Source of the DNA: Candidatus Parcubacteria bacterium
GTDB lineage: Bacteria > Patescibacteriota > Minisyncoccia > Phycocordibacterales > JAACPR01
DNA: 64,000 bases
Assembly (NCBI GenBank): GCA_009995365.1
Contig: JAACPR010000001.1
Location: 30,680-94,679 of the forward strand
Direction of reading: 5' to 3'
Shown here one piece after another: positions 1-64,000 of this stretch (positions are counted from its first letter, which is position 1; each line of letters starts with the position of its first letter). A model generated the notes under the pieces. The model did not search any database. It saw only the letters and a program-made list of their open reading frames with translations, and had not been told where the DNA came from. The position numbers and the translations under genes were made by a program.

Positions 1-3000
1 GGTTTAAAAAATGTATTCGAAGAATTTTCTTCTATTAAAGATTATTCAGAAAAGAAATTCGAATTAAAACTTGGAAAAATTGTTTTTGACAAACCAAAGC
101 TTTCTGCCAAAGAAGCTCGTCAAAATCACCTTACTTATGAGGTTCCGATGAAAATCAGGGCTACCCTTATAAACAAAACTCTTGGAACAGAAAAAGAGCA
201 AGAAATTTTCCTTGCTGATTTTCCTTTGATGACAGATCATGGGACTTTTCTAATTAACGGTGTTGAAAGAGTTATTGTTCCTCAACTAGCTAGATCTTAT
301 GGTGTCCTGTTCACAAAGCAACTGCTTCGTGGGCGTTTTCAATTTGGTTCAAAAATAATTCCTTCAAGAGGTGCATGGATTGAATTCGAAACAGACGCTG
401 ACGATATTATCTATATTAGAATAGACAGAAACAGAAAATTCCCTGTAACTACTTTCTTGAGAACTCTTGGGGTTGGGACTGACAAAGATATCCTTAATCT
501 ATTTAAAGGTGACGACAAGACAATGCTTGCGATTCAAAAAACTCTAGATAGAGATGCAACAAAAACTGTTGATGAAGCTTATCTTGATGTATACAAAAGA
601 CTAAGATATGGTGATCTTGCCACATTAGAAAATGCAAAAGATTTTGTTGATTCAATTCTTTCAGAAGCAAGATATGACTTATCAGAAGTTGGTAGATTTA
701 AATTCAACAAAAGATTTGGTCTTGGTGTTGATAAAAAATCACTAGAAAAAAGAACAATTGATATTAATGATTTAACAATTATTTTAAAACATGTAATAAG
801 TCTAAATCACACTCCAAATGCAGAAGAAGATGATATTGATCATTTAGGTTCAAGAAGAGTTCGTTTTGTTGGTGAACTATTAGAACAAAAAGTAAGAACT
901 GGTATGGCTCAAATGAAGAGAAATATTCAAAACAGAATGTCTACAATTGATACAGACACATCTCTACCTGCAAACTTTATTGCTCCACGTCCACTTCAAG
1001 CAAGAATCAAAGAGTTCTTCACAACGAACCAACTTTCACAATTCATGCTACAAGAGAACTTGCTGACAGAAACAGAACACCTTAGAACTCTTTCAGCATT
1101 AGGTCCTGGAGGTTTGCAACGTGAACGAGCAGGACTAGAAGTTCGTGACGTTCATCCATCTCACTATGGTCGTGTTTGTCCAATCCAAACACCAGAAGGT
1201 CCAAACATTGGTCTTATTTTGCGTCAATCTATTTTCTCTAGAACAAATAAATACGGAATGATTGAAACTCCTTATTTGAAAGTTGAAAAAGGTAAAGTGA
1301 CTGGAGAGGTTGTTTATATGAATGCTCATGATGAAGAAGGAAATATTATTGCTCATGCTGCTACAAAATTTGATGATAACGACAAATTCGTCGACAAGTA
1401 TGTAAGTGCTAGACAAAATGGAATTCCGGTTATCGTTAAAAATACCGAAGTTGATTATGTTGATGTTGCTCCAAACCAAGCATTCTCAATTGCTACTTCA
1501 ATGATTCCATTCTTGGATCATAATGATGCCAACCGTGCGCTTATGGCTTCTAACATGCAAAAACAAGCCGTTCCTCTATTACAAGCAGAAGCTCCTGTTA
1601 TTGCAACTGGAACTGAATATGATGCTCTACTATCTTCTAATCGTGTTTTAAGAGCTAAAGATTCAGGGGAAGTTCAAGCTGTGGATGCTAGAAAAATTAT
1701 TATAAAAAATTCAAAAGGTAAGTTGGATGAATACGAGCTTGAAAATTACCGTAGAACAAACAACTTTACTTTATTTAACCACCGTCCAATTGTAAATGTT
1801 GGCCAAAAAGTTAAGAAAGGAGAATTAATTGCTGACACATCAACTTCAGACAATGGTCAAATTGCTCTAGGTAAAAACTTACTTGTTGCTTTCATGTCAT
1901 GGAGTGGTTCTAACTACGAAGATGCGATTATTATTTCTGAAAGATTAGTTCGTGATGATACTTTGACTTCAATACATCTAGAAGAAGTTGTTGTTAATGT
2001 TCGCGATACAAAATTAGGTCCAGAAGTTACAACATCTGATATCCCAAATGTTGGTGATACAAAGCTTCGTGATTTAGATGAAGAAGGAATTGTGCGTATT
2101 GGTGCAGAAATTAGACCAGGAGATATTTTGGTTGGTAAAATTACACCAAAAGGTGAATCACAATTAACACCAGAAGAAAGACTACTAAGATCTATTTTTG
2201 GAGACAAGGCTCGTGATGTTAAAGACTCTTCAAAAAGGGCAGAAGGTGGTATGAGAGGTCGTGTAATCGGAGTTAAAGTTTTTTCAAGAGAAAACGGAGA
2301 TAAGCTTGATTCTGGAATAATTAAAAGAATTCACATCGAAGTTGCTCAGTTACGCCCAATTACAGTTGGAGATAAGTTAGCCGGTCGCCATGGTAACAAG
2401 GGTGTTATCTCAAGAGTTCTTCCGGCAGAAGATATGCCGTATAACGAAGACGGAACTCCTGTAGATATTATTCTTACTCCGCTTGGTGTTCCATCTCGTA
2501 TGAACCTTGGTCAAATTCTAGAACTTCACCTTGGACTTGCTGCAAACTCACTAGATTATCAAGCAATCTGTCCTGCTTTCGCTGGTGCAACTGTAGAAGA
2601 AATCAGAGAAGAATTGGCAGAAGCTGGATTTAATACAAACGGTAAAATGCCTCTTTTTGATGGTAGAACCGGTGAACAATTTGAACAAGATATAGCTACA
2701 GGTTATATGTATATGTTGAAACTTCACCACATGGTCGAAGACAAGCTTCACATGAGATCTATTGGTCCATACTCTCTTATTACACAACAACCGCTTGGAG
2801 GTAAAGCTCAAAATGGTGGTCAAAGATTTGGAGAAATGGAAGTCTGGGCGCTACTTGGTCATGGTGTTGCCCATACACTTCGCGAAGTTCTAACTTATAA
2901 ATCAGACGATATAGTTGGTCGTTCAGCTGCCTTTGATTCTATTGTTAAAGGTCAACCTATTTCACAAACTAACACTCCTGCGTCATTTAACGTTCTTGTT

Positions 3001-3078
3001 AGCAATATTAGAGGTCTAGCCTTGGATATTGATATTATAAATGAAGTCGATGAAGATGAAAAAATTAATAATAAATAA
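1..3078 (+). CDS. rpoB: DNA-directed RNA polymerase beta subunit, 5'-partial (frame continues open from base 1)
   Basis: The ORF is open from base 1 in the same frame as 148..3078. Conserved beta-subunit blocks are present: 'GTFLINGVERVIVPQLARSYGV', 'GRHGNKGVISRVLP', 'NIGQILELHLG', 'QRFGEMEVWALLGHG'. Confidence 0.95.
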   Translation, partial: GLKNVFEEFSSIKDYSEKKFELKLGKIVFDKPKLSAKEARQNHLTYEVPMKIRATLINKTLGTEKEQEIFLADFPLMTDHGTFLINGVERVIVPQLARSYGVLFTKQLLRGRFQFGSKIIPSRGAWIEFETDADDIIYIRIDRNRKFPVTTFLRTLGVGTDKDILNLFKGDDKTMLAIQKTLDRDATKTVDEAYLDVYKRLRYGDLATLENAKDFVDSILSEARYDLSEVGRFKFNKRFGLGVDKKSLEKRTIDINDLTIILKHVISLNHTPNAEEDDIDHLGSRRVRFVGELLEQKVRTGMAQMKRNIQNRMSTIDTDTSLPANFIAPRPLQARIKEFFTTNQLSQFMLQENLLTETEHLRTLSALGPGGLQRERAGLEVRDVHPSHYGRVCPIQTPEGPNIGLILRQSIFSRTNKYGMIETPYLKVEKGKVTGEVVYMNAHDEEGNIIAHAATKFDDNDKFVDKYVSARQNGIPVIVKNTEVDYVDVAPNQAFSIATSMIPFLDHNDANRALMASNMQKQAVPLLQAEAPVIATGTEYDALLSSNRVLRAKDSGEVQAVDARKIIIKNSKGKLDEYELENYRRTNNFTLFNHRPIVNVGQKVKKGELIADTSTSDNGQIALGKNLLVAFMSWSGSNYEDAIIISERLVRDDTLTSIHLEEVVVNVRDTKLGPEVTTSDIPNVGDTKLRDLDEEGIVRIGAEIRPGDILVGKITPKGESQLTPEERLLRSIFGDKARDVKDSSKRAEGGMRGRVIGVKVFSRENGDKLDSGIIKRIHIEVAQLRPITVGDKLAGRHGNKGVISRVLPAEDMPYNEDGTPVDIILTPLGVPSRMNLGQILELHLGLAANSLDYQAICPAFAGATVEEIREELAEAGFNTNGKMPLFDGRTGEQFEQDIATGYMYMLKLHHMVEDKLHMRSIGPYSLITQQPLGGKAQNGGQRFGEMEVWALLGHGVAHTLREVLTYKSDDIVGRSAAFDSIVKGQPISQTNTPASFNVLVSNIRGLALDIDIINEVDEDEKINNK

Positions 3079-3088
3079 TCAAACAATC

Positions 3089-6000
3089 ATGAGAAGAAAA
3101 CAAAAAGAAGTAAAAATTGATAAAATTTTCTTGAGATTAGCATCTCCAGAAAGAATTTTAGAGTGGTCACATGGGGAAGTTACAAGACCAGAAACAGTCA
3201 ATTATAGAACTCAACGTTCTGAAAAAAATGGTTTGTTTGATGAAAGAATCTTCGGTCCAGAAAAAGACTACGAATGTTATTGTGGAAAATACAAAGGAAT
3301 TCGTTACAAAGGAATTACTTGTGAAAAGTGTGGAGTTGAAGTAACTCGTGCAATTGTTCGCCGTGATAGAATGGGGCATATTGAACTTGCTTCACCTGTA
3401 TCTCACATTTGGTTTTTGCGTTCTATGCCATCTAGAATTTCATTAATTCTAGGAATGACATCGTCTGATGTTGAAAAAGTTATTTATTTCGCTGGCTACC
3501 TTATTACAAAAGTGGATGAAGATGAAAAGAAGAGAATTCTTTCTGATCTTGATTCTGAACTAAAAACAAAATCAAAAACTGCGCAAGATGAAAAAACAAA
3601 AAATCATCTTAAAGATCTTTACCAAGATACAAAAAGTGAAATAGACAGCATCGTCCAAGGAAAAGTAATTGATGAAGTCCAATATCATAAATACTCTATG
3701 AAATATGGCTCACTTTTTGAAGCTGAAATCGGTGCTGAAGCAGTTTATGAAATTTTCAAAAATCTAAAACTTGAAGAGCTTAAAGCTAACTTGGAAAAAG
3801 ATCTTGAAAAAGCAACATCAGTAACAAGAGACAAACTAAATAAAAGATTAAGTTTGGTTAAATCAATGATTCGATCAAACATTAGACCAGAGTGGATGTT
3901 TTTGAAATATATTCCAATTATTCCTCCTGCTATTCGTCCGATGGTTGCGCTTGATGGTGGAAGACAAGCTACTTCTGATGTTAACGATCTTTATCGTCGT
4001 GTAATTAACAGAAATAACCGTCTGAAAAAACTTAAAAATATCGGTGCACCTGATGTTATTTTGAGAAATGAAAAGAGAATTCTACAAGAAGCTGTAGATG
4101 CTTTGATTGATAATTCAATTAGACACAATTCAAATTCAGGGATGATGAGTGCAGCTCAAAAAAGACCATTAAAATCAATTGCTGATTCACTAAAAGGGAA
4201 AAGAGGTATTTTTAGAGGAAACCTTCTTGGTAAGCGTGTTGATTATTCTGGACGTTCTGTAATTGTTATTGGTCCTACACTAAAACTAAATCAGTGTGGT
4301 CTTCCAAAACATATGGCGCTTGAACTTTTCAAACCATTTGTGATATCTGAGCTTTTGAAAAAAGAATTAGCCTTCAATATTAGAGGTGCTGGTCGCTTGA
4401 TTGACGATGGAGCTCCAGAAGTTTGGGAAATTTTAGAAGAAGTAATTAGAGATAAGTACGTTCTACTAAACCGTGCCCCTACTTTGCACCGTCTTGGTAT
4501 CCAAGCTTTCAAACCGGTTTTGATCGAAGGTAAAGCTATCCAAGTTCACCCACTTGTGTGTACTGCTTTCAATGCTGACTTCGACGGTGACCAAATGGCT
4601 GTTCATGTACCATTATCTGTAGTTTCTCAATATGAAGCTCGTGAAATTATGGCAGCTGACAAGAACGTATTGAAACCAGGTTCTGGTGAGCCTGTCGTCG
4701 CAGCTAAATTGCTAGATATTCTATTGGGATGTTTCTGGGTAACAAAAATGATCAAAGGCGAAAAAGGTGAAGGTATGATATTCCCAGGACCAAACACTGC
4801 TATGACTGCCCGTGATTACAGTCTTCTTTCTCTAAGAGCAAAAATAATAATCAAGAGTAAAGCAGGAACAAAATATGAATCAGAAAATGGTCAAATAGAA
4901 ACAACTGTTGGAAGAATTATGTTCAACTCAATTCTGCCTGATGATTATCCTTATGTTAATGACGAAATCAACAAAAAGAAAATGTCTGAAATTGTTGATG
5001 ATTTAATTGCGCGTTACGGTATTAGTGGTATTCCAAAAATTCTTGATGATATTAAGGAATTCGGTTTCAAATATGCTACAAAATCAGGTATAACATGGGC
5101 TATTGATGACTTGGTTATTCCAGTAGAGAAAAAACCAATTATTGATGCTGCAACAGAAGAGGTTAAACAAGTTGTAAGACAGTTTAACGATGGTCTTCTT
5201 TCAAATATGGAGAAGAAAAGAAAACTTACAACAATTTGGCATGAAGCTAAAAATAAAATTGAAGCGTTAATTCCTGGAACTTTAGATGAAAATTCTCCAG
5301 TTTATGATATGTGGAAATCGGGAGCCAGAGGTTCTCTTGGACAAATTACTAACATGGCAGGTATGAAAGGTCTTATTGTTAACTCAAAAGGTGAAGAAAT
5401 TGAAACCCCAGTTCTATCATCTTCAAAAGAAGGATTCAGTCCTATCGAATACTTCACATCAACTCACGGTTCTAGAAAAGGTCTTACCGACACTGCTCTA
5501 AACACTGCTAAAGCCGGTTACCTAACTAGAAGACTCTTTGACGTTGCCCAAGATGTAATTGTTAATGAACATGACTGTGGTACAAAAAATTCAATTCTAA
5601 TCAAACGTGATACAGGTGATTCAGGTATTGAAGTTCCTATCTCAAAGAAAATTAAAGGTAGAGTTCTTGCTAAAGAAGTTAAAGCAGGAGACAAAACTTA
5701 CAAAAAAGGTCATCTTATAAGTAAATTAGATGCACTTGATATTGAAAACAGTGACCTGAATGAAATAGAAGTTAGATCGCCGCTTACTTGTGAATCTGGT
5801 AAAGGAGTTTGTGCTAGTTGTTATGGTTCAGACCTTGGTAAAGATGAAATGGTTGATCTAGGTGAAGCTATTGGTACAATTGCCGCACAAGCTATTGGTG
5901 AACCTGGTACACAGTTAACTATGAGAACTTTCCATGCTGGAGGTACTGCTGTTGTTGGTGGAGACATTACACAAGGTCTTCCTCGTGTTGAAGAGGTTTT

Positions 6001-6754
6001 TGAAAGAAGAAAACCAAAATCACCAGCTATCATCTCAAAAACAGATGGAATTGTTTCAGAAATTCGTGATGAAAAGAAAGAAAAAATATTGGTTGTTTCT
6101 CCAAAAGCTGGAGCAAAAAGTCAAAAACTACAAGAATATAAAATTTCTGAAATCCGAACACTCTTGGTTAAAGAAGGAGATGAAATTACTAAAGGTCAAT
6201 TACTAACTGATGGTTCAGTTGATATTGCAGAACTATATAAACTTGCTGGTCGTGAAGCTGCTGAAAACTATATTATTGGACAAATCAACAGAGTTTACGA
6301 ACTTCAAGGAGAGCCAGTCTCAAGAAAACACATCGAAATTATCGTTAGACAAATGTTCTCAAGAATTAAAATTACAGAAATAGGCGATTCATTGTTCGCT
6401 GTTGGGGATGTTGTTAGTAGATCTGATTTCAACGCAGAAAACAAAAAATTATCTGAAAGTAACAAAATGGAAGCTAAGGGAGATGTTGTTCTGCTAGGTA
6501 TTACAGAAGTATCACTTTCAAGAAAAAGTTTCTTGTCAGCGGCTTCATTCCAACACACAACAAAAGTTCTTATCAACGCAGCTATTCGTGGTGCCGAGGA
6601 CAATTTGAGTGGACTAAAGGAAAATGTTATTTTAGGTCGCTTGATTCCAGCTGGTACAGGTTTTGTCGGAAGTAAGAAATATGAACAAGCAAAATTAATT
6701 GAAGAAGAAGCAATTGCAAAATACGAAGAGCTGAATTCATACGATAACGAATAA
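3089..6754 (+). CDS. rpoC: DNA-directed RNA polymerase beta' subunit
   Basis: 'LASPERILEWSHGEVTRPETVNYRTQRSEKNGLFDERIFGP', 'YECYCGKYKG...CEKCGVEV' (Zn ribbon), 'NADFDGDQMAVHVP' (catalytic DFDGD). Start chosen at ATG 3089 (MRRKQKEV...); the track ORF start at 3041 overlaps the rpoB 3' end. Confidence 0.93.
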   Translation: MRRKQKEVKIDKIFLRLASPERILEWSHGEVTRPETVNYRTQRSEKNGLFDERIFGPEKDYECYCGKYKGIRYKGITCEKCGVEVTRAIVRRDRMGHIELASPVSHIWFLRSMPSRISLILGMTSSDVEKVIYFAGYLITKVDEDEKKRILSDLDSELKTKSKTAQDEKTKNHLKDLYQDTKSEIDSIVQGKVIDEVQYHKYSMKYGSLFEAEIGAEAVYEIFKNLKLEELKANLEKDLEKATSVTRDKLNKRLSLVKSMIRSNIRPEWMFLKYIPIIPPAIRPMVALDGGRQATSDVNDLYRRVINRNNRLKKLKNIGAPDVILRNEKRILQEAVDALIDNSIRHNSNSGMMSAAQKRPLKSIADSLKGKRGIFRGNLLGKRVDYSGRSVIVIGPTLKLNQCGLPKHMALELFKPFVISELLKKELAFNIRGAGRLIDDGAPEVWEILEEVIRDKYVLLNRAPTLHRLGIQAFKPVLIEGKAIQVHPLVCTAFNADFDGDQMAVHVPLSVVSQYEAREIMAADKNVLKPGSGEPVVAAKLLDILLGCFWVTKMIKGEKGEGMIFPGPNTAMTARDYSLLSLRAKIIIKSKAGTKYESENGQIETTVGRIMFNSILPDDYPYVNDEINKKKMSEIVDDLIARYGISGIPKILDDIKEFGFKYATKSGITWAIDDLVIPVEKKPIIDAATEEVKQVVRQFNDGLLSNMEKKRKLTTIWHEAKNKIEALIPGTLDENSPVYDMWKSGARGSLGQITNMAGMKGLIVNSKGEEIETPVLSSSKEGFSPIEYFTSTHGSRKGLTDTALNTAKAGYLTRRLFDVAQDVIVNEHDCGTKNSILIKRDTGDSGIEVPISKKIKGRVLAKEVKAGDKTYKKGHLISKLDALDIENSDLNEIEVRSPLTCESGKGVCASCYGSDLGKDEMVDLGEAIGTIAAQAIGEPGTQLTMRTFHAGGTAVVGGDITQGLPRVEEVFERRKPKSPAIISKTDGIVSEIRDEKKEKILVVSPKAGAKSQKLQEYKISEIRTLLVKEGDEITKGQLLTDGSVDIAELYKLAGREAAENYIIGQINRVYELQGEPVSRKHIEIIVRQMFSRIKITEIGDSLFAVGDVVSRSDFNAENKKLSESNKMEAKGDVVLLGITEVSLSRKSFLSAASFQHTTKVLINAAIRGAEDNLSGLKENVILGRLIPAGTGFVGSKKYEQAKLIEEEAIAKYEELNSYDNE

Positions 6755-6768
6755 TAATTAAAAAAACT

Positions 6769-8472
6769 ATGTCGCAAGATAATGTATCAAAAATAAAAGA
6801 GCGACTAGGAATCAAAGAAGTTGTCGAGACATATATCAAACTAGAAAAAGCGGGAAGTAACTTTAAAGGTAGATGTCCGTTCCACAATGAAAAAACACCA
6901 TCTTTCTTTGTTTCTCCAGATCGAGATTCATACTATTGTTTTGGTTGTGGTGCAAAAGGCGACATATTCACTTTTGTTCAAGAATACGAAGGAATTGATT
7001 TTTTAAATTCTTTGAAATTATTGGCTGATAGAGCTGGTATAAAATTAGATAAAATTAATCACAAGCAGAATTCGCAAGAAAATCTCCTGAAAGAAATCCT
7101 CGAAGAAGCAACGATTTTTTTTGAGGATGCATTCAAAAAAAATTCCGAGGTAATGATTTATCTTAAAAAAAGAGGATTGAATGAAGACACTATCAAAGAA
7201 TGGCGAATTGGTTTTGCACCTAATGGTTGGAGTAATCTATCAGACCACCTAAAGAAAAAAGGTTACAAAGAGTCAGATATTGAGAAAGCGGGTCTGATCA
7301 AAAAAGGTCCAAAAGAAAGTTATTACGACAGATTTAGAAGTAGGATAATTTTTCCGATACATAATTCAAACGGAGACATTATCGCTTTTACCGGAAGAAT
7401 TTTTGGAGCAGAAGAAGATACCGCAAAGTATTTAAATAGTCCTGAAACTGAACTATTTAAGAAATCTGAAATACTTTTTGCTTTTGATAAAGCTAAAGGT
7501 TCAATAAGAAAAAATGACTTTGCTATTTTAGTTGAAGGGCAAATGGATACGATTATGTGTCATCAGGCCGGATATAAGAATGCTATCGCATCGTCCGGTA
7601 CAGCCATAACAGAAACCCAACTAAGAAATATCAATAGGTTATCCAAAAATTTGGTCATTGCTTATGATTCTGATAGTGCTGGTTTCGCTGCTTCAGAAAA
7701 AGCTTGGAAAGTTGCATTGTCAATTGGAATGGATGTTAAAATTTCGCCGATTGAAGAAGGTCTAGACCCTGCAGACTTGATCCAAAAAGATCCAAAAAAA
7801 TGGAAAGAGACTATCAAAAAATCAGAGCACATCATAGATGTCTTTATAAGAAAAATATCAAATTCAGAAACCGATAAACGAAAAATAATTCAAAGAGTTA
7901 TAAAAGACATTGTTCCACACTTGAAATACATATCTTCTAGTATGGATAGAGATCACTTTGTAAAAAAAGTCGCCGAAGCTTTTGACATATCAATAGAAGC
8001 TATAAACGAAGAGGTAGCTTCTTATGAAGACGATAACGGTGAATCTTTAAATTTGAATAATTTATCAAAATCTTCTCTAGTTGAAAGGGAAAAATTTGAT
8101 GAATTAGCATTAGAGAAAAGGATATTTGGCGTGATGTATGCTCTTGAGAAAAAAGACGAAGAGGAATTCAAGATGATGCAGGAGGGGATAATAAATATTG
8201 TAGGTCAAGAGGGATATGATAAAATTTTAGAAAGTATAAATGAGGAACTAGAAGAAATTATATTTGCCGTTGAAAATTCTTTTGATGAAAAGAATATTAA
8301 AATAGAATCCAAAGAATTATTAAAAAATTTAAAAATAAAAAAATTAAATAACGATAGGAAAAAAATATTATTAGAGCTTAAAAAAGCCGAACAACAAAAA
8401 GATGAAGAGTTAGAGAATAATTTATTATTAGAAATCAATAAAATTTCAAAAAAAATACAAGAAATAAATTAA
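6769..8472 (+). CDS. dnaG: DNA primase
   Basis: CHC2 zinc finger '[30 protein letters not shown]'; TOPRIM '[18 protein letters not shown]', '[10 protein letters not shown]'. Confidence 0.9.
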
Positions 8473-8479
8473 ATTTTAT

Positions 8480-9661
8480 ATGCCAAAAAAGAAAGCAAGC
8501 AAAAAACAAAATAAAACAACAAAAAAAGTAGCAAACACTACTAACAAAAAAAACATAAATAAAACTAAAAAAACTCCTGCTAAAAAAAATAAAAAAGAGG
8601 ATTTAAAAATTGCTGCTGCGAAAAAAATAATCAATAAAGGTAAAGAAAGAGGTTATATTACCTATGATGAAATTTTAAAAGCATTTCCAAATATTGAATC
8701 TGATGTTAAATTTCTAACTTCTCTTTATGAAGATTTAGAAAATTCTGGTGTAGATGTGTTGGAGAGTGGTGGACTACTAGAAACCATAGAAGAAAAAGAC
8801 GGTAAATTTGTCTATGGTAAAAATGCTTCACAATATGATTCAATCCAAATGTATCTAAAGGAGATTGGTCAATATTCTCTAATCATGGCTCATGAAGAAA
8901 AAGAGTTAGCTAAAAGGATTGAACAGGGCGATGAAGAAGCAAAAAACCTTCTAGCTCGCGCCAACCTTCGTCTAGTTGTATCTATTGCTAAAAAATATGT
9001 AGGTAGAAGCCCTGATTTGACCTTGCTCGACCTTATCCAAGAAGGGAACCTGGGTCTCTTTAAAGCTGTTGATAAATTTGATTGGACAAAAGGTTATAAA
9101 TTTTCAACTTATGCCACATGGTGGATTAGGCAGGCAATCACTCGTGCTTTGGCTGATCAATCTAGAACAATTCGTGTCCCTGTTCATATGGTTGAAACGA
9201 TTGCAAAATATAAGCAAGTCTATCGTCGTCTATCACAAGACCTTGGGCGTGAACCAATGCCAGAAGAAATTTCAGTGGAAATGGATTTGGATATTGAAAA
9301 AGTGTATACAATTGAAAAAATTGACCAAAATACTGTTTCTCTAGAAAGCCCTGTCGGAGACGATGGTGATGAAAAATCTACCCTTAGTGACTTTTTAGCT
9401 GATGATAAAATTTCTTCACCTGATCAAGATGCCTCACATCGAATTTTGAAAGATCAAGTCGAAGCTATTCTGAGTGATTTATCAGAAAAAGAAAGAAAAA
9501 TTTTAGAATTACGACATGGACTTGGGGATGGAATTCAACATACCCTAGAAGAAGTTGGGAAAAAGTTCGGTGTTACTAGAGAGAGAATTCGTCAAATCGA
9601 AGCCAAAGCACATGAAAAAATTAGACAACATAACGATTCTGACAAATTAAAGAATTATTAG
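8480..9661 (+). CDS. rpoD: RNA polymerase primary sigma factor (sigma-70 family) with Lys-rich low-complexity N-terminus
   Basis: Region 2 '[55 protein letters not shown]'; region 4 '[23 protein letters not shown]'. Directly follows dnaG. Confidence 0.9.
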
Positions 9662-9663
9662 AT

Positions 9664-10137
9664 TTAATTTAAATCAGTTCTTGGTGCAATAGTATTATTA
9701 AAATCATCTAATAAATATTTCACTATTTCTTCAGCTCTGCTAATATCTTTTTTGTCTGACATGGATATTAATATTTTTGATTTTTCCGCGTCTATCATCA
9801 AAGTCTCTAGTTTGCTTTGAGCGTCAATTATCTCATTAATTTCATTTTTTATTTTTTCTCTTTTCTTTCTAAATTCTGGAGTATTTGCTTTATCTGATTC
9901 AATTAGTTTTTCAGATAAGTCAGATAATTTATCATATCTATTATTTAGATCAGAATTAATCATCTTTAATTGTTTTTCGAATAAGATAACCTTAACAAGT
10001 TCTATATCTTCGGGGTTTAATAAACTAAATCGCTTTAAAACTCTCTCGGTAAAATTTTTAATTCTGTGTGTTAATAGTAATAATTCAGGATCGATATTTG
10101 GTTGGTCGTTGTTTTCAAAAGATTCGTTTAATTTCAT
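9664..10137 (-). CDS. hypothetical acidic coiled-coil protein
   Basis: 157-aa ORF on minus strand, convergent with rpoD and divergent from the helicase; no recognisable motif. Confidence 0.4.
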   Translation of the reverse strand: MKLNESFENNDQPNIDPELLLLTHRIKNFTERVLKRFSLLNPEDIELVKVILFEKQLKMINSDLNNRYDKLSDLSEKLIESDKANTPEFRKKREKIKNEINEIIDAQSKLETLMIDAEKSKILISMSDKKDISRAEEIVKYLLDDFNNTIAPRTDLN

Positions 10138-10161
10138 GATATAAATTATATCAAAACTTGT

Positions 10162-10167
10162 TATAAT
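10162..10167 (+). promoter_or_regulatory. extended -10 element (TGtTATAAT at 10159-10167), 8 nt upstream of the helicase ATG (probable leaderless or near-leaderless transcript)
   Basis: Sequence 'cttgTTATAATtcaaacatATG'. Confidence 0.35.
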
Positions 10168-10175
10168 TCAAACAT

Positions 10176-13154
10176 ATGGATAAAAATTTATTTGAGGAGC
10201 AATATAAACAACTAAATCAAAAACAAAAGGAAGCGGTCGATACGATCGAAGGGCCTGTAATGGTTATTGCTGGACCTGGGACTGGAAAGACGACAATCCT
10301 CACTCTTCGTATCGCAAATATTCTACAAAAAACCGATACTCAGCCTGAAAATATATTAGCCCTTACTTTTACAGAGTCAGGTGTTTTTTCCATGAGGAAA
10401 AAATTATCAAAAATTATTGGATCAGTGGCTCACAAGATTAATATTTTCACTTTTCACGGTTTTTGTAATTATCTAATAGAACAATATCCAGAAAATTATC
10501 AAAAAATTATTTCTTCTAAACCAATCTCTCAATCACAACAAATTAAATTAATCGAAGACATAATTTTGCAAGGTGACTTTGATTTGGTTAAGCCAATAGG
10601 AGATCAGACTTATTATGTAATGAAAATAAAATCAGCGATCTCTCACCTAAAAAAAGAAGGCTTCACTTTTGATGAATATAAGGAAATTTTGCAAAACAAA
10701 ATTACTGAAATTGAAGATGATGAGTCTTTGATAAATAAAAAAACTGGCAAACTAAAAGGCGACGCATCGAGAGAACTTAAAAAAATAAAGAGAAGTTTAG
10801 AATTGAATACTGTTTACAAAGAATACCAAGGCAGATTGCGCGAACTCAAGCTGTTTGATTTTGACGATATGATTTTAGAGACACTAGAAGCGTTTGATAA
10901 TGATCCTGACTTTCTTTTGGAGCAACAAGAAAAATTCCAATATTTATTAGCAGATGAACATCAAGACACTAACCATGCTCAAAATAGAATATTAGAATTG
11001 TTGGCAGATTTTCACGACAGTCCAAACATTTTTATTGTAGGCGACGAAAAACAAGCTATCTTTCGATTCCAGGGTGCGTCTCTGGAGAATTTTCTTTATT
11101 TCAAAGACAAGTTTAAAGACACAAAAATAATCCAGCTTAAAGAAAATTATCGTTCTAATCAAAACATTTTAGATAATGCTTTTGAATTAATTTCTCGAAA
11201 CGAAACCGACGAATCGCTCAAGATTGAATTAAAAAGTGGAATCAAGACTGTTGATGAGGATAATTTAGATATACCTGAAAAAATTCAAGTTAAAGAATAC
11301 AAAAATTACAACCAAGAAATTTACAGTATTTCTGAAAAGATTAAAACCTTAATTGACAAAGGAGTAGACCCAAATGAAATAGCAATTATTTATCGTAAAA
11401 ATTCTGAGTCTTCCGAAATTAGCAAAATTCTCGAAGCTAAAAAAATTCCTTATTATATAAATTCAAAGCAAAACATAATGGACAGTGATGATGTCCTAAG
11501 AATTAAAATAATGTTAAAGGCAATTAGCGACCCTTTTTCAAATCCCGACATCATATCTCTATTTAATTTAGACTTTATAAATTTACCTCTTAGAGATATC
11601 CACAAGATTTCTAAAAAATTACGGGATAATAATATTTTTGATTTAGTAAACGAGCTTGATGAAGATGAGTTTGAAGATTTTGGAAAGATTAAACAGGTAA
11701 TTTCAAAGATAGATTATTTTCATAAGCAATCAAAAAATCGTAATGGACTGCGGGTTTTTGAAGAGTTAATAAATGACTTTGGTTTAATTGATTCAATTTT
11801 AGGTTCGAATGATTCTGTCGAGAGAATGGCAGTTATAAATAAAATTCATTCCGAATTCAAAACAAATAGCGCTTCAAAAAATAATTATCTATTAAGTGAT
11901 TTTATAGAATACTTAAACACTTTAGAGATTTATAATATAGATCTTGAAACTTATATAAATGATATAGATGAAGGAGTTTCTCTGATGACCGCGCACGGCT
12001 CAAAAGGATTAGAGTATGATTATGTTTTTATTATTAATACTAATCAGAAAAATTGGGGTAATTCATCAAGTAGAAATTATTTTGACTTACCTTATATAAA
12101 TAAAGAGATCAAAAATAACCAATCTACAGAAGATGAAAGAAGGCTGTTCTATGTATCTCTAACACGAGCCAGAAAAATGGTTCAGTTAAGTTATTCTGAA
12201 TTTAGTAATGACGGTAAAGAAAACTACCCATCTCAGTTTATAGATGAACTAAAAAAAGATATGGTAGATTTTGAAAAAGTTAAACCAATAAAAAATCATA
12301 ATATAATTTCTGATTTATTAAAAAGTGAAAGACAAAAAACAAAAATAACTGACAAAAATTACATCAAGAAAATGTTTTTAGAAACGCCAATGTCTGTAAC
12401 TGCTCTCAATAACTATCTAGAATGTCCATGGAGGTATTTTTATTCAAATCTTATTAGAATTCCTATGCCTACAACCAGTAGTTTAGCTTTTGGTAATGCG
12501 ATACATGCTACATTTAAATGGTATGTTGATAACATAAAACAAAAACCTGATATAGAAAAATTGAAAGACAAATTTACAGAATTTCTAGAAGAGCAAAATG
12601 TCGATTCTGATAATAAAAAAACTATTAAAAAAGAGGCGAGTGAGATACTGCCAAAATATTTTGAAACTTTTTTAAAAGATTTAGACCCAAAAATAGAGCG
12701 CTTAACTGAATATAGTATTTCAGATTACACTTTAAAATTTGATGATTGTGAAATTCGTTTAAAAGGTAATTTGGACAGGATAGATTTTATCAACGACAAA
12801 GATGTAGAAGTTATTGATTACAAAACCACTAAACCAAAATCTGAGAATGAGATAAAAGGGAAGACACAAAATAGTGATGGAGCATATTATCGCCAATTAA
12901 TTTTCTACAAGATGTTGATTGAAAATCACAAAGATTGGAAAATGAAAAATGCGCAATTAAATTTTGTTAAACCTAATGATAAGGGTGATTTTCTCTCTAG
13001 AATTTTTGAAATTTCGAATGAGGAAGTGGAGGATTTGAAAAAAACAATTATAAAAGTATCTAGGGAAATAGTTAATGGTGATTTCCTAAATAAAAAATGT
13101 GACAAGCCAGATTGTAGCTATTGTAGAAAAGTAGATATTTTCAATAGAAATTAA
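10176..13154 (+). CDS. UvrD/PcrA-like superfamily 1 helicase fused to a C-terminal PD-(D/E)XK nuclease with Cas4/AddB-like Cys cluster
   Basis: Walker A 'AGPGTGKTT', motif II 'LLADEHQDTNHAQ', 'ENYRSNQNIL'. C-terminus: 'CPWRYFY', 'DRIDFINDKDVEVIDYKTTKPK', 'CDKPDCSYC'. Confidence 0.8.
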   Translation: MDKNLFEEQYKQLNQKQKEAVDTIEGPVMVIAGPGTGKTTILTLRIANILQKTDTQPENILALTFTESGVFSMRKKLSKIIGSVAHKINIFTFHGFCNYLIEQYPENYQKIISSKPISQSQQIKLIEDIILQGDFDLVKPIGDQTYYVMKIKSAISHLKKEGFTFDEYKEILQNKITEIEDDESLINKKTGKLKGDASRELKKIKRSLELNTVYKEYQGRLRELKLFDFDDMILETLEAFDNDPDFLLEQQEKFQYLLADEHQDTNHAQNRILELLADFHDSPNIFIVGDEKQAIFRFQGASLENFLYFKDKFKDTKIIQLKENYRSNQNILDNAFELISRNETDESLKIELKSGIKTVDEDNLDIPEKIQVKEYKNYNQEIYSISEKIKTLIDKGVDPNEIAIIYRKNSESSEISKILEAKKIPYYINSKQNIMDSDDVLRIKIMLKAISDPFSNPDIISLFNLDFINLPLRDIHKISKKLRDNNIFDLVNELDEDEFEDFGKIKQVISKIDYFHKQSKNRNGLRVFEELINDFGLIDSILGSNDSVERMAVINKIHSEFKTNSASKNNYLLSDFIEYLNTLEIYNIDLETYINDIDEGVSLMTAHGSKGLEYDYVFIINTNQKNWGNSSSRNYFDLPYINKEIKNNQSTEDERRLFYVSLTRARKMVQLSYSEFSNDGKENYPSQFIDELKKDMVDFEKVKPIKNHNIISDLLKSERQKTKITDKNYIKKMFLETPMSVTALNNYLECPWRYFYSNLIRIPMPTTSSLAFGNAIHATFKWYVDNIKQKPDIEKLKDKFTEFLEEQNVDSDNKKTIKKEASEILPKYFETFLKDLDPKIERLTEYSISDYTLKFDDCEIRLKGNLDRIDFINDKDVEVIDYKTTKPKSENEIKGKTQNSDGAYYRQLIFYKMLIENHKDWKMKNAQLNFVKPNDKGDFLSRIFEISNEEVEDLKKTIIKVSREIVNGDFLNKKCDKPDCSYCRKVDIFNRN

Positions 13155-13181
13155 TTTATTGAAATCATTTTTTTAATTCGA

Positions 13182-13889
13182 TTAAAATTCCAATGAATTT
13201 TGTTGTATAAAATCACTCAGTAATGAATAAGGTAGAGCGCCTGATAGGTTTTCTTGAATCCCTGTTTTTGTAATGACGATATTATAAGGAGTTCCAAATT
13301 CTCGATCGATTGATTTGATATATTCAATATCTTTTAGATCGTCCTCAATTTTTTTTATTGTTTCAGGTTCTTCAGTGCAGGAATTAATTTCTTCGGTATC
13401 TAATCCAAGATTTTCTAAAATAATATTTGTATTTGACTCACTGATTGATTCTGGGGCATTATCAAAAATTTGATTAGTAAAATTCCAAAACATGTTATTT
13501 CCTCCAATTTCAGATACACATTCAGAAACAAGAGCAATTCTGCGTGCATTAGAGTGTATTTCTTCTAAGGGGGCTTGTCGATATATCCATGCAACACTAC
13601 CGGTTTGGCCGTAATCATCGATAATTCTCCTCATTGTGGTATGGAATTCTTGGCAGTATGGACATTCAAAGTCAGAGTATTCGATAATTATTACATCTGC
13701 GTCAGGGTTACCAATAATATGATCTTCGGCAGTTATTGGTTGGATTTTATCATCTTTTATTTCAACAAATTCCTCCTTTTCAAACAGATTTGCTAATAAA
13801 TTTGTTCTAGAAATGAATATACCGCCACCGATTACAATTCCGGAAATTAAAATAGTTAATGCAAAAGCTAAAGAGTTATTTTTGTTCAT
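13182..13889 (-). CDS. DsbA-like thiol:disulfide oxidoreductase (thioredoxin fold), membrane-anchored
   Basis: N-terminal TM helix; CxxC active site 'FECPYCQEFH'. Confidence 0.7.
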   Translation of the reverse strand: MNKNNSLAFALTILISGIVIGGGIFISRTNLLANLFEKEEFVEIKDDKIQPITAEDHIIGNPDADVIIIEYSDFECPYCQEFHTTMRRIIDDYGQTGSVAWIYRQAPLEEIHSNARRIALVSECVSEIGGNNMFWNFTNQIFDNAPESISESNTNIILENLGLDTEEINSCTEEPETIKKIEDDLKDIEYIKSIDREFGTPYNIVITKTGIQENLSGALPYSLLSDFIQQNSLEF

Positions 13890-13925
13890 AATTATGTTAT
13901 TATTTCAGAATAAATTATAACATAT

Positions 13926-14726
13926 ATGGATTTACTACTATCAATTTTATTAGGTTTTGTTCAAGCAGTAACAGAATTTTTACCCATTTCTTCTTCTGGG
14001 CATCTAATTTTGTTTAGAGATTTAACAAATACTCAGTTTGAATATGGATTAGCATACGATTCTGTATTGCAATTCGCTACTACTTTGGCCGTTGTTGTGT
14101 ATTTTCGAAAAGATATCCTTCGTCTAATAGATTCGTTTTTTAAAATTTTCACAGGCAAGTTAGAAAAACACGAGGACAAAATTTTAATAGGGGCAATTAT
14201 TATCGGAACAATTCCTGCAGTTGTTTTTGGTCTTTTATTGGAAGATTTAATGGATACAATTTTCAGAAGCTCACTGTTGGTGGCTGCTACTTTAATTTTA
14301 GGTGCAATTATTATGCATTTCGCTGATAAAATATCTAAACAAGATAGAGAAATTAATATTAAAAATGGTCTGATTATTGGTTTATTTCAATCGCTAGCAT
14401 TGATTCCAGGCATGTCTAGATCAGGAATGACAATATCTGGGGGTTTATTGATGGGGCTTAAAAGAGAAGCCGCAATTAGATTCAGTTTTCTTTTAGCTAT
14501 TCCTGTTTTATTGGGATCTGGGGTAAAAAAAATGCTAGATTTAGAATCTAGCGGCTTGTTAAGTTCTCTAGGCTTAGAGCTTGTTTTTGGGGCTATAACG
14601 GCTTTTATTTTTGGCATTCTAGCTATCAAATTCCTTATCACATACTTAAAAAACAATAGCTTTAAAGTATTTATTTGGTATCGCTTGATATTAGCGTCTG
14701 TTATTGTATTAATTTGGTTTTTTTAA
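13926..14726 (+). CDS. uppP: undecaprenyl-diphosphate phosphatase
   Basis: 'VTEFLPISSSGHLIL' N-terminal signature; 'PGMSRSGMTISGGLLMGL'; multi-TM. Confidence 0.85.
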   Translation: MDLLLSILLGFVQAVTEFLPISSSGHLILFRDLTNTQFEYGLAYDSVLQFATTLAVVVYFRKDILRLIDSFFKIFTGKLEKHEDKILIGAIIIGTIPAVVFGLLLEDLMDTIFRSSLLVAATLILGAIIMHFADKISKQDREINIKNGLIIGLFQSLALIPGMSRSGMTISGGLLMGLKREAAIRFSFLLAIPVLLGSGVKKMLDLESSGLLSSLGLELVFGAITAFIFGILAIKFLITYLKNNSFKVFIWYRLILASVIVLIWFF

Positions 14727-15304
14727 AATAAGCTTTTTGTCACTTTGGAATCATTTTCGTCGGCTTTCCAATCGCTAGTGTCAATTGGTATTTTGATAAT
14801 TTCATTTGAAAGTTTATCTTTCAATTTTAGATATCCGTTATCACGAGCATATTCGTAAACTTCTTTGGTTATAATAACATCTTCTTCACAGTATTTTTTT
14901 ATCTTATCTATCTCTCCAGTCTTCCACCATTCAACCGCCTGTAATCCGTGTGAAATTTTACCTTTACCTAATGTTGCCGCAGCGATATCATCCAGTTTCG
15001 GACGACGACCAAAAGATTTTTTGATATCAACCATTAAATCAATACTTTTAATTTCATTCAAATCTCCAGCGTAATATTTATTTAAAAGAGGAATATCAAA
15101 ATGGTTAGAGTTGTATCCAATCATAGCATCAGTGTTTTCAAAAAGTGGCCACATATTAGAAAATTCCTCGACGGTGAAACTTTGGACAACTCCGGTTTTA
15201 CTATCATAGACTGATACAACCGAAATATCTAAATCTGCCGGATTGCTTGAGCCCACTTCTTGGAAAATATTTCTAGTTTCAATATCAAATACAATGTAAT
15301 TCAT
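14723..15304 (-). CDS. DEDD-family 3'-5' exonuclease
   Basis: ExoI 'IVFDIET', ExoII 'GYNSNHFDIPLL', ExoIII 'YCEEDV'. Confidence 0.7.
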   Translation of the reverse strand: MNYIVFDIETRNIFQEVGSSNPADLDISVVSVYDSKTGVVQSFTVEEFSNMWPLFENTDAMIGYNSNHFDIPLLNKYYAGDLNEIKSIDLMVDIKKSFGRRPKLDDIAAATLGKGKISHGLQAVEWWKTGEIDKIKKYCEEDVIITKEVYEYARDNGYLKLKDKLSNEIIKIPIDTSDWKADENDSKVTKSLF

Positions 15305-15373
15305 GAGTGCTTATTTTAGCTTATCTATTTTGTTATGCCAAATTTAAAAACTTGTAAGACTTTCAGAACTTTT

Positions 15374-16609
15374 TTATTTATTGTCCAATTGTTCTTTTAA
15401 GAAATCTACTAATTGATTGTAAGATAATTCTTTTTCTTCACCTTTAGCTAAATATTTTAATTTAACTTTTTTACTTTTAACTTCATCTTGTCCGATAATA
15501 ACAACAAAAGGCACACCCTTTTTATCAAAGAATTTAATTTGATCACCAATTTTTTTAGTAGGGTAATGAACCAAGACGTCGAAACCTTGCTTGCGAAGGT
15601 CATCCGCTTGTTTGATAGCGTAATCGTTTGATTCTTCGTCGAAAATTGCAATTCCAACATGCGCGGGTGTAATTTTTCTAGAGATCAAGTTTCTGGATTC
15701 TAAAACATCTTTAATTGTCACATCTCCCATTCCAAATCCAATTGTAGGTAGTTTGTTTGCTCCAAAAATTTCCAACAAGTTGTCATATCGTCCACCACCA
15801 AATACAGATCTTCGATTTTCTGGGTTTGTGTCAAAAATTTCAAAAACTATTCCAGTATAGTAATCAAAGCCGCGAACCATGTTTGGATCAAAAACTATAT
15901 TTTTGATTCCGCGCTTGTTCAATTTTTCTGTTAGTTTTTCGATTTCGTCACTTGGCTTTATTACAACATCGTAATTTTTACCTAAAATTTTAAAAGCTTT
16001 GTCGTTGAAGTCGTCGACTTTATCTTTTTTGTCCAGTAAACGTATAAATTCTTTTTTCTTTTCCTCGTCTAGTCCTAAATCATCTAGGGCTTGATTTAAT
16101 ATTTGTCTATCATTAATCTTGATAACAAAATCAGATTCATTCAAGCCAAAACGAGTCATTATTTTGTAAGCTATTTCAATAATTTCAGCTTCGGCATCAA
16201 TTCCCCCAATACCAAATATGTCTGCATTTAATTGCCAGTGTTCGCGTAGGCGACCTTTTTGAGGTCTTTCATAACGAAAAACATTTGGTATGGAATACCA
16301 ACGAAGTGGAAAGGAGAGTTCTCTTTGTTTTTTGGCTATCATTCTAGAGACAGTAGGAGTCATTTCTGGACGAAGCGTTACTTTTCGATTACCGCGATCT
16401 ACAAAACTATAAGTCTGCTCGTTGAAAATTTCATCACTAGTTTTTGATTCATATAATTCACTTGGCTCTAAAATTGAAGCATTGTAATGTTCGAATCCAT
16501 ATTGTTGTAAGACTTCGTGCCAAACAGATTTTATATAATCCAGAACGAACATATCTTCTGGATAAAAATCCCTAACACCTTTGTAACTTGAAGTATCTAA
16601 TTTTTTCAT
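15374..16609 (-). CDS. hisS: histidyl-tRNA synthetase
   Basis: 'RWYSIPNVFRYERPQKGRLREHWQLNADIFG' (motif 2), 'GGGRYDNLLEIFG', C-terminal anticodon-binding domain. Confidence 0.9.
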   Translation of the reverse strand: MKKLDTSSYKGVRDFYPEDMFVLDYIKSVWHEVLQQYGFEHYNASILEPSELYESKTSDEIFNEQTYSFVDRGNRKVTLRPEMTPTVSRMIAKKQRELSFPLRWYSIPNVFRYERPQKGRLREHWQLNADIFGIGGIDAEAEIIEIAYKIMTRFGLNESDFVIKINDRQILNQALDDLGLDEEKKKEFIRLLDKKDKVDDFNDKAFKILGKNYDVVIKPSDEIEKLTEKLNKRGIKNIVFDPNMVRGFDYYTGIVFEIFDTNPENRRSVFGGGRYDNLLEIFGANKLPTIGFGMGDVTIKDVLESRNLISRKITPAHVGIAIFDEESNDYAIKQADDLRKQGFDVLVHYPTKKIGDQIKFFDKKGVPFVVIIGQDEVKSKKVKLKYLAKGEEKELSYNQLVDFLKEQLDNK

Positions 16610-16655
16610 GTAAATATTTTAGCAAAAAACTAAATTTATTGCTAAAATTAAAGCA

Positions 16656-16889
16656 ATGGAAAATTTAGAAAAAATAATTAACATACCTCTTCCTCCAGAA
16701 ATTTTATGGATTCTTTTTGCTGGAGTTGTTGTTTTCTTTTTGGTTATGGCTTTTATACTTGGGCATCATTGGAAATATTATGGAATCAAGGGTAATTCAA
16801 AAGTTTTCGCAAGAGCGTTATTTTGGATTATTGCAGTTTTCCTGATAGTTTTAATGGTGTCAGCGATTTTATTTTTTGAAACAACATGA
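16656..16889 (+). CDS. small 2-TM membrane protein (YdbS-like?)
   Basis: 77 aa with two hydrophobic helices; ATGA-overlapped with the next ORF. Confidence 0.4.
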   Translation: MENLEKIINIPLPPEILWILFAGVVVFFLVMAFILGHHWKYYGIKGNSKVFARALFWIIAVFLIVLMVSAILFFETT

Positions 16890-17434
16890 TTGATTTTAGA
16901 GAAAATGAACATATACTTTTTGAAGTACGAAAACATTGGTTTATTATTGCCACTGAATTGTCTATTATAACCCTATTAGCTTTTTTACCTCTTTTAATCC
17001 CGTCTATTTTAGAGGGGTTAAATTTATCGATTACTTTTGGGGAAACTGAGAGTTTTTGGTCCGTTTTCATATTCTTCTATGCTTTTTGGCTCTTGATTTT
17101 ATGGATTATTGGTTTTGTCTTTTGGACTAATTATTTTTTAGATGTCTGGGTTGTTACTAATGAAAAAATATTAGATGTTGAACAAGTTGGACTTTTCAGT
17201 CGTGAGATGTCGATGCTTCATCTAGAAAAAATTCAAGATGTTACTGTCGAAGTTAGGGGTATTGTTGCGACTCTGATGAGGTTTGGAGACCTACATGTTC
17301 AAACAGCGGGACAACAAAGAGAATTTATAATTCACAATATCCCTCATCCAGATAAATTTGCTAAAAAAATTAATAATATTTTGATGAAACACAAAGATAA
17401 TACTATTAACGAACTTGTTAAAACTTTGAACTAG
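16886..17434 (+). CDS. membrane protein with bacterial PH (bPH_2/YdbT-like) domain
   Basis: Two N-terminal TM helices, then 'EKILDVEQVGLFSREMSMLHLEKIQDVTVEVRGIVATLMRFGDLHV', which has the character of a bPH fold. Confidence 0.5.
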   Translation: MIDFRENEHILFEVRKHWFIIATELSIITLLAFLPLLIPSILEGLNLSITFGETESFWSVFIFFYAFWLLILWIIGFVFWTNYFLDVWVVTNEKILDVEQVGLFSREMSMLHLEKIQDVTVEVRGIVATLMRFGDLHVQTAGQQREFIIHNIPHPDKFAKKINNILMKHKDNTINELVKTLN

Positions 17435-17459
17435 ACTAATTATATGTATAATTAGTTTT

Positions 17460-18311
17460 ATGAATTTAGGAAATATTTTTGAGGTAATTAAAAATTGGAT
17501 ACTAGGAGACGGTTCTCAAATCGTTATTTTATTAGTAGTTGGTTTTATTATTTATAAGTTTATTAGACCTGTTATAACAAAAATAATTAGAAAGGCAGTT
17601 ACAGAAGATCCTCATTTAACAAAAGAAGAGGAGGTCAGGAGAGAGGATACATTGATTAAGATAGTTACCGGGACCGTAAAAATAGCAACAATTATTTTTG
17701 TAGCTTTGATGATTCTATCAGAGTTTGGTATTGATATTGGTCCATTGATTGCAGGTGCTGGTGTTGTTGGACTTGCTCTTGGTTTTGGTGGACAGTATTT
17801 AGTTAAGGACATCATTACAGGTTTATTTATTATTCTAGAAAATCAATATCGCGTTGGTGATGTCGTAAAGATTGCGGGGATTGCCGGATTAGTCGAAGAT
17901 GTGTCGCTTAGGGTAACAATACTACGTGATCTAGATGGTACGGTTCACCATATTCCACATGGTGATATAACAACCGTTTCTAATATGGCCAAAGGATTTT
18001 CTCGCGTTAATCTGAACATTGGTGTTTCTTATAATACTGACATCGAAAAAGTAAAAGAGGTAATTAATCGCGTGGGTAATGAATTAGCCGAAGATCCGGA
18101 CTTTAAAGAAAACATTATTGATGCTCCAAAATATGTTCGAATTGATTCATTTGACGATTCATCAATTAGTATCAAGATATTAGGTGAAACAAAACCGCTT
18201 GCGCAATGGGAAATTGCTGGAGAGATGCGTGCTAGATTGAAAAAAGCCTTTGACGAAGAAGGTGTTGAGATTCCATTTCCACAAATGGTTATACATCAAG
18301 ACAAAAAATAA
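17460..18311 (+). CDS. mscS: small-conductance mechanosensitive channel (MscS family)
   Basis: 'YRVGDVVKIAGIAGLVEDVSLRVTILRDLDGTVHHIPHGDITT' MscS beta-domain signature; 3 TM helices. Confidence 0.85.
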   Translation: MNLGNIFEVIKNWILGDGSQIVILLVVGFIIYKFIRPVITKIIRKAVTEDPHLTKEEEVRREDTLIKIVTGTVKIATIIFVALMILSEFGIDIGPLIAGAGVVGLALGFGGQYLVKDIITGLFIILENQYRVGDVVKIAGIAGLVEDVSLRVTILRDLDGTVHHIPHGDITTVSNMAKGFSRVNLNIGVSYNTDIEKVKEVINRVGNELAEDPDFKENIIDAPKYVRIDSFDDSSISIKILGETKPLAQWEIAGEMRARLKKAFDEEGVEIPFPQMVIHQDKK

Positions 18312-18315
18312 ATAT

Positions 18316-19011
18316 TTAGCTAAATTTAATAGGTGCTTTTTTAATTATATCTGTAATTTCATCAACATCGTCAGTTATTGTGTATAGGTTAATATCACCT
18401 TCATCAATTTTTTCATTCTGCAGCAAATTTTCTTTGATGAATTTGTCCAAGTTATTCCAATAATCTTTTCCGACTAAGATCACGGGCCTCTTTTCAATTT
18501 TTTTTGTTTGGATGAGGGTAAGCATCTCAAATAATTCGTCCAATGTTCCAAAACCACCTGGAAAATAGATGTAGGCTTCAGCAGAAAAAGCTAGACATAC
18601 TTTTCGGGTAAAGAAATAATAAAAATCGTATGAATCTGATAGATAACTATTTACTGTTTGTTCGTGTGGTAATTGAATATTTAAACCAACAGACTTACCT
18701 CCACCTTCATGAGCGCCACGGTTAGCAGCCTCCATTATTCCAAAGCTTCCACCTGTAACAACTGCATATTCTGGTAATTCTTCGACAATTTTTTTAGTTA
18801 AATTTCTAGCTAGTATATAATCTGACTCGCTTTCTAATGTTCTTGCTGATCCAAAAACAGTTACTGATTTTTGATATTTTTTTATAACCCCGAAACCGTT
18901 TTGAAATTCAGTTCTAATAAAATCAATTCTTTTGTTAATTTGTTCGTTAAGTTCGTCTAATGTAATTGTCTCGTATTCTGGCTTATGTGGCCTATTGTGT
19001 TGTGTATTCAT
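18316..19011 (-). CDS. LOG-family (TIGR00730) Rossmann-fold nucleotide-binding protein / putative cytokinin riboside 5'-monophosphate phosphoribohydrolase
   Basis: 'VFGSAR', 'VVTGGSFGIMEAANRGAHEGGGKSVGLNIQLPHEQ', 'PGGFGTLDELFEMLTLIQTKK'. Confidence 0.8.
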   Translation of the reverse strand: MNTQHNRPHKPEYETITLDELNEQINKRIDFIRTEFQNGFGVIKKYQKSVTVFGSARTLESESDYILARNLTKKIVEELPEYAVVTGGSFGIMEAANRGAHEGGGKSVGLNIQLPHEQTVNSYLSDSYDFYYFFTRKVCLAFSAEAYIYFPGGFGTLDELFEMLTLIQTKKIEKRPVILVGKDYWNNLDKFIKENLLQNEKIDEGDINLYTITDDVDEITDIIKKAPIKFS

Positions 19012-19063
19012 ATGTGTATGATTTTACCTTGATATCAATCAAAGGTAAAATTGCTTATAATAA

Positions 19064-20389
<1,326 letters not shown>

Positions 20390-20391
20390 AA

Positions 20392-22464
20392 ATGAAAAAA
20401 TTTGATTTAAAATCAGAATATAAACCAGCAGGTGATCAACCGCAGGCAATCAAAAAACTGGTTGGAGGACTTGAAAAGGGTGATAAACATCAAACTCTTT
20501 TGGGTGTGACTGGTTCTGGAAAAACTTTTACAATGGCAAATGTCATTCAACAGGTTCAAAAACCGACCCTTGTTATTGCGCACAACAAAACTCTGGCGGC
20601 GCAATTAGCTCAGGAATACAAGGATTTCTTTCCAAACAATGCGGTTCACTATTTTGTCTCTTACTATGATTACTACCAACCTGAGGCATATAAACCTGTG
20701 ACTGATACTTATATTGAAAAAGAGGCGATGGTTAATGCGGAAATTGAGCGCCTTCGCCACGCTTCAACACAGGCACTTCTCACTCGAAAAGATGTAATTA
20801 TTGTTGCATCAGTTTCATGTATTTATGGTTTGGGTTCTCCTGAGGAATATGAAAAGGTGAATTTTAAATTTTTTAAGGGAATGAAATTATCTCGCGGTGA
20901 TTTTATTAGAAAACTTACTCATATTTATTTTGAAAGGACTAATGCAGATTTAGAGCCAGGGCAATTTCGCGCCATTGGTCAATCGGTAGAAATTATGCCG
21001 GTTTCAGAAAAATTTATTGTTCAAGTTCAATTTGATGCTGACCAAATTTCATATATTCAAAGAATCGACGGACTTAATAAAACTATTTTAGAAGAAGATA
21101 TAAAAACTTATTTTCTGTTCCCAACAAAACACTTTGTTGCTAACGAAGATGTTATAAAAAAAGCGCTTAAAAGTATCCAGAGTGAATTAGATGAGCGACT
21201 TAAACAATTAACTAAAGAAGGGAAAAATTTAGAAGCTGAGCGTTTAAAACGCAGGACTAGATATGACATGGCGATGATTCGCGAAGTTGGTTATTGTAAT
21301 GGAATCGAGAATTATTCGCGGCACTTTGATGGGCGCTTGCCCGATGAGACCCCTAACACTCTTCTTGATTATTTTCCAAAAACAAAAGATGGGAAAGCTG
21401 ATTTTCTGACAGTTATTGATGAATCTCATGTTGCGGTGCCACAGATTGGTGGGATGTATGCGGGTGATCGTTCTCGTAAAGAAACTCTTGTTGAGCATGG
21501 ATTTCGCTTGCCTAGCGCCAAAGACAACCGCCCTCTAAGGTTTGAAGAATTTGAAAAGAAAACTGGGCAAAAAATTTATACTTCGGCGACACCTGGTAAA
21601 TATGAAAATGAGAATAGCTCTATTACTGCTGAGCAAATCATTAGGCCGACAGGGCTAGTTGATCCACAAATTGAAATTAAACCAATTGTTGAAAAAGGAA
21701 AATACAAAGGTCAGGTTTTTGATTTTATCGCAGAATCAGAAAAAGAAATTAAAAAGGGAGGTAGAGTGCTTGTAACAACTTTGACTAAAAAAATGGCCGA
21801 AGATTTATCGGAATATTTGAAGGAAAAGAAAATCAAATCAGAATATATTCACAGCGATGTTAAGACGATAGATCGTATTGATATTATTTCTAATTTTCGT
21901 CGTGGTGAATTTGATATTTTGGTGGGTGTGAACCTGCTTCGTGAAGGACTTGATATGCCAGAAGTTACCATGATTGGAATTCTCGATGCTGACAAGGAAG
22001 GTTTCTTGCGTAGTGAAACTGCTCTGATTCAGACTATTGGTCGTGCGGCTAGAAATGTTGATGGAAGGGTTATTTTATATGCCGATGAAGTTACAGGTTC
22101 AATGAAGAGGGCAATTGAAGAGACGGATCGCCGTCGAACAATTCAACTGGATTGGAATAAAAAACATAATATTACACCAAAAACTATTATTAAAACTATC
22201 AAAGATATTACAGAGCAAATGAAAACTGAGCATCAAAGTGCTGTCGATACACTAATGAAAGTTGATGCCGACCTAGCCAAGAAAAACCCTGAGAAATTAA
22301 TGAAAAGAAAAGAGAAGCAAATGAATGCTGCGGCAAAAATGTTAGATTTTGAAACGGCTGCAATTTTGCGTGATGAAATCAAGCAATTAGAAGAAATCAT
22401 CAACAAAGACAAAAAAGATAAGGAGAAGGAAAAAGCTACAAAGAAAAGAAGTAAATTTAAATAA
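20392..22464 (+). CDS. uvrB: excinuclease ABC subunit B
   Basis: 'LLGVTGSGKTFTMANVI', 'FVSYYDYYQPEAY', helicase motifs, C-terminal UVR domain 'LDFETAAILRDEIKQLEE'. Confidence 0.93.
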   Translation: MKKFDLKSEYKPAGDQPQAIKKLVGGLEKGDKHQTLLGVTGSGKTFTMANVIQQVQKPTLVIAHNKTLAAQLAQEYKDFFPNNAVHYFVSYYDYYQPEAYKPVTDTYIEKEAMVNAEIERLRHASTQALLTRKDVIIVASVSCIYGLGSPEEYEKVNFKFFKGMKLSRGDFIRKLTHIYFERTNADLEPGQFRAIGQSVEIMPVSEKFIVQVQFDADQISYIQRIDGLNKTILEEDIKTYFLFPTKHFVANEDVIKKALKSIQSELDERLKQLTKEGKNLEAERLKRRTRYDMAMIREVGYCNGIENYSRHFDGRLPDETPNTLLDYFPKTKDGKADFLTVIDESHVAVPQIGGMYAGDRSRKETLVEHGFRLPSAKDNRPLRFEEFEKKTGQKIYTSATPGKYENENSSITAEQIIRPTGLVDPQIEIKPIVEKGKYKGQVFDFIAESEKEIKKGGRVLVTTLTKKMAEDLSEYLKEKKIKSEYIHSDVKTIDRIDIISNFRRGEFDILVGVNLLREGLDMPEVTMIGILDADKEGFLRSETALIQTIGRAARNVDGRVILYADEVTGSMKRAIEETDRRRTIQLDWNKKHNITPKTIIKTIKDITEQMKTEHQSAVDTLMKVDADLAKKNPEKLMKRKEKQMNAAAKMLDFETAAILRDEIKQLEEIINKDKKDKEKEKATKKRSKFK

Positions 22465-22497
22465 CGGGCGATTCAAATAATTGTTAGTTAAAATTTG

Positions 22498-22525
22498 TTG
22501 ACCAAAATTAAATTTAATATAGAAT
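22498..22525 (+). promoter_or_regulatory. sigma-70-like promoter (-35 TTGACC 22498-22503, 16-nt spacer, -10 TAGAAT 22520-22525) upstream of the NMP-kinase gene
   Basis: 'TTGACCaaaattaaatttaataTAGAAT'; followed by SD-like 'AAAGGAAA' at ~22584-22591 and TTG start at 22596. Confidence 0.4.
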
Positions 22526-22595
22526 CAAAAACTGGTCGTTCTTTTTTGGAGGAAGACTATTTCACAATAAACTCAAATCAAGCGAAAGGAAACAG

Positions 22596-23300
22596 TTGAA
22601 CGAATTAGAAAAAAGATTACTCATTGTTGTAGGTCTCACATGTGCTGGTAAAGGATACCTTCTCCAGCGTCTGATCGATATCGGAATGAAGATTCTGGAG
22701 CTCGATATGGGAGATGTTCTCAGGCACAGGAAACGAAGCGATCCTGAATTTGCCAAATTAATTTCTTCAGATCAAAATTCTGGAGGATTCTGTTCGGTAA
22801 ATATCGTCAACCAGTTGGCTGACGAAAAACTGGAACACTTCTCAAAAAGGCCTGCTGTATATCTGAGTGGTTACCCTAGAACCAAACTCCAGCTGGAGCA
22901 TCTCTTTGGATCTCCAATCTTGAAAACTCATCAGGTGTCTGTTGTTCATATAGATACCCCGCGAGAAGTTTGCAAGAAAAGGGCTTTGGCTGCTCAAAGA
23001 GGTCGGGATGATGATCACCTTGATGCAGTCAGGAGGAAATTCCGTGATTTTGATACCGAAACTTTTCCGGTAATTCAAAGACTCAAAGATGAGTTTCGAA
23101 GCTTCACATTTGATGGTCGATATACTGACCATAAACTTATGGAGTTGGTTGAAAATTTAGGTCTCCACGACCTAATTGATATCAACGAAGTCTCTGAGGA
23201 CATCAAAGAGGAATTCCACTTATGGAAATTTGCAGAAGAGCAAGAAGATGCTTTCGCGAATGACATTGAATTTCTCGGGTCCAGTGTCTATCGGAAATAA
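22596..23300 (+). CDS. short-type nucleoside monophosphate kinase (adenylate / UMP-CMP kinase family, eukaryote-like short form) with acidic C-terminal extension
   Basis: P-loop 'VVGLTCAGKGYL'; NMP-binding 'LDMGDVLR'; 'LSGYPRTKLQ'; short LID 'RGRDDDHLDAVRRKFRDF'. Start codon appears to be TTG. GC content visibly higher than flanks. Confidence 0.65.
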   Translation: MNELEKRLLIVVGLTCAGKGYLLQRLIDIGMKILELDMGDVLRHRKRSDPEFAKLISSDQNSGGFCSVNIVNQLADEKLEHFSKRPAVYLSGYPRTKLQLEHLFGSPILKTHQVSVVHIDTPREVCKKRALAAQRGRDDDHLDAVRRKFRDFDTETFPVIQRLKDEFRSFTFDGRYTDHKLMELVENLGLHDLIDINEVSEDIKEEFHLWKFAEEQEDAFANDIEFLGSSVYRK

Positions 23301-23316
23301 GTCCATGCCCATACTC

Positions 23317-23348
23317 GACACCCGCCGTAAAAAGCGGGTGTTTTTTTA
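23317..23348 (+). terminator. rho-independent terminator after NMP-kinase gene
   Basis: Hairpin 'GACACCCGC cgtaaaaa GCGGGTG' followed by TTTTTTT. Confidence 0.75.
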
Positions 23349-23457
23349 TTTACTTTTCTCTAAAAATAAGTAAAATAATCTATACATTCAAATATTTGAT
23401 ACTGACCCTGTGTCCAAAGCACCGGTTTAATATCGTGTTTTTATTTAAAATTACAAA

Positions 23458-26067
23458 ATGTCACCCAAAAAACCACAAAAAAATATAAGAAAAGATGAAA
23501 AGATTGTTATAAAAGGAGCTAGAACTCATAATTTGAAAAATGTGAATCTAGAAATACCTCGCAACAAGATGGTTATTTTTACTGGTCTTTCTGGCTCAGG
23601 AAAATCTTCTCTTGCTTTTGATACTATTTTTGCAGAAGGACAACGCAGATATGTAGAATCTCTTTCTGCTTATGCGCGTCAATTTTTAAATAAAATGCAA
23701 AAACCTGATGTCGATGAAATCCAAGGACTTTCTCCTGCAATTTCTATCGATCAGAAATCTCGTTCAAATAACCCTCGTTCAACTGTTGCGACAATTACAG
23801 AAATTTACGACTACTTACGTATTTTATTTGCTCGTGTCGGTCGCCCTCATTGTATGGAATGTGGTCGTGAAATCAAAAAACTTTCAAAAGAAGAAATTTT
23901 GAATACCGTTTTAGATCAAGTTAAAGAAATCACTTCAAAAACTTCCAAAAAAATTATGGATGTAGATATCGATCATGACACTTTGCAAATTTATTCACCA
24001 GTTGTTGTAGGAAGGAAAGGGGAATATTATCAACTGCTTTATGACATGCTCGCCAAAGGATACCAACGAGCTAAAATTGATGGAAAAGTTTATTCTCTAC
24101 GCGATAAAATTATTTTGTCTAAAACAAAAAAACATAATATCGATATTTTAGTAGATGAACTTTACTTATCTGAAATAAAATCTAAAACAGATGACGTTAA
24201 AGAAAGACTTTCTGAGGCGATCGAAAATGCAATTGAAATGTCAGAAGGGCTTTTAAAAATTATTACGAATGACGAAGAGCGCCTAATTTCCTCAAAGTTC
24301 ATGTGTCCTTATGATGGTTTTTCTTTCCCAGAAATTGAACCGAGGCTTTTTTCATTTAATTCACCACACGGTGCATGTCCTGAATGTAATGGATTAGGAA
24401 CAAAACACTTATTTGGGGATGATCCTTGTTCAGTCTGTGAAGGTAAAAGACTTCGTCCAGAAGCTATGCATGTCTTACTTCCTAATACTAAAACTAACAT
24501 TGATGATGTTACAAAGCTTTCTGTTAAGTATGCAATAGATTTCTTTTTGGAACTTGAACTTAATAAAAATGAAAAAGAAATTGCTAATGTTGTTATGAAA
24601 GAAATTACAGAAAGATTAGAGTTTATGAATAATGTAGGGATTGAATATTTAACATTGAATCGTCGCGCTCATACTCTCTCTGGTGGTGAAGCACAACGTA
24701 TTCGACTTGCTTCACAACTTGGTTCTGGTCTTGTTGGGGCGACTTATGTTTTGGATGAGCCAACAATTGGTCTACATTCTCGTGATAATGATAAATTAGT
24801 TCAAACTCTTTTAGATCTTCGCGATGCAGGTAATACAATTATTGTCGTCGAACATGACGAAGATACTATTTACGCGGGTGATTATTTAGTCGACATAGGA
24901 CCAGGTGCCGGAGTTCACGGTGGAGAAATTGTTGTTTCGGATGATATGCAAAAGCTTTTGTCTGCAAAAACTAATCCTTCAAAATCTTCAACTCTTGATT
25001 ATTTACGAGGAGATAAACAAATAGAAATTCCTGAAAAACGTCGCTCTCAAGATAAAGGTAAAATTCAAATTAAAGGTGGAAATATTTTTAATATTAAAAA
25101 TATGAATGTTGATATACCCCTTGGAAAACTAACAACGGTTACAGGTGTTTCCGGTTCTGGAAAATCTTCTTTTGTTTATGAAATTCTTTATAAAAATTTG
25201 AGAAATCGTTTTGATCGTCGCTATAGAAGTGATGTTTTAGAGAATTGTTCATCCTTAACTGGCACTGAATATTTAGGTCGAGCGATTTTAATTGATCAAT
25301 CTCCAATTGGTAGAACTCCTCGTTCAAATCCAGCAACTTATACTGGTGCTTTTACTTTTATTCGTGAATTATTTGCGGAAACTGCAGAGGCACGTGTTAG
25401 AGGTTGGAGCCCTAGTAGGTTTTCTTTTAATGTTAAGGGTGGTCGCTGTGAAGCTTGTCAAGGTAACGGATATCTTGCCGTTGAAATGCATTTTCTTCCA
25501 ACCGTTTATGTTCCTTGTGATATTTGTGAAGGTAAAAGGTTTATGAAAGAAACTTTGGAAATAGATTACAAAAAGAAAAATATTTTTGATGTTTTAAAAA
25601 TGACTGTAGAAGAAGCGCTAGCTTTTTTTGAAGATATTCCTGCTATTTATGACAGATTGAAATCATTGGATGATGTTGGTCTAGGATATTTAGAGCTAGG
25701 ACAGTCTGCAACAACTCTCTCTGGCGGAGAAGCACAACGTGTAAAAATTGCTTCGGAATTATATCGAGCGCACCTTCAGAAAACTATCTATATTTTAGAC
25801 GAGCCAACAATTGGTCTGCATTATGATGATGTAAAAAAATTGATTGAAATTTTGCAAAAATTAGTCGACAAAGGCAATACTGTTTTAGTTATTGAACATA
25901 ATATGGATCTTATTAAAAGTTCAGATTATATTATTGATATTGGACCAGAAGGCGGTGAAAACGGTGGTCAAGTTATGGTTAAAGGAACACCAGAGCAAGT
26001 TGCAGATTCTAACAAGGGATATACTGCAGAGTATCTTAAGAAGGCTTTAAAAAGAAATAAAAAATAA
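23458..26067 (+). CDS. uvrA: excinuclease ABC subunit A
   Basis: Two ABC modules: '[17 protein letters not shown]' and '[12 protein letters not shown]'; signature 'LSGGEAQR' twice; Zn-finger pairs 'CPEC', 'CEAC'. Confidence 0.93.
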
Positions 26068-26136
26068 TTGACTTTGAATTTTATAGTGGTAGTTTTTAAC
26101 GGAACCTTGAACAAAAACATCAACCAATAAAAATAG

Positions 26137-26631
26137 ATGAATCTAGAAAAATACTATCTGACCCTACTGTTTGAAACTGTAAATTTAGTTTTTTATCGAG
26201 CTAAAATTATGCTTTCTGAAAAGTATGAAGACATAAGAACTACAGCTTTATTAAGTTTTACTCACCAGTCGCTTGCTGGTCAACCGCCAATCATCGTAAT
26301 GATGCTTGGTGAAACCATTGAAGATTCTGATAAAGTTAGCTCGTGGAGTGTTAATTCTCGAGAAAAAGCAGCGCGTCTGTGTCAAAATACAGATCATATC
26401 AGTGCTTGGCAAAGTCGCGATTTCGATAAAAAGAAATACGGCGGTGCCGTTAAAACAAGCACTGGTGAAATTCTATCCATGTCAGGACTTCCTGAATTTG
26501 GTGACGAAGCATGTTGCTTGGTCACCCTACTTTTGATGGACCGGATGGAGCTTGAAGAAGCAGAAAGGATTGTAGAGATAAGTGGTAACGATTTGTTCCA
26601 CGAACTCTACGATCGCTGCAAGATGCTTTGA
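26137..26631 (+). CDS. DUF336/GlcG-HbpS-like protein (putative haem/corrinoid-binding); an alternative ATG start at 26209 gives ~140 aa, which fits the family length
   Basis: 'YGGAVKTSTGEILSMSGLPEFGDEACCLV' resembles the GGxPI...GAIGVSG...DE motif of DUF336. GC content is elevated relative to flanks. Confidence 0.4.
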   Translation: MNLEKYYLTLLFETVNLVFYRAKIMLSEKYEDIRTTALLSFTHQSLAGQPPIIVMMLGETIEDSDKVSSWSVNSREKAARLCQNTDHISAWQSRDFDKKKYGGAVKTSTGEILSMSGLPEFGDEACCLVTLLLMDRMELEEAERIVEISGNDLFHELYDRCKML

Positions 26632-26657
26632 GATACCACATTCAAAATTCACCAAAC

Positions 26658-26692
26658 AAAGCGCCTGATTTCTCAGGCGCTTTTTATTTTTC
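26658..26692 (+). terminator. rho-independent terminator (plus strand) after the DUF336-like gene
   Basis: 'AAAGCGCCTGAtttcTCAGGCGCTTT' followed by TTATTTTT. Confidence 0.75.
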
Positions 26693-26695
26693 TTT

Positions 26696-26731
26696 AAAGA
26701 AAAAAGTCGAGGTTTAAAATCCCTCGACTTG
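26696..26731 (-). terminator. rho-independent terminator (minus strand) for the Nudix gene; the hairpin includes the last codons
   Basis: On minus strand: 'GTCGAGGgattttaaaCCTCGAC' followed by TTTTTT. Confidence 0.6.
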
Positions 26732-27217
26732 ATTAATATCAACATCTAAAAGCTCTTTTTGTCTGTTGAAGATGATCTCTGCTTTTATTTTTTGTCCTTC
26801 GAGAATTCTAGGTAACCACAGAAGATCAGATTTAATTATCTGTCTTTTAGGTAAACGATTTATTGAATACCATTTACCTTTTTTCATTTCGCGTGTTTCA
26901 CTAGGAGTGCCGATTACATTACTTGAAATAAAAACATGGAGATTTACTCTCAATCTTTCTTCAGAAAAAAATACTAGATCAATTTCAGCAACTTTAGTTA
27001 AAAAATTCTTAACAATTTTAGCTGGTTTTGCCTCCTCGTTGAATTCACGGACCGTGGCTTCTTCAAAGGTTTCATTAAGCTTACATAATCCACCATATCC
27101 ATTTAACTTTCCGAGCATATCAACAGCTTCTTTGACATTAGTATCTGTCTTTTTCTCTGCCAAAAGGATTTTCCCATCCTTAACAACAAAGACTACGGTT
27201 TGAACTTTAGTTTTCAT
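26714..27217 (-). CDS. Nudix (MutT-family) hydrolase
   Basis: Nudix box 'GKLNGYGGLCKLNETFEEATVREFNEEA' (G-x5-E-x7-REF-x-EE-x pattern). Confidence 0.7.
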   Translation of the reverse strand: MKTKVQTVVFVVKDGKILLAEKKTDTNVKEAVDMLGKLNGYGGLCKLNETFEEATVREFNEEAKPAKIVKNFLTKVAEIDLVFFSEERLRVNLHVFISSNVIGTPSETREMKKGKWYSINRLPKRQIIKSDLLWLPRILEGQKIKAEIIFNRQKELLDVDINQVEGF

Positions 27218-27315
27218 AATTTTGGTGCTTTCTTTTACAGTATTTCTAGTTTAAACAATACTTTTTAAGTGTGATTTGTCAATTGAAATAAATAATGTAA
27301 ATTAATATTAACTTT

Positions 27316-28599
27316 ATGAATTTATCAGATTTCAAAAAACTAAGTCTTCCTGATTCCCCTGGAGTTTATTTTTTCAGAGAAAAAGGGAAGTCGACCAATA
27401 AAAAAGAAGGTAATATTTTATATATTGGCAAAGCGACTTCGTTGCAAGATAGAGTCCGAAGCTACTTTTCTAATGACTTAATAAAAACTCGTGGTCCGGC
27501 GATTGTAGATATGGTGACAAAATCTGACACGGTTACTTTTGAAGAAGCCGATTCTGTGTTGGAGGCACTTATTTTAGAGGCTAATCTAATTAAGAAGCAC
27601 AAGCCGAAATACAACACCAAAGAAAAAGACGACCGCAGTTATTACCGCGTAATTATTACAGACGAAGAATACCCGCGCGTTCTCGTTGTCAGAGAAAAAG
27701 AGCTTAAAATTAATAAAAACCAATATAAAATCCTAGATGAATTTGGTCCCTTCCCAAATGCTGGTCAACTAATTGAATCTCTTAAAATAATCCAGAAAAT
27801 TTTCCCGTTTTTCGATACTAAAAAACCAGTTACAGAAATGAAGCCGATTGATATAAAAAGGATTGGGGTAAAAATCAGTATCGGACTTTATCCAGACATT
27901 TTCGATGATTTTAATTTTGGTCAGAAAATTTCTAAAAAAGAATACTTAAACAATATTAGAAATATCCGTTCGTTTTTTGAAGGAAACAAAAATAAAATTC
28001 TCAAAGACTTGGAAAAAAAGATGAAAACCTACGCTAAAAAACAAGAATTTGAAAAGGCTAACAACACAAAGAAACAAATTTTCGCACTTAACCATATAAA
28101 TGACATTAAATTGATTAAGGATGAGACGAAAAATATCGGGCGCGATTTTAGAATTGAAGCATATGATGTAGCGCATTTAGGAGGTGAAGCGAGTGTTGGA
28201 GTTATGACTGTCTTTGAGAACGGAGTGGCGGTCAAAAATGAATATAAAAAGTTTATTTTGAGAGATACAGAACCTGGCGATGACTATGGTGGTTTGCGCG
28301 AAATTTTGAGAAGGCGCTTTAACCATAAAGAGTGGACTTTTCCTGATTTGGTTGTAATTGATGGAGGTAAAGGACAGAAAAATGTTGCGGGTAAGATTTT
28401 AAAGGAGCTTGGCGTGAATACGAAGATTGTAAGTGTCGTCAAAGATGAAAAACACAATCCAAAGGGAATCTTGGCTACTGGAATCAAACTGAAAAAAATC
28501 GTTGAAAAAAATAAGAAAACTATTCTGGAAGCAAATAGCGAAGCTCATCGTTTTTCTATTAATTTTCACAGGTCTAAAATGCGCAAACGACTGAAGTAA
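27316..28599 (+). CDS. uvrC: excinuclease ABC subunit C, compact form lacking the C-terminal (HhH)2 domain
   Basis: GIY-YIG 'PGVYFFREKG...ILYIGKATSLQDRVRSYF'; UVR-like 'EFEKANNTKKQIFALNHI'; RNase H-like endonuclease domain 'IEAYDVAHLGGEASVGVMTVFENG', 'VIDGGKGQ', 'EAHRFSINFHR'. The protein ends immediately after. Confidence 0.8.
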   Translation: MNLSDFKKLSLPDSPGVYFFREKGKSTNKKEGNILYIGKATSLQDRVRSYFSNDLIKTRGPAIVDMVTKSDTVTFEEADSVLEALILEANLIKKHKPKYNTKEKDDRSYYRVIITDEEYPRVLVVREKELKINKNQYKILDEFGPFPNAGQLIESLKIIQKIFPFFDTKKPVTEMKPIDIKRIGVKISIGLYPDIFDDFNFGQKISKKEYLNNIRNIRSFFEGNKNKILKDLEKKMKTYAKKQEFEKANNTKKQIFALNHINDIKLIKDETKNIGRDFRIEAYDVAHLGGEASVGVMTVFENGVAVKNEYKKFILRDTEPGDDYGGLREILRRRFNHKEWTFPDLVVIDGGKGQKNVAGKILKELGVNTKIVSVVKDEKHNPKGILATGIKLKKIVEKNKKTILEANSEAHRFSINFHRSKMRKRLK

Positions 28600-28635
28600 A
28601 TTTCATGTCAAAATTTTTGTGATAAAATAAAACTA

Positions 28636-29598
28636 ATGAAAAAGATTATTGTTCTAAGAGGTGGTCCATCAAGCGAATACGAGGTTTCAATGAAATCTGG
28701 TAAGTCCGTAATCGACCAGCTTCAAGATCACTATAAAATTACCGATGTGGTAGTGGATAAAGAAGGGAAATGGATTGTCTCTGGAATAGCTGTCGAGCCA
28801 CATAAAATAACTCGCGATATCGATTGTGTTTTTAATGCTATGCACGGCGAATACGGTGAAGATGGAACGGTTCAAAAATTACTAGACCAATTAAAAGTTC
28901 CATACACTGGTTCTGGTGTTTTAGGTTCTTCAGTTGCGATGAACAAAGCTTTGGCTAAAAATTTCTACAAAAAACATGGAATTAAAACTCCACTCTACAG
29001 AGTAATAAATAAGACAGATAATATTGATGGCCTGGCGATGGAGCTATACAAGACATTTCCAATGCCAGCAGTTTTGAAACCTGTCTCTAGCGGTTCTTCA
29101 GTGGGTGTTTCAATCGCCAAAGATTATCAAAGTATGCGGGATACCTTGATTAGTTTATTTTTAAGATATGAAAAAGTCCTAGTCGAAGAATATATTGAGG
29201 GAAAGGAAGCAACTGTTGGAATATTAGAAGAATTTAGAAATCAAAAAATATACAAACTTTCTCCAGTGGAAATCCGACACCCTTCTAATAAAACTTTTTT
29301 TGATTATGAGGCAAAGTATTCAGGGATTACTCAAGAATTGTGCCCAGGAGAATTTTCTCCAGCCGAAAAAGAATTAATGCAAGAAATGGCAGGAAAGTCA
29401 CACGAAGCGCTTGGCCTAAGGCATTATTCTAGAACCGATTTTAGAATTCATCCTAAAAGAGGAATTTATGCGCTTGAAACAAATTCATTACCGGGCTTAA
29501 CGGAACATTCTTTGATGCCAAAATCTTTGGAGCCTCTTGGAATTAGTTATAAAGAAATGCTAGATCATCTAATCAATCTTGCAATAAAACAAAAATAA
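28636..29598 (+). CDS. ddl: D-alanine--D-alanine ligase
   Basis: 'VLRGGPSSEYEVS', 'HGEYGEDGTVQ', ATP-grasp 'EEYIEGKEATVGIL', 'LETNSLPGL'. Confidence 0.88.
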   Translation: MKKIIVLRGGPSSEYEVSMKSGKSVIDQLQDHYKITDVVVDKEGKWIVSGIAVEPHKITRDIDCVFNAMHGEYGEDGTVQKLLDQLKVPYTGSGVLGSSVAMNKALAKNFYKKHGIKTPLYRVINKTDNIDGLAMELYKTFPMPAVLKPVSSGSSVGVSIAKDYQSMRDTLISLFLRYEKVLVEEYIEGKEATVGILEEFRNQKIYKLSPVEIRHPSNKTFFDYEAKYSGITQELCPGEFSPAEKELMQEMAGKSHEALGLRHYSRTDFRIHPKRGIYALETNSLPGLTEHSLMPKSLEPLGISYKEMLDHLINLAIKQK

Positions 29599-29624
29599 GT
29601 TATTATTTTCTGTATCCAGTTTTA

Positions 29625-29697
29625 GGGCCTGTAGCTCATCTGGTAGAGCGCCTCACTTGCACTGAGGAGGTGGCGGGTTCGAGTCCTGTCAGGTCCA
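29625..29697 (+). tRNA. tRNA-Ala (anticodon UGC); 3' CCA not encoded
   Basis: Cloverleaf: acceptor GGGCCTG/CAGGTCC with the G3:U70 Ala identity pair; D-arm GCTC...GAGC; anticodon stem CCTCA/TGAGG with loop CT-TGC-AC; T-loop TTCGAGT. Confidence 0.85.
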
Positions 29698-29706
29698 CAA
29701 AAAATT

Positions 29707-29907
29707 ATGAAACTTAAACCTCAACATTATGATATTTTAGGTTTAGTCGTATTTCTTTTTATAGTTGGTATTGCATTTTTTGGAATCTATAACGAGCTTC
29801 AGTTACCTCAATGGGTTTTTGTTGTTCTCCTACTGATTGGAGTAGGTGGATTACTTATTGATGGCTCTATTGTTTATAATTATTTTATTAAGCGTGATAA
29901 AAAATAA
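29707..29907 (+). CDS. small 2-TM membrane protein
   Basis: 66 aa, two hydrophobic helices; its stop overlaps the ATG of the downstream Nudix gene (TAATG). Confidence 0.4.
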   Translation: MKLKPQHYDILGLVVFLFIVGIAFFGIYNELQLPQWVFVVLLLIGVGGLLIDGSIVYNYFIKRDKK

Positions 29908-30326
29908 TGTCTGCTAGTGAACCAAAACTTTTTTATATTGGGGTTAAGGCTTTAATTAAAAGAGATGGAAAAATTTTAGTTTTAAAAAGGGCGAAAAAAG
30001 ATGAGATTTATTGGGACTTACCCGGCGGGAGAATCAACAATAACGAAACACAAATAGAAGCATTGAAGAGGGAATTGGTCGAAGAGATTCCTTCAATACA
30101 AGAAATCGAAATTAAAAAAATAGTTAGTTCATGTAATTTTAATAAAGACCTAATAGGCGGCGGACTATTTTTCCTGTTTTATGATGTTAGTGCAAATACG
30201 GTACAAGTTTTATTAGGAAATGAACACTCTCAACATAAATGGATTGATCAAAAAGATCTTGATTCTATAAAAAAAGATATGTTTAGTGGTTATTATGATG
30301 CAATAAAAGCTAGTTTATTAAAATAA
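29907..30326 (+). CDS. Nudix hydrolase
   Basis: 'LPGGRINNNETQIEALKRELVEEIP' (Nudix box with terminal G->P). Confidence 0.65.
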   Translation: MSASEPKLFYIGVKALIKRDGKILVLKRAKKDEIYWDLPGGRINNNETQIEALKRELVEEIPSIQEIEIKKIVSSCNFNKDLIGGGLFFLFYDVSANTVQVLLGNEHSQHKWIDQKDLDSIKKDMFSGYYDAIKASLLK

Positions 30327-30389
30327 TAAATAATGCTAAACTAGTTTAACTTAAAAGATTAACGCGCATAGCGCATTTCAATATATATT

Positions 30390-30611
30390 ATGTTCAATTT
30401 TGTAATGAAAAAGATGATGCAAAAACAGCTTAAAAATCTTCCAAAAGATCAAGCTGACAAGTTAATGGCTGCCTTTGAAAAAGATCCTCAATTTTTCAAG
30501 GATATTGCTAAGCAAATTCAAAAAAAGGTTAAAGCAGGAGCCAATCAGCAAAATGCTTCTATGCAAGTTATGATGGAAAATCGTGAAAAATTGCAAGAAT
30601 TAATGAAGTAA
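30390..30611 (+). CDS. small Met/Gln/Lys-rich helical protein of unknown function
   Basis: 73-aa ORF, 'MFNFVMKKMMQKQLKNLPKDQADKLMAAFEKDPQFF...'; immediately upstream of ychF. Confidence 0.35.
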   Translation: MFNFVMKKMMQKQLKNLPKDQADKLMAAFEKDPQFFKDIAKQIQKKVKAGANQQNASMQVMMENREKLQELMK

Positions 30612-30626
30612 ACTAATTTCTGACTT

Positions 30627-31721
30627 ATGTCACTATCAATCGGAATCGTCGGACTTCCTAATGTTGGGAAATCAACATTGTTCAACGCTTTAACAAAAAA
30701 ATCAGTTCCATCGGAAAATTACCCGTTCTGCACAATCGACCCAGCTGTCGGTGTAGTTGCTGTTCCTGATGATCGTTTGGAGAAACTTTCAGAGATGTCT
30801 AAATCCGAAAATACAATTCCTGCTGTTGTGGAATTTACCGATATCGCTGGTTTAGTAAAAGGTGCCTCTGAAGGAGAAGGGCTTGGTAATAAATTTCTAG
30901 CAAATATTCGCGAGACCGATGCAGTTGCCCAAGTCGTCCGTATTTTTGAGGATGGAAATATTTCTCATGTTCACGGCGAAGTTAATCCGATGTCTGATAT
31001 CGAGGTGATAAATCTAGAGCTTATCCTGGCTGACCGAGAAACTGTCACAAAAAGAATCGGTAATCTACAAAAAGAAGTTAAGTCTGGCGATAAAAAAGCC
31101 AAGAAAGAGCTTGAACTATTGGAGCAAATTGACAAGGCACTAGATGAAGGTCAACTTGCCAACTCGGTTGATTTCAATGATGAAGATAGAAAAATTGTTA
31201 AGACTTTTAATTTACTAACAGCCAAGCCTTTCTTTTATGTTTTGAATAAGAAAAGTGGTTCTCAAAATTTAGATGAGTTAAAAGATGAGAGATGGGAAAA
31301 GCTGATGAATTTTATGAAAGAGTCGGGAAGTGATTATGTGATTGTTGATGCCGGACTTGAACATGAAATAAAAGATCTTGATTTGGCTGACAAAAAAGAT
31401 TTTCGTGCAGACAGCGGAAGCGAAGATGGAATCGATAATTTGATTAAAAAAGGATACGAGGTTCTGGATTTAATTACCTTCTTTACAACCGGCGAAAAGG
31501 AAACTCGCGCGTGGACTACAAAGCGTGATTCTACTGCACCAGTTGCCGGAACTGCAATTCACACCGATTTTCATGATAAATTTATCCGCGCAACTGTGAT
31601 TCAATGGGATAAATTATTAGAAGCGGGTTCTCATAGTGCTGCTCGTGAAAACGGAATTCTTCGCACTGAAGGAAAAGAATATATTGTCCAAGATGGTGAT
31701 GTTATTGAATTTTTGGTTTAA
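30627..31721 (+). CDS. ychF: ribosome-binding ATPase YchF (Obg-family GTPase)
   Basis: 'IGIVGLPNVGKSTLFNALT', 'YPFCTIDP', 'DIAGLVKGASEGEGLGNKFL', C-terminal TGS domain. Confidence 0.9.
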   Translation: MSLSIGIVGLPNVGKSTLFNALTKKSVPSENYPFCTIDPAVGVVAVPDDRLEKLSEMSKSENTIPAVVEFTDIAGLVKGASEGEGLGNKFLANIRETDAVAQVVRIFEDGNISHVHGEVNPMSDIEVINLELILADRETVTKRIGNLQKEVKSGDKKAKKELELLEQIDKALDEGQLANSVDFNDEDRKIVKTFNLLTAKPFFYVLNKKSGSQNLDELKDERWEKLMNFMKESGSDYVIVDAGLEHEIKDLDLADKKDFRADSGSEDGIDNLIKKGYEVLDLITFFTTGEKETRAWTTKRDSTAPVAGTAIHTDFHDKFIRATVIQWDKLLEAGSHSAARENGILRTEGKEYIVQDGDVIEFLV

Positions 31722-31761
31722 GCTTTTTTTATATTTAAAAACCTGCTAAGATTTAGCTATT

Positions 31762-32313
31762 ATGGACTCAAACAAAAAATCGGGAATTTTAAAGTGGGCG
31801 CTTATTTTAAGTATTGTTATTGTTATTAATCTATTTTTTAATGTTGCACTGAGTTATATTTATAATTCTCCTGACTACTCTGATTTCTGCCCCGTAGAAA
31901 GAATTAATAAGGTTATTCAAAACGAACAAGAGTGTTTAAATAAAGGCGGTTCATGGTCTGAATACACAAAACCTAGAGAATTAAGTGCGCCAGACCAAGA
32001 TTTGGAAAAAATTTCAGGTTTTTGTGATCAAGAATTTGAATGTCGTATGGCTTATCAAAGCGCTATAGAAAATTACGATAGAAATGTCTTCATTTCTTTA
32101 ATTGCTTTGGGTGTGATAACTTTTGTCGTTTCTCTGATTCTAAAATCAAACATTGTAGTTTCAACTGCATTATCATTAGCAGCCGTTTTGAACTTTGTAA
32201 TTGCATCGATTAGATATTGGTCATCAGCACATGAACTTATCAAATTAATAATTCTCGCTATTGCCCTCGTCGCTCTCATTTATATCGCTTACAAAAAATT
32301 CAGCGATCAGTAA
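31762..32313 (+). CDS. hypothetical membrane protein (N-terminal TM, Cys-containing periplasmic segment, 2-3 C-terminal TM helices)
   Basis: Hydrophobic segments only; no recognisable motif. Confidence 0.4.
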   Translation: MDSNKKSGILKWALILSIVIVINLFFNVALSYIYNSPDYSDFCPVERINKVIQNEQECLNKGGSWSEYTKPRELSAPDQDLEKISGFCDQEFECRMAYQSAIENYDRNVFISLIALGVITFVVSLILKSNIVVSTALSLAAVLNFVIASIRYWSSAHELIKLIILAIALVALIYIAYKKFSDQ

Positions 32314-32363
32314 TTAAAACAAATTAAATTAATTAAAAAACTTCTAAAGAACTTAAAACAAAA

Positions 32364-35225
32364 ATGCAAGAAAACAACAAAGAATACAATCATAAGAATA
32401 TAGAGCAGAAGTGGCAAAAAGCGTGGCAAGAAAATAAAACATTCAAAACTCCTGATTCGATTGAAGGGAAAGATAATTTCTACACTCTTGTAGAGTTTCC
32501 TTATCCGTCTGGCGATTTACATGTTGGTCATTGGTATGCTTTTGCTGTAACTGATATTTATGCAAAATACCAGAGGTTAATGGGCAAGAATGTTCTTTTT
32601 CCAATTGGTTTTGACGCTTTTGGTTTGCCGGCCGAGAATGCTGCCATAAAAAACAAAGTAAATCCGGATGATTGGACTAGGCAAAATATTGAATCAATGA
32701 AAAAGCAAATGGTCGCTATGGGAAATTCGTTTGATTGGGATAGAATGATTGCTACGACCGATCCGCGATATTACAAATGGACTCAGTGGATTTTTACCCA
32801 AATGTTCGAGCGAGGACTTGCTTATAAAAAGAAAGCGACGGTTAATTGGGATCCAGTTGATAAAACTGTTTTAGCTAATGAACAAGTCATGCCTGACGGA
32901 ACTGCCGAGCGCTCTGGTGCAGTAGTTGAAAAGAAAGAAATCGACCAGTGGTTTCTAAAAATTACTGATTATGCCGAGCGACTTTATGATGATTTAGATG
33001 AGCTTGATTGGCCTAGTCAGATTAAGGATCAGCAGAAAAATTGGATTGGCAAGTCCTATGGTGCAGAATTAAATTTTGATATAAAAGATTCTGCCGACAA
33101 TTCTTTTGAAGAGAAAATAAAAGTTTTTACAACTCGACCTGACACACTATTCGGAGCGACTTATGTTGTATTGGCTCCTGAAAATGAATTAATCAATACA
33201 CTTTCAGATAAAATTTCTAATATAAACGAAGTCAAAAAATACATCGAAACAGCTCGAGCAAAGACTGAAATTGAAAGGACAAAAATAGAAAAAGAAAAAA
33301 CCGGTATTAAATTAGATGGCGTTTCTGCAATTAATCCGGCAACCAAAGAAGAAATTCCGATTTTCGTTGCTGACTATGTTCTAGGTGGATACGGAACAGG
33401 CTCTGTGATGGCAGTTCCTGCACATGATGAGCGTGATTATGCTTTTGCTAAAAAGTTTGATTTACCAATTAAATATGTAATCGAGCCTATTACTGGAGAA
33501 CCACAAGAAGATGAAGAGAAAAGACAAAGCATTGTAGCCCTAGTTGAAAACCCAGAAAATGGGGAAATTTTAAGTATTAATTGGGGTGAAAAATTAGGAG
33601 GAAACTTATTAATTGGAGGCGGATTAAAAGAAGGAGAAGATCCTATAGAATGTGCAAAAAGAGAAATTATTGAAGAGACTGGTTATAAAAACTTTGAATA
33701 TATTGGCAAGACCGAGTTAATTCACCATCACTACAGAGCTCATTCTAAAAATGTAAATCGTGAGATCGATGCAATTGGTCTTTATTTTAGGTTAACTAAT
33801 TTAGAAAAAATTGAACAAAATCTAGAAGATGATGAGAAAGATAAATTTAAAGTTGAATTTATTTCAAAAGAAAAAGCAGAAAAAAATATCAAAGATCCAT
33901 TACATAATTATATCTTTAATAAATTTATTAATGAAAAAATTTATACTGATAATGGATTTTTAACTAATTCAGGGGAGTTCAACGGCTTAACTTCACAAGA
34001 AGCCAAAGAGAAAATTACAGAATTTGTTAGTGGGGAAATGAAAACAACTTTTAAATTGCGTGATTGGTCAGTAGGAAGACAGAGGTATTGGGGAACTCCT
34101 GTTCCAATCGTTTATGATCCAGAAGGAAAACCACATCCAATTCCAAAAGAGAATTTACCATGGACACTACCGGCGGATGTTGATTATACTCCAACAGGTG
34201 AACCACCGTTAGCTAAATCAAAAGAATTAAAAGAAAGAACAGAAGAAATATTTGGAAAAGGGTGGACTCCAGAGGTAGAGACTCTTGATACTTTTATCGA
34301 TTCTTCTTGGTATTTCTTGAGATATATTGATTCAAATAATTCAGACACTATTGCCGACAAGGATAAACTATCACAATGGATACCAGTTGATTTTTATTCC
34401 GGCGGAGCAGAGCATACAACTCTCCACTTGTTGTATTCTAGGTTCTTTCACAAATTTCTATCAGACATAGGTATCGTCGACACAAAGGAACCATATAAAA
34501 ATAGATTGAACCGCGGTCTTATTTCAGGGACTGACGGAAATAAAATGTCAAAATCAAAAGGTAATGTTATTAACCCCGATGAAATTGTAGAGCGTCTTGG
34601 TTCTGATACTGTTCGTCTTTACCTTGCTTTTATTGGTCCATACAACGAGCCAGGTTCATATCCATGGGATCCTAATGGTGTTGTGGGTGTTCGTCGTTTT
34701 CTAGAGAAAATATGGCGTCTTGCACAAAACAGGGTTATAGAAAATCCATCAGAAAAATCTTCTGATAAAACTATACTTGAAATTAATAAGCTTATTAAAA
34801 AAGCGCACGAAGATTATCCTGAACTAAAATTTAACACCGTCGTTGCCTCTATGATGAGTTTTCTAAATGCTACAGAAAAAGAAGAAATTTCAAAAGAAGA
34901 TTTTATAAAGTTCTTGATTGTCTTATCTCCAGCAGCTCCTCATATCTCAGAAGAATTATTTAATATAATTTCAAACACCCAAGAAACCATTTTTGATCAA
35001 AAAATTCCTGACTTTGATGAAGCAATTTTGCAAAATCAAGAAAAAATTATTGGAATTCAAATCAATGGTAAAGTCCGTGCAGAAATCGCAGTCTCAGAAT
35101 CAGAATCAGAAGAAATTTTGAAAGAAAAAATCCTTGAAATGCCAGAGATAAAGAAGTGGACAGAAGATAAAGAAATCAGAAAATTCATCTATATTCCAGG
35201 CAGAATAATAAGTATTGTCTTATAA
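32364..35225 (+). CDS. leuS: leucyl-tRNA synthetase carrying an inserted Nudix hydrolase domain (~aa 376-525)
   Basis: 'PYPSGDLHVGHWYAF' (HIGH), editing-domain blocks 'TTRPDTLFGATYVVLAPE' and 'GTGSVMAVPAHDERDYAFA', 'NSGEFNGL', 'LRDWSVGRQRYWGTPVP', 'GNKMSKSKGN' (KMSKS). Inserted segment contains the Nudix box 'GGGLKEGEDPIECAKREIIEETGY'. Confidence 0.92.
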   Translation: MQENNKEYNHKNIEQKWQKAWQENKTFKTPDSIEGKDNFYTLVEFPYPSGDLHVGHWYAFAVTDIYAKYQRLMGKNVLFPIGFDAFGLPAENAAIKNKVNPDDWTRQNIESMKKQMVAMGNSFDWDRMIATTDPRYYKWTQWIFTQMFERGLAYKKKATVNWDPVDKTVLANEQVMPDGTAERSGAVVEKKEIDQWFLKITDYAERLYDDLDELDWPSQIKDQQKNWIGKSYGAELNFDIKDSADNSFEEKIKVFTTRPDTLFGATYVVLAPENELINTLSDKISNINEVKKYIETARAKTEIERTKIEKEKTGIKLDGVSAINPATKEEIPIFVADYVLGGYGTGSVMAVPAHDERDYAFAKKFDLPIKYVIEPITGEPQEDEEKRQSIVALVENPENGEILSINWGEKLGGNLLIGGGLKEGEDPIECAKREIIEETGYKNFEYIGKTELIHHHYRAHSKNVNREIDAIGLYFRLTNLEKIEQNLEDDEKDKFKVEFISKEKAEKNIKDPLHNYIFNKFINEKIYTDNGFLTNSGEFNGLTSQEAKEKITEFVSGEMKTTFKLRDWSVGRQRYWGTPVPIVYDPEGKPHPIPKENLPWTLPADVDYTPTGEPPLAKSKELKERTEEIFGKGWTPEVETLDTFIDSSWYFLRYIDSNNSDTIADKDKLSQWIPVDFYSGGAEHTTLHLLYSRFFHKFLSDIGIVDTKEPYKNRLNRGLISGTDGNKMSKSKGNVINPDEIVERLGSDTVRLYLAFIGPYNEPGSYPWDPNGVVGVRRFLEKIWRLAQNRVIENPSEKSSDKTILEINKLIKKAHEDYPELKFNTVVASMMSFLNATEKEEISKEDFIKFLIVLSPAAPHISEELFNIISNTQETIFDQKIPDFDEAILQNQEKIIGIQINGKVRAEIAVSESESEEILKEKILEMPEIKKWTEDKEIRKFIYIPGRIISIVL

Positions 35226-35243
35226 TATAAGTTGTGGTATTAT

Positions 35244-35272
35244 AGTTGACAGCACTGCCATATAGTGATATC
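35244..35272 (+). promoter_or_regulatory. sigma-70-like promoter: -35 TTGACA (35244-35249), 17-nt spacer, extended -10 TGaTATCTT (35264-35272)
   Basis: 'TTGACAgcactgccatatagTGaTATCTT' in the 151-nt intergenic region between leuS and the HTH gene. Confidence 0.4.
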
Positions 35273-35376
35273 TTAATACTTAGCATTATTGCAGGACACG
35301 CGCTACAGATATTCGAATTTAGAGATATTCGTTCTAATTTGAAATTATCAACAGAATAAATTAGTAATTTAAAATT

Positions 35377-36405
35377 ATGATTAAACTAAGTTTTAAACCA
35401 AAAGAAATAGTAAAAAAAATACTATCTGAATTGCCAGAGAGGTCGCGTGATGTTCTTGTCAAAAGATACGGACTTGGAAAAGAGACCGCTAAAATGACTT
35501 TAGAAGCTATAGGTAAAGAATACTCAATTACCAGAGAAAGAGTTCGTCAAATCGAAGAACATGGACTTAACCTTATTAGAAAATCAGAAGTATATAAAGA
35601 TAAAGAACCTGTTTTTGAAGAATTAAAGGGCGTGATTGATGATCTTGGCGTTATAATATCAGAAGAAGAACTATTGGATAATATTTCAAAAGCAGATGGT
35701 GTTAGAAATGCCATCCACTTCCTACTTGTCGTAGGAGACTTTTTCCTAAAACACAAAGAAGACGAGCATTTTACACACAGATGGTCTGTTGATAAAGATC
35801 TAGCTTTAACTGTAGAAGAATCTATTAAGAAACTTTATGAAAATCTTAATCATGAAGATATTATTTCAGAACCTGAATTAATAAAAAACTTTTTGTTTGA
35901 ATTAAAAGATGTTTCAGAAAAATACAAAAATGAAGAAATTATAAAAAGATGGTTAAAACTTTCAAAGAAAATTTCTAGTAATCCTCTTGGTGAATGGGGA
36001 AAATCAGAATCACCAAATATTAATGTAAAAGGAATTCGTGATTATGCCTTCTTGGTAATAAGAAGACACGGCTCTCCAATTCATTTCCGTGAAGTTGCCG
36101 AAGAAATTCAAAAACTTTTCAACAAAAAAGCACATGTTGCCACAACACATAATGAACTTATAAAAGATAGTCGTTTTGTTCTTGTTGGTCGTGGTTTGTA
36201 TGCTTTGACTGATTGGGGTTATTCAAATGGTGTTGTCAGAGACGTCATCAAGGAACTTTTAGTGAAAGAAGGGCCGCTAACTAGAGAAGAAATCATAGAA
36301 AAAGTTTTGAAAGAAAGACATGTAAAAGAAAATACAGTTCTTGTAAATTTACAAAACAGTAAACTTTTCCAAAAAACACCTGACAATAAATATACACTAG
36401 CTTAA
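35377..36405 (+). CDS. sigma-70 region-4-like HTH domain protein (putative transcriptional regulator) with uncharacterised C-terminal domain
   Basis: 'SRDVLVKRYGLGKETAKMTLEAIGKEYSITRERVRQIEEHGLNLIRK' matches the sigma-70 region 4 / LuxR-like HTH pattern; the remaining ~270 aa are unrecognised. Confidence 0.55.
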   Translation: MIKLSFKPKEIVKKILSELPERSRDVLVKRYGLGKETAKMTLEAIGKEYSITRERVRQIEEHGLNLIRKSEVYKDKEPVFEELKGVIDDLGVIISEEELLDNISKADGVRNAIHFLLVVGDFFLKHKEDEHFTHRWSVDKDLALTVEESIKKLYENLNHEDIISEPELIKNFLFELKDVSEKYKNEEIIKRWLKLSKKISSNPLGEWGKSESPNINVKGIRDYAFLVIRRHGSPIHFREVAEEIQKLFNKKAHVATTHNELIKDSRFVLVGRGLYALTDWGYSNGVVRDVIKELLVKEGPLTREEIIEKVLKERHVKENTVLVNLQNSKLFQKTPDNKYTLA

Positions 36406-36434
36406 CCAAGTTAAATATATTAAAATTATAGATA

Positions 36435-37652
36435 ATGGAAACAATTGATCTATCAAATTCTGTTATTGATTTTCTAGTATTGGCTTTGCCGATAGTAATA
36501 CCTATTTTTCTTGCCATATTATTATTTGATATATGGGTAAGTTTTGCCAGAGAAAGATTTCTATCTTCTCAGGAATATTCTCTCTTAAAAATAATGCCCC
36601 CAACTGATGTTTTAAAGACTCCTCTTGCTATGGAACTTTTTATAAATGGTCTTCATCAGACTTTCGGTGAGGCAACTTTAAAAGATGTGTATTGGAAAGG
36701 GTCGGTTAGGCCAACTTTTTCTCTAGAAATGACTTCAAACGAAGGTCATGTAAATTTTTATTTATGGACTAGAAAATCGATAGTTGGTTTTATTGAATCG
36801 CAAATTTATGCTCAGTATCCTGGAATAGAAATTATTGAAGCAGATGATTATGCTACGAAGTTTGAATTTGATGAATCAAAACACAAGATGTGGGCATTAG
36901 AATATAATTTTACAGAAGATAACTCTGTTCCAATAAAAACCTATGTTGATTATGGTTTAGATAAGCCAACCAAAGATGAGGAAATGGTTGATCCTATTAC
37001 TCCAATGCTTGAATTTCTTGGCTCAGCCAGAGAAGGAGAAAGAATATGGTTTCAAATCTTAATCAAAGCTCACAAAAAAGAAGATAAGAAACCTGGAACT
37101 TTATTTGGAAAAACTGACTTATGGGAAGAAAACCACAAGGCACAGATTAAAAAAATTCAAGAGCTTAACCAAGAAGAGGATTCTGAGGGTAACAAAAGAA
37201 CTTTGCCACCTAGCGAAATTCAAAAAGAGAGAATCCAAGCGATTGAACGCTCTCAAGGTAAACTAGCATTTGATGTTGGCATTAGATCAATTTATATTTC
37301 AGATAAAGATAGTTTTAACCCTGTCAATATTGGTGGATTGATAGGTGCTTTTAAGCAATACAGTTCTAAAAATCTTAATGGTTTTAAACCAGGTAATAAA
37401 ACAAAAATTGACCACTGGTGGCAAGATCCTTTTGGTAAGAATATAAAATTAATAGAAAAACAATTTCTAGATCATTATAGAGAAAGAGCTTATTTTTATA
37501 AAGAATTTATGGGTAAAAAAAGACCGGTTTTAGTAATGAACGCCGAAGAATTAGCGACAATTTATCACTTCCCAGGTTCTGTTGCGATGACTCCTAGTTT
37601 AGAAAGAGTTCAATCTAGAAAAAGCAACGCTCCGTCAGACTTACCAATATAG
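36435..37652 (+). CDS. hypothetical membrane-anchored protein
   Basis: N-terminal TM helix 'VIDFLVLALPIVIPIFLAILLF'; no recognised motif. Confidence 0.4.
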   Translation: METIDLSNSVIDFLVLALPIVIPIFLAILLFDIWVSFARERFLSSQEYSLLKIMPPTDVLKTPLAMELFINGLHQTFGEATLKDVYWKGSVRPTFSLEMTSNEGHVNFYLWTRKSIVGFIESQIYAQYPGIEIIEADDYATKFEFDESKHKMWALEYNFTEDNSVPIKTYVDYGLDKPTKDEEMVDPITPMLEFLGSAREGERIWFQILIKAHKKEDKKPGTLFGKTDLWEENHKAQIKKIQELNQEEDSEGNKRTLPPSEIQKERIQAIERSQGKLAFDVGIRSIYISDKDSFNPVNIGGLIGAFKQYSSKNLNGFKPGNKTKIDHWWQDPFGKNIKLIEKQFLDHYRERAYFYKEFMGKKRPVLVMNAEELATIYHFPGSVAMTPSLERVQSRKSNAPSDLPI

Positions 37653-37657
37653 AGTAT

Positions 37658-38635
37658 ATGTATAAAGAAAAAATAAAAGAACTGAATGATAATTACCTGA
37701 AAGAAAACAAACCTAACTTTATTATAATAATATTGATCGTAATTTTATTAGTTGGCTTAATAAATACAACACCACCGAATAATTTTGCTGATGGAAAAAT
37801 AATAACAATTGAAAAAGGTAGTACGATAAAAAATACAGCTGAACTTTTAGAAAAAGAAAATATCATTAGATCAAAATTACTTTTTAATATCATTATCACC
37901 ATGACAAATTCTAATGTTATTGAAGGAAAATATTTATTTCATAGTCAAGAAAATGTTTTCAAGGTGGCAGATAGAATTAAAAAAGGGAGTTATCAAATTC
38001 CTTCAAAAAGAATAACTTTTTTTGAAGGAGAAACTTCTTATCAGATGGCAGAAAAACTTAAAAAGAATTTTCCCAATTTTGATGTTGATACTTTTTATGA
38101 TTTAGCTTTAGTTAATGAGGGATATTTATTTCCCGATACTTATGATTTTAAAGCAACTATTTCTGCAGAAGAAGCAGTAAAAGAGATGATGGATAATTTT
38201 TCACAACAAATTTCTGAAATTTCTGAAAAAATAGAGAATTCTGACAGAACACTAAATGAAATAATAAAAATGGCATCGATAATCGAAGGGGAGGCAGATT
38301 CAACTAGTAGACAGGAGGTCGCCGATATTTTATGGAAAAGATTGGACGAAGGAATGCCACTTCAAGTAGATGCAACATTCGTTTATTCAATAGGTAAAAA
38401 TAGTTTCAATTTAACTTTGGCTGAACTTAGAGATGAAGAAAACCCTTATAATAGCTACGTATTCACGGGTCTGCCTCCAACTCCAATTAATAACCCAGGT
38501 ATCAAGGCGATAGAAGCCGCTGCTCAACAAAATGAAACTCCGTATCTATTTTTTCTGACCGGCCGTGATGGAAATATGTATTACGCTTCGACATTTGAAG
38601 CACATAAAAATAACAGATACTTGTATTTAGACTAA
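37658..38635 (+). CDS. mltG: endolytic murein transglycosylase MltG (YceG-like)
   Basis: N-terminal TM; 'ASIIEGEADSTSRQEVADILWKRL'; 'YNSYVFTGLPPTPINNPG' (YceG family signature). Confidence 0.85.
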   Translation: MYKEKIKELNDNYLKENKPNFIIIILIVILLVGLINTTPPNNFADGKIITIEKGSTIKNTAELLEKENIIRSKLLFNIIITMTNSNVIEGKYLFHSQENVFKVADRIKKGSYQIPSKRITFFEGETSYQMAEKLKKNFPNFDVDTFYDLALVNEGYLFPDTYDFKATISAEEAVKEMMDNFSQQISEISEKIENSDRTLNEIIKMASIIEGEADSTSRQEVADILWKRLDEGMPLQVDATFVYSIGKNSFNLTLAELRDEENPYNSYVFTGLPPTPINNPGIKAIEAAAQQNETPYLFFLTGRDGNMYYASTFEAHKNNRYLYLD

Positions 38636-38654
38636 TTAGTGTTATAAAAAATTA

Positions 38655-39704
38655 ATGAAAAAAGTATTTGTAGGAGTATCTGGTGGTGTCGATAGTTCTG
38701 TATCAGCAGCTTTACTAAAAGACCAAGGTTACGATGTAACGGGTGTTTTTATAAAAGTTTGGCAACCAGATTTTATAGAATGTAATTGGAAAGATGAAAT
38801 GCGTGACGCTATGCGTGTCTGCGCTAAATTAGAAATTCCTTTTTTGTTATGCGACTTAGAAAAAGAATACAAGGAAGGAGTCGTCAATTACATGATTGAT
38901 GAATACAAAGCAGGTAGAACTCCTAATCCTGATGTTATGTGCAACAAAGAAATAAAATTCAAAGCTTTTCTAAATTTTGCATTAGAGAAGGGTGCTGATT
39001 TTATTGCAACAGGACACTATGCACAAAAAAAAGAATTAGATGATTCATTTGGATTATTTGAATCTGGGGATAAAGAAAAAGACCAAACATATTTTATTTG
39101 GAATTTAAATCAAGAAATTTTAAAAAATGTTTTATTTCCAATAGGTCATCTAAAAAAAGAAGAAGTTAGAAAGATGGCAGAAAAGAAAAAACTACTAACT
39201 TCAAATAAAAAAGACAGCCAAGGTCTTTGCTTTATTGGTCATGTAGATATGAAAGATTTTTTGAAAAAATTTATAGACACTAAAAAAGGTAAAGTTTTAA
39301 ATGAAAAGGGAGATGTTATCGGTGAGCACGACGGGGCAGTTTTATATACAATTGGAGAAAGGCATCATTTCGAACTTTTCCAAAAAAATCCTAATCAAAA
39401 AAATTTATATGTGATTAGCAAAGACTTGGAAAATAACACAATCACTTTATCCGAGAAAAAAATAACCCAAGATTCCAAAAAAATTAAAATTGATAAAGTT
39501 AATCTAATTAGAGAAATAAGCGAGAAGGATGAAATTGAAGCCAGAATAAGGTATCGACAACCATTACAAGAAGGTAAGATAATAAAAATCAACAAAGAAT
39601 CAGTCGAAATAGAGTTTAAAGACCCACAAGAATCAATAACTAGTGGGCAATCGCTAGTTATTTACAAAAATAGTGAATGTTTAGGTGGCGGAGTTATAGT
39701 CTAA
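38655..39704 (+). CDS. mnmA: tRNA-specific 2-thiouridylase MnmA
   Basis: PP-loop 'VGVSGGVDSSVSAALL'; 'CNWKDEMRDAMRVC'; 'NPDVMCNKEIKFKAF'; 'ATGHYA'; 'KDQTYFIW'; 'GLCFIG'. Confidence 0.9.
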   Translation: MKKVFVGVSGGVDSSVSAALLKDQGYDVTGVFIKVWQPDFIECNWKDEMRDAMRVCAKLEIPFLLCDLEKEYKEGVVNYMIDEYKAGRTPNPDVMCNKEIKFKAFLNFALEKGADFIATGHYAQKKELDDSFGLFESGDKEKDQTYFIWNLNQEILKNVLFPIGHLKKEEVRKMAEKKKLLTSNKKDSQGLCFIGHVDMKDFLKKFIDTKKGKVLNEKGDVIGEHDGAVLYTIGERHHFELFQKNPNQKNLYVISKDLENNTITLSEKKITQDSKKIKIDKVNLIREISEKDEIEARIRYRQPLQEGKIIKINKESVEIEFKDPQESITSGQSLVIYKNSECLGGGVIV

Positions 39705-39721
39705 TGTTATAATACTTTCAT

Positions 39722-40198
39722 ATGAATAAAAAATTATGGGGAATTATAATATTTTTAATAGTTTTAACTTTTGCTTTTGTAATAACTTATAACAATAACA
39801 AGGTTGAAAAAATTGATGTCCAACTAGAAAGAGATCAAGCTAAAGAAGACCTAGTTGAGAGTCCTAAGACAACAATAAACGTAAAACACCAATACAATGA
39901 TGGTGTCCACGCGTATGTTGGATACTTCACAACACCTACTCCTTGTCATTTACACGAAGCGGATATTGTATATCCATCAGCTGAGGGAGAACCTTATCTT
40001 TTAGAGGTAACTTATGAAGCTAATCCTGATGAAATGTGTGCCCAAGTTATAACTGACAGAGAATTTGAAGTTTCTTTTGAAGCAGAAGAAAGCATTGATG
40101 TAATAGCGTCAATTAACGACGAAGTAGTCAATTTGAACATATTTGAGGTTCCTGCAAATCAATCATTAGAAGAATTTGAAATTCTTAATAAAGGATAA
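39722..40198 (+). CDS. hypothetical secreted or membrane-anchored protein
   Basis: N-terminal signal/TM 'LWGIIIFLIVLTFAFVI'; two Cys residues; unknown function. Confidence 0.4.
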   Translation: MNKKLWGIIIFLIVLTFAFVITYNNNKVEKIDVQLERDQAKEDLVESPKTTINVKHQYNDGVHAYVGYFTTPTPCHLHEADIVYPSAEGEPYLLEVTYEANPDEMCAQVITDREFEVSFEAEESIDVIASINDEVVNLNIFEVPANQSLEEFEILNKG

Positions 40199-40203
40199 TT
40201 AAA

Positions 40204-41043
40204 ATGACTGAAATAAGACTTGTATTAAAAGCTGATGGAACAACAGAACCTTTCGATAGTTCTAAATTAAAAAATTCTTTAACCAAATCAGATGCTTCTG
40301 ATGTTTTAGCTAATGAAATAACTGCAAAAATCGAGAAAAATCTTAAAAAGGTAACGTCCACAGATGAAATTTATAAGACAGCTTATAAACTTCTGAAAAA
40401 AACCAAGAATAAAACTGCGGCTAGATATTCAATGAAAAGAACTATTTTAGATATGGGGCCAACTGGTTTTCCGTTTGAAAAGTTTGTAGCAAAGATTTTT
40501 GCAGAAAAGAAATATAAAACCATGGTAGGTATAATGTTGGACGGCTTTTGCACTGATCACGAGATTGATGTAATAGCAGAAGATGAAGATGATTTATTAT
40601 TTTGTGAAGTTAAATTCCATAATGATTTAAAAACAAAAACAGATACCCGAGTTGCTCTTTATGTAAAAGCAAGATTTGATGATTTAAAAGAAAAAGAATA
40701 CGACTTGTTCGATAAAAGAATGAAGCCCACAAAAGGGATAGTTATAACTAACACTGGTTTTACAACTAGTGCAGAAAAGTATGCTAAATGTGTTGGTTTA
40801 GGAATGATTTCTTGGGATTATCCTAAAAAAGGTAACCTATACGACCTTATTGCTGAAACTAAATTACAACCAATTACTTCTTTGACTACGCTATCTAAAA
40901 ACGATAAGAAAAGATTAATAGAAGAGGGTATAATAGTCTGCAGAGATTTACTAAGCAATAAACAAATTTTATCTACTATTGGTTTAGGTAAAAATAAATC
41001 AAATAAAATTCTTACAGAAGCTAAAGAAGTTTGCTCATATTAG
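40204..41043 (+). CDS. ATP-cone domain fused to Mrr-like (PD-(D/E)XK) restriction-endonuclease catalytic domain
   Basis: ATP-cone-like N-terminus 'IRLVLKADGTTEPFDSSKLKNSL...'; nuclease core 'FEKFVAKIFAEKKYK', 'HEIDVIAEDEDDLLFCEVKFHN' (D...E-V-K). Confidence 0.6.
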   Translation: MTEIRLVLKADGTTEPFDSSKLKNSLTKSDASDVLANEITAKIEKNLKKVTSTDEIYKTAYKLLKKTKNKTAARYSMKRTILDMGPTGFPFEKFVAKIFAEKKYKTMVGIMLDGFCTDHEIDVIAEDEDDLLFCEVKFHNDLKTKTDTRVALYVKARFDDLKEKEYDLFDKRMKPTKGIVITNTGFTTSAEKYAKCVGLGMISWDYPKKGNLYDLIAETKLQPITSLTTLSKNDKKRLIEEGIIVCRDLLSNKQILSTIGLGKNKSNKILTEAKEVCSY

Positions 41044-41067
41044 AAGTATAAAGTAATATTTTATATC

Positions 41068-42810
41068 ATGAATTCAGAAGAAATACGAAAAAAATTCTTA
41101 GACTATTTTAAGGAAAAAGAACACGCAATATTGCCCTCGGCTTCTCTTGTGACACCAGAGGAAAAAGGAGTTACTAATTCTACGCTTTTTAATACTGCGG
41201 GTGTTCAACCTTTGGTTCCTTATCTACTAGGTGAAGAACACCCCCAAGGAAACAGGCTCGCCAGCGTTCAAAAATGCATCAGGACGATCGATATTGATGA
41301 AGTTGGAGACAATACTCATCTGACTTTCTTTGAGATGTTGGGGAATTGGTCTCTAGGCGACTATTTCAAAGAAGAAGCTATAAAAATGAGCTTCGAATTT
41401 TTAACTAGTATTGAAAAAGGATTAGGGTTAGATCCAAACAGGCTTTACATAACAGTTTTTGAAGGTGATGAAAATGCACCAAAAGATGAAGAGAGTTTTA
41501 ATATTTGGAAACAATATGTTCCGGAAAATAGAATCTATTACATGAGCGCCGACTCTAACTGGTGGGAAGCGGGTGAAAATGGTCCATGTGGCCCTGATAC
41601 TGAAATGTTTTATGATGTTAGTGGTAATTTGGGCGACTTGGATAAAGAAGCTTTTATGAAAGCAGACGAAGAACAAAAAGTTGTTGAGGTCTGGAACAAC
41701 GTCTTCATGCAGTTCGAAAAGAAAGATGGGAAAATAATAGGTAAATTACCAAGATACGCAGTTGATACAGGAGCCGGACTCGAAAGACTTCTTACGGTAA
41801 AAAACAACAAAAAAAGCATCTACGAAACTGATCTATTTTCAGAAATATTAGAAAAAATTAGAAATACAGATAAAAACAGAATTATTGTTGATCATATTAG
41901 ATCAGCTGTGATGTTGATTTCTGATGGTATTATTCCTTCAAACACAGATCGTGGTTATATTTTGCGTCGAATTATTCGTAGAGCGGTTAAAAATGCCGAA
42001 GATATAAATATTTCAGAAGTAGCAAAATTTTTCATAAACAAAATGGGCAATGCTTATCCTGATGTTAAGGAAAAAGAACAAGAAATATTAAAAACTATTA
42101 ATACAGAAGAAGAAAAATTTAGAAAAAGCTTATCATCTGGACTAAAAGAGTTTAATAAGATTTCAGATAAAAATATTTCAGGAGAAGATGCTTTTAAATT
42201 ATTTTCTAGTTACGGATTTCCGATAGAATTAACAGTAGAGTTAGCAAGAGAAAAAAATATTGAAGTTGATGTGGATTCTTTTAATGAAGAGATGAAAAAA
42301 CATCAAGAAAAATCGCGAACAGCGGCTGAAGGAAAATTCAAAGGTGGCTTGGAAAATTATGGGGAAACGGAAACTAAATACCACACTGCAACTCATCTAC
42401 TTCATCAAGCGTTACGTGATGTGCTAGGAGAGCATGTTCAACAAAAAGGAAGTAATATAAACGCAGACAGGCTAAGATTTGATTTTTCACATGACCAGAA
42501 AATGACCGACGAAGAAAAACAAAAAGTCGAAGAAATTGTAAATGAAAAAATAAAAGAATCTATACCTGTAAATAAAGTTGAGATGGATTTTGATGAGGCA
42601 GAAAAAACAGGAGCTTTACATTTCTTTGGAGATAAATATGGAGACAGAGTTTCAGTTTATTATATTGGAGACTCTATAGAATCAGCTTATTCTAAAGAAT
42701 TTTGTGGCGGACCACATGTAAAGAATACTTCTGAATTAGGAGAGTTCAAAATTAAAAAAGAAGAAGCTAGTTCCGCCGGGGTAAGAAGAATCAAAGCTGT
42801 GTTAAAATAA
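41068..42810 (+). CDS. alaS: alanyl-tRNA synthetase, compact form (catalytic, tRNA-recognition and editing domains; no C-Ala domain)
   Basis: 'HLTFFEMLGNWSLGDYFK', 'WNNVFMQFEK', 'DTGAGLERLL'; editing 'HTATHLLHQALRDVLGEHVQQKGS', 'CGGPHV'. 580 aa versus ~870 typical. Confidence 0.85.
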   Translation: MNSEEIRKKFLDYFKEKEHAILPSASLVTPEEKGVTNSTLFNTAGVQPLVPYLLGEEHPQGNRLASVQKCIRTIDIDEVGDNTHLTFFEMLGNWSLGDYFKEEAIKMSFEFLTSIEKGLGLDPNRLYITVFEGDENAPKDEESFNIWKQYVPENRIYYMSADSNWWEAGENGPCGPDTEMFYDVSGNLGDLDKEAFMKADEEQKVVEVWNNVFMQFEKKDGKIIGKLPRYAVDTGAGLERLLTVKNNKKSIYETDLFSEILEKIRNTDKNRIIVDHIRSAVMLISDGIIPSNTDRGYILRRIIRRAVKNAEDINISEVAKFFINKMGNAYPDVKEKEQEILKTINTEEEKFRKSLSSGLKEFNKISDKNISGEDAFKLFSSYGFPIELTVELAREKNIEVDVDSFNEEMKKHQEKSRTAAEGKFKGGLENYGETETKYHTATHLLHQALRDVLGEHVQQKGSNINADRLRFDFSHDQKMTDEEKQKVEEIVNEKIKESIPVNKVEMDFDEAEKTGALHFFGDKYGDRVSVYYIGDSIESAYSKEFCGGPHVKNTSELGEFKIKKEEASSAGVRRIKAVLK

Positions 42811-42815
42811 TAGCA

Positions 42816-43943
42816 ATGTTCAATAACAAAAAAGATACTTCAAAAACTTCAAAAAAAATCGATTTAATATTTGATATTAGAAATTCTAGCGCTGGTTTGG
42901 GAGTTGTTGAAATTACAAAAAATGAAAGGGTTATAATTTACACAAATAGAAGATATTCTAATCCTTCTGTAGTAAGAGATGTAAAAACTTTTGAAAAACA
43001 GATAGAAAAGATAACTGATGATTTAATCGAAGATTTCATTATTTTTAAAAAAAAGAACAACATTAGACAAATTCTTAATGTTAACTGTGTTTTCTCTGCT
43101 CCTTGGTATGAGGCAGATATTAATAACCTAACTTTTAAAGAAAATAAAAAAACTAAACTCACAGAAAAATATTTAGATCAAAAAATTGAAAAAGGTGATA
43201 TTAATGATGAACTAGAAAGTGTTGAAAACAATTTATTATCGGTTTCTTTGAATGGATATGAAACCGAAAATCCATTCGGGAAAACTTTTACGAGTATTGA
43301 GTTGAGTTTCTATAAAAGTTTTATAGATAAAGAAAACAAAATAAAACAAAAAATAGAAGATAAAATTAATCCCAATAAGCTAAATGTCCACACCCACCCG
43401 TTTGTAATTCTGAGTGTTTTGAGGGCAAATTTTCACAATGTAAATAATTTTTCTTTATTTGATATTGGTGGAGAAATGACAGAAATATCAATATTTAAAA
43501 ACTCAATATTAAAAGAACTAATAACTTTACCTACTGGTTTTAATTCAATAATTAGAAATATTTCCAAAACAACAAACGATGAGCAAATAACAATATCGAA
43601 AATAAAAATGTTAAATTTGAATCAAATAAATGATGACGAATTGTTAGAAAAAATAAACTCTAATATAGAAGCGTGGCTAGAGACAACCAAGAAAATATTA
43701 AATTCAAATGAAATTCAATTACCAAATGATTTTTTTATAGCCATAGATAAAGATTATAAAAAATTAATAAAAGATATATTAAGCAAAAAGGACTTTTATT
43801 CAATGATTTTAAATAAAAACAGGCAACCAAATATAAGAATACTAGACTCAATTGATCAAAAAAATCTAGCCGTATATGCAAAAAATGTTAACAGAGATCC
43901 TTTGATTTCAATTATTTATAATTTTTCAACAATTGAAATTTAA
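42816..43943 (+). CDS. hypothetical actin-like ATPase (ASKHA superfamily; PilM/FtsA-like?)
   Basis: 'IDLIFDIRNSSAGLGVVEI' (phosphate-1-like), 'FSLFDIGGEMTEISIF' (phosphate-2 'DIGGGTT'-like). Confidence 0.4.
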   Translation: MFNNKKDTSKTSKKIDLIFDIRNSSAGLGVVEITKNERVIIYTNRRYSNPSVVRDVKTFEKQIEKITDDLIEDFIIFKKKNNIRQILNVNCVFSAPWYEADINNLTFKENKKTKLTEKYLDQKIEKGDINDELESVENNLLSVSLNGYETENPFGKTFTSIELSFYKSFIDKENKIKQKIEDKINPNKLNVHTHPFVILSVLRANFHNVNNFSLFDIGGEMTEISIFKNSILKELITLPTGFNSIIRNISKTTNDEQITISKIKMLNLNQINDDELLEKINSNIEAWLETTKKILNSNEIQLPNDFFIAIDKDYKKLIKDILSKKDFYSMILNKNRQPNIRILDSIDQKNLAVYAKNVNRDPLISIIYNFSTIEI

Positions 43944-43968
43944 AAAAATCTGTTATTATATATAAGAT

Positions 43969-45267
43969 ATGGATAAAAAAAATATACAAGACGTTGTTCC
44001 GCCAACACAAAGAAAATCAATTAGAAATATTCCTATACCAAATAGGAGTAACAAGAACGGAGAAATTAAAAGGAACACTCCACCAATACACAAAAAAGAA
44101 GAATTTGATTTTGAAGAAAGAAACACCAGACCTAGAAAAAACAATATTAAAAAATATTTTATATTAATAGGTTCGGTGGTTACTTTAATTTTATTATTTG
44201 TTGTATTTTCAAGCTTTACTAGTGCAACAATAAAAATAAAACCAAAAATAGAGTCATCCACATTTGACGAGAGAATGGTTATAGAAGATTTATCAACAAG
44301 AGAGAATAATGAATCATTAGGCTATAGAATAATTGAATTAGCTAAAGAATCAGAGAAAATAGTCGAGGCCCAAAACGAAGAACTTGTTCAAGAAAAAGCA
44401 TCAGGGGAAATAACTATTTTTAACGAATACTCAGAAAGCAACCAAACACTTATAACAAATACTAGATTTGAATCAGAAGATGGAAAAATATATAGAATCC
44501 AAGAATCTATTAGTGTTCCTGGATATACAGAATCAAATGGAGAAATAATACCTGGCCAAATAACAGCAACTGTATATGCAGACGAAGAAGGAGAAGAATA
44601 CAACTTAGAATCTGGAGATTTCACAATACCAGGCTTTAAAGGGCAAGAACCTTACGACTTTTTCTATGCAAAAACAGAGACAAGTATAAGCGGCGGATTT
44701 GATGGAGTCAGGAGAATAGTATCAGACGAAGATATAGAACTGGCAACCACAGAATTACAAGAAGACGTCAGAAATAAACTACTACAAGAATTAAACGAAC
44801 AAATAACAGAAGAATTCTATATTCATCAAGATGGAGATTCTTTTTCTTTTGATAATATAGAACAAGAACAAATAGAAAACAGTGAAAATGTTAAATTAAA
44901 ACTTAGAGGAAAAATATCAGCAAAAATATTTAACAAAGTGGATATATCAAATAAAATAGCAGATAATATATTTGCCAATTATTTCTCAAATGAAAATACT
45001 CTGATTGAAAATTTTGAAAATATTGAATTTTCAATTTCAGAAAATGATCTTTCTGAGATGTTAAACGCTTCAGGAAATTCTAATTTCATTTGGCAAGTTG
45101 ATGAAAACAAACTAAAAGAAGACTTGATAGGAATAGAAAAAAACCTTCTTTCTACTGTAATGCAAGACTATACTGAAATCCAAACAGCAGAAGCAGTAAT
45201 CAAACCATTCTGGGTTTCTAGCTTCCCACAAGAAAAGAAAAAGATAAAAGTTGAAATTGTTAGGTAA
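43969..45267 (+). CDS. hypothetical bitopic membrane protein with large acidic extracytoplasmic domain
   Basis: Basic N-terminus, one TM 'YFILIGSVVTLILLFVVF', ~350-aa D/E-rich C-terminal domain. Confidence 0.4.
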   Translation: MDKKNIQDVVPPTQRKSIRNIPIPNRSNKNGEIKRNTPPIHKKEEFDFEERNTRPRKNNIKKYFILIGSVVTLILLFVVFSSFTSATIKIKPKIESSTFDERMVIEDLSTRENNESLGYRIIELAKESEKIVEAQNEELVQEKASGEITIFNEYSESNQTLITNTRFESEDGKIYRIQESISVPGYTESNGEIIPGQITATVYADEEGEEYNLESGDFTIPGFKGQEPYDFFYAKTETSISGGFDGVRRIVSDEDIELATTELQEDVRNKLLQELNEQITEEFYIHQDGDSFSFDNIEQEQIENSENVKLKLRGKISAKIFNKVDISNKIADNIFANYFSNENTLIENFENIEFSISENDLSEMLNASGNSNFIWQVDENKLKEDLIGIEKNLLSTVMQDYTEIQTAEAVIKPFWVSSFPQEKKKIKVEIVR

Positions 45268-45316
45268 TTTTATTGACATAATGTTTTACTCTGATAGTAT
45301 ATAAACTCGTAATTTA

Positions 45317-45538
45317 ATGAATAGTTCAAACAAACAAGAAGAACAAGTAGAAGGAGTTGTAACGGAAGCTCTACCCGAGGCCATGTTCAAAGTTTTGATT
45401 GATGGCGCGGAAGAAGAGGTCCTTGCATACTTGGCTGGAAAAATGAGGATGTATAGAATCCGCGTTTTGGTCGGAGACAGAGTTCTACTTAAAACAGACC
45501 CTTACGGAGGTAAGGCTATAATTTATAAAAGAATTTAA
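45317..45538 (+). CDS. infA: translation initiation factor IF-1
   Basis: S1-like OB fold '[59 protein letters not shown]'. Confidence 0.88.
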
Positions 45539-45540
45539 AC

Positions 45541-45654
45541 ATGAAAGTAAAATCATCAGTAAAAAAGAAATGTCCAAATTGTAAAACTGTTCGCAGGAAG
45601 GGTAAGCTTTATGTTGTCTGCTCAAATCCTAGACATAAACAAAGACAAGGATAA
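45541..45654 (+). CDS. rpmJ: 50S ribosomal protein L36 (not in the supplied ORF track; 37 aa)
   Basis: Translation '[37 protein letters not shown]' (C-x2-C...C-x4-H Zn ribbon), between infA and rpsM. Confidence 0.9.
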
Positions 45655-45700
45655 CTCGCTTTACTTTTTAAACTATATTTGATAAATTTTCACCCACTAT

Positions 45701-46081
45701 ATGAGATTATTAGGAATAACTTTACCAGACGAAAAAAGACTAGAGATTGCTCTAACGGTTGTTTATGGTATCGGAAGAAAAAAAGCAAAAGAAATTTTAG
45801 TCAATGCAAAAGTCGATCACGGTAAAAAAGCAAAAGACGTAACACAAGCAGAAGAAACTAAAATAAGAAACGAAGTTGAAAAATTAAAATTAGAAGGTGA
45901 CCTTAAAAGAGAAATATCTGGTAACATCAAAAGACTAAAAGATATCCAGGCATACAGAGGATCAAGACATGCAAAAAGACTACCTTCACGCGGACAAAGA
46001 TCAAAAACAAATTCCAGAACAGTCAGAGGTAATGTTAGAAAAACTATGGGATCTGGTAAGAGATCAGTTGAAAAGAAATAA
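45701..46081 (+). CDS. rpsM: 30S ribosomal protein S13
   Basis: 'ALTVVYGIGRKKAKEIL', 'LEGDLKREISGNIKRLKDIQAYRGSRH'. Confidence 0.9.
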   Translation: MRLLGITLPDEKRLEIALTVVYGIGRKKAKEILVNAKVDHGKKAKDVTQAEETKIRNEVEKLKLEGDLKREISGNIKRLKDIQAYRGSRHAKRLPSRGQRSKTNSRTVRGNVRKTMGSGKRSVEKK

Positions 46082-46090
46082 TAATTAACT

Positions 46091-46519
46091 ATGGGAAAGA
46101 AACGTATTATAAAAAAAGGAGGTGACGACGTAGCAAAAAAAGCTTCATCATCAAAAAAAATCTCAAGAAAAAAACTTGAAAGTGGCATTTTATATGTTAG
46201 ATCAACATATAACAACACAACACTTGCACTTACTGACATGAAAGGAAACCTTGTAGCTTCATCATCTAGTGGATCTCTAGGTTTTAGAGGTGCCAAAAAA
46301 GGAACTCCATTTGCTGCTGCACAAGCCGCTGATGTTCTTGTTGAAAAAGCTGAACAAGCAGGACTTAAAAAAATTGATGTTATTGTAAAGGGTGTAGGTT
46401 CTGGTAGAGAATCTTCTATTAGAAGTTTTATTAATAAAGGTATAAATATCAACAAGATAACTGATATGACACCGGTGCCGCATAACGGCCCAACACCACG
46501 TAAACCAAGAAGAGTATAG
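46091..46519 (+). CDS. rpsK: 30S ribosomal protein S11
   Basis: 'ILYVRSTYNNTTLALTDMKGNLVASSSSGSLGFRGAKKGTPFAAAQAA', 'VKGVGSGRESSIRSF'. Confidence 0.92.
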   Translation: MGKKRIIKKGGDDVAKKASSSKKISRKKLESGILYVRSTYNNTTLALTDMKGNLVASSSSGSLGFRGAKKGTPFAAAQAADVLVEKAEQAGLKKIDVIVKGVGSGRESSIRSFINKGININKITDMTPVPHNGPTPRKPRRV

Positions 46520-46523
46520 TATT

Positions 46524-47132
46524 ATGAAAATAGGACCAAAATACAAAATTGCAAGAAGATTAGGTAGATCAGTTTTTGAAAAAACACAAACTGCTAAATT
46601 TGCTTTATCTGCAGAAAAAAGAAATGCTAACGTAGAAGGAATTAGATCTAGATCAAACTACGGATCACAATTATTAGAAAAACAAAAAGCTAGATTTACA
46701 TACGGAATTACAAATACACAACTAGGGAAATATGCTTATCAAGTAATTGATTCTAAAGTTAAAAATCCAGAAGAAATGTTATTTATTAATCTTGAAAAAA
46801 GACTAGACAACACAGTTCTAAGATCAGGATTTGCAACAACAAGAAGACAAGCAAGACAACTAGTTTCTCATGGTCACATAAAAGTTAACGGTGTTAAAAA
46901 CAAAATTCCATCATACTCTGTAAAAGAAGGTGATATCATTGAAGTCAAAGAAAGTAGCAGAGATAAATCAATTTTTGTTGATTTAGATGATAGAATAAAA
47001 GATCTAAACATCCCATCTTGGCTTAAAGTTGACCATAAAAATTTCAAAACAACAATAAACGGAAACCCAACTTACAACACCAAAGAAACTCATTTTAACC
47101 TAGGAGAAGTTCTTCAATTCTACAAACGTTAG
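46524..47132 (+). CDS. rpsD: 30S ribosomal protein S4
   Basis: 'RLDNTVLRSGFATTRRQARQLVSHGHIKVNGVKNKIPSYSVKEGDIIEV' (S4 domain). Confidence 0.92.
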   Translation: MKIGPKYKIARRLGRSVFEKTQTAKFALSAEKRNANVEGIRSRSNYGSQLLEKQKARFTYGITNTQLGKYAYQVIDSKVKNPEEMLFINLEKRLDNTVLRSGFATTRRQARQLVSHGHIKVNGVKNKIPSYSVKEGDIIEVKESSRDKSIFVDLDDRIKDLNIPSWLKVDHKNFKTTINGNPTYNTKETHFNLGEVLQFYKR

Positions 47133-47208
47133 TAATAGCTATCTTGTCTAGGATTGAAAAAGTTGGTATAATTCAACAACATTTTATAAGTTTAACCAAA
47201 TAATAAAA

Positions 47209-48171
47209 ATGACAGACCATAATATTGCTTTGCCATCAAAGCCAAAAGTCGTAACGGAAGAAGGGTTCAAAGGTGTGTATGAAATCGACGGTTTATATCC
47301 TGGTTATGGTCACACTTTGGGCAATTCATTAAGAAGAATCATTCTGTCATCTTTACCTGGTGCTGCTATTGTGCAGTTAAAAGTTAAAGGTGTCGGCCAT
47401 GAATTCACAACAATAGAAGGAGTTAAAGAAGATGTTATATCTATAATTCTTTCTCTTAAAAAAATTAGATTATCTCTAGAAGGAGACGAAGAGCAAATTC
47501 TAAAGATAAAAGTTAAAGGACCTAAAACTGTTACAGCAAAAGATATTGAAGTTCCTAGTCAGGTAAAAATAATGAATCCTGATCAAGAACTTTTTACAAT
47601 TACTGATAAAAATAAAGAAGTTGAAATGGAATTACTTGTCCAAAAAGGGTTAGGTTACGTTCCAAAAGAAGTTATCCAAAAAGACAGAGTTGATGTTGGA
47701 ACAATTTCAATGGACGGTATTTTTACTCCAATCAGAAGAGTTAATTACGAATCTGAAAATATGCGTGTTGGCGACAGAACTGACTTCAACAGACTAAGGA
47801 TTTCTATTGAAACAGATGGAACTATAACTCCTAAAGAGGCACTAGAGAGATCAATTGAAATTATGATTACCCAAATCAAAGCTATTATAGGTTTTAAAGA
47901 AGAAATTGAAATAGAAGTGCCAGAAGTTGAAGAAGTTAAAAAAACAGTCAAAGAAAAAGATACCAAGGTAGAAGATTTTTTGAAAACTAGAGTCGAAGAT
48001 CTAAATCTATCTCCAAGAACAATTAATGCACTTGAAAATGCAAATATTAGAACTGTTGGTGGTCTAGCTAGAAAAAAAGAAGAGGGAATCTTGGATATTG
48101 AAGGCTTGGGAAACAAAGGCCTACAAGAAATCAAAAAATTATTAGGTGAACACGGTATAACCCTTGATTAA
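47209..48171 (+). CDS. rpoA: DNA-directed RNA polymerase alpha subunit
   Basis: 'GYGHTLGNSLRRIILSSLPGAAI', C-terminal domain 'LNLSPRTINALENANIRTVGGL'. Confidence 0.92.
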   Translation: MTDHNIALPSKPKVVTEEGFKGVYEIDGLYPGYGHTLGNSLRRIILSSLPGAAIVQLKVKGVGHEFTTIEGVKEDVISIILSLKKIRLSLEGDEEQILKIKVKGPKTVTAKDIEVPSQVKIMNPDQELFTITDKNKEVEMELLVQKGLGYVPKEVIQKDRVDVGTISMDGIFTPIRRVNYESENMRVGDRTDFNRLRISIETDGTITPKEALERSIEIMITQIKAIIGFKEEIEIEVPEVEEVKKTVKEKDTKVEDFLKTRVEDLNLSPRTINALENANIRTVGGLARKKEEGILDIEGLGNKGLQEIKKLLGEHGITLD

Positions 48172-48212
48172 GGGCTTTACAAAAATGAATTAAACTGATA
48201 GTCTTATCAACC

Positions 48213-48563
48213 ATGAAACATCACGATAGAAACAGAAAATTAGGAAGAAACACAAACCAAAGAAGAGCTCTTTTAAAATCTCTTGCTTGTTCTCTTATCC
48301 GTGATGAGAAAATAAAAACAACAGAAGCAAAAGCAAAAGAGCTTAGAAAATTCATTGAAAAACTAGTCACAAAAGCTTCTAAAAATGACCAAGCAACATA
48401 TAGATTTATCTATAGTAAAATTGGTAATAAAACTCAAACAGAAAAACTTATAAAGGATGTTGCGCCAAAATACATCGAGAGAAATGGTGGCTACACAAGA
48501 ATTATTAAATTACCAATCAGAAAGAGTGATGCTAGCAAGATGGCACAAATAGAATTCGTATAA
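48213..48563 (+). CDS. rplQ: 50S ribosomal protein L17
   Basis: 'MKHHDRNRKLGRNTNQRRALLKSLACSLIRDEKIKTT'. Confidence 0.9.
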   Translation: MKHHDRNRKLGRNTNQRRALLKSLACSLIRDEKIKTTEAKAKELRKFIEKLVTKASKNDQATYRFIYSKIGNKTQTEKLIKDVAPKYIERNGGYTRIIKLPIRKSDASKMAQIEFV

Positions 48564-48567
48564 AATT

Positions 48568-48909
48568 ATGAAAATCATAGACGCACAAAACAAACCGATC
48601 GGCAGAGTTGCAACAGAAGCAGCAATGGCTTTGATGGGTAAAGACAAAGTTGAATACCAACCAAACAATCAACCAACTACTAAAGTTCAAATCGAGAACG
48701 CTTCAAAAGCAAAAATTTCTCAGAAAAAATTAAAGGAAAAAATATACACAAGATATACAGGATACCCAGGAGGTCTTAGAGAAAGAACCCTAGAAGAACT
48801 AATCGAGAAAAAAGGTTACGGAGAAGTGTTCAAAAAAGCTGTTTACGGGATGCTTCCTGATAACAAACTTAGAAAAATAATGATGAATAACCTAGAAGTT
48901 ACAGAATAA
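48568..48909 (+). CDS. rplM: 50S ribosomal protein L13 (short form)
   Basis: 'IIDAQNKPIGRVATEAAMALMGKDK', 'YTRYTGYPGGLRERTLEEL', 'AVYGMLPDNKLRK'. Confidence 0.85.
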   Translation: MKIIDAQNKPIGRVATEAAMALMGKDKVEYQPNNQPTTKVQIENASKAKISQKKLKEKIYTRYTGYPGGLRERTLEELIEKKGYGEVFKKAVYGMLPDNKLRKIMMNNLEVTE

Positions 48910-48910
48910 T

Positions 48911-49321
48911 ATGGCTACAAAAACAGAACAAAAATATATCGAAGGAATCGGAAGGAGAAAAGAAGCAGTTTCAAGAGTTAGAATTACACCTTCTAAAAAA
49001 TTCGAAGTTAAAATTAATGATAAAAGTCTAGTAGACTATTTTGACACTAAAGAATTACAAAAAATTGTAGTTGCTTCTTTTGAAGATATAGAAGGTATTA
49101 ACGAAAAATTCTCTGTTTCTGTTCACGTAAAAGGTGGCGGTATTAAATCACAAGCAGAAAGTATTAGACTTGGTTCTGCAAGAGCGCTAGTTAAATTTAA
49201 TGAAGAACTAAGAAAAGATCTAAAAAAATTAGGTTACCTAAAAAGAGATCCTAGAGTAAAAGAAAGAAAGAAATTCGGTTTGAAAAAAGCCAGAAAATCT
49301 GCACAATGGTCAAAACGTTAA
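48911..49321 (+). CDS. rpsI: 30S ribosomal protein S9
   Basis: 'GRRKEAVSRVRI', C-terminal 'RKKFGLKKARKSAQWSKR'. Confidence 0.9.
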   Translation: MATKTEQKYIEGIGRRKEAVSRVRITPSKKFEVKINDKSLVDYFDTKELQKIVVASFEDIEGINEKFSVSVHVKGGGIKSQAESIRLGSARALVKFNEELRKDLKKLGYLKRDPRVKERKKFGLKKARKSAQWSKR

Positions 49322-49382
49322 AATTACGTTTACACTCCTTTATATTACATTTTATAAATTTAATAATTAATTTTTCATTGCT

Positions 49383-49949
49383 ATGCCAAAGGAAAATCAA
49401 GAAAAGACAAACGAAGAAATTGTCTACGATGAATCAGACACTTCTGAAGGTGCTAATTTTGATTTGAGTTCAAAACTTAAAAAAGTAAAAAAAGATCTGA
49501 AAAAATGCCAAGAGGAGAAACAGGAATACTTAAATGGTTGGCAAAGATCAAAAGCTGACTTTATAAACTTTAAAAAAAGATCTGAAGAATCAAAAAAAGA
49601 TATAGCAAAATATGCTAGTGAAAACATAATCCTAGAAATTATCCCAATTATTGATAATTTTGAACAAGCCTTTAAAAATAAACAAGTGTGGGAAAGCGTT
49701 GATGAAAATTGGCGAAAAGGAATCGAAATGATTCATGCCCAGCTAGTTAATGTCCTCAAGAGAAATGGCGTCACAGAAATTGAATCCCTCGGGAAAGAAT
49801 TCGACCCCAAGATTCATGAATCTGTAGAGATAGTAAAAGTTGATGATAAAAAAGATAATGATAAAATCATTGAAGTATTACAGAAGGGTTACAAAATAGA
49901 TGGCAAGGTAATTCGTCACCCTAATGTTAAAGTCGGGAAATTTGAGTAA
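49383..49949 (+). CDS. grpE: nucleotide exchange factor GrpE
   Basis: 'DFINFKKRSEESKKDIAKYASENIILEIIPIIDNFEQA', C-terminal beta domain 'GYKIDGKVIRHPNVKV'. Confidence 0.88.
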   Translation: MPKENQEKTNEEIVYDESDTSEGANFDLSSKLKKVKKDLKKCQEEKQEYLNGWQRSKADFINFKKRSEESKKDIAKYASENIILEIIPIIDNFEQAFKNKQVWESVDENWRKGIEMIHAQLVNVLKRNGVTEIESLGKEFDPKIHESVEIVKVDDKKDNDKIIEVLQKGYKIDGKVIRHPNVKVGKFE

Positions 49950-49974
49950 TTTATTAACTTAACTAAAAAATATT

Positions 49975-51921
49975 ATGTCAAAAATTTTAGGAATTGATTT
50001 AGGAACAACAAACTCAGCGATGGCAATAATCGAAGGTGGTGAACCAGAAATTATTGAAAACGCGGAAGGGAATAGAACTACACCTTCTATTGTTGCTATT
50101 TCTAAAAATAACGAACGTCTAGTTGGCCAATTAGCCAAAAGACAAGCGGTTACAAACCCAAAAAATACTATTTTTGGAATTAAAAGATTTATTGGGCATA
50201 ATTTTGGAGATACTGCAGTAGAAAAGGATAGAAAAACAGTTCCATACGAAGTTAAGAAATCTGACAACGACGGTGTTTTAGTTGAAATGAATGGAAAGGA
50301 TTATCGCCCAGAAGAAGTTTCAGCTATGATTCTACAAAAAATGAAATCTGATGCAGAATCAAAAACTGGCGAGAAGATCACTGAGGCAGTTATCACAGTT
50401 CCTGCTTATTTCAATGATTCCCAAAGACAAGCTACAAAAGACGCGGGTAAAATTGCAGGATTGGAAGTTAAAAGAATTATTAACGAACCTACTGCAGCAG
50501 CACTTGCTTATGGTTTTAATAAAAAGAAAGATGAAAAAATTGTAGTCTTTGACTTTGGAGGAGGAACATTCGATATTTCTGTTTTGGAAGTTGGCGACGA
50601 TGTTGTCGAGGTTAAGTCAACAGATGGTGACTCTCACATGGGAGGTAAAGATATAGACCAAAAAATAATTAAATGGATTATTGATGAATTCAAAAAAGAA
50701 TCAGGTGTAGACATCTCCGGAGATAAACTTGCGCTACAGCGATTAAATGAAGAGGCAGAGAAAGCAAAACTAGAGCTTTCAAGTGCTAGTGAGACTGAGA
50801 TTAATATCCCTTTCTTGACATCAGGAGAAAACGGACCTGTTCACTTTATAAAAAACATGTCTAGAGCTAAATTAGAAGAACTAGCAGAAGAATTTATAAC
50901 TCGTTCAATTGAAATAACTAAAAGAGCAGTCGACGCCTCACCTTTTGAAATTTCAGATATCAATGAAATCATTATGGTTGGTGGGCAAACTAGAATGCCT
51001 AAAATCCAAGAAGAAGTTAAGAAACTTTTCGGAAAAGAACCAAATAAATCAATTAACCCTGATGAGGTTGTTGCTTTGGGTGCTGCAATCCAAGGAGGAA
51101 TTATGCAAGGTGACGTCAAAGATGTTTTACTACTAGATGTTATCCCACTTTCACTAGGAATTGAAACAATGGGTGGAGTTGCAACAAAGCTTATCGAAAA
51201 AAACACAACAATTCCAGCTAACAAATCTCAAATTTTTTCTACAGCAGCCGATAATCAAAACCAAGTAGAGATTCACATTGTTCAAGGTGAAAGATCAATG
51301 GCCGCAGACAACAAATCATTAGGAAGATTTATTCTAGACGGTATTCCACCTGCACCAAGAGGCGTTCCACAAATAGAGGTTTCATTCGATATTGATTCAA
51401 ACGGAATCTTGAATGTTAAAGCGGTCGACAAAGCTTCAAACAAAGAGCAATCAATCAAAATCGAAGCAACATCTGGTCTATCAGAAGAAGATATTGAAAA
51501 GATGCAGAAAGACGCAGAGTTGCATGAAGAAGAAGATAAAAAGAAGAAAGAATTGATTGATACTAAAAATATTGCTGAGCAAACTGCTTATACTGCAGAA
51601 AAAGCATTGAAAGATGCAGGCGATAAAATTCCTGAAGATCTTAAAAAGGGAATTGAAGAAAAAGTTAAATCTACTCGTGAAATATCCGGAAAAGACGATC
51701 TAGAAGCAATTAAAAAATCAACCGAAGAACTTTCAACTGAAATGCAAAAAATCGGTCAATACATGCAAGAGAATCAACAGCAAGATAAAACTTCACAAGA
51801 TGGTTCTGAAAACAAAACAGGTGAAGATGTTAAAGACGCTGAAGTCGAAAAAGAAGATGAAGCTGACCAGTCATCAAATGACTCAAATAATTCAGAAAAT
51901 TCAAACGAAGATAAAAAATAA
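49975..51921 (+). CDS. dnaK: molecular chaperone DnaK (Hsp70)
   Basis: '[15 protein letters not shown]', '[10 protein letters not shown]', '[12 protein letters not shown]', substrate-binding domain and acidic C-terminus. Confidence 0.95.
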
Positions 51922-51929
51922 TAATTGTA

Positions 51930-52814
51930 ATGTCAAAAGACTACTACAAAATACTAGGAGTAGACAAATCTGCATCTCAAGATGAAATCAAAAAAGCTTT
52001 TAGAAAATTAGCCCACAAATACCACCCAGATAAAAAGGATGGCGATGAAGCAAAATTCAAACAAGTGAACGAAGCTTATTCTGTTTTATCAAATGAACAA
52101 AAAAGAGCACAATACGATCAATTTGGATCTACAGGTTTTGGTGGTGGAGGTGCTCAGGGCGGATTTTCAGGATTCGAAGGATTTGATTTTTCTCAATTCA
52201 CTCAAAACGGCCAGCGAGTTGATTTTGATGTAGACCTTGGTGAAATATTTGGTAGTTTTTTTAGAGGTGGAGGTGGCTTCTCACGAAGAAGAAAAGGACA
52301 AGATATTAGAGTTGATGTCGAATTAAGCTTTAAAGAATCAATTTTTGGAAAAAAAGAAAAAATTAAAGTCAACTACAAATCAAAAAAACATGAAGAAATA
52401 ACTATTGATATTCCAGCAGGTATTGATAGTGGAGAGATGCTAAGAGTCAGAGGTAGAGGTGAAGAAATTGAAGATGGGACTCCGGGAGATTTGTTCATTA
52501 AGATACACGTAAAACCACACAAAACTCTATGGAAAGAAGGGGCTAACTTGGTAACTGAGAAAAATATAAAATTAACTGAATCAATTTTAGGAACAAAAAC
52601 AGAAATTGATACACCAGAGGAAGAACCTATAACCATTAAAATCCCCGCTGGAACTAAACACGGTGAATTATTGAGATTAAGAGGTAAAGGCGCTCCGGTG
52701 CTTGGAGGATCTCAAAGAGGAGATATTTTAATTAAAATATCAGTCGACATTCCTAAAAAACTATCCAGAAAATCCAGAAAAGCGCTCGAAGAATTGCAAG
52801 AAGAAGGTCTGTAA
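51930..52814 (+). CDS. dnaJ: J-domain co-chaperone, type II (DnaJ/CbpA-like; no Cys-rich zinc-finger domain)
   Basis: J domain '[33 protein letters not shown]'; G/F-rich linker; two C-terminal beta-domains; the protein contains no cysteines. Confidence 0.85.
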
Positions 52815-52873
52815 ACAAAAGTTTTAAACAATCAAATACAGACTTTTTGTTAGTAGTAAGATATAATTAAGTT

Positions 52874-53344
52874 ATGAACGGTATAGGATTTTTGTCATTA
52901 GACATATTGATAATTTTAATATTATTTATTTCACTTTTTCTACTGTCTTTTAAGACAGGTAAAAAGTTATTAACTACACTTATAATATCTATTTATCCAA
53001 CTGTTTTAATTTTCAATAATCTATCGCACGCAAGCTTAGATACTCAGATTATTCAATTAGTAGTTTTATCTGTTTTGTATGCACTATTTTCATTTATTTT
53101 TTGGAAAAATATTCATATAAAAAAATACCATAGTAACAGTAGAAAAATTATAGATTATTTTCTACTAACTACAGCTTTTTTGATATTATTAATTTCAATC
53201 AATATAAACTCTATACCTGCTCTATCTATGCTCTATCAATTTTCTGGATCAATTATTAATTTCATATCTAACATACCTTATTCAATAGCATTAATTATTC
53301 CAATAATAATTATATTAATAACTAACAGAAGAGACCTAGAATAA
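52874..53344 (+). CDS. polytopic membrane protein (5-6 TM helices), possibly the detached sensor domain of the downstream histidine kinase
   Basis: Only hydrophobic helices; the stop is 2 nt before the histidine-kinase ATG. Confidence 0.4.
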   Translation: MNGIGFLSLDILIILILFISLFLLSFKTGKKLLTTLIISIYPTVLIFNNLSHASLDTQIIQLVVLSVLYALFSFIFWKNIHIKKYHSNSRKIIDYFLLTTAFLILLISININSIPALSMLYQFSGSIINFISNIPYSIALIIPIIIILITNRRDLE

Positions 53345-53346
53345 AT

Positions 53347-54387
53347 ATGAGCCCAGAATTAATTTTAACAACAATTATACTAACAACCTTGTCAGCTGTC
53401 GCTTTCATTTTTTTGATTAATCTCAGTTTTAAAAAAGGTAAATTAAAGAGACTTGATTTCAAAAATGTTGCAACACAATTGATATTATTAACAATATGGA
53501 TAAGTATCTTGAGCGACATATTACTTGCCCAAAACAGAACTCAAGAATATGTTAGTATTACTTTCTTTATATTATCAGTATTCATCGGTATATTTTTAAT
53601 AAAAAGCCTGCATGATGAAGACAAATATCAAGAAACAATAAAAGGACTGGTAAATAAATTACAAATAAACAATGAAGAATTAAAACAATTAGACAAGAAA
53701 AAAACTGAATTTGTTTCATTAGCTTCTCATCAACTAAGAGGTCCTTTGTCGGTTATACAAGGATATTTATCTATGGTTTTAGAAGGGGACTACGGTTCTA
53801 TTCCAGAAAAAGCAAAAGAACCTATTTATAGATCTCTTCGTTCCAGTAAGGCACTGAGTCTTTTAATAAACGACTACCTAGATGTCGCCCAAATTGAGAG
53901 AGGAGAAATGGAATATAATATTACAGAAATTAATTTCTCTAATCTCTTAAAAGATGTGGTATCAGAATTTGAAGTCGTCGCCAAAAAATCTAAACTCGAT
54001 TTTATTTTTGAAGACAAAACAAAAAATATAAAAATTAATGGTGATATAAATAAAATCAGACAAGTTCTATCCAACATAATAGATAACGCAATAAAATATA
54101 CAAAAGAAGGTCGGGTAAAAATTTCAACAAAAAGAGAAGACGACAAGATAATTGTCTCTGTTGAAGACACAGGTATAGGCATCAAAAAAGAAAAGATGAC
54201 CGAAATTTTCAATAAATTTGCTAGATCAGAAGAAGCAATAAAAGTTAATGTCGTAGGAACTGGTCTTGGTTTATTTGTCGCAAAAATAATGGTCGAATCA
54301 CAAGACGGTAACATATGGGCACAATCAGAAGGTATAGGAAAAGGATCGACTTTTTATATCTCTTTACCAATTGCAAAAGATAATTAA
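53347..54387 (+). CDS. sensor histidine kinase (HisKA + HATPase_c) with 2 N-terminal TM helices
   Basis: H-box 'LASHQLRGPLSVIQGYL'; N-box 'IIDNAIKYT'; G-boxes 'DTGIGI', 'GTGLGLFVAKIM'. Confidence 0.85.
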   Translation: MSPELILTTIILTTLSAVAFIFLINLSFKKGKLKRLDFKNVATQLILLTIWISILSDILLAQNRTQEYVSITFFILSVFIGIFLIKSLHDEDKYQETIKGLVNKLQINNEELKQLDKKKTEFVSLASHQLRGPLSVIQGYLSMVLEGDYGSIPEKAKEPIYRSLRSSKALSLLINDYLDVAQIERGEMEYNITEINFSNLLKDVVSEFEVVAKKSKLDFIFEDKTKNIKINGDINKIRQVLSNIIDNAIKYTKEGRVKISTKREDDKIIVSVEDTGIGIKKEKMTEIFNKFARSEEAIKVNVVGTGLGLFVAKIMVESQDGNIWAQSEGIGKGSTFYISLPIAKDN

Positions 54388-54405
54388 TTTGTTAATTTTA
54401 ATGTT

Positions 54406-55374
54406 ATGAGAAAAAAACTAGTATCAGGAATTAAACCAACAGGGACACTACATTTAGGAAATTATTTTGGTGCCTTGAAACAATTTGTTGATCTGCAAAA
54501 TGAATATGATTCAAATATTTTTATAGCTGATTTTCACGCTCTAACAACTATACAAGAAAAGGAAGTTCTAGAGAAAAATATAATCAATATAGCTACAGAT
54601 TATTTAGCGGCAGGGATTGATCCTAATAAAGTTAACTTATTCAAACAATCAGATATACCAGAAGTCACCCAAGCAGCTTGGATTTTCAATTGCATCACCA
54701 CGATGCCTTTTTTGATGAGAGCTCATTCATTTAAAGATGCCGAAGCAAAAGACAAAGAAATAAATGTTGGTGTATTCGATTATCCAATTTTAATGGCTGC
54801 AGATATTTTATTGCCAAGCGCGGATGTTGTCCCGGTCGGCAAAGATCAAAAACAGCATGTAGAAATAACTAGAGACATCGCGGAAAAATTTAACAGAATA
54901 TATGGGGAAACTTTCAAATTACCTAAACCAATAATTTTAGAAGAGACCGAGACAGTCCCTGGAATTGACGGTAGGAAAATGAGCAAAAGTTATGGAAATA
55001 TAATTCCACTTTTTGCCACAGATGAAGAGATTGAAAAAGCTGTTATGTCGATAAGAACTGATTCAAAAGCGCCTGATGAACCAAAAAATCCGGACGAGGT
55101 AATAATCTACCAAATACACAAACTAATTTTAAACGAAGAAGAAGACAAAAAAATTAGAGGAAGATACGAATCCGGCATTGGTTACAAAGAAGCTAAAGAT
55201 CTTTTAATCAAAGATTTAAAAAGTTTTATAAAGCCAATGCGTGAAAAAAGGGAATATTGGGTGAATAATCCACAAAAAGTTAAAAGAATTCTTAAGAAGG
55301 GGGCTAAGAAAGCAAAGAAAGAAATTTCGAAAAAGATGGACGAGGTAAGAAATAAGATTGGAATGAATCTTTAA
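54406..55374 (+). CDS. trpS: tryptophanyl-tRNA synthetase
   Basis: 'SGIKPTGTLHLGNYFGAL' (HIGH-like), 'GRKMSKSYGN' (KMSKS). Confidence 0.9.
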   Translation: MRKKLVSGIKPTGTLHLGNYFGALKQFVDLQNEYDSNIFIADFHALTTIQEKEVLEKNIINIATDYLAAGIDPNKVNLFKQSDIPEVTQAAWIFNCITTMPFLMRAHSFKDAEAKDKEINVGVFDYPILMAADILLPSADVVPVGKDQKQHVEITRDIAEKFNRIYGETFKLPKPIILEETETVPGIDGRKMSKSYGNIIPLFATDEEIEKAVMSIRTDSKAPDEPKNPDEVIIYQIHKLILNEEEDKKIRGRYESGIGYKEAKDLLIKDLKSFIKPMREKREYWVNNPQKVKRILKKGAKKAKKEISKKMDEVRNKIGMNL

Positions 55375-55407
55375 TTAATAGATTAATTTTGTTAGTATAA
55401 CTTAAAT

Positions 55408-56700
55408 ATGGAAAGAATTTATATAAAAGATCTAAAAGATCATGCAGGAGAGGAAGTTGTTATCAAAGGATTTGTAGATACTCTAAGAGATCAAAATAAA
55501 ATTGTCTTTATTATACTCAGAGATATAACTGGCAAAATTCAAAACGTAGTTTTAAAAGATTGCGAAGATTTTGATTTAGCCAAAGATTTAACAGAAGAAT
55601 CTGTTATTGAAATTAAAGGTTTAGTAAAAGAAGAAAAGCAGGCACCTGGAGGCTTTGAAATTGAAACAAAAAAAATAGTTTTGTTATCTAGCGCAGCTCC
55701 AGAATTACCAATACCTGTTAACACAAGAAAAGGAGGTGAAGAAACAAATATAACATCTAGATTAGATTATCGCTTTATTGACTTAAGAAAACCTGAAAAA
55801 GCTAACATATTTAAAGCTTGGACTGCTTTTGAAAGAGGAATGAGAAATTATTTTGAAAAGAATAATTTTATCCAAGTTTACACCCCTTCTTTTATGAACA
55901 CATCTAGTGAGACCGGTGCAGAAGTTTTTGAAGTTAGTTATTTTGAAAGAAAAGCTTATCTTGCTCAATCACCACAGTTTTATAAACAAATGGCAATAGC
56001 TTCAGGATTAGAAAAAGTATTTATTTCTGGTCCAGTCTTCCGTGCAGAGGAATCATTCACTACTCGACACATGACAGAATTTACGGGTTGGGACTTTGAA
56101 ATTGGATTTATTAATGATCATCACGACCTAATGAAAAGCGAAGAGGAAATGATCAAAACAGGTTTTGAAAAAATCAAAGAAGACTTGCCAGAATTAGATA
56201 TAGAAATTCCACAAATTCCTTTTCCAAAAATTACAATAAAAGAAGCAAAAGAAAAACTAGAAGCAGCTGGTGTAAAAGGAGAAAAAGAACATGATCTTTC
56301 GCCAGAAGAAGAGAGGAGAATATGTGAGATTATAAAAACAGAAACTGGAAATGATTTTGTTTTTATAACAGATTACGACATTTCTATCAGACCTTTCTAT
56401 CATATGAGGCACGAAAACAATCCTCAACTCACAAAAAGTGCAGACCTTTTATACAAAGGAATTGAGATAACAACACTCGCTCAAAGAGAACACCGACCAG
56501 AAATTCTAGAGAAACAAGCTGTCGAAAAGAAAATGGATTTGAATTTACTTTCAAAATATTTGGAATTCTTCAAATACGGTTGTCCACCACATGGGGGTGG
56601 AGGAATCGGCCCATCAAGACTATTCATGAAGATGTTTGGGTATGACAATGTTAGAGAAGTTACTTTTCTACCAAGAGATGTTAATCGTTTAGAACCGTAA
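55408..56700 (+). CDS. aspS: aspartyl-tRNA synthetase, archaeal/eukaryal type (class IIb, ~430 aa; possibly non-discriminating)
   Basis: OB-fold N-terminus; 'LAQSPQFYKQ'; motif 2 'FRAEESFTTRHMTEFTGWDFE'; motif 3 'GCPPHGGGGIGPSRL'. Confidence 0.7.
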   Translation: MERIYIKDLKDHAGEEVVIKGFVDTLRDQNKIVFIILRDITGKIQNVVLKDCEDFDLAKDLTEESVIEIKGLVKEEKQAPGGFEIETKKIVLLSSAAPELPIPVNTRKGGEETNITSRLDYRFIDLRKPEKANIFKAWTAFERGMRNYFEKNNFIQVYTPSFMNTSSETGAEVFEVSYFERKAYLAQSPQFYKQMAIASGLEKVFISGPVFRAEESFTTRHMTEFTGWDFEIGFINDHHDLMKSEEEMIKTGFEKIKEDLPELDIEIPQIPFPKITIKEAKEKLEAAGVKGEKEHDLSPEEERRICEIIKTETGNDFVFITDYDISIRPFYHMRHENNPQLTKSADLLYKGIEITTLAQREHRPEILEKQAVEKKMDLNLLSKYLEFFKYGCPPHGGGGIGPSRLFMKMFGYDNVREVTFLPRDVNRLEP

Positions 56701-56702
56701 TT

Positions 56703-57440
56703 ATGAACGAAAAGAAAGGTTTCGAAGTTGATACTGATGTTTTTTCTGGACCATTAGATCTGCTACTTAACCTTATTGAAAAAAGAAAACTATTAATAAA
56801 TGAAATATCTTTGGCCAAAATCACGGATGACTATATTTCTTATGTTAATAATATTGAAGAAATTTCAATTTCTGACAAGGCAAATTTTATCTTGATTGCT
56901 TCAACACTACTTTTAATTAAATCAAAATCACTTTTACCAACATTGGAATTAACTGAAGAAGAAGAACAATCCATAGAAGATTTAGAACGGAGACTTAAAA
57001 TTCACAAAAGATTAAAAGCAGTTGAACCAAAAATACAGGAAATGTATTTCAAAAATCCAACTTATTTTAAAAGAGATGTAAAAATAGAAGAAGTTTCTTT
57101 TAGACCAACAAAAAAAACTTCAATTTCTTTTATTAAAGAAACAATCGCTGACATAATCAAAAAACTACCAAAAGTGGAGAAAATTCCAAAGGCGGCGATT
57201 AAGAAAGTTGTTAGCTTAGAAGAAATGATTAACAGACTTACCGAGAGAGTTAAACAGGGCATAAACACTAGCTTTAAAGAGTTTACCGGAATCAACACAG
57301 CACAAAAAACGGATATTATTGTTGGTTTTTTGGCGATGCTACAATTAGTAAAAGATGGTATTATTGAAGTTGAGCAAGAGGAAGGTTATTCTGACATTAA
57401 AATGCAAACAAGAGATTCACATCTGCCAGATTATTCTTAG
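56703..57440 (+). CDS. scpA: segregation and condensation protein A
   Basis: 'FSGPLDLLLNLIEKRKLLINEISLAKITDDYISYV'. Confidence 0.85.
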   Translation: MNEKKGFEVDTDVFSGPLDLLLNLIEKRKLLINEISLAKITDDYISYVNNIEEISISDKANFILIASTLLLIKSKSLLPTLELTEEEEQSIEDLERRLKIHKRLKAVEPKIQEMYFKNPTYFKRDVKIEEVSFRPTKKTSISFIKETIADIIKKLPKVEKIPKAAIKKVVSLEEMINRLTERVKQGINTSFKEFTGINTAQKTDIIVGFLAMLQLVKDGIIEVEQEEGYSDIKMQTRDSHLPDYS

Positions 57441-57446
57441 AAAATT

Positions 57447-57992
57447 ATGGAAAACTTAGTAAACAAAATTGAAAGCTTATTATTCTATCAAGTAGAGCCA
57501 ATGAAAATTAAAAAAATGGCTGAAATTTTGGAAGTTGATGAAGAGAATATAAATCAATCGATACAAGAACTAGAAAAAAATTTAGAGAATAGGGGAGTAA
57601 AATTAATCAAAAACGATGATGTGATCTCTCTTACAACTTCTCCTGAAAATTCAGATATTATTGAAAAAATTAAAAAAGAAGAACAAGATAAAGAATTAAG
57701 CAAAGCTGCGTTAGAAACATTAAGTATAATTTTATACAGGGGTCCTATTAAAAGAAGTGTAATAGATTACATTAGAGGGGTGAATTCTCAATTCAGCCTA
57801 AGATCTCTTTTAATAAAAGGTTTAATTGAAAAAGAGCAGTCAAAAGATGACGAAAGAGCTTTTGTATACAAACCATCAATCGATTTACTTTCATATATGG
57901 GAATTTCAAAAATAGAGGAATTACCAGAATATAAAGAGGTTAACGAAGATATAAATATTTTTATAGAATCAGAAAGAGAAAATGATAAATAA
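57447..57992 (+). CDS. scpB: segregation and condensation protein B
   Basis: Two winged-helix repeats: 'IESLLFYQVEPMKIKKMAEIL', 'ALETLSIILYRGPIKRSVIDYIRGVNSQFSLRSLLIKGLIE'. Confidence 0.85.
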   Translation: MENLVNKIESLLFYQVEPMKIKKMAEILEVDEENINQSIQELEKNLENRGVKLIKNDDVISLTTSPENSDIIEKIKKEEQDKELSKAALETLSIILYRGPIKRSVIDYIRGVNSQFSLRSLLIKGLIEKEQSKDDERAFVYKPSIDLLSYMGISKIEELPEYKEVNEDINIFIESERENDK

Positions 57993-58917
57993 AAACAAAA
58001 AAGAAATATTTTATTCTGTGCTACTTATGGTAATACCACTTACTATCCTTTTCTCTACTTATTTTATAAGCAAAGAAAAGAAAGACGACTTCGCAATAAC
58101 AAAAGATACTGAAATTATAGAAGAAGAAGTTAATGTATTTGAATCTTTAAAAATAGAAGGACAGGCAGCGATTGTAAAAGATATAAATACTGGTGAAATA
58201 CTATATGCCAAAAACCCAGATGTATCATTGCCCTTGGCTTCAATTACAAAAATACTAACTGTTTTAACTGTAGATAAACTATCAGACAATAATATGGTTA
58301 ATATAACTTTAGAAGATATATTAACTGAAGGTAATAGTAGTCTATTGGTAGGAGAGAATTTTAATAAGCAAGACTTAATAGATTTAACTTTGTCCGTATC
58401 ACTAAACGACGGAGCAGCTGCATTGGCCAGTAACGCCATTGGTTCATTAAATTTAAATGGTCCAGAAAATATTTTTATAAACGAAATGAATAAATTAGCC
58501 CAAGAGATTGGTATGACCAGATCAAAATTTTATAATGAAACAGGTCTAGATGAAAATGAAAAAAGTGCTGGTGCTTATGGCTCTGCAAGTGATATAGCTA
58601 AATTATTTGAATATGCGATTTCTACAAACAAAGATTTATTTAAAGCAACTGCTGAAAGTGATTTAACGATAACATCAAGAGAAGGCTTTATTCACAATGC
58701 AACAAACACAAACAAGATTGTTGATAAGCTACCAAATCTTTTAGCTGGTAAAACTGGCCACACTGACCTCGCTGGTGGTAATTTAGCTGTTGTGATTGAT
58801 CCGTCACTAAATAGGCCGGTGGTAATTGTTGTGCTTGGATCTTCGGTAGATGGTAGATTCATAGATGTCGAAAAATTATCAGATAAAACAATAGAATATT
58901 TTAAAAATAAAAAATAA
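57982..58917 (+). CDS. dacA: D-alanyl-D-alanine carboxypeptidase (peptidase S11, PBP5/6-like)
   Basis: SxxK 'LASITK', SxN 'SLNDGA', 'KTGHT'; N-terminal TM/signal. Confidence 0.85.
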   Translation: MINKNKKEIFYSVLLMVIPLTILFSTYFISKEKKDDFAITKDTEIIEEEVNVFESLKIEGQAAIVKDINTGEILYAKNPDVSLPLASITKILTVLTVDKLSDNNMVNITLEDILTEGNSSLLVGENFNKQDLIDLTLSVSLNDGAAALASNAIGSLNLNGPENIFINEMNKLAQEIGMTRSKFYNETGLDENEKSAGAYGSASDIAKLFEYAISTNKDLFKATAESDLTITSREGFIHNATNTNKIVDKLPNLLAGKTGHTDLAGGNLAVVIDPSLNRPVVIVVLGSSVDGRFIDVEKLSDKTIEYFKNKK

Positions 58918-58919
58918 CC

Positions 58920-59996
58920 ATGATTGAAATTTTAAGTGTAGTAAAAGTAATATTACCAGCAGCATTAACTTTCCTAATTGGAATTATGCTAACGCCTCAT
59001 GTCGCCGATTTCTTGTATAAAAATAAAATGTGGAAAAAGAAATCAGGAAAATTGGATACGGCCGGAAATGCCACACCTGTTTATGACAAATTATATGAAA
59101 AAAGAGATGTTGGAACACCTAGAATGGGTGGGGTGATTATCTGGCTAAGTGCTTTTATTATTATTTCTCTGTTTTGGTTATTAGCCCGTTTTTCTCCTTT
59201 CGAAATTTTCGAAAAATTAGAATTTTTGAGTCGTGATCAAACATGGATTCCACTTGCTGCACTTATGATTGGCGCTTTCGTTGGCTTACTGGATGACTGG
59301 CTAGAGATTAGAGGATCCAGAGACAATGTCTCTGGTGGGTTATCTGCAAAAAAGCGTTTAGCTGTTGTAGGCTTGATAGGTTTACTAGTTTCAACATGGT
59401 TTTATATAAAATTGGGAGTCAGTGCAATTGGAATACCTTTCTTTGGATTATTAAATATCGGTTTTCTAATTATTCCACTTTTTACAATTGTAATAATAAT
59501 AATTTACTCAGGAGGAGTGATCGACGGATTAGATGGATTGTCAGGCGGTGTCTTAGCATCAATGTTTTCGGCTTATGGAATAATAGCTTTTGCTTATGAC
59601 CAAATTAACCTTGCAGCATTTTGTGCGGCTATTGTAGGAGCACTTCTAGCATTTTTGTGGTTCAACATTCCACCTGCAAGATTTTACATGTCAGAGACGG
59701 GGAGTATGGCTTTAACTATTGTTTTAGCGATTGTTGCTTTTATGACAGATGCATTGGTTGGAGGAGTAGGGTTATTTGTATTACCAATTATAGCTTTTCC
59801 TTTAATTGCGACTGCAGGTTCTTCTTTTTTACAAATTATGTCCAAGAAAATTCGTGGTAAGAAAATTTGGTTAGCAGCACCACTACATCACCATTTCGAA
59901 GCAATAGGTTGGCCAGCTACCAAAGTCGTCATGCGTTATTGGGTAATATCCATTATTTTTGCATCAATTGGCATTATTATCGCTTTGATAGGATAA
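58920..59996 (+). CDS. mraY: phospho-N-acetylmuramoyl-pentapeptide transferase
   Basis: 10-TM protein; 'LLDDWLEI', 'FNIPPARFYMSETGSMALT', 'PLHHHFE'. Confidence 0.88.
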   Translation: MIEILSVVKVILPAALTFLIGIMLTPHVADFLYKNKMWKKKSGKLDTAGNATPVYDKLYEKRDVGTPRMGGVIIWLSAFIIISLFWLLARFSPFEIFEKLEFLSRDQTWIPLAALMIGAFVGLLDDWLEIRGSRDNVSGGLSAKKRLAVVGLIGLLVSTWFYIKLGVSAIGIPFFGLLNIGFLIIPLFTIVIIIIYSGGVIDGLDGLSGGVLASMFSAYGIIAFAYDQINLAAFCAAIVGALLAFLWFNIPPARFYMSETGSMALTIVLAIVAFMTDALVGGVGLFVLPIIAFPLIATAGSSFLQIMSKKIRGKKIWLAAPLHHHFEAIGWPATKVVMRYWVISIIFASIGIIIALIG

Positions 59997-60062
59997 GTTT
60001 TTAAACATTTAAACAGAAGTTTTGCACAAGAAAATACTATTTAAAAAAGTTATAATAATGAA

Positions 60063-61172
60063 ATGACTAATAAATACAAAGTCGACAAACCACTCCTAAT
60101 AATAATATTACTTTTAACAACTTTTGGTATCTTTACTTTTCTTTCTGCGTCGCTTGGACTATTGGCAAAAGATGGTGTTCAATATTCTAGTGTTGTTGTT
60201 AACCAGCTTGGTTTTGGATTGATTGGTGGGCTAATTTTGATGTTTATTACATCTAAAATTCCATATAAATTTTGGAAAATATATTCTTTTTGGTTTATTT
60301 TAGGTGCGATATTTTTAACTTTGTTAGTTTTTGTCCCAGGAATTGGATTTGAATTTGCGGGAGCAAAAAGATGGATTCATATTGGTTCAATATCTATCCA
60401 ACCATCAGAATTTTTGAAATTTGCATATCTTTTCTATGTTGCCGCATGGCTCTCACTTGCAACAGCAAAAAACAAGATAGAGACTTTTAAATTTGGAACT
60501 TTGCCGTTCTTAACGATCTCTTTTATTGTAGGTATTATATTGGCGTTACAACCTGACAACGACACTATGGCTATAATATTATTAGCTGGAGGTGTTATGT
60601 ATTTTGTCTCTGGTGCTAATTTAAAACACATACTGATTGTTGGTTTTCTGGCTCTGATTGCTTTTTCAACTATTATTTATAACAGACCATACATAGTAGA
60701 CAGAATAGTTACTTTTATAAACCCTGCCTCTGATCCGCTCTCATCTGGATACCAAATTCAGCAATCATTAATTGCGATAGGATCAGGTGGTTTTACCGGT
60801 CGCGGTTTTGGACAAAGTATTCAAAAATTCAACTTTTTACCAGAGCCGATCGGGGATTCTATTTTTGCAGTAATTTCAGAAGAATTCGGTTTTGTTGGGG
60901 CCACCTTTTTAGTTTTGATGTTTGTGGCACTTTTAATCCAAAGTATTAGAATTAGCCTAATGAGTAAGGATAGTTTTGGTGGACTACTCATGATAGGAAT
61001 TGCTATACTTATAGTATCTCAGTCGTTTTTAAATATTGCTTCGATGTTGGGTATTTTCCCGTTATCAGGACTACCGTTATTATTTGTAAGTCATGGAGGA
61101 ACAGCATTATTATTTACACTAGCGGCTTCGGGTATAATGCTTAATATTTCAAAATTTAAAAAACAGCAATAA
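60063..61172 (+). CDS. ftsW: SEDS-family peptidoglycan glycosyltransferase (FtsW/RodA)
   Basis: Multi-TM; 'GAKRWIHIGSISIQPSEFLKFAYLFY', 'QPDNDTMAI', 'AVISEEFGFVG', 'PLSGLPLLFVSHGGTA'. Confidence 0.85.
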   Translation: MTNKYKVDKPLLIIILLLTTFGIFTFLSASLGLLAKDGVQYSSVVVNQLGFGLIGGLILMFITSKIPYKFWKIYSFWFILGAIFLTLLVFVPGIGFEFAGAKRWIHIGSISIQPSEFLKFAYLFYVAAWLSLATAKNKIETFKFGTLPFLTISFIVGIILALQPDNDTMAIILLAGGVMYFVSGANLKHILIVGFLALIAFSTIIYNRPYIVDRIVTFINPASDPLSSGYQIQQSLIAIGSGGFTGRGFGQSIQKFNFLPEPIGDSIFAVISEEFGFVGATFLVLMFVALLIQSIRISLMSKDSFGGLLMIGIAILIVSQSFLNIASMLGIFPLSGLPLLFVSHGGTALLFTLAASGIMLNISKFKKQQ

Positions 61173-61177
61173 TTATT

Positions 61178-62305
61178 ATGAAAATACTTTTTACAGGAGG
61201 AGGAACAGGAGGACACTTTTATCCAATAATCGCAGTCGCACAAGCAATGCGAGAAGTTTCCAAAGAACAAAAACTTTTGGATCAGGATTTATATTTTATA
61301 GGCCCAGACCCATACAATAAAAAAATTCTTTTTGATAATAAAATAACATATAAAAATGTTCCAGCTGGAAAAATTCGCAGATACTTTTCTCTTTTAAATG
61401 TGGTTGATCTTTTCAAAACCGGAATTGGAATTTTGAAAGCAGTTTGGACTGTCTTTTGGATTTATCCAGATGTAATCTTTAGCAAAGGTGGCTACGGAAG
61501 TTTCCCTGTAGTTTTGATTGGTAGATTTCTCGGTATTCCAATTATAATTCACGAATCAGATAGCACACCAGGTGTTGTTAACAAGTGGGCAGGGAAGTTC
61601 GCTGATAAAGTTGCTGTTTCCTATCCTGAAGCAGGAGAATTTTTTATAAAAGAAAAAGTTGCTTGGACTGGTAACCCTGTCAGAAAAGAAATTGCAAATG
61701 TTGTGAAAGATGGGGCTGCTGAATATCTCGACTTAGAAAGAGATGTTCCTGTAATATTAATACTTGGTGGATCACAAGGGTCTGAAATTATAAACGAAGC
61801 GATAATCGACGCTTTACCGAAATTAATAAGCGATTACCAAATCATCCACCAAACCGGCAAGAAAAATTTTGAATTAGTCAAAAATACTGCCGACGTTGTT
61901 ATGGGAGATGATGAGCATAAATATAGATACCACGCTTACCCTTATTTAGATGACCTTGCAATGAAAATGTCTGCTGGTGCCTCTGATATAATTATTAGTC
62001 GTGCAGGTTCAACATTATTTGAAATATCAACTTGGCAAAGACCCGCCATAATAATTCCTATTACAAAATCAAATAGGAACCACCAAAAAATTAACGCATA
62101 CACTTATGCTAGATTTGGTGGCGGAACTGTAATCGAAGAAAGGAACTTATCAGATGATATAATAGTGAATGAAATAAACCGAATATTAACTAACGAAGAC
62201 ATTAAAAACAAAATGATTGAAGGTGCCAAAAAATTTGCAAAGCCGAACGCAGCAAAAACAATCGCGGAAGAAATTTTAGAAACCGCACTAAGACATCAAA
62301 AATAA
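61178..62305 (+). CDS. murG: undecaprenyldiphospho-muramoylpentapeptide beta-N-acetylglucosaminyltransferase
   Basis: 'ILFTGGGTGGHFYPIIAVAQAM', 'ILGGSQGS', 'ISRAGSTLFE'. Confidence 0.9.
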   Translation: MKILFTGGGTGGHFYPIIAVAQAMREVSKEQKLLDQDLYFIGPDPYNKKILFDNKITYKNVPAGKIRRYFSLLNVVDLFKTGIGILKAVWTVFWIYPDVIFSKGGYGSFPVVLIGRFLGIPIIIHESDSTPGVVNKWAGKFADKVAVSYPEAGEFFIKEKVAWTGNPVRKEIANVVKDGAAEYLDLERDVPVILILGGSQGSEIINEAIIDALPKLISDYQIIHQTGKKNFELVKNTADVVMGDDEHKYRYHAYPYLDDLAMKMSAGASDIIISRAGSTLFEISTWQRPAIIIPITKSNRNHQKINAYTYARFGGGTVIEERNLSDDIIVNEINRILTNEDIKNKMIEGAKKFAKPNAAKTIAEEILETALRHQK

Positions 62306-62307
62306 TT

Positions 62308-63726
62308 ATGCTTAAAATATTTAACTTTTTAAAAAACAATAAAGATGAAACTGGCGTCAGAAAAACTACTGACCAGGGTAGCCAAATTGTGACCAGGATC
62401 GCCCCTTCACCAACCGGAGTATTACATGTTGGAACTGCTAGAACTGCGCTTTTTAATTATTTATATGCAAAGCAAAATAACGGAAAATTTATTGTAAGAA
62501 TAGAAGATACAGACAAAGAGCGAAGCACTAAGGAATTTGAAAAAGATATTTTAGATTCACTAGAGTGGCTCGGCTTGGATCATGATGAATTTTATAGACA
62601 ATCAGAACGAGGAGAAATTTATAGAAAATACATAGAAAAATTAACCGAGGAAGGAAAAGCATACATTTCAAAAGAAGAAGCTAAAGAAGAAGGACAAAGG
62701 TCCGAAGTGATTAGGTTTAAAAATCCAAATAAAGAAATAATTTTTGAAGATCTAGTTCGTGGTGAAATTTCATTCGATACTACAGAATTAGGAGATTTTA
62801 TTATTGCAAAATCGGTAGACGAACCACTCTATCATCTAGCGGTCGTAGTCGACGATCACGAGATGGGTGTAACTCATATTTTTCGAGGAGAAGACGGTAT
62901 TTCTAACACCCCTAGACAAATCCTAATCCAAGACGCAATCGGCGCACAGAGGCCAAAATACGCCCATTTACCACTAATTCTAGGCCCTGATAAGTCAAAA
63001 TTATCAAAAAGACATGGTGCGACATCACTAAACGCTTTTAGAGAGCAAGGATATTTCAAAGAAGCGATTCTAAATCATCTAGCATTTCTAGGATGGAACC
63101 CTGGTGATGAACGAGAAATATTTTCTCTGGAAGAACTGATTAAGGATTTTGATATAAAAAAAGTTAGTAAAGGTGGAGCAGTATTCAACATTGAAAAATT
63201 AGATTGGTTTAATAAACACTATCTAGAAAACTTGAACGATGAAGAAATATTAAAAGTAGCCAAAGAGAGAATCAAAGAAAAAATGAAGTCTTCGGTCGCA
63301 GATTATAACGAAGAAATAATTTCAAAACTAATTCCACTGATCAGAGAACGAATTGAAAAATTTAGCGACTTAGATAAATTAATCGAGGAAGGGGAGTTTG
63401 ATTACTATTTTAAAGAGCCAATTTTGAGTGAGCCAGAAAAACTTATCTGGAAAAAATCAGACAAAGAAAAAACAACACAACATTTAGAAAAAGTCAAAGA
63501 AATAATTTCTGAAAATGAAGAAAAAAATAACCCTGACGAAGCAAAAGAATTGCTTTGGAATTATGCCGAAGAAGTAGGGAAGGGTGATGTGTTGTGGCCT
63601 ACTCGCTATGCACTTTCCGGTCGTGATAAATCTCCGGATCCATTTACATTAATCAGTATTTTAGGAAAAGAAAAAACTTTACAAAGAATTATTAACGCGA
63701 TTGATAAATTAAATGGTAATAATTAA
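62308..63726 (+). CDS. gltX: glutamyl-tRNA synthetase
   Basis: 'VTRIAPSPTGVLHVGTARTALFNYLYAKQNNGKFIVRIEDTD' (HIGH region), 'KLSKRHG' (KMSKS). Confidence 0.9.
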   Translation: MLKIFNFLKNNKDETGVRKTTDQGSQIVTRIAPSPTGVLHVGTARTALFNYLYAKQNNGKFIVRIEDTDKERSTKEFEKDILDSLEWLGLDHDEFYRQSERGEIYRKYIEKLTEEGKAYISKEEAKEEGQRSEVIRFKNPNKEIIFEDLVRGEISFDTTELGDFIIAKSVDEPLYHLAVVVDDHEMGVTHIFRGEDGISNTPRQILIQDAIGAQRPKYAHLPLILGPDKSKLSKRHGATSLNAFREQGYFKEAILNHLAFLGWNPGDEREIFSLEELIKDFDIKKVSKGGAVFNIEKLDWFNKHYLENLNDEEILKVAKERIKEKMKSSVADYNEEIISKLIPLIRERIEKFSDLDKLIEEGEFDYYFKEPILSEPEKLIWKKSDKEKTTQHLEKVKEIISENEEKNNPDEAKELLWNYAEEVGKGDVLWPTRYALSGRDKSPDPFTLISILGKEKTLQRIINAIDKLNGNN

Positions 63727-64000
63727 TTACAAAAAAATATTAGGAAAAAAACCAACCATAATTATTTTATCTGCAATTTTGATATTGATTTCCGCTTTGG
63801 CAATAAAACAAGATAATTTTGTCTTTGCTAATACAGAAGTAGACCAACTTAATCAGCAAATTTCAGAAAAAGAAAGAGAATTGGATCGTATTAATGCTGA
63901 AATTCGCCGTTTGGAAGCATCGGCAACTGATGCTAATAATAAATCTAAATCACTTCAAAATACCATAAACGCCTTGGAAGCTTCTAAAAGAAAAATTACT
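63713..64000 (+). CDS. N-terminal fragment of a membrane-anchored coiled-coil protein; runs off the window end, ATG overlaps the gltX 3' end by 14 nt
   Basis: Open frame from ATG 63713 'MVIINYKKILGKKPTIIILSAILILISALAIKQDNFVFANTEVDQLNQQISEKERELDRINAEIRRLEASATDANNKSKSLQN...' (signal anchor + coiled coil). Confidence 0.45.
   Translation, partial: MVIINYKKILGKKPTIIILSAILILISALAIKQDNFVFANTEVDQLNQQISEKERELDRINAEIRRLEASATDANNKSKSLQNTINALEASKRKIT

Follow-up and report, generated by a model that had tools for sequence, protein, structure and literature searches.

Short-type adenylate kinases (AKs), as represented by M. tuberculosis Adk (2CDN), vertebrate AK1 and the Pfam family PF00406, are built from a CORE, an NMP-binding domain and a short LID. 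UMP-CMP kinases (TIGR01359; Dictyostelium 2UKD, human 1TEV) are of comparable fold and carry Asn at the base-specificity position (GFPRNxxN). Allelic cassettes flanked by core genes are known from the capsule locus of pneumococci, which lies between dexB and aliA, and from defence-island hotspots. The locus described here can be compared with all three. In the window (the whole 64,000-nucleotide stretch of DNA analysed), an ADK-fold gene at 22596..23300 (+ strand; 234 aa, TTG start) is placed between uvrB (20392..22464, +; Pfam UvrB, UvrB_inter, Helicase_C and UVR, assigned on an identical gene) and uvrA (23458..26067, +; Pfam UvrA_inter and ABC). These two conserved genes form the left and right flanks of what is called the slot below. 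The kinase type of the window is designated T1, and a second type occurring in the same slot in related lineages is designated T2.

T1 shares the fold of the short-type AKs (TM 0.83-0.88), together with the P-loop Lys, the equivalents of Arg36, Arg88, Arg119-123 and the LID Arg, the DD pair and the adenine-reading Gln. It differs from them in its P-loop (GLTCAGKGY for GxPGxGKGT), in having DMGD for STGD, in a LID that is 2-3 residues shorter (R-x5-R-G-R-DDD), in an acidic tail of about 47 aa added at the C-terminus, and in its low identity (18-26%) and scores far under the NCBIfam cutoffs. The gene is unusual too: it starts at a weak codon, is hypervariable in sequence and always sits between uvrB and uvrA, not in the spc operon. 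Profile scores against UMP-CMP kinases are comparable, and the human enzyme, like T1, has a Cys just before the first LID arginine; at the base-specificity position, however, T1 has Gln (GYPRTxxQ), as AKs do. With the capsule and hotspot loci the slot appears to share conserved flanks, sharp breakpoints, divergent alleles and incongruence with the species tree. Unlike those loci, it holds one small enzyme-fold gene, always of the same superfamily, within a conserved regulatory frame, with no mobility genes and no known defence family. From these comparisons we consider it reasonably probable that the gene is a lineage-restricted, low-abundance, (d)NMP-kinase-like ADK paralogue that resides between uvrB and uvrA as a recombining allelic cassette.

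Fold and catalytic residues of the slot kinase

The first-pass annotation had assigned the product of 22596..23300, which carries GLTCAGKG, MGDVLR, GYPRTKLQ and RGRDDDHLDAVRRKFRDF, to the short-type NMP kinases, and this was borne out. Pfam ADK (PF00406), also carried by all relatives, matched residues 11-164 at 53.6 bits (cutoff 26.8). The AF2 model had a pLDDT of 88.2 and a pTM of 0.83, with the CORE, NMP-binding domain and LID of an AK, and its best Foldseek matches were 2cdn, 2ukd and AK1 variants (TM 0.81-0.88, target-normalised; E about 1e-10). By profile score and by fold the protein is therefore a member of the ADK superfamily. It is not a canonical bacterial Adk by NCBIfam equivalog cutoff: 20 adk models, including NF001381 and TIGR01351, all scored far below cutoff (e.g. 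62.4 vs 187, 57.7 vs 168). The best NCBIfam match was the UMP-CMP kinase model TIGR01359, at 64.7 bits against a cutoff of 207.6; this score and the family-invariant Gln99 at the base-specificity position place the protein outside that family too. Its NCBI product name is only 'AAA family ATPase'.

Residues K19, R43, R95, R129, R135, R137, D139/D140 and K148 were aligned by HMM with the catalytic set of E. coli Adk (K13, R36, R88, R119/R123, LID Arg, R167 and the LID Asp pair). The catalytic Lys and Arg residues and the LID Asp pair are present in T1 and conserved across the family. In the wider family R43, G63, G92, R95, Q99, C126, R129, R137 and D139 are invariant, as is K19 wherever a member's N-terminus is present. 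The mini-LID is KRALAAQRGRDDD, and a further motif is DMGDVLR. The P-loop changes (Pro to Thr, Gly to Cys, Thr to Tyr) include the positions of Pro9 and Gly10 of E. coli Adk; GLTCAGKGY is invariant in four close T1 members and variable in distant ones. These three departures could impair kinase activity.

By homology, Lys19 of the atypical P-loop and Arg129, Arg135 and Arg137 of the mini-LID, with Asp139 and Asp140, would hold the ATP phosphates, Arg43 and Arg95 would hold the phosphate of the acceptor nucleoside monophosphate, and Gln99, equivalent to Gln92 of E. coli Adk, would read an adenine-type base. Because of these residue roles the reaction ATP + (d)NMP <-> ADP + (d)NDP is proposed, the acceptor most likely being AMP or dAMP.

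The acidic tail of roughly 50 aa in the earlier description was confirmed as an extension of about 47 aa, residues 188-234 (23157..23297, +), with 13 D/E against 4 K/R and a pI of 4.25. By pLDDT, residues 188-210 are confidently modelled and 220-234 disordered. Family alignments revealed a conserved F/Y-[DE]-L-W block within the extension and, near its end, the short motif DIEFLG (23262..23279, +), in which F226 is invariant. This is an instance of [DE]-F-[LMI]-G, a motif common to T1 (DIEFLGS, SDFIGSG, TDFMGDF) and T2 (HDFLGVQ, TDFMGDL, YDFMGDF).

Composition and regulatory frame

The segment had been described as richer in G+C than its surroundings, and sliding 705-bp windows and a 55-gene codon comparison agreed. 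The kinase ORF has 41.6% GC against 32.9% for the whole window (z = 2.65), a value reached by only 0.16% of 705-bp windows. Its GC3 of 0.383 (mean 0.230; z = +3.4) and its synonymous-codon likelihood (z = -3.5) are both the extremes among the 55 window genes. The codons named as rare elsewhere fared unequally: CTC (10/28 Leu codons, background 3.8%) and CTG (5/28, background 4.9%) are enriched, whereas CGT (2/18 Arg) and GGC (0/13 Gly) are not, the enriched Arg codons being AGG, CGA and CGG. Three antisense ORFs of at least 60 aa were present, as expected of the higher GC. They are not conserved in orthologues and thus a by-product of composition; they were ruled out as genes. The kinase gene with its context was found again in nine independent assemblies, with 0-5 SNPs per ~8 kb, and is therefore not an assembly artefact. 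Cassette GC3 is 0.27-0.41 in most lineages, those with T2 included, against 0.15-0.22 at the 5' end of uvrA. The GC and codon anomaly belongs to the cassette, which has a history of its own, and does not mark a recent import from a eukaryote or phage.

The proposed promoter, Shine-Dalgarno sequence, TTG start and terminator were all located. The sigma-70-like promoter TTGACC-16-TAGAAT (22498..22525, +) matches the consensus at 10/12 positions, and TTGAC[CG]-N17-TAGAAT is kept in L007, L010, L012 and L019 despite saturated synonymous sites nearby. The 5' leader (22526..22595, +) consists of conserved sequence blocks, including the box CAAAAACTGGTCNTTGTTCTTT, and ends in the Shine-Dalgarno sequence AAAGGAAA (22585-22592, +). 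A riboswitch or other RNA structure in this leader was rejected, since the conserved blocks across relatives gave no consensus fold and there was no Rfam match. The start codon is TTG or GTG in 7/7 T1 members, against ATG in 55/57 window genes. The Rho-independent terminator (23317..23349, +; -15.8 kcal/mol) is formed by a hairpin at 23317-23342 followed by a T-run, and both are retained in 8/8 lineages with compensatory changes in the stem. The segment is a self-contained monocistronic unit, in which promoter, leader, non-ATG start, terminator and the C-terminal [DE]-F-[LMI]-G are conserved round a hypervariable coding sequence. The maintained non-ATG start and the rare codons suggest that the kinase is probably made at a low level.

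Slot occupancy and probable allele exchange

Of 5.8 billion protein clusters, only 6-9 belong to the T1 family. Wherever the context of a member could be read, the gene stands immediately downstream of uvrB and is followed by uvrA. Profile scores fall from at least 239 bits within the family to at most 87 bits for ordinary bacterial AKs of 180-200 aa. An exhaustive HMMER search enlarged the family by P0007, P0034 and P0035 only; further cluster entries were the same proteins with other start calls (first residue L or V for M, or 9 codons upstream). A scan of GTDB species genomes by family peptide patterns gave no matches; divergence in the A2 alignment was too high for pattern search. The sampled population of the window lineage is nearly clonal. 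The UvrA proteins of the main clade members are 85-94% identical to one another and 77-79% identical to that of L014. An ADK-fold gene fills the slot in 11/11 lineages of this clade of ultra-small Paceibacteria (Parcubacteria), which speaks more for an indispensable than for an accessory function. In ~40 other Paceibacteria the uvrB-uvrA gap is empty or holds unrelated cargo (two-component systems, Ig-like proteins, FIST, PaaX-like and DoxX genes).

This occupancy raises the possibility, which we consider unlikely, that the slot gene is the clade's sole adenylate kinase, a housekeeping adk that left the spc operon, moved to uvrB-uvrA and there diverged or was replaced. The usual position of Adk, secY-adk-map-infA in the spc/alpha ribosomal cluster, is not that of the slot gene. 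As the first-pass annotation had observed, no adk lies upstream of infA (45317); secY and map are missing there as well, alaS and two hypothetical genes standing before infA, and the ribosomal cluster is thus simply broken at this point. An ADK HMM run on the 64-kb window, a further 10 kb downstream and the loci of the relatives detected no second ADK-like ORF, and the P-loop of the L019-type (T2) proteins, GPPTAGKG, is nearer the canonical motif. Genomes of roughly 0.6-1 Mb are typical, and at this size the search covered about 10% of the genome, which weakens the case from a missing second adk; tblastn with an E. coli Adk query was too insensitive for the purpose. In favour of the idea, adk is reported to be well represented in Parcubacteria genomes, so that one is expected somewhere; most other NMP kinases are reported to be missing from them (PMC4508563). 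Further points against a sole adk are that a maintained weak TTG/GTG start and the most atypical codons of the window run counter to the pattern of an abundant housekeeping enzyme, that every NCBIfam adk cutoff is far from reached, that kinase identity drops to 28% where UvrA is 94% identical, and that T2 is without the Arg36 equivalent. Divergent ADK-fold paralogues with altered acceptor sites would be candidates for the NMP-kinase activities missing in Parcubacteria.

The reading as a recombining cassette rests on the comparison with T2 (P0267-P0271; L019, L099, L101). With blastn the window and L101/L102 were 83% identical up to 22546, showed nothing beyond, and were 81% identical again from 23318, where homology with T2 sisters restarts at the kinase terminator. 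The same breakpoint pattern was obtained for L012 against L099. The exchangeable cassette, with no DNA similarity detectable to a T2-bearing sister, is thus 22547..23317 (+), between flanks 81-87% identical. UvrB is 92% identical between the window (T1) and L101 (T2) and 97% between L012 (T1) and L099 (T2). On a UvrB NJ tree, which is a distance tree only, T1 and T2 are interleaved and at least three switches are needed, so that tree and identities alike show the alleles to be incongruent with the species. An hhalign comparison of T1 with T2 returned a probability of 1.9%. Flanking and intergenic DNA is 62-89% identical (mostly 70-88%), whereas the kinase CDS is 60-68% identical or unalignable. 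Between the window and L007 the kinase is 62% and UvrB 76% identical; between L010 and L012 the kinase is 28% and UvrA 94% identical. Kinase identity thus does not follow species distance.

T2 kinases resemble T1 in slot, promoter, leader, Shine-Dalgarno and terminator frame, elevated GC3 and ADK Pfam domain, in mostly non-ATG starts and in the C-terminal motif. They differ in their unalignable DNA, in their P-loop and in their length of about 200 aa without the long acidic extension. Their NMP-binding region has a 9-residue deletion, with Asp/Glu at the Arg36 equivalent in 4/5 members, and because of this T1 and T2 may not be functionally equivalent.

The kinase CDS behaves as an exchangeable allele within one regulatory frame, occurring as deeply divergent T1 subtypes and as T2. 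The earlier suggestion of a compositionally distinct unit with a history unlike that of its flanks is upheld by the GC and codon extremes, the interleaving and the breakpoints. The pattern would likely have arisen by repeated replacement through homologous recombination via the highly conserved uvrB/uvrA flanks, and/or by strong diversifying selection. At a resolution of 100 aa, neither the uvrB nor the uvrA flank showed recombination tracts. The dS of neighbouring genes is saturated (0.9-1.6 or more), and the T1 subtypes may have formed by lineage-specific bursts of divergence in situ, with an omega of about 0.5-1 on some branches. Neighbouring NUDIX and thioredoxin-like genes also evolve fast (41-61% identity), and the kinase gene is thus not the only one here to diverge rapidly. 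Sorting of ancestral tandem paralogues is a conceivable though unsupported source of the T1/T2 pattern. An extra 195-aa P-loop gene in L012, considered as the trace of a tandem T1+T2 ancestor, lent the idea no support, as it matches T2 in the P-loop alone.

Origin, and possible links to conflict and repair

As to the origin of the segment, the first-pass annotation pointed to foreign acquisition, considered here in the form of a recent island of eukaryotic or viral source. The atypical GC and codon use fit such an island, and the short-type fold is typical also of eukaryotic AK1 and UMP-CMP kinases, but the further evidence was to the contrary. The label 'eukaryote-like' did not hold: the best structural match is a bacterial short AK, that of M. 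tuberculosis (2cdn), the other profile hits are bacterial AKs at no more than 87 bits, and the best 'eukaryote-like' HMMER scores were sums over multi-domain proteins. Nor did 'phage-type'. The protein belongs to no PHROG family (the scan gave marginal matches only, the window protein reaching E 0.0039 to a terminase), IMG/VR contained no homologues, a single phage record was found at 24% identity, and viral AK models in BFVD matched no better than cellular ones. No close homologue from outside the clade was present among 5.8 billion protein clusters and 1.84 billion representative proteins, and none of the HMMER/profile, PHROG, phage, IMG/VR and BFVD searches gave a eukaryotic or viral donor. 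All relatives keep the slot together with its regulatory frame, and orthologues still show the compositional anomaly although synonymous divergence is saturated. Beyond composition, the marks of a recent genomic island (empty site, mobility genes, repeats) were not found: the slot holds a single ORF with no integrase or mobility gene. The sole flanking direct repeat, a 14/16 AT-rich pair (22471/23386), is not kept in relatives and was rejected as a target-site duplication. An island of eukaryotic or viral source is extremely improbable, and this reading is largely refuted.

The broader proposal of horizontal acquisition survived in part: allele replacement within the clade is supported, but recent foreign import is not, uvrB-kinase-uvrA being kept in 11/11 lineages. 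Among the findings that the first-pass annotation had named as counting against acquisition, a conserved uvrB-adk-uvrA arrangement in relatives was found in all 11 lineages. A vertical phylogeny was not found, since the UvrB tree has the kinase types interleaved and the DNA breakpoints are sharp. What looks like an 'island' by GC and codon use can thus be an allele that has long been resident and recombines, with no recent import, which matters for HGT calling in CPR genomes.

A housekeeping-type fold is here carried as a hypervariable cassette, its CDS less conserved than its promoter, leader and terminator, a pattern usually linked with surface, defence or toxin loci. One tentative and rather doubtful extension is that the slot is an undescribed polymorphic-kinase locus, in which the conserved frame and docking motif would offer interchangeable, fast-diversifying ADK-fold domains to one conserved partner, which might be the UvrAB machinery, SSB or the replisome, with turnover driven by conflict (phage or host-symbiont) or balancing selection. 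If this were true, a fold held to be pure housekeeping would have been recruited as a hypervariable module. It is quite improbable that the kinase is itself a component of genetic conflict, i.e. a toxin-like, defence or counter-defence P-loop kinase with alleles under diversifying or frequency-dependent selection. The coding sequence less conserved than adjoining non-coding DNA, the discrete unalignable alleles interleaved among sister species, the apparently low expression and a weak Zeta_toxin Pfam match (24 bits) in the L019 protein would suit such a role. Against it, PADLOC anti-phage defence models gave no match for T1, the T1 subtypes, T2 or the neighbour hyp164, no PHROG family was assigned, the monocistronic unit leaves no antitoxin or immunity partner gene in the slot, and T1 keeps the full AK catalytic residue set.

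In the favoured reading as a recombining (d)NMP-kinase-like paralogue, the [DE]-F-[LMI]-G tail would most plausibly dock the kinase to a conserved partner. The strict uvrB/uvrA association and the common C-terminal motif lead to a testable hypothesis of a repair-linked nucleotide kinase. In its specific form, as an accessory to nucleotide excision repair (NER), the motif would tether the kinase to UvrA, UvrB or another repair protein for local ATP regeneration or for re-phosphorylation of dNMPs from excised oligonucleotides. We regard this as improbable. Co-location with uvrB and uvrA is strict in every member, the motif is common to T1 and T2 despite unrelated-looking kinase domains, which suits a highly conserved binding partner, and nucleotide-salvage genes are nearby (LOG, two NUDIX and tgt in the window; an NT5C deoxyribonucleotidase in the L012 slot). 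However, with unrelated or no cargo in the gap of ~40 other Paceibacteria, the site may merely be permissive. A pairing of the acidic kinase tail with the basic C-terminal tail of UvrB, as a partner peculiar to the clade, was rejected, since the basic tail is not specific to kinase-bearing lineages. The kinase unit moreover has its own promoter and terminator, so co-transcription with uvrA is not obligatory.

Downstream of the kinase hairpin, a signal scan located a uvrA promoter-like site, TTTACT-16-TAAAAT (23349..23376, +), where the block TTTACTTT...AAAAATAAGTAAAAT is kept in relatives. The uvrA 5' leader contains a hairpin, CCTGTG-TCCAAAG-CACCGG (23407..23425, +), with covariation across 17 Paceibacteria leaders.

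Kinase gene and its product

One convincing gene was found in the region, a plus-strand CDS of 234 aa with a TTG start (22596..23300), flanked on the left by uvrB (20392..22464) and on the right by uvrA (23458..26067), both identified with Pfam. A near-consensus promoter (TTGACC-16-TAGAAT, 22498-22525), a Shine-Dalgarno (SD) sequence (AAAGGAAA, 22585-22592) and a terminator (9-bp GC-rich stem followed by a T-run, 23317-23342, -15.8 kcal/mol) were located; the unit is autonomous and insulated by its terminator. GC content of the gene was 41.6% vs 32.9% for the window (top 0.16% among windows of equal size), and both its GC3 (0.383, z = +3.4) and its synonymous codon usage (z = -3.5) were the most extreme among the 55 window genes. 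CTC and CTG were strongly enriched, and AGG, CGA and CGG were enriched too; CGT and GGC, also listed as distinctive in the first-pass annotation, showed no enrichment in codon counts against the other window genes. The C-terminal 47 residues are acidic (pI 4.25), in agreement with the tail of ~50 aa described before. Gene and context recur in nine independent assemblies with 0-5 SNPs per ~8 kb. Signals, composition, tail and recurrence therefore confirmed the earlier description of a GC-rich, codon-atypical gene with TTG start, promoter, SD and strong terminator, and all of its protein motifs were found in the product. The three antisense ORFs are present but are not conserved in orthologues.

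The product matched Pfam ADK (53.6 bits vs cutoff 26.8) and stayed far below every curated NCBIfam cutoff for adenylate kinases or UMP-CMP kinases (top scores 64.7 vs 207.6 and 62.4 vs 187); its NCBI name is just "AAA family ATPase [Candidatus Parcubacteria bacterium]". AlphaFold, run on the alignment of the family, gave a confident model (pLDDT 88.2, pTM 0.83). The structural matches of this model (TM 0.81-0.88, normalised on target) were led by M. tuberculosis Adk (2cdn), followed by Dictyostelium UMP/CMP kinase and then AK3 and fish AK1. In profile searches the nearest sequences beyond its own family (T1) were bacterial AKs of 180-200 aa. As bacterial AKs come first in both structure and sequence, the proposed 'eukaryote-like' character found no specific support. 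Catalytic residues K19, R43, R95, R129, R135, R137, D139/D140 and K148 are kept in alignments, and Gln99 is the counterpart of the adenine-reading Gln92 of E. coli Adk, a position taken by Asn in UMP-CMP kinases. Differences from the ADK family were seen in the P-loop (GLTCAGKGY vs GxPGxGKGT) and in DMGD, which replaces STGD; compared with AK1, 2-3 residues are missing from the LID. The C-terminal extension of ~47 aa is unusual for an ADK fold: residues 188-210, which include a conserved F/Y-[DE]-L-W block, were confidently modelled, and the end (220-234) was disordered. Model and alignments together show a predicted ADK fold with the catalytic residues intact.

Probable exchange of kinase types within a conserved frame

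The kinase CDS had the lowest DNA identity in the shared 20 kb (63-65%), below that of the intergenic DNA flanking it (73-82%). The most distant species (locus L007, UvrB 76%) nevertheless has the kinase most similar to that of the window (62%), and relatives L010 and L012 share 94% identity in UvrA and 28% in the kinase. Within the same regulatory frame, the nearest GTDB relative (L019) has another type of ADK-fold gene (T2). T2 is a small family of its own (proteins P0267-P0271), whose members likewise occupy the uvrB-uvrA slot of syntenic contigs. Comparison of T1 with T2 in hhalign gave a probability of 1.9%, and their mutual distance equals that to any AK. The T2 structure model was AK-like with moderate confidence; T2 differs in that 9 residues of the NMP-binding region are deleted and, in 4/5 members, the Arg36 position holds Asp or Glu. 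In the UvrB tree T1 and T2 are interleaved, with L007 (T1) as outgroup, and UvrB identity between carriers of different types reaches 92% (window vs L101) and 97% over 332 aa (L012, a T1 subtype, vs L099). At least three switches of type would be needed for this distribution.

DNA of the window and of the T2 loci L101/L102 was 83% identical through uvrB until 22546, unalignable over 22547-23317; from 23318, which is the terminator stem, identity returned at 81%, with homology then running into uvrA. The same breakpoint pattern was obtained for L012 vs L099 (flanks 86-87%). These sharp breakpoints define a cassette, and the island proposed earlier (22470-23350) therefore overlaps the exchangeable stretch almost exactly. 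Cassette GC3 was 0.27-0.41, vs 0.15-0.22 for the uvrA 5' end, in most lineages and for both types, so the compositional anomaly is a property of the cassette pool and is no sign of a recent event. Of the horizontal acquisition proposed in the first-pass annotation the non-vertical history stands; recent import does not, since frame and slot are conserved across the clade, and recent transfer from a eukaryote or virus is essentially refuted. Conserved layout and vertical phylogeny had been named as counting against acquisition: the uvrB-kinase-uvrA layout was found to be conserved, and the phylogeny, interleaved in the UvrB tree, was not vertical. An AT-rich 16-nt direct repeat (14/16 matches, 22471-22486 and 23386-23401) flanks the kinase unit, the second copy lying inside the conserved uvrA leader; the first copy lacks conservation in relatives, so the bracketing is probably due to chance.

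The regulatory frame is kept across the clade although neighbouring genes show saturation at synonymous sites (dS 0.9-1.6 or more). Conserved elements were the promoter (TTGAC[CG]-N17-TAGAAT), an early-transcribed box in the kinase leader, the SD (GAAAGGAA), the terminator stem, maintained via compensatory substitutions, and the uvrA promoter and leader downstream of the unit. The weak start codon of T1 is conserved as well (TTG or GTG in 7/7 members; ATG in 55/57 window starts).

Distribution, genomic slot and proposed function

A word-indexed search among 5.8 billion protein clusters found four T1 members and a profile search six, followed by a score gap from 239 to 87 bits; P0007 and two fragments were added by an exhaustive HMMER scan (1.84 billion representatives). 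Long proteins scoring high in that scan owed their scores to a sum over 3-7 ADK domains. T1 genes lie directly downstream of uvrB in every member whose context is readable, and directly upstream of uvrA in all of these except L012. There (L012:1889-3162) the kinase is followed by an NT5C-family 5'(3')-deoxyribonucleotidase (minus strand) and by a gene for a P-loop protein of 195 aa, a small nucleotide-metabolism cluster; searches assigned no family to the P-loop protein.

A GTDB scan with UvrB yielded 64 Paceibacteria/Parcubacteria loci, 47 with a co-oriented uvrB-to-uvrA pair; most others end shortly after uvrB. The gap ranged from 74 bp to 5.1 kb (survey of L019-L082). Outside the T1/T2 clade its cargo was unrelated and lineage-specific (FIST, PaaX-like (PaaX_M) and DoxX genes, unknowns), with one recurrent set in Paceibacteria (Ig-like protein of ~930 aa, HisKA/HATPase kinase, response regulator). 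The gap is a permissive, variable site, an integration or variation hotspot, and the ADK-fold kinase is its clade-specific occupant.

Alignments placed a [DE]-F-[LMI]-G motif in the acidic C-terminal stretch of both T1 (DIEFLGS, SDFIGSG, TDFMGDF) and T2 (HDFLGVQ, TDFMGDL, YDFMGDF, SEFL-end), in a region disordered in both models. We infer a putative short linear motif for docking to a conserved partner. This shared motif and the strict co-location with uvrB and uvrA would suit an accessory factor of NER, a role considered improbable given the independent transcription signals of the unit, the unrelated cargo of the same gap elsewhere and a basic UvrB tail that is not clade-specific. Membership of a conflict system would fit the allele dynamics; with no PADLOC or PHROG match and no partner gene in the slot, it was rated very improbable. 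The clade's sole adenylate kinase, a relocated housekeeping Adk, would explain why the slot is always filled and the ribosomal cluster broken; it is unlikely, on the ~74 kb of genome in view, in light of the weak start codon, rare codons, sub-threshold adk scores and extreme sequence turnover.

We favour an ADK-fold family with atypical P-loop, mini-LID and acidic tail that one Paceibacteria clade keeps at a fixed place, the uvrB-uvrA slot, and that, judged from sequence, appears to evolve as an exchangeable cassette within a conserved expression frame. T1 would be an ATP:(d)NMP phosphotransferase of low abundance that uses an adenine-type acceptor, and its tail may tether or regulate the enzyme. 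Alleles would be swapped by homologous recombination via the highly conserved uvrB and uvrA arms, with turnover possibly driven by diversifying or balancing selection. Parcubacteria have no de novo nucleotide synthesis, mostly miss cmk, gmk and tmk, and commonly have adk (PMC4508563). Nucleotide-salvage genes near the kinase are LOG, two NUDIX genes and tgt in the window, and NT5C in L012. Cassette-type evolution is unexpected for an ADK fold and open to testing; the clade is narrow.

Neighbouring loci

A hairpin in the uvrA 5' leader (23407-23425) recurs 4-39 nt upstream of the uvrA start in distant Paceibacteria (L019-L080), with consensus (A)ACC-stem-loop-stem-GG(C)GTT, the stem varying in sequence and keeping its pairing. 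In windows picked by folding, 81.5% of cells pair vs 64.1% in shuffles (0/500), and the covariation score was 0.472 vs 0.202 shuffled (0/500; slid controls <=0.18). Rfam gave no match. The 3' arm overlaps an SD-like GGAGG in several lineages, which suggests translational control of uvrA. Directly 3' of uvrA lies a hypothetical 164-aa gene (26137-26631, +), second only to the kinase in how atypical its codon usage is among the window genes (GC3 0.34, z = -2.9) and with no match in Pfam, PHROG, PADLOC or PDB. L008 has a version with 58% identity and L010 has other cargo in its place; the gene may mark a second variable slot flanking uvrA.

Salvage and sanitation genes around the uvr genes are a LOG-family gene (Lysine_decarbox/LDcluster4, 18316-19011, -), two NUDIX hydrolases (26714-27217, -, and 29907-30326, +) and tgt (19070-20389, +); the NUDIX gene at 26714 evolves very fast (41-51% identity among relatives). 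In single same-species assemblies uvrB (L104:7797-9869) and hisS (L103:2779-4014) are each annotated as two split genes; the sequence is otherwise near-identical, and frameshifts or misassembly are the probable cause.

Of the ribosomal cluster, the alpha-operon part (infA, rpmJ, rpsM, rpsK, rpsD, rpoA, rplQ) lies at 45317-48563. Upstream of infA (41068-45267), where adk had been reported absent, secY-adk-map is indeed missing and its place is taken by alaS and two genes for hypothetical proteins of 375 and 432 aa; in this genome spc and alpha do not have their usual linkage. A leucyl-tRNA synthetase-like gene (32364-35225, +, 953 aa) has a precomputed NUDIX (PF00293) match between tRNA-synt_1 segments, which may be a domain insertion. 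A 279-aa protein (40204-41043, +) combines ATP-cone, Mrr_cat restriction-endonuclease-like and AF1548-like C-terminal domains, an unusual architecture that is possibly that of a nucleotide-sensing nuclease.

Follow-up and report, generated by a model that had tools for sequence, protein, structure and literature searches.

What can a protein do that joins an ATP-cone, a nucleotide-sensing domain, to a restriction-endonuclease-like core, and why is its gene placed between mnmA and alaS? The earlier note on this locus read the 279-aa product as a fusion of an ATP-cone with an Mrr-like PD-(D/E)XK nuclease, paired with a secreted protein and serving as a nucleotide-gated, essentially uncharacterized defence or stress effector. 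To our knowledge, experiments on ATP-cones are almost confined to the ribonucleotide reductases (RNRs) and NrdR, in which the supply of dNTPs is set through nucleotide-driven oligomerization. If the sensor is coupled to a DNA nuclease, ATP-cone allostery would reach nucleic-acid degradation. The explanation favoured here, which we hold at about an even chance, is that the protein is an adenine-nucleotide-gated DNA endonuclease of the AF1548 type, serving nucleic-acid turnover or repair and nucleotide salvage under energy stress, and not defence.

Locus and features

The locus was analysed within a 64-kb stretch of DNA, referred to below as the window. Both ORFs of the earlier note are present (158 and 279 aa) and are separated by 5 nt; the sequence strings that it quoted were found in the 279-aa protein. 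The flanking genes were identified with Pfam as MnmA (252 bits) and AlaS (427 bits), which agrees with the location given previously. The order in the window is MnmA, a small membrane protein, the nuclease gene and AlaS, with no methyltransferase adjoining, as had been claimed. A Shine–Dalgarno-like AAAGGA lies 8 nt 5' of the ATG of the nuclease gene and overlaps the 3' end of the upstream ORF. A promoter and terminator scan over 35–46 kb of the window gave counts at or near the shuffle expectation. When the window was scanned for Rfam families and tRNAs, a single tRNA-Ala was detected and nothing near the nuclease locus. The coordinates of all features are collected in Table 1.

Table 1. Features of the nuclease locus (positions are those of the window; residues are those of the 279-aa protein).
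Feature	Position	Strand	Basis
Gene of the 279-aa three-domain protein	40204..41043	+	ORF; Pfam; AF2 model; full-length orthologs
Gene of the upstream 158-aa protein	39722..40198	+	Lineage-restricted neighbour; without Pfam domain above cutoff
Shine–Dalgarno-like AAAGGA (putative function)	40190..40195	+	Sequence read directly
ATP-cone domain, residues 7–79	40222..40440	+	PF03477; Foldseek; mapping of NrdR inner-site residues
Mrr-like PD-(D/E)XK nuclease core, residues 85–204	40456..40815	+	PF04471; 1Y88; 72-sequence conservation; fold
Catalytic E92	40477-40479	+	Invariant in 72 homologues
Catalytic D122	40567-40569	+	Invariant in 72 homologues
Catalytic E135	40606-40608	+	Invariant in 72 homologues
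Catalytic K137	40612-40614	+	Invariant in 72 homologues
AF1548-like (HhH)2-type DNA-binding domain, residues 205–279, HhH motif ILSTIGLGKNKSNKIL	40816..41040	+	PF22357; isolated-domain model

Domain architecture

Three domains were confirmed in the 279-aa protein: an ATP-cone comes first, an Mrr-like PD-(D/E)XK nuclease follows, and the C-terminus is a domain of (HhH)2 type. The two domains of the proposed fusion score above the Pfam gathering cutoffs, and the complete chain was modelled with AF2 at high confidence (pLDDT 91.9, pTM 0.84).

The ATP-cone assignment was upheld by its match to PF03477 (42.2 bits against a cutoff of 25.8, E = 1.2e-10). A profile of the domain searched against the PDB was marginal (NrdR at E = 0.009, below a spurious designed repeat protein as the top match); the assignment is accordingly based on Pfam and the fold. 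In the model the domain is built from a β-hairpin lid and four helices. Foldseek matched it to 9a6n, 9fvr, 9fxk, 7p37, 5im3 and 6r1r (r.m.s.d. 1.6–2.6 Å over 81–88 residues) and superposed it on the ATP-cones of NrdR and RNRs at 1.6–2.0 Å over 81–84 residues. The inner nucleotide site of NrdR is formed by V51, K53, E59, P60, F61, K65, L66, S105 and I108 (bioRxiv 10.1101/2025.03.28.645925). By alignment these nine residues have one-to-one counterparts in V7, K9, E15, P16, F17, K21, L22, T53 and I56; V7–K9 and E15–P16–F17 belong to the hairpin lid and K21–L22 to helix 1, followed by T53 and I56. All 72 sequences compared retain K9, K21 and L22, whereas the Bacteroidota branch has another residue in place of E15. 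On the strength of these residues the domain probably binds an adenine nucleotide (ATP and possibly also dATP). Tyr131 of the NrdR outer site, which discriminates between ATP and dATP, has no Tyr counterpart, its position being taken by R79 in an extended alignment; as this residue is missing, sensing of dATP is at most a possibility.

The nuclease core matched PF04471 (Mrr_cat) over residues 88–196 at 24.9 bits, just above the cutoff of 21. The D...E-x-K motif recognized in the earlier note corresponds to D122, E135 and K137, and these residues, together with E92, are unchanged in 72 of 72 homologues. H119, E120 and H139 beside them are likewise invariant across phyla. According to Foldseek, the fold also resembles the nuclease domains of MspJI, Can2 and Cdn1.

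The C-terminal domain matched PF22357 (AF1548-like_C) over residues 223–276 (29.2 bits against a cutoff of 23.9), and its profile retrieved 1Y88 with E = 4.5e-12. When the domain was modelled alone (pLDDT 83.9), the best structural match was 1Y88, then the N-terminal domain of Rad51/RadA (1.7–2.0 Å over 56–60 residues), with further matches to RNAP alpha-CTD, BAF and the HhH regions of Y-family polymerases. The matches were limited to duplex-DNA-binding HhH modules, with E-values that are weak (0.02–1) because the domain is small. HhH motifs make contacts with the DNA backbone. DNA would be the substrate; RNA may be the substrate instead, since the HhH E-values are weak and particularly since the commonest partner is an RNase.

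The closest protein of known structure is AF1548 from Archaeoglobus fulgidus (PDB entry 1Y88), a 199-aa structural-genomics 'protein of unknown function'. Residues 94–277 align with chain residues 23–196 of 1Y88 (phmmer, E = 8.3e-27), and the folds match with a Foldseek E-value of 1.4e-14 and a TM score of 0.81 (target-normalized). The catalytic motif is common to both proteins and the order of nuclease and C-terminal helical domain is matched end to end, but AF1548 is without an ATP-cone; the 279-aa protein carries about 85 further residues at its N-terminus, which form the nucleotide sensor. This full-length homology and the C-terminal HhH domain had been overlooked in the earlier note.

Taken together with the conserved catalytic and adenine-pocket residues, the domains make a nucleotide-gated nuclease, as first proposed, a reasonable molecular inference, in which binding and gating are the inferred parts. 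The protein would be a metal-dependent DNA endonuclease in which the PD-(D/E)XK core cuts and the (HhH)2 domain holds the backbone, and adenine nucleotide bound to the ATP-cone would switch its activity. If the analogy with RNR and NrdR holds, occupancy of the nucleotide site would change the oligomeric state or the domain packing and thereby turn cleavage on or off. The enzyme probably belongs to housekeeping or stress physiology, where it would couple regulated turnover or repair of DNA or other nucleic acid to energy and nucleotide status and supply nucleotide salvage. It would also give AF1548, an orphan structure for 20 years, a testable function; as the protein is a confidently modelled single chain of 279 aa, decisive biochemistry should be straightforward.

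Family distribution

The rarity implied by the earlier note was contradicted by the size of the family: clustering at 90% identity leaves more than 7,500 clusters, and at least 600 reference species have a full-length ortholog. At 50% identity and E <= 1e-30 there are 381 clusters, with nearly all members 270–290 aa in length. Existing labels are generic ('ATP cone domain-containing protein', 'restriction endonuclease'). The description as essentially uncharacterized stood: a literature search on AF1548 and on ATP-cone/nuclease fusions gave no paper on the fusion and no biochemistry for AF1548 or its relatives, and in PMC4390871 the term 'restriction endonuclease' occurs in the reference list only. 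The family has thousands of members; in Patescibacteria the gene belongs to the core set, and in Bacteroidota and Chlamydiota to stress islands.

Gene neighbourhoods

Neighbourhoods were compared in 160 loci, 80 from Patescibacteria and 80 of Bacteroidota type, with all ORFs clustered. In Patescibacteria the nuclease gene occupies position X of a core block mltG–mnmA–X–alaS, and the conserved neighbours are mnmA (69 of 80 loci), mltG (58) and alaS (35); the loci represent one class and are not phylogenetically independent. The families recorded in a variable slot beside the gene are UDG (27 of 80), a Cas4-like nuclease (24), MgtC (23), an Ogt domain (12) and, in 7 loci, a YfbR-like 5'-deoxynucleotidase.

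The UDG, Cas4-like and Ogt-domain genes next to the Patescibacteria gene are repair genes, which would fit a structure-specific nuclease of repair or recombination acting on flaps, forks or Holliday junctions, with the ATP-cone permitting cutting only when nucleotide pools allow repair synthesis. A nuclease followed by a C-terminal (HhH)2 domain is also the layout of the XPF/Mus81-type structure-specific nucleases, the HhH domain here is like the N-terminal domain of Rad51/RadA, and some sources name the protein 'Holliday junction resolvase'. That name, however, stems from similarity below threshold, the repair-gene neighbours are confined to a single class and may be inherited synteny, and the partners in other phyla are catabolic and stress genes rather than recombination genes. 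A dedicated repair role is accordingly considered rather unlikely. The resolvases themselves (UPF0102/YraN, Hjc) were rejected as an identity: UPF0102 scored 19.0 bits (cutoff 23.6) and the NCBIfam models of YraN 13–18 bits (cutoffs 81–203).

The ortholog of Bacteroidota and Chlamydiota stands at the head of, or next to, an array made up of a beta-CASP RNase of TTHA0252 type (E = 8e-75), an AMP-phosphorylase-like enzyme and PRPP synthetase. The AMP-phosphorylase-like enzyme matched 4GA5 at E = 8e-93, as against about 1e-36 with true thymidine phosphorylases. The array is surrounded by genes for Usp, Hsp20, MgtC/DUF4010, a P-type ATPase, PFK, DeoC, an AAA_28 kinase and CstA, and at least one stress or salvage marker of such islands was present in 25 of 32 long loci. 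Microoxia induces the MBL–Prs–TP trio in Bradyrhizobium (PMC6515984), and a search for expression data on bll3114 and bll3118 in that study's supplements gave no match. The paper on the Burkholderia lxa locus has the stress-island theme in common and leaves the nuclease protein unmentioned, and is noted as an analogy only.

The island context in these phyla fits the stress role suggested in the earlier note. The island and salvage partners were found neither in the Patescibacteria loci nor in the 64-kb window, so the island context would reach the Patescibacteria gene by extrapolation across about 38% identity. The boldest reading, which we regard as doubtful, is a feedback-controlled 'reverse RNR': the ATP-cone would read the adenylate or dATP pool and gate a DNase by which the cell's own or imported DNA is opened up for catabolism. 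The products could pass, in Bacteroidota and Chlamydiota, from the DNase to the beta-CASP nuclease, then to the NMP phosphorylase and into a PRPP/pentose route, yielding nucleotide salvage or energy during hypoxia or starvation. Patescibacteria reportedly rely on nucleotide salvage, and there the protein might have been turned into a core enzyme that fixes the supply of DNA precursors. If the 'reverse RNR' is true, this would be the first ATP-cone-controlled nuclease and a defined entry to regulated nucleic-acid self-digestion. More generally, coupling of the sensor to a DNA nuclease would offer a handle on the control of nucleotide economy in salvage-dependent ultra-small bacteria and on the role of the widespread Usp/beta-CASP/AMP-phosphorylase/Prs islands in hypoxia or starvation.

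The nuclease gene is often the first of its operon in Bacteroidota and Chlamydiota, and NrdR provides a precedent for an ATP-cone joined to a DNA-binding module. The protein might on these grounds be a nucleotide-responsive regulator that cuts DNA hardly or not at all, its ATP-cone controlling how the nuclease-fold and HhH module binds operator DNA upstream of the stress or salvage operon. Retention of E92, D122, E135, K137, H119, E120 and H139 across phyla would be unexpected if catalysis had been lost. Moreover, a sequence-specific DNA-binding domain is lacking because HhH motifs bind the backbone, and the operon to be regulated is missing in Patescibacteria. Such a regulator is highly improbable.

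Comparison with known systems

With NrdR and the RNRs (NrdA, NrdD, NrdB) the 279-aa protein has the sensor domain and the conserved inner-site pocket in common, and its mode of action is probably alike, through nucleotide-dependent oligomerization. The output differs, being a nuclease here and a Zn-ribbon repressor or a reductase there, and the outer-site Tyr of NrdR is not conserved. An RNR regulator of NrdR type was rejected: Pfam detected no Zn-ribbon, and no RNR gene was among the recurrent neighbour families of the 160 loci. The linkage to RNR genes that the earlier note had named as a refuting observation was thus not seen in these loci.

The Mrr-family type IV enzymes (PF04471) and MspJI resemble the protein in PD-(D/E)XK fold and motif and in having no cognate methyltransferase, but their N-terminal reader of modified DNA is replaced here by the ATP-cone and the HhH domain, and the context is one of core or stress genes rather than mobile or defence genes. 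A type IV restriction enzyme of Mrr type was rejected, the N-terminus being an ATP-cone and an Mrr_N-type domain (winged-helix/SRA-like reader) not being detected with Pfam. A restriction–modification system was likewise rejected, as a DNA methyltransferase was neither adjacent nor among the recurrent neighbours in the 160 loci.

Can2, Card1, Cdn1 and Cap4 of CRISPR and CBASS systems also fuse a nucleotide sensor to a PD-(D/E)XK nuclease, and the nuclease domains are structurally similar. Their CARF or SAVED domain, however, reads a dedicated second messenger, whereas an ATP-cone reads a primary metabolite, and the present gene is accompanied by neither a cyclase nor a CRISPR locus. Ligand-gated PD-(D/E)XK enzymes often serve as immune effectors, the nuclease domain here is similar to those of Can2, Cdn1 and MspJI, and with no methyltransferase alongside, control would have to be allosteric. 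These points favour the proposal of the earlier note that the ATP-cone senses an ATP/dNTP pool disturbed by phage and releases a DNase in an anti-phage or abortive-infection response. A PADLOC scan of both proteins (279 and 158 aa) gave nothing, tblastn against 50,697 phage records and a search of 2.9 million viral contigs (IMG/VR) gave no copies, and 72,556 plasmids gave only two matches. The position in the core block is fixed in at least 69 of 80 species at 45–75% identity, which is typical of vertical descent, and recognized defence systems were unrepresented among the recurrent neighbour families of the 160 loci. A role in defence is therefore not supported and is regarded as improbable.

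Upstream protein

The 158-aa protein encoded upstream begins with a hydrophobic helix, which may be a signal peptide or a membrane anchor, and no Pfam domain above cutoff was detected in it. Among the 80 Patescibacteria loci, an iterated family HMM located a member of its family directly 5' of the nuclease gene in 15; among the 80 Bacteroidota-type loci it located none. These counts rule out an obligate partnership with the nuclease, and the pairing suggested earlier did not hold. The protein is retained in a 75%-identical relative, and its two Cys residues are kept in most members of its family.

Domain composition and structure

The two ORFs described in the earlier note were recovered exactly, both on the + strand with a gap of 5 nt between them and an AAAGGA motif 8 nt ahead of the ATG of the second, which encodes the ATP-cone nuclease. 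Pfam matches above the curated cutoffs confirmed the proposed ATP-cone and Mrr_cat domains and added a C-terminal AF1548-like_C domain that the note had missed, containing an HhH motif of typical form (ILSTIGLGKNKSNKIL). AF1548, an Archaeoglobus fulgidus structural-genomics protein (PDB entry 1Y88), was homologous end to end to residues 94–277 of the nuclease (E = 8.3e-27). An AlphaFold2 model calculated from 72 homologues was confident (pLDDT 91.9, pTM 0.84). Using Foldseek, its C-terminal two-thirds matched 1Y88 (E = 1.4e-14, TM 0.81 normalised to the target), its N-terminus fitted the ATP-cones of NrdR and ribonucleotide reductase (RNR) at 1.6–2.0 Å over 81–84 residues, and its nuclease core was also similar to MspJI and to the ligand-gated CRISPR nucleases Can2 and Cdn1. 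A separate model of the C-terminal domain retrieved 1Y88 first and then only duplex-DNA-binding helix–hairpin–helix modules, with E-values that were weak because the domain is small; these comprised the Rad51/RadA N-terminal domain (1.7–2.0 Å over 56–60 residues), RNAP alpha-CTD, BAF and HhH regions of Y-family polymerases. From the Pfam domains, AF1548 homology, Foldseek matches and HhH motif, the architecture is ATP-cone, PD-(D/E)XK nuclease and (HhH)2-like DNA binder. The substrate is presumably DNA, and an enzyme devoted to structure-specific repair is a possible, rather improbable, reading of the same domains.

The protein is a member of the AF1548-like family that carries a bona fide ATP-cone and PD-(D/E)XK core; unlike Mrr-type restriction enzymes, it has no modified-DNA reader domain.

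Active site and nucleotide pocket

Conservation was assessed in 72 homologues from Patescibacteria and Bacteroidota, with identities down to 33%. The nuclease residues, which include the D...E-x-K motif of the earlier note, were invariant in 72/72 (E92, H119-E120-x-D122 and E135-x-K137-x-H139), as were K9, K21 and L22 of the cone. In the inner site of E. coli NrdR the adenine is covered by Lys53, Glu59 and Lys65, its N6 is read by the Pro60 carbonyl and the hydrophobic pocket is made up of Val51, Phe61, Leu66 and Ile108 (bioRxiv 10.1101/2025.03.28.645925). By profile alignment these residues correspond to K9/E15/K21, P16 and V7/F17/L22/I56 of the nuclease, so adenine-nucleotide binding by the cone is well supported by inference from the alignment. 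ATP is discriminated from dATP by Tyr131 of the NrdR outer site; the equivalent position, located by manual extension of the alignment, is R79, and in the Bacteroidota branch another residue takes the place of E15. For these reasons the cone is proposed to bind ATP and only perhaps dATP. Its occupancy would alter oligomerisation or domain packing and thereby switch the nuclease, as in RNR and NrdR. Homologues were not located next to RNR genes, no RNR family recurring among the neighbours in the 160 loci compared, and a purely NrdR-like regulator appears very unlikely given the invariant nuclease residues.

The logic would resemble that of the ligand-gated PD-(D/E)XK nucleases Can2, Card1 and Cap4, with a sensor of primary-metabolite type apparently borrowed from RNR regulation. 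The molecular idea of an ATP-cone-gated nuclease is attractive and readily testable.

Distribution

Searches with the window protein returned 1,693 clusters at 90% identity, the best 120 of which were full-length and 45–75% identical to the query; the Pontibacter and Criblamydia orthologs returned more than 7,522 and 6,551 clusters, respectively. When all 1.84 billion representatives were scanned exhaustively with HMMER, 381 clusters (50% identity) reached E ≤ 1e-30; almost all were 270–290 aa long and matched end to end. The nuclease is encoded by at least 600 GTDB species representatives; among the species listed, the majority were Patescibacteria (Paceibacteria), together with Bacteroidota, and Chlamydiia members were found in the plasmid and Criblamydia-ortholog searches. 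The assembly collection contains 72 blocks that encode the exact window protein in an identical gene order. In databases the protein goes under generic names ('ATP cone domain-containing protein', 'restriction endonuclease', 'ATPase', 'Holliday junction resolvase'); one entry reads 'restriction endonuclease/ATP cone domain-containing protein/AF1548-like protein'. The literature searched yielded no paper on the fusion. Since the architecture is already catalogued, the window gene ranks as an ordinary member of its family, which is large and named though uncharacterised, and the fusion itself will not surprise browsers of domain architectures.

Bacteroidota and Chlamydiota neighbourhoods

Both plasmid matches, from Pontibacter actiniarum (Bacteroidota) and Criblamydia sequanensis (Chlamydiota), carried an array of the ATP-cone protein, an MBL-fold/beta-CASP hydrolase, a thymidine-phosphorylase-family protein and a ribose-phosphate pyrophosphokinase (Prs); P-type ATPase, phosphoketolase, glucan phosphorylase and acetate kinase genes were also near the Criblamydia locus. 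In PDB searches the beta-CASP partner matched ribonuclease TTHA0252 (E = 8e-75) and Prs was nearest to the archaeal PRPP synthetase 1U9Y. The 'thymidine phosphorylase' matched 4GA5/4GA6 at E = 8e-93, N-terminal extension included, whereas true thymidine or pyrimidine-nucleoside phosphorylases reached only about 1e-36. We take 4GA4–6 to be the AMP phosphorylase of Thermococcus kodakarensis. AMP phosphorylase converts NMP and Pi to base and ribose-1,5-bisphosphate.

Among 80 Bacteroidota-type metagenome loci, beta-CASP occurred in 30; in the 60 loci that extend at least 1.5 kb downstream, it was the ORF directly after the nuclease gene in 19. Besides the neighbours tabulated, PFK, a GAPDH-like protein, a DeoC-family aldolase, an AAA_28/dNK-like kinase and a REC-cNMP-Crp regulator recurred, and at least one marker was present in 25 of the 32 loci of at least 12 kb. 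The cultured species Psychroserpens ponticola and Chitinophaga eiseniae showed the same context on their chromosomes, as did a Chlamydiia MAG; in Chitinophaga the nuclease gene overlaps an AAA_28 kinase and lies ahead of the carbon-starvation protein CstA. The MBL-Prs-TP trio of Bradyrhizobium diazoefficiens (bll3115–3117) is induced by microoxia at the protein and transcript levels (PMC6515984). Taken as a whole, the genes around the nuclease are similar, by analogy only, to two low-oxygen islands, Burkholderia lxa and mycobacterial DosR (PMC3721108), where the ATP-cone nuclease is unmentioned. The link of the nuclease to stress/salvage islands appears undescribed. MgtC was the sole neighbour family common to the Patescibacteria and Bacteroidota contexts; together with the P-type cation ATPase that recurs in Bacteroidota, it may point to a connection with Mg2+/ATP homeostasis.

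The role would be regulated nucleic-acid turnover or repair coupled to energy and nucleotide status, exerted outside Patescibacteria alongside the beta-CASP nuclease and the NMP-phosphorylase/PRPP route. An AMP-phosphorylase nucleoside pathway is reported in CPR bacteria (PMC5113843), which makes a salvage-linked role plausible in the window's lineage; none of its genes lies within the 64-kb window.

A conserved 84-aa ORF without a Pfam match lies between the nuclease and beta-CASP genes in nine Bacteroidota-type loci and may encode an extra small subunit or regulator. In P. ponticola, about 1.5 kb without a called gene, where related loci have beta-CASP, may hold a pseudogene or an uncalled gene.

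Patescibacteria neighbourhood

In the window the nuclease gene is flanked by MltG/YceG, MnmA and a short AlaS, without a methyltransferase nearby, in agreement with the earlier note on MnmA, AlaS and the missing methyltransferase. Across 80 Patescibacteria reference loci a co-directional block was conserved: LeuRS, a sigma70_r4/HARE-HTH protein (46/80), DUF8128 (55/80), MltG (58/80), MnmA (69/80), the nuclease, a variable slot, AlaS (35/80) and two conserved unknowns. Such a context marks a core gene that is passed on vertically, not an island gene.

The same fixed position speaks against the defence effector proposed in the earlier note. No PADLOC model matched; searches of 50,697 phage genomes and of 2.9 million viral contigs found no copy, and only 2 of 72,556 plasmids carried the gene. 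Of the recurrent neighbour families that were identified, none was a methyltransferase or belonged to a recognised defence system. A core position is not strictly incompatible with immunity, so defence is kept as an unlikely alternative to regulated turnover. R-M systems, NrdR and recognised defence systems were each considered and none fits.

The proposed pairing with a secreted Cys protein, the 158-aa product of the upstream ORF, did not hold generally. An iterated HMM placed this small family (N-terminal hydrophobic helix, two Cys kept in most members) directly upstream of the nuclease in 15/80 Patescibacteria and 0/80 Bacteroidota-type loci; it is retained in a relative whose nuclease is 75% identical. 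It was therefore rejected as an obligate partner and is a lineage-restricted neighbour.

Features of the window, the nuclease and individual compared loci (L numbers)
Feature	Position	Strand	Score or occurrence
Leucyl-tRNA synthetase, 953 aa	32364..35225	+	
NUDIX domain of leucyl-tRNA synthetase	residues 387–507		43.4 bits (cutoff 21.1)
Sigma-70 region 4/HARE-HTH protein	35377..36405	+	
DUF8128 protein	36435..37652	+	
158-aa protein	39722..40198	+	
ATP-cone nuclease, 279 aa	40204..41043	+	
ATP-cone	residues 7–79		42.2 bits (cutoff 25.8)
Mrr_cat	residues 88–196		24.9 bits (cutoff 21)
AF1548-like_C	residues 223–276		29.2 bits (cutoff 23.9)
AlaS, 580 aa	41068..42810	+	
First protein behind alaS	42816..43943	+	15/80
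Second protein behind alaS	43969..45267	+	9/80
Patescibacteria variable slot: family-4-type UDG			27/80
Variable slot: Cas4-like PD-(D/E)XK nuclease			24/80
Variable slot: MgtC	e.g. L071:2919–3416		23/80
Variable slot: DUF7282 membrane protein			15/80
Variable slot: Ogt/MGMT DNA-binding domain			12/80
Variable slot: YfbR-like HD 5'-deoxynucleotidase			7/80
Variable slot: M3 peptidases			
Bacteroidota-type neighbour: tandem universal stress proteins			26/80
Bacteroidota-type: P-type cation ATPase			21/80
Bacteroidota-type: AMP-phosphorylase-like gene			12/80
Bacteroidota-type: Prs			10/80
Bacteroidota-type: MgtC/DUF4010	e.g. L096:4860–6128; also L167:5304–6572 (P. ponticola)		10/80
Bacteroidota-type: Hsp20			6/80
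84-aa ORF	L096:8838–9092 and 8 others (e.g. L108, L112, L125, L131); also L167:9883–10137		
Interval without called gene, P. ponticola	L167:10137–11622		

The sigma-70 region 4/HARE-HTH and DUF8128 genes form a kept pair upstream of mltG–mnmA. The two proteins encoded behind alaS gave sub-threshold matches only, one to FtsA (19.9 bits) and the other to a GlxA beta-barrel (24.8 bits). AlaS comprises the catalytic and tRNA_SAD domains but not the extended C-terminal part that canonical bacterial AlaS has, and orthologs in related loci are of similar size (about 580–617 aa). In the leucyl-tRNA synthetase a NUDIX hydrolase domain is inserted directly behind the editing domain, an architecture also on record for the ortholog in the relative with the 75%-identical nuclease (L165).
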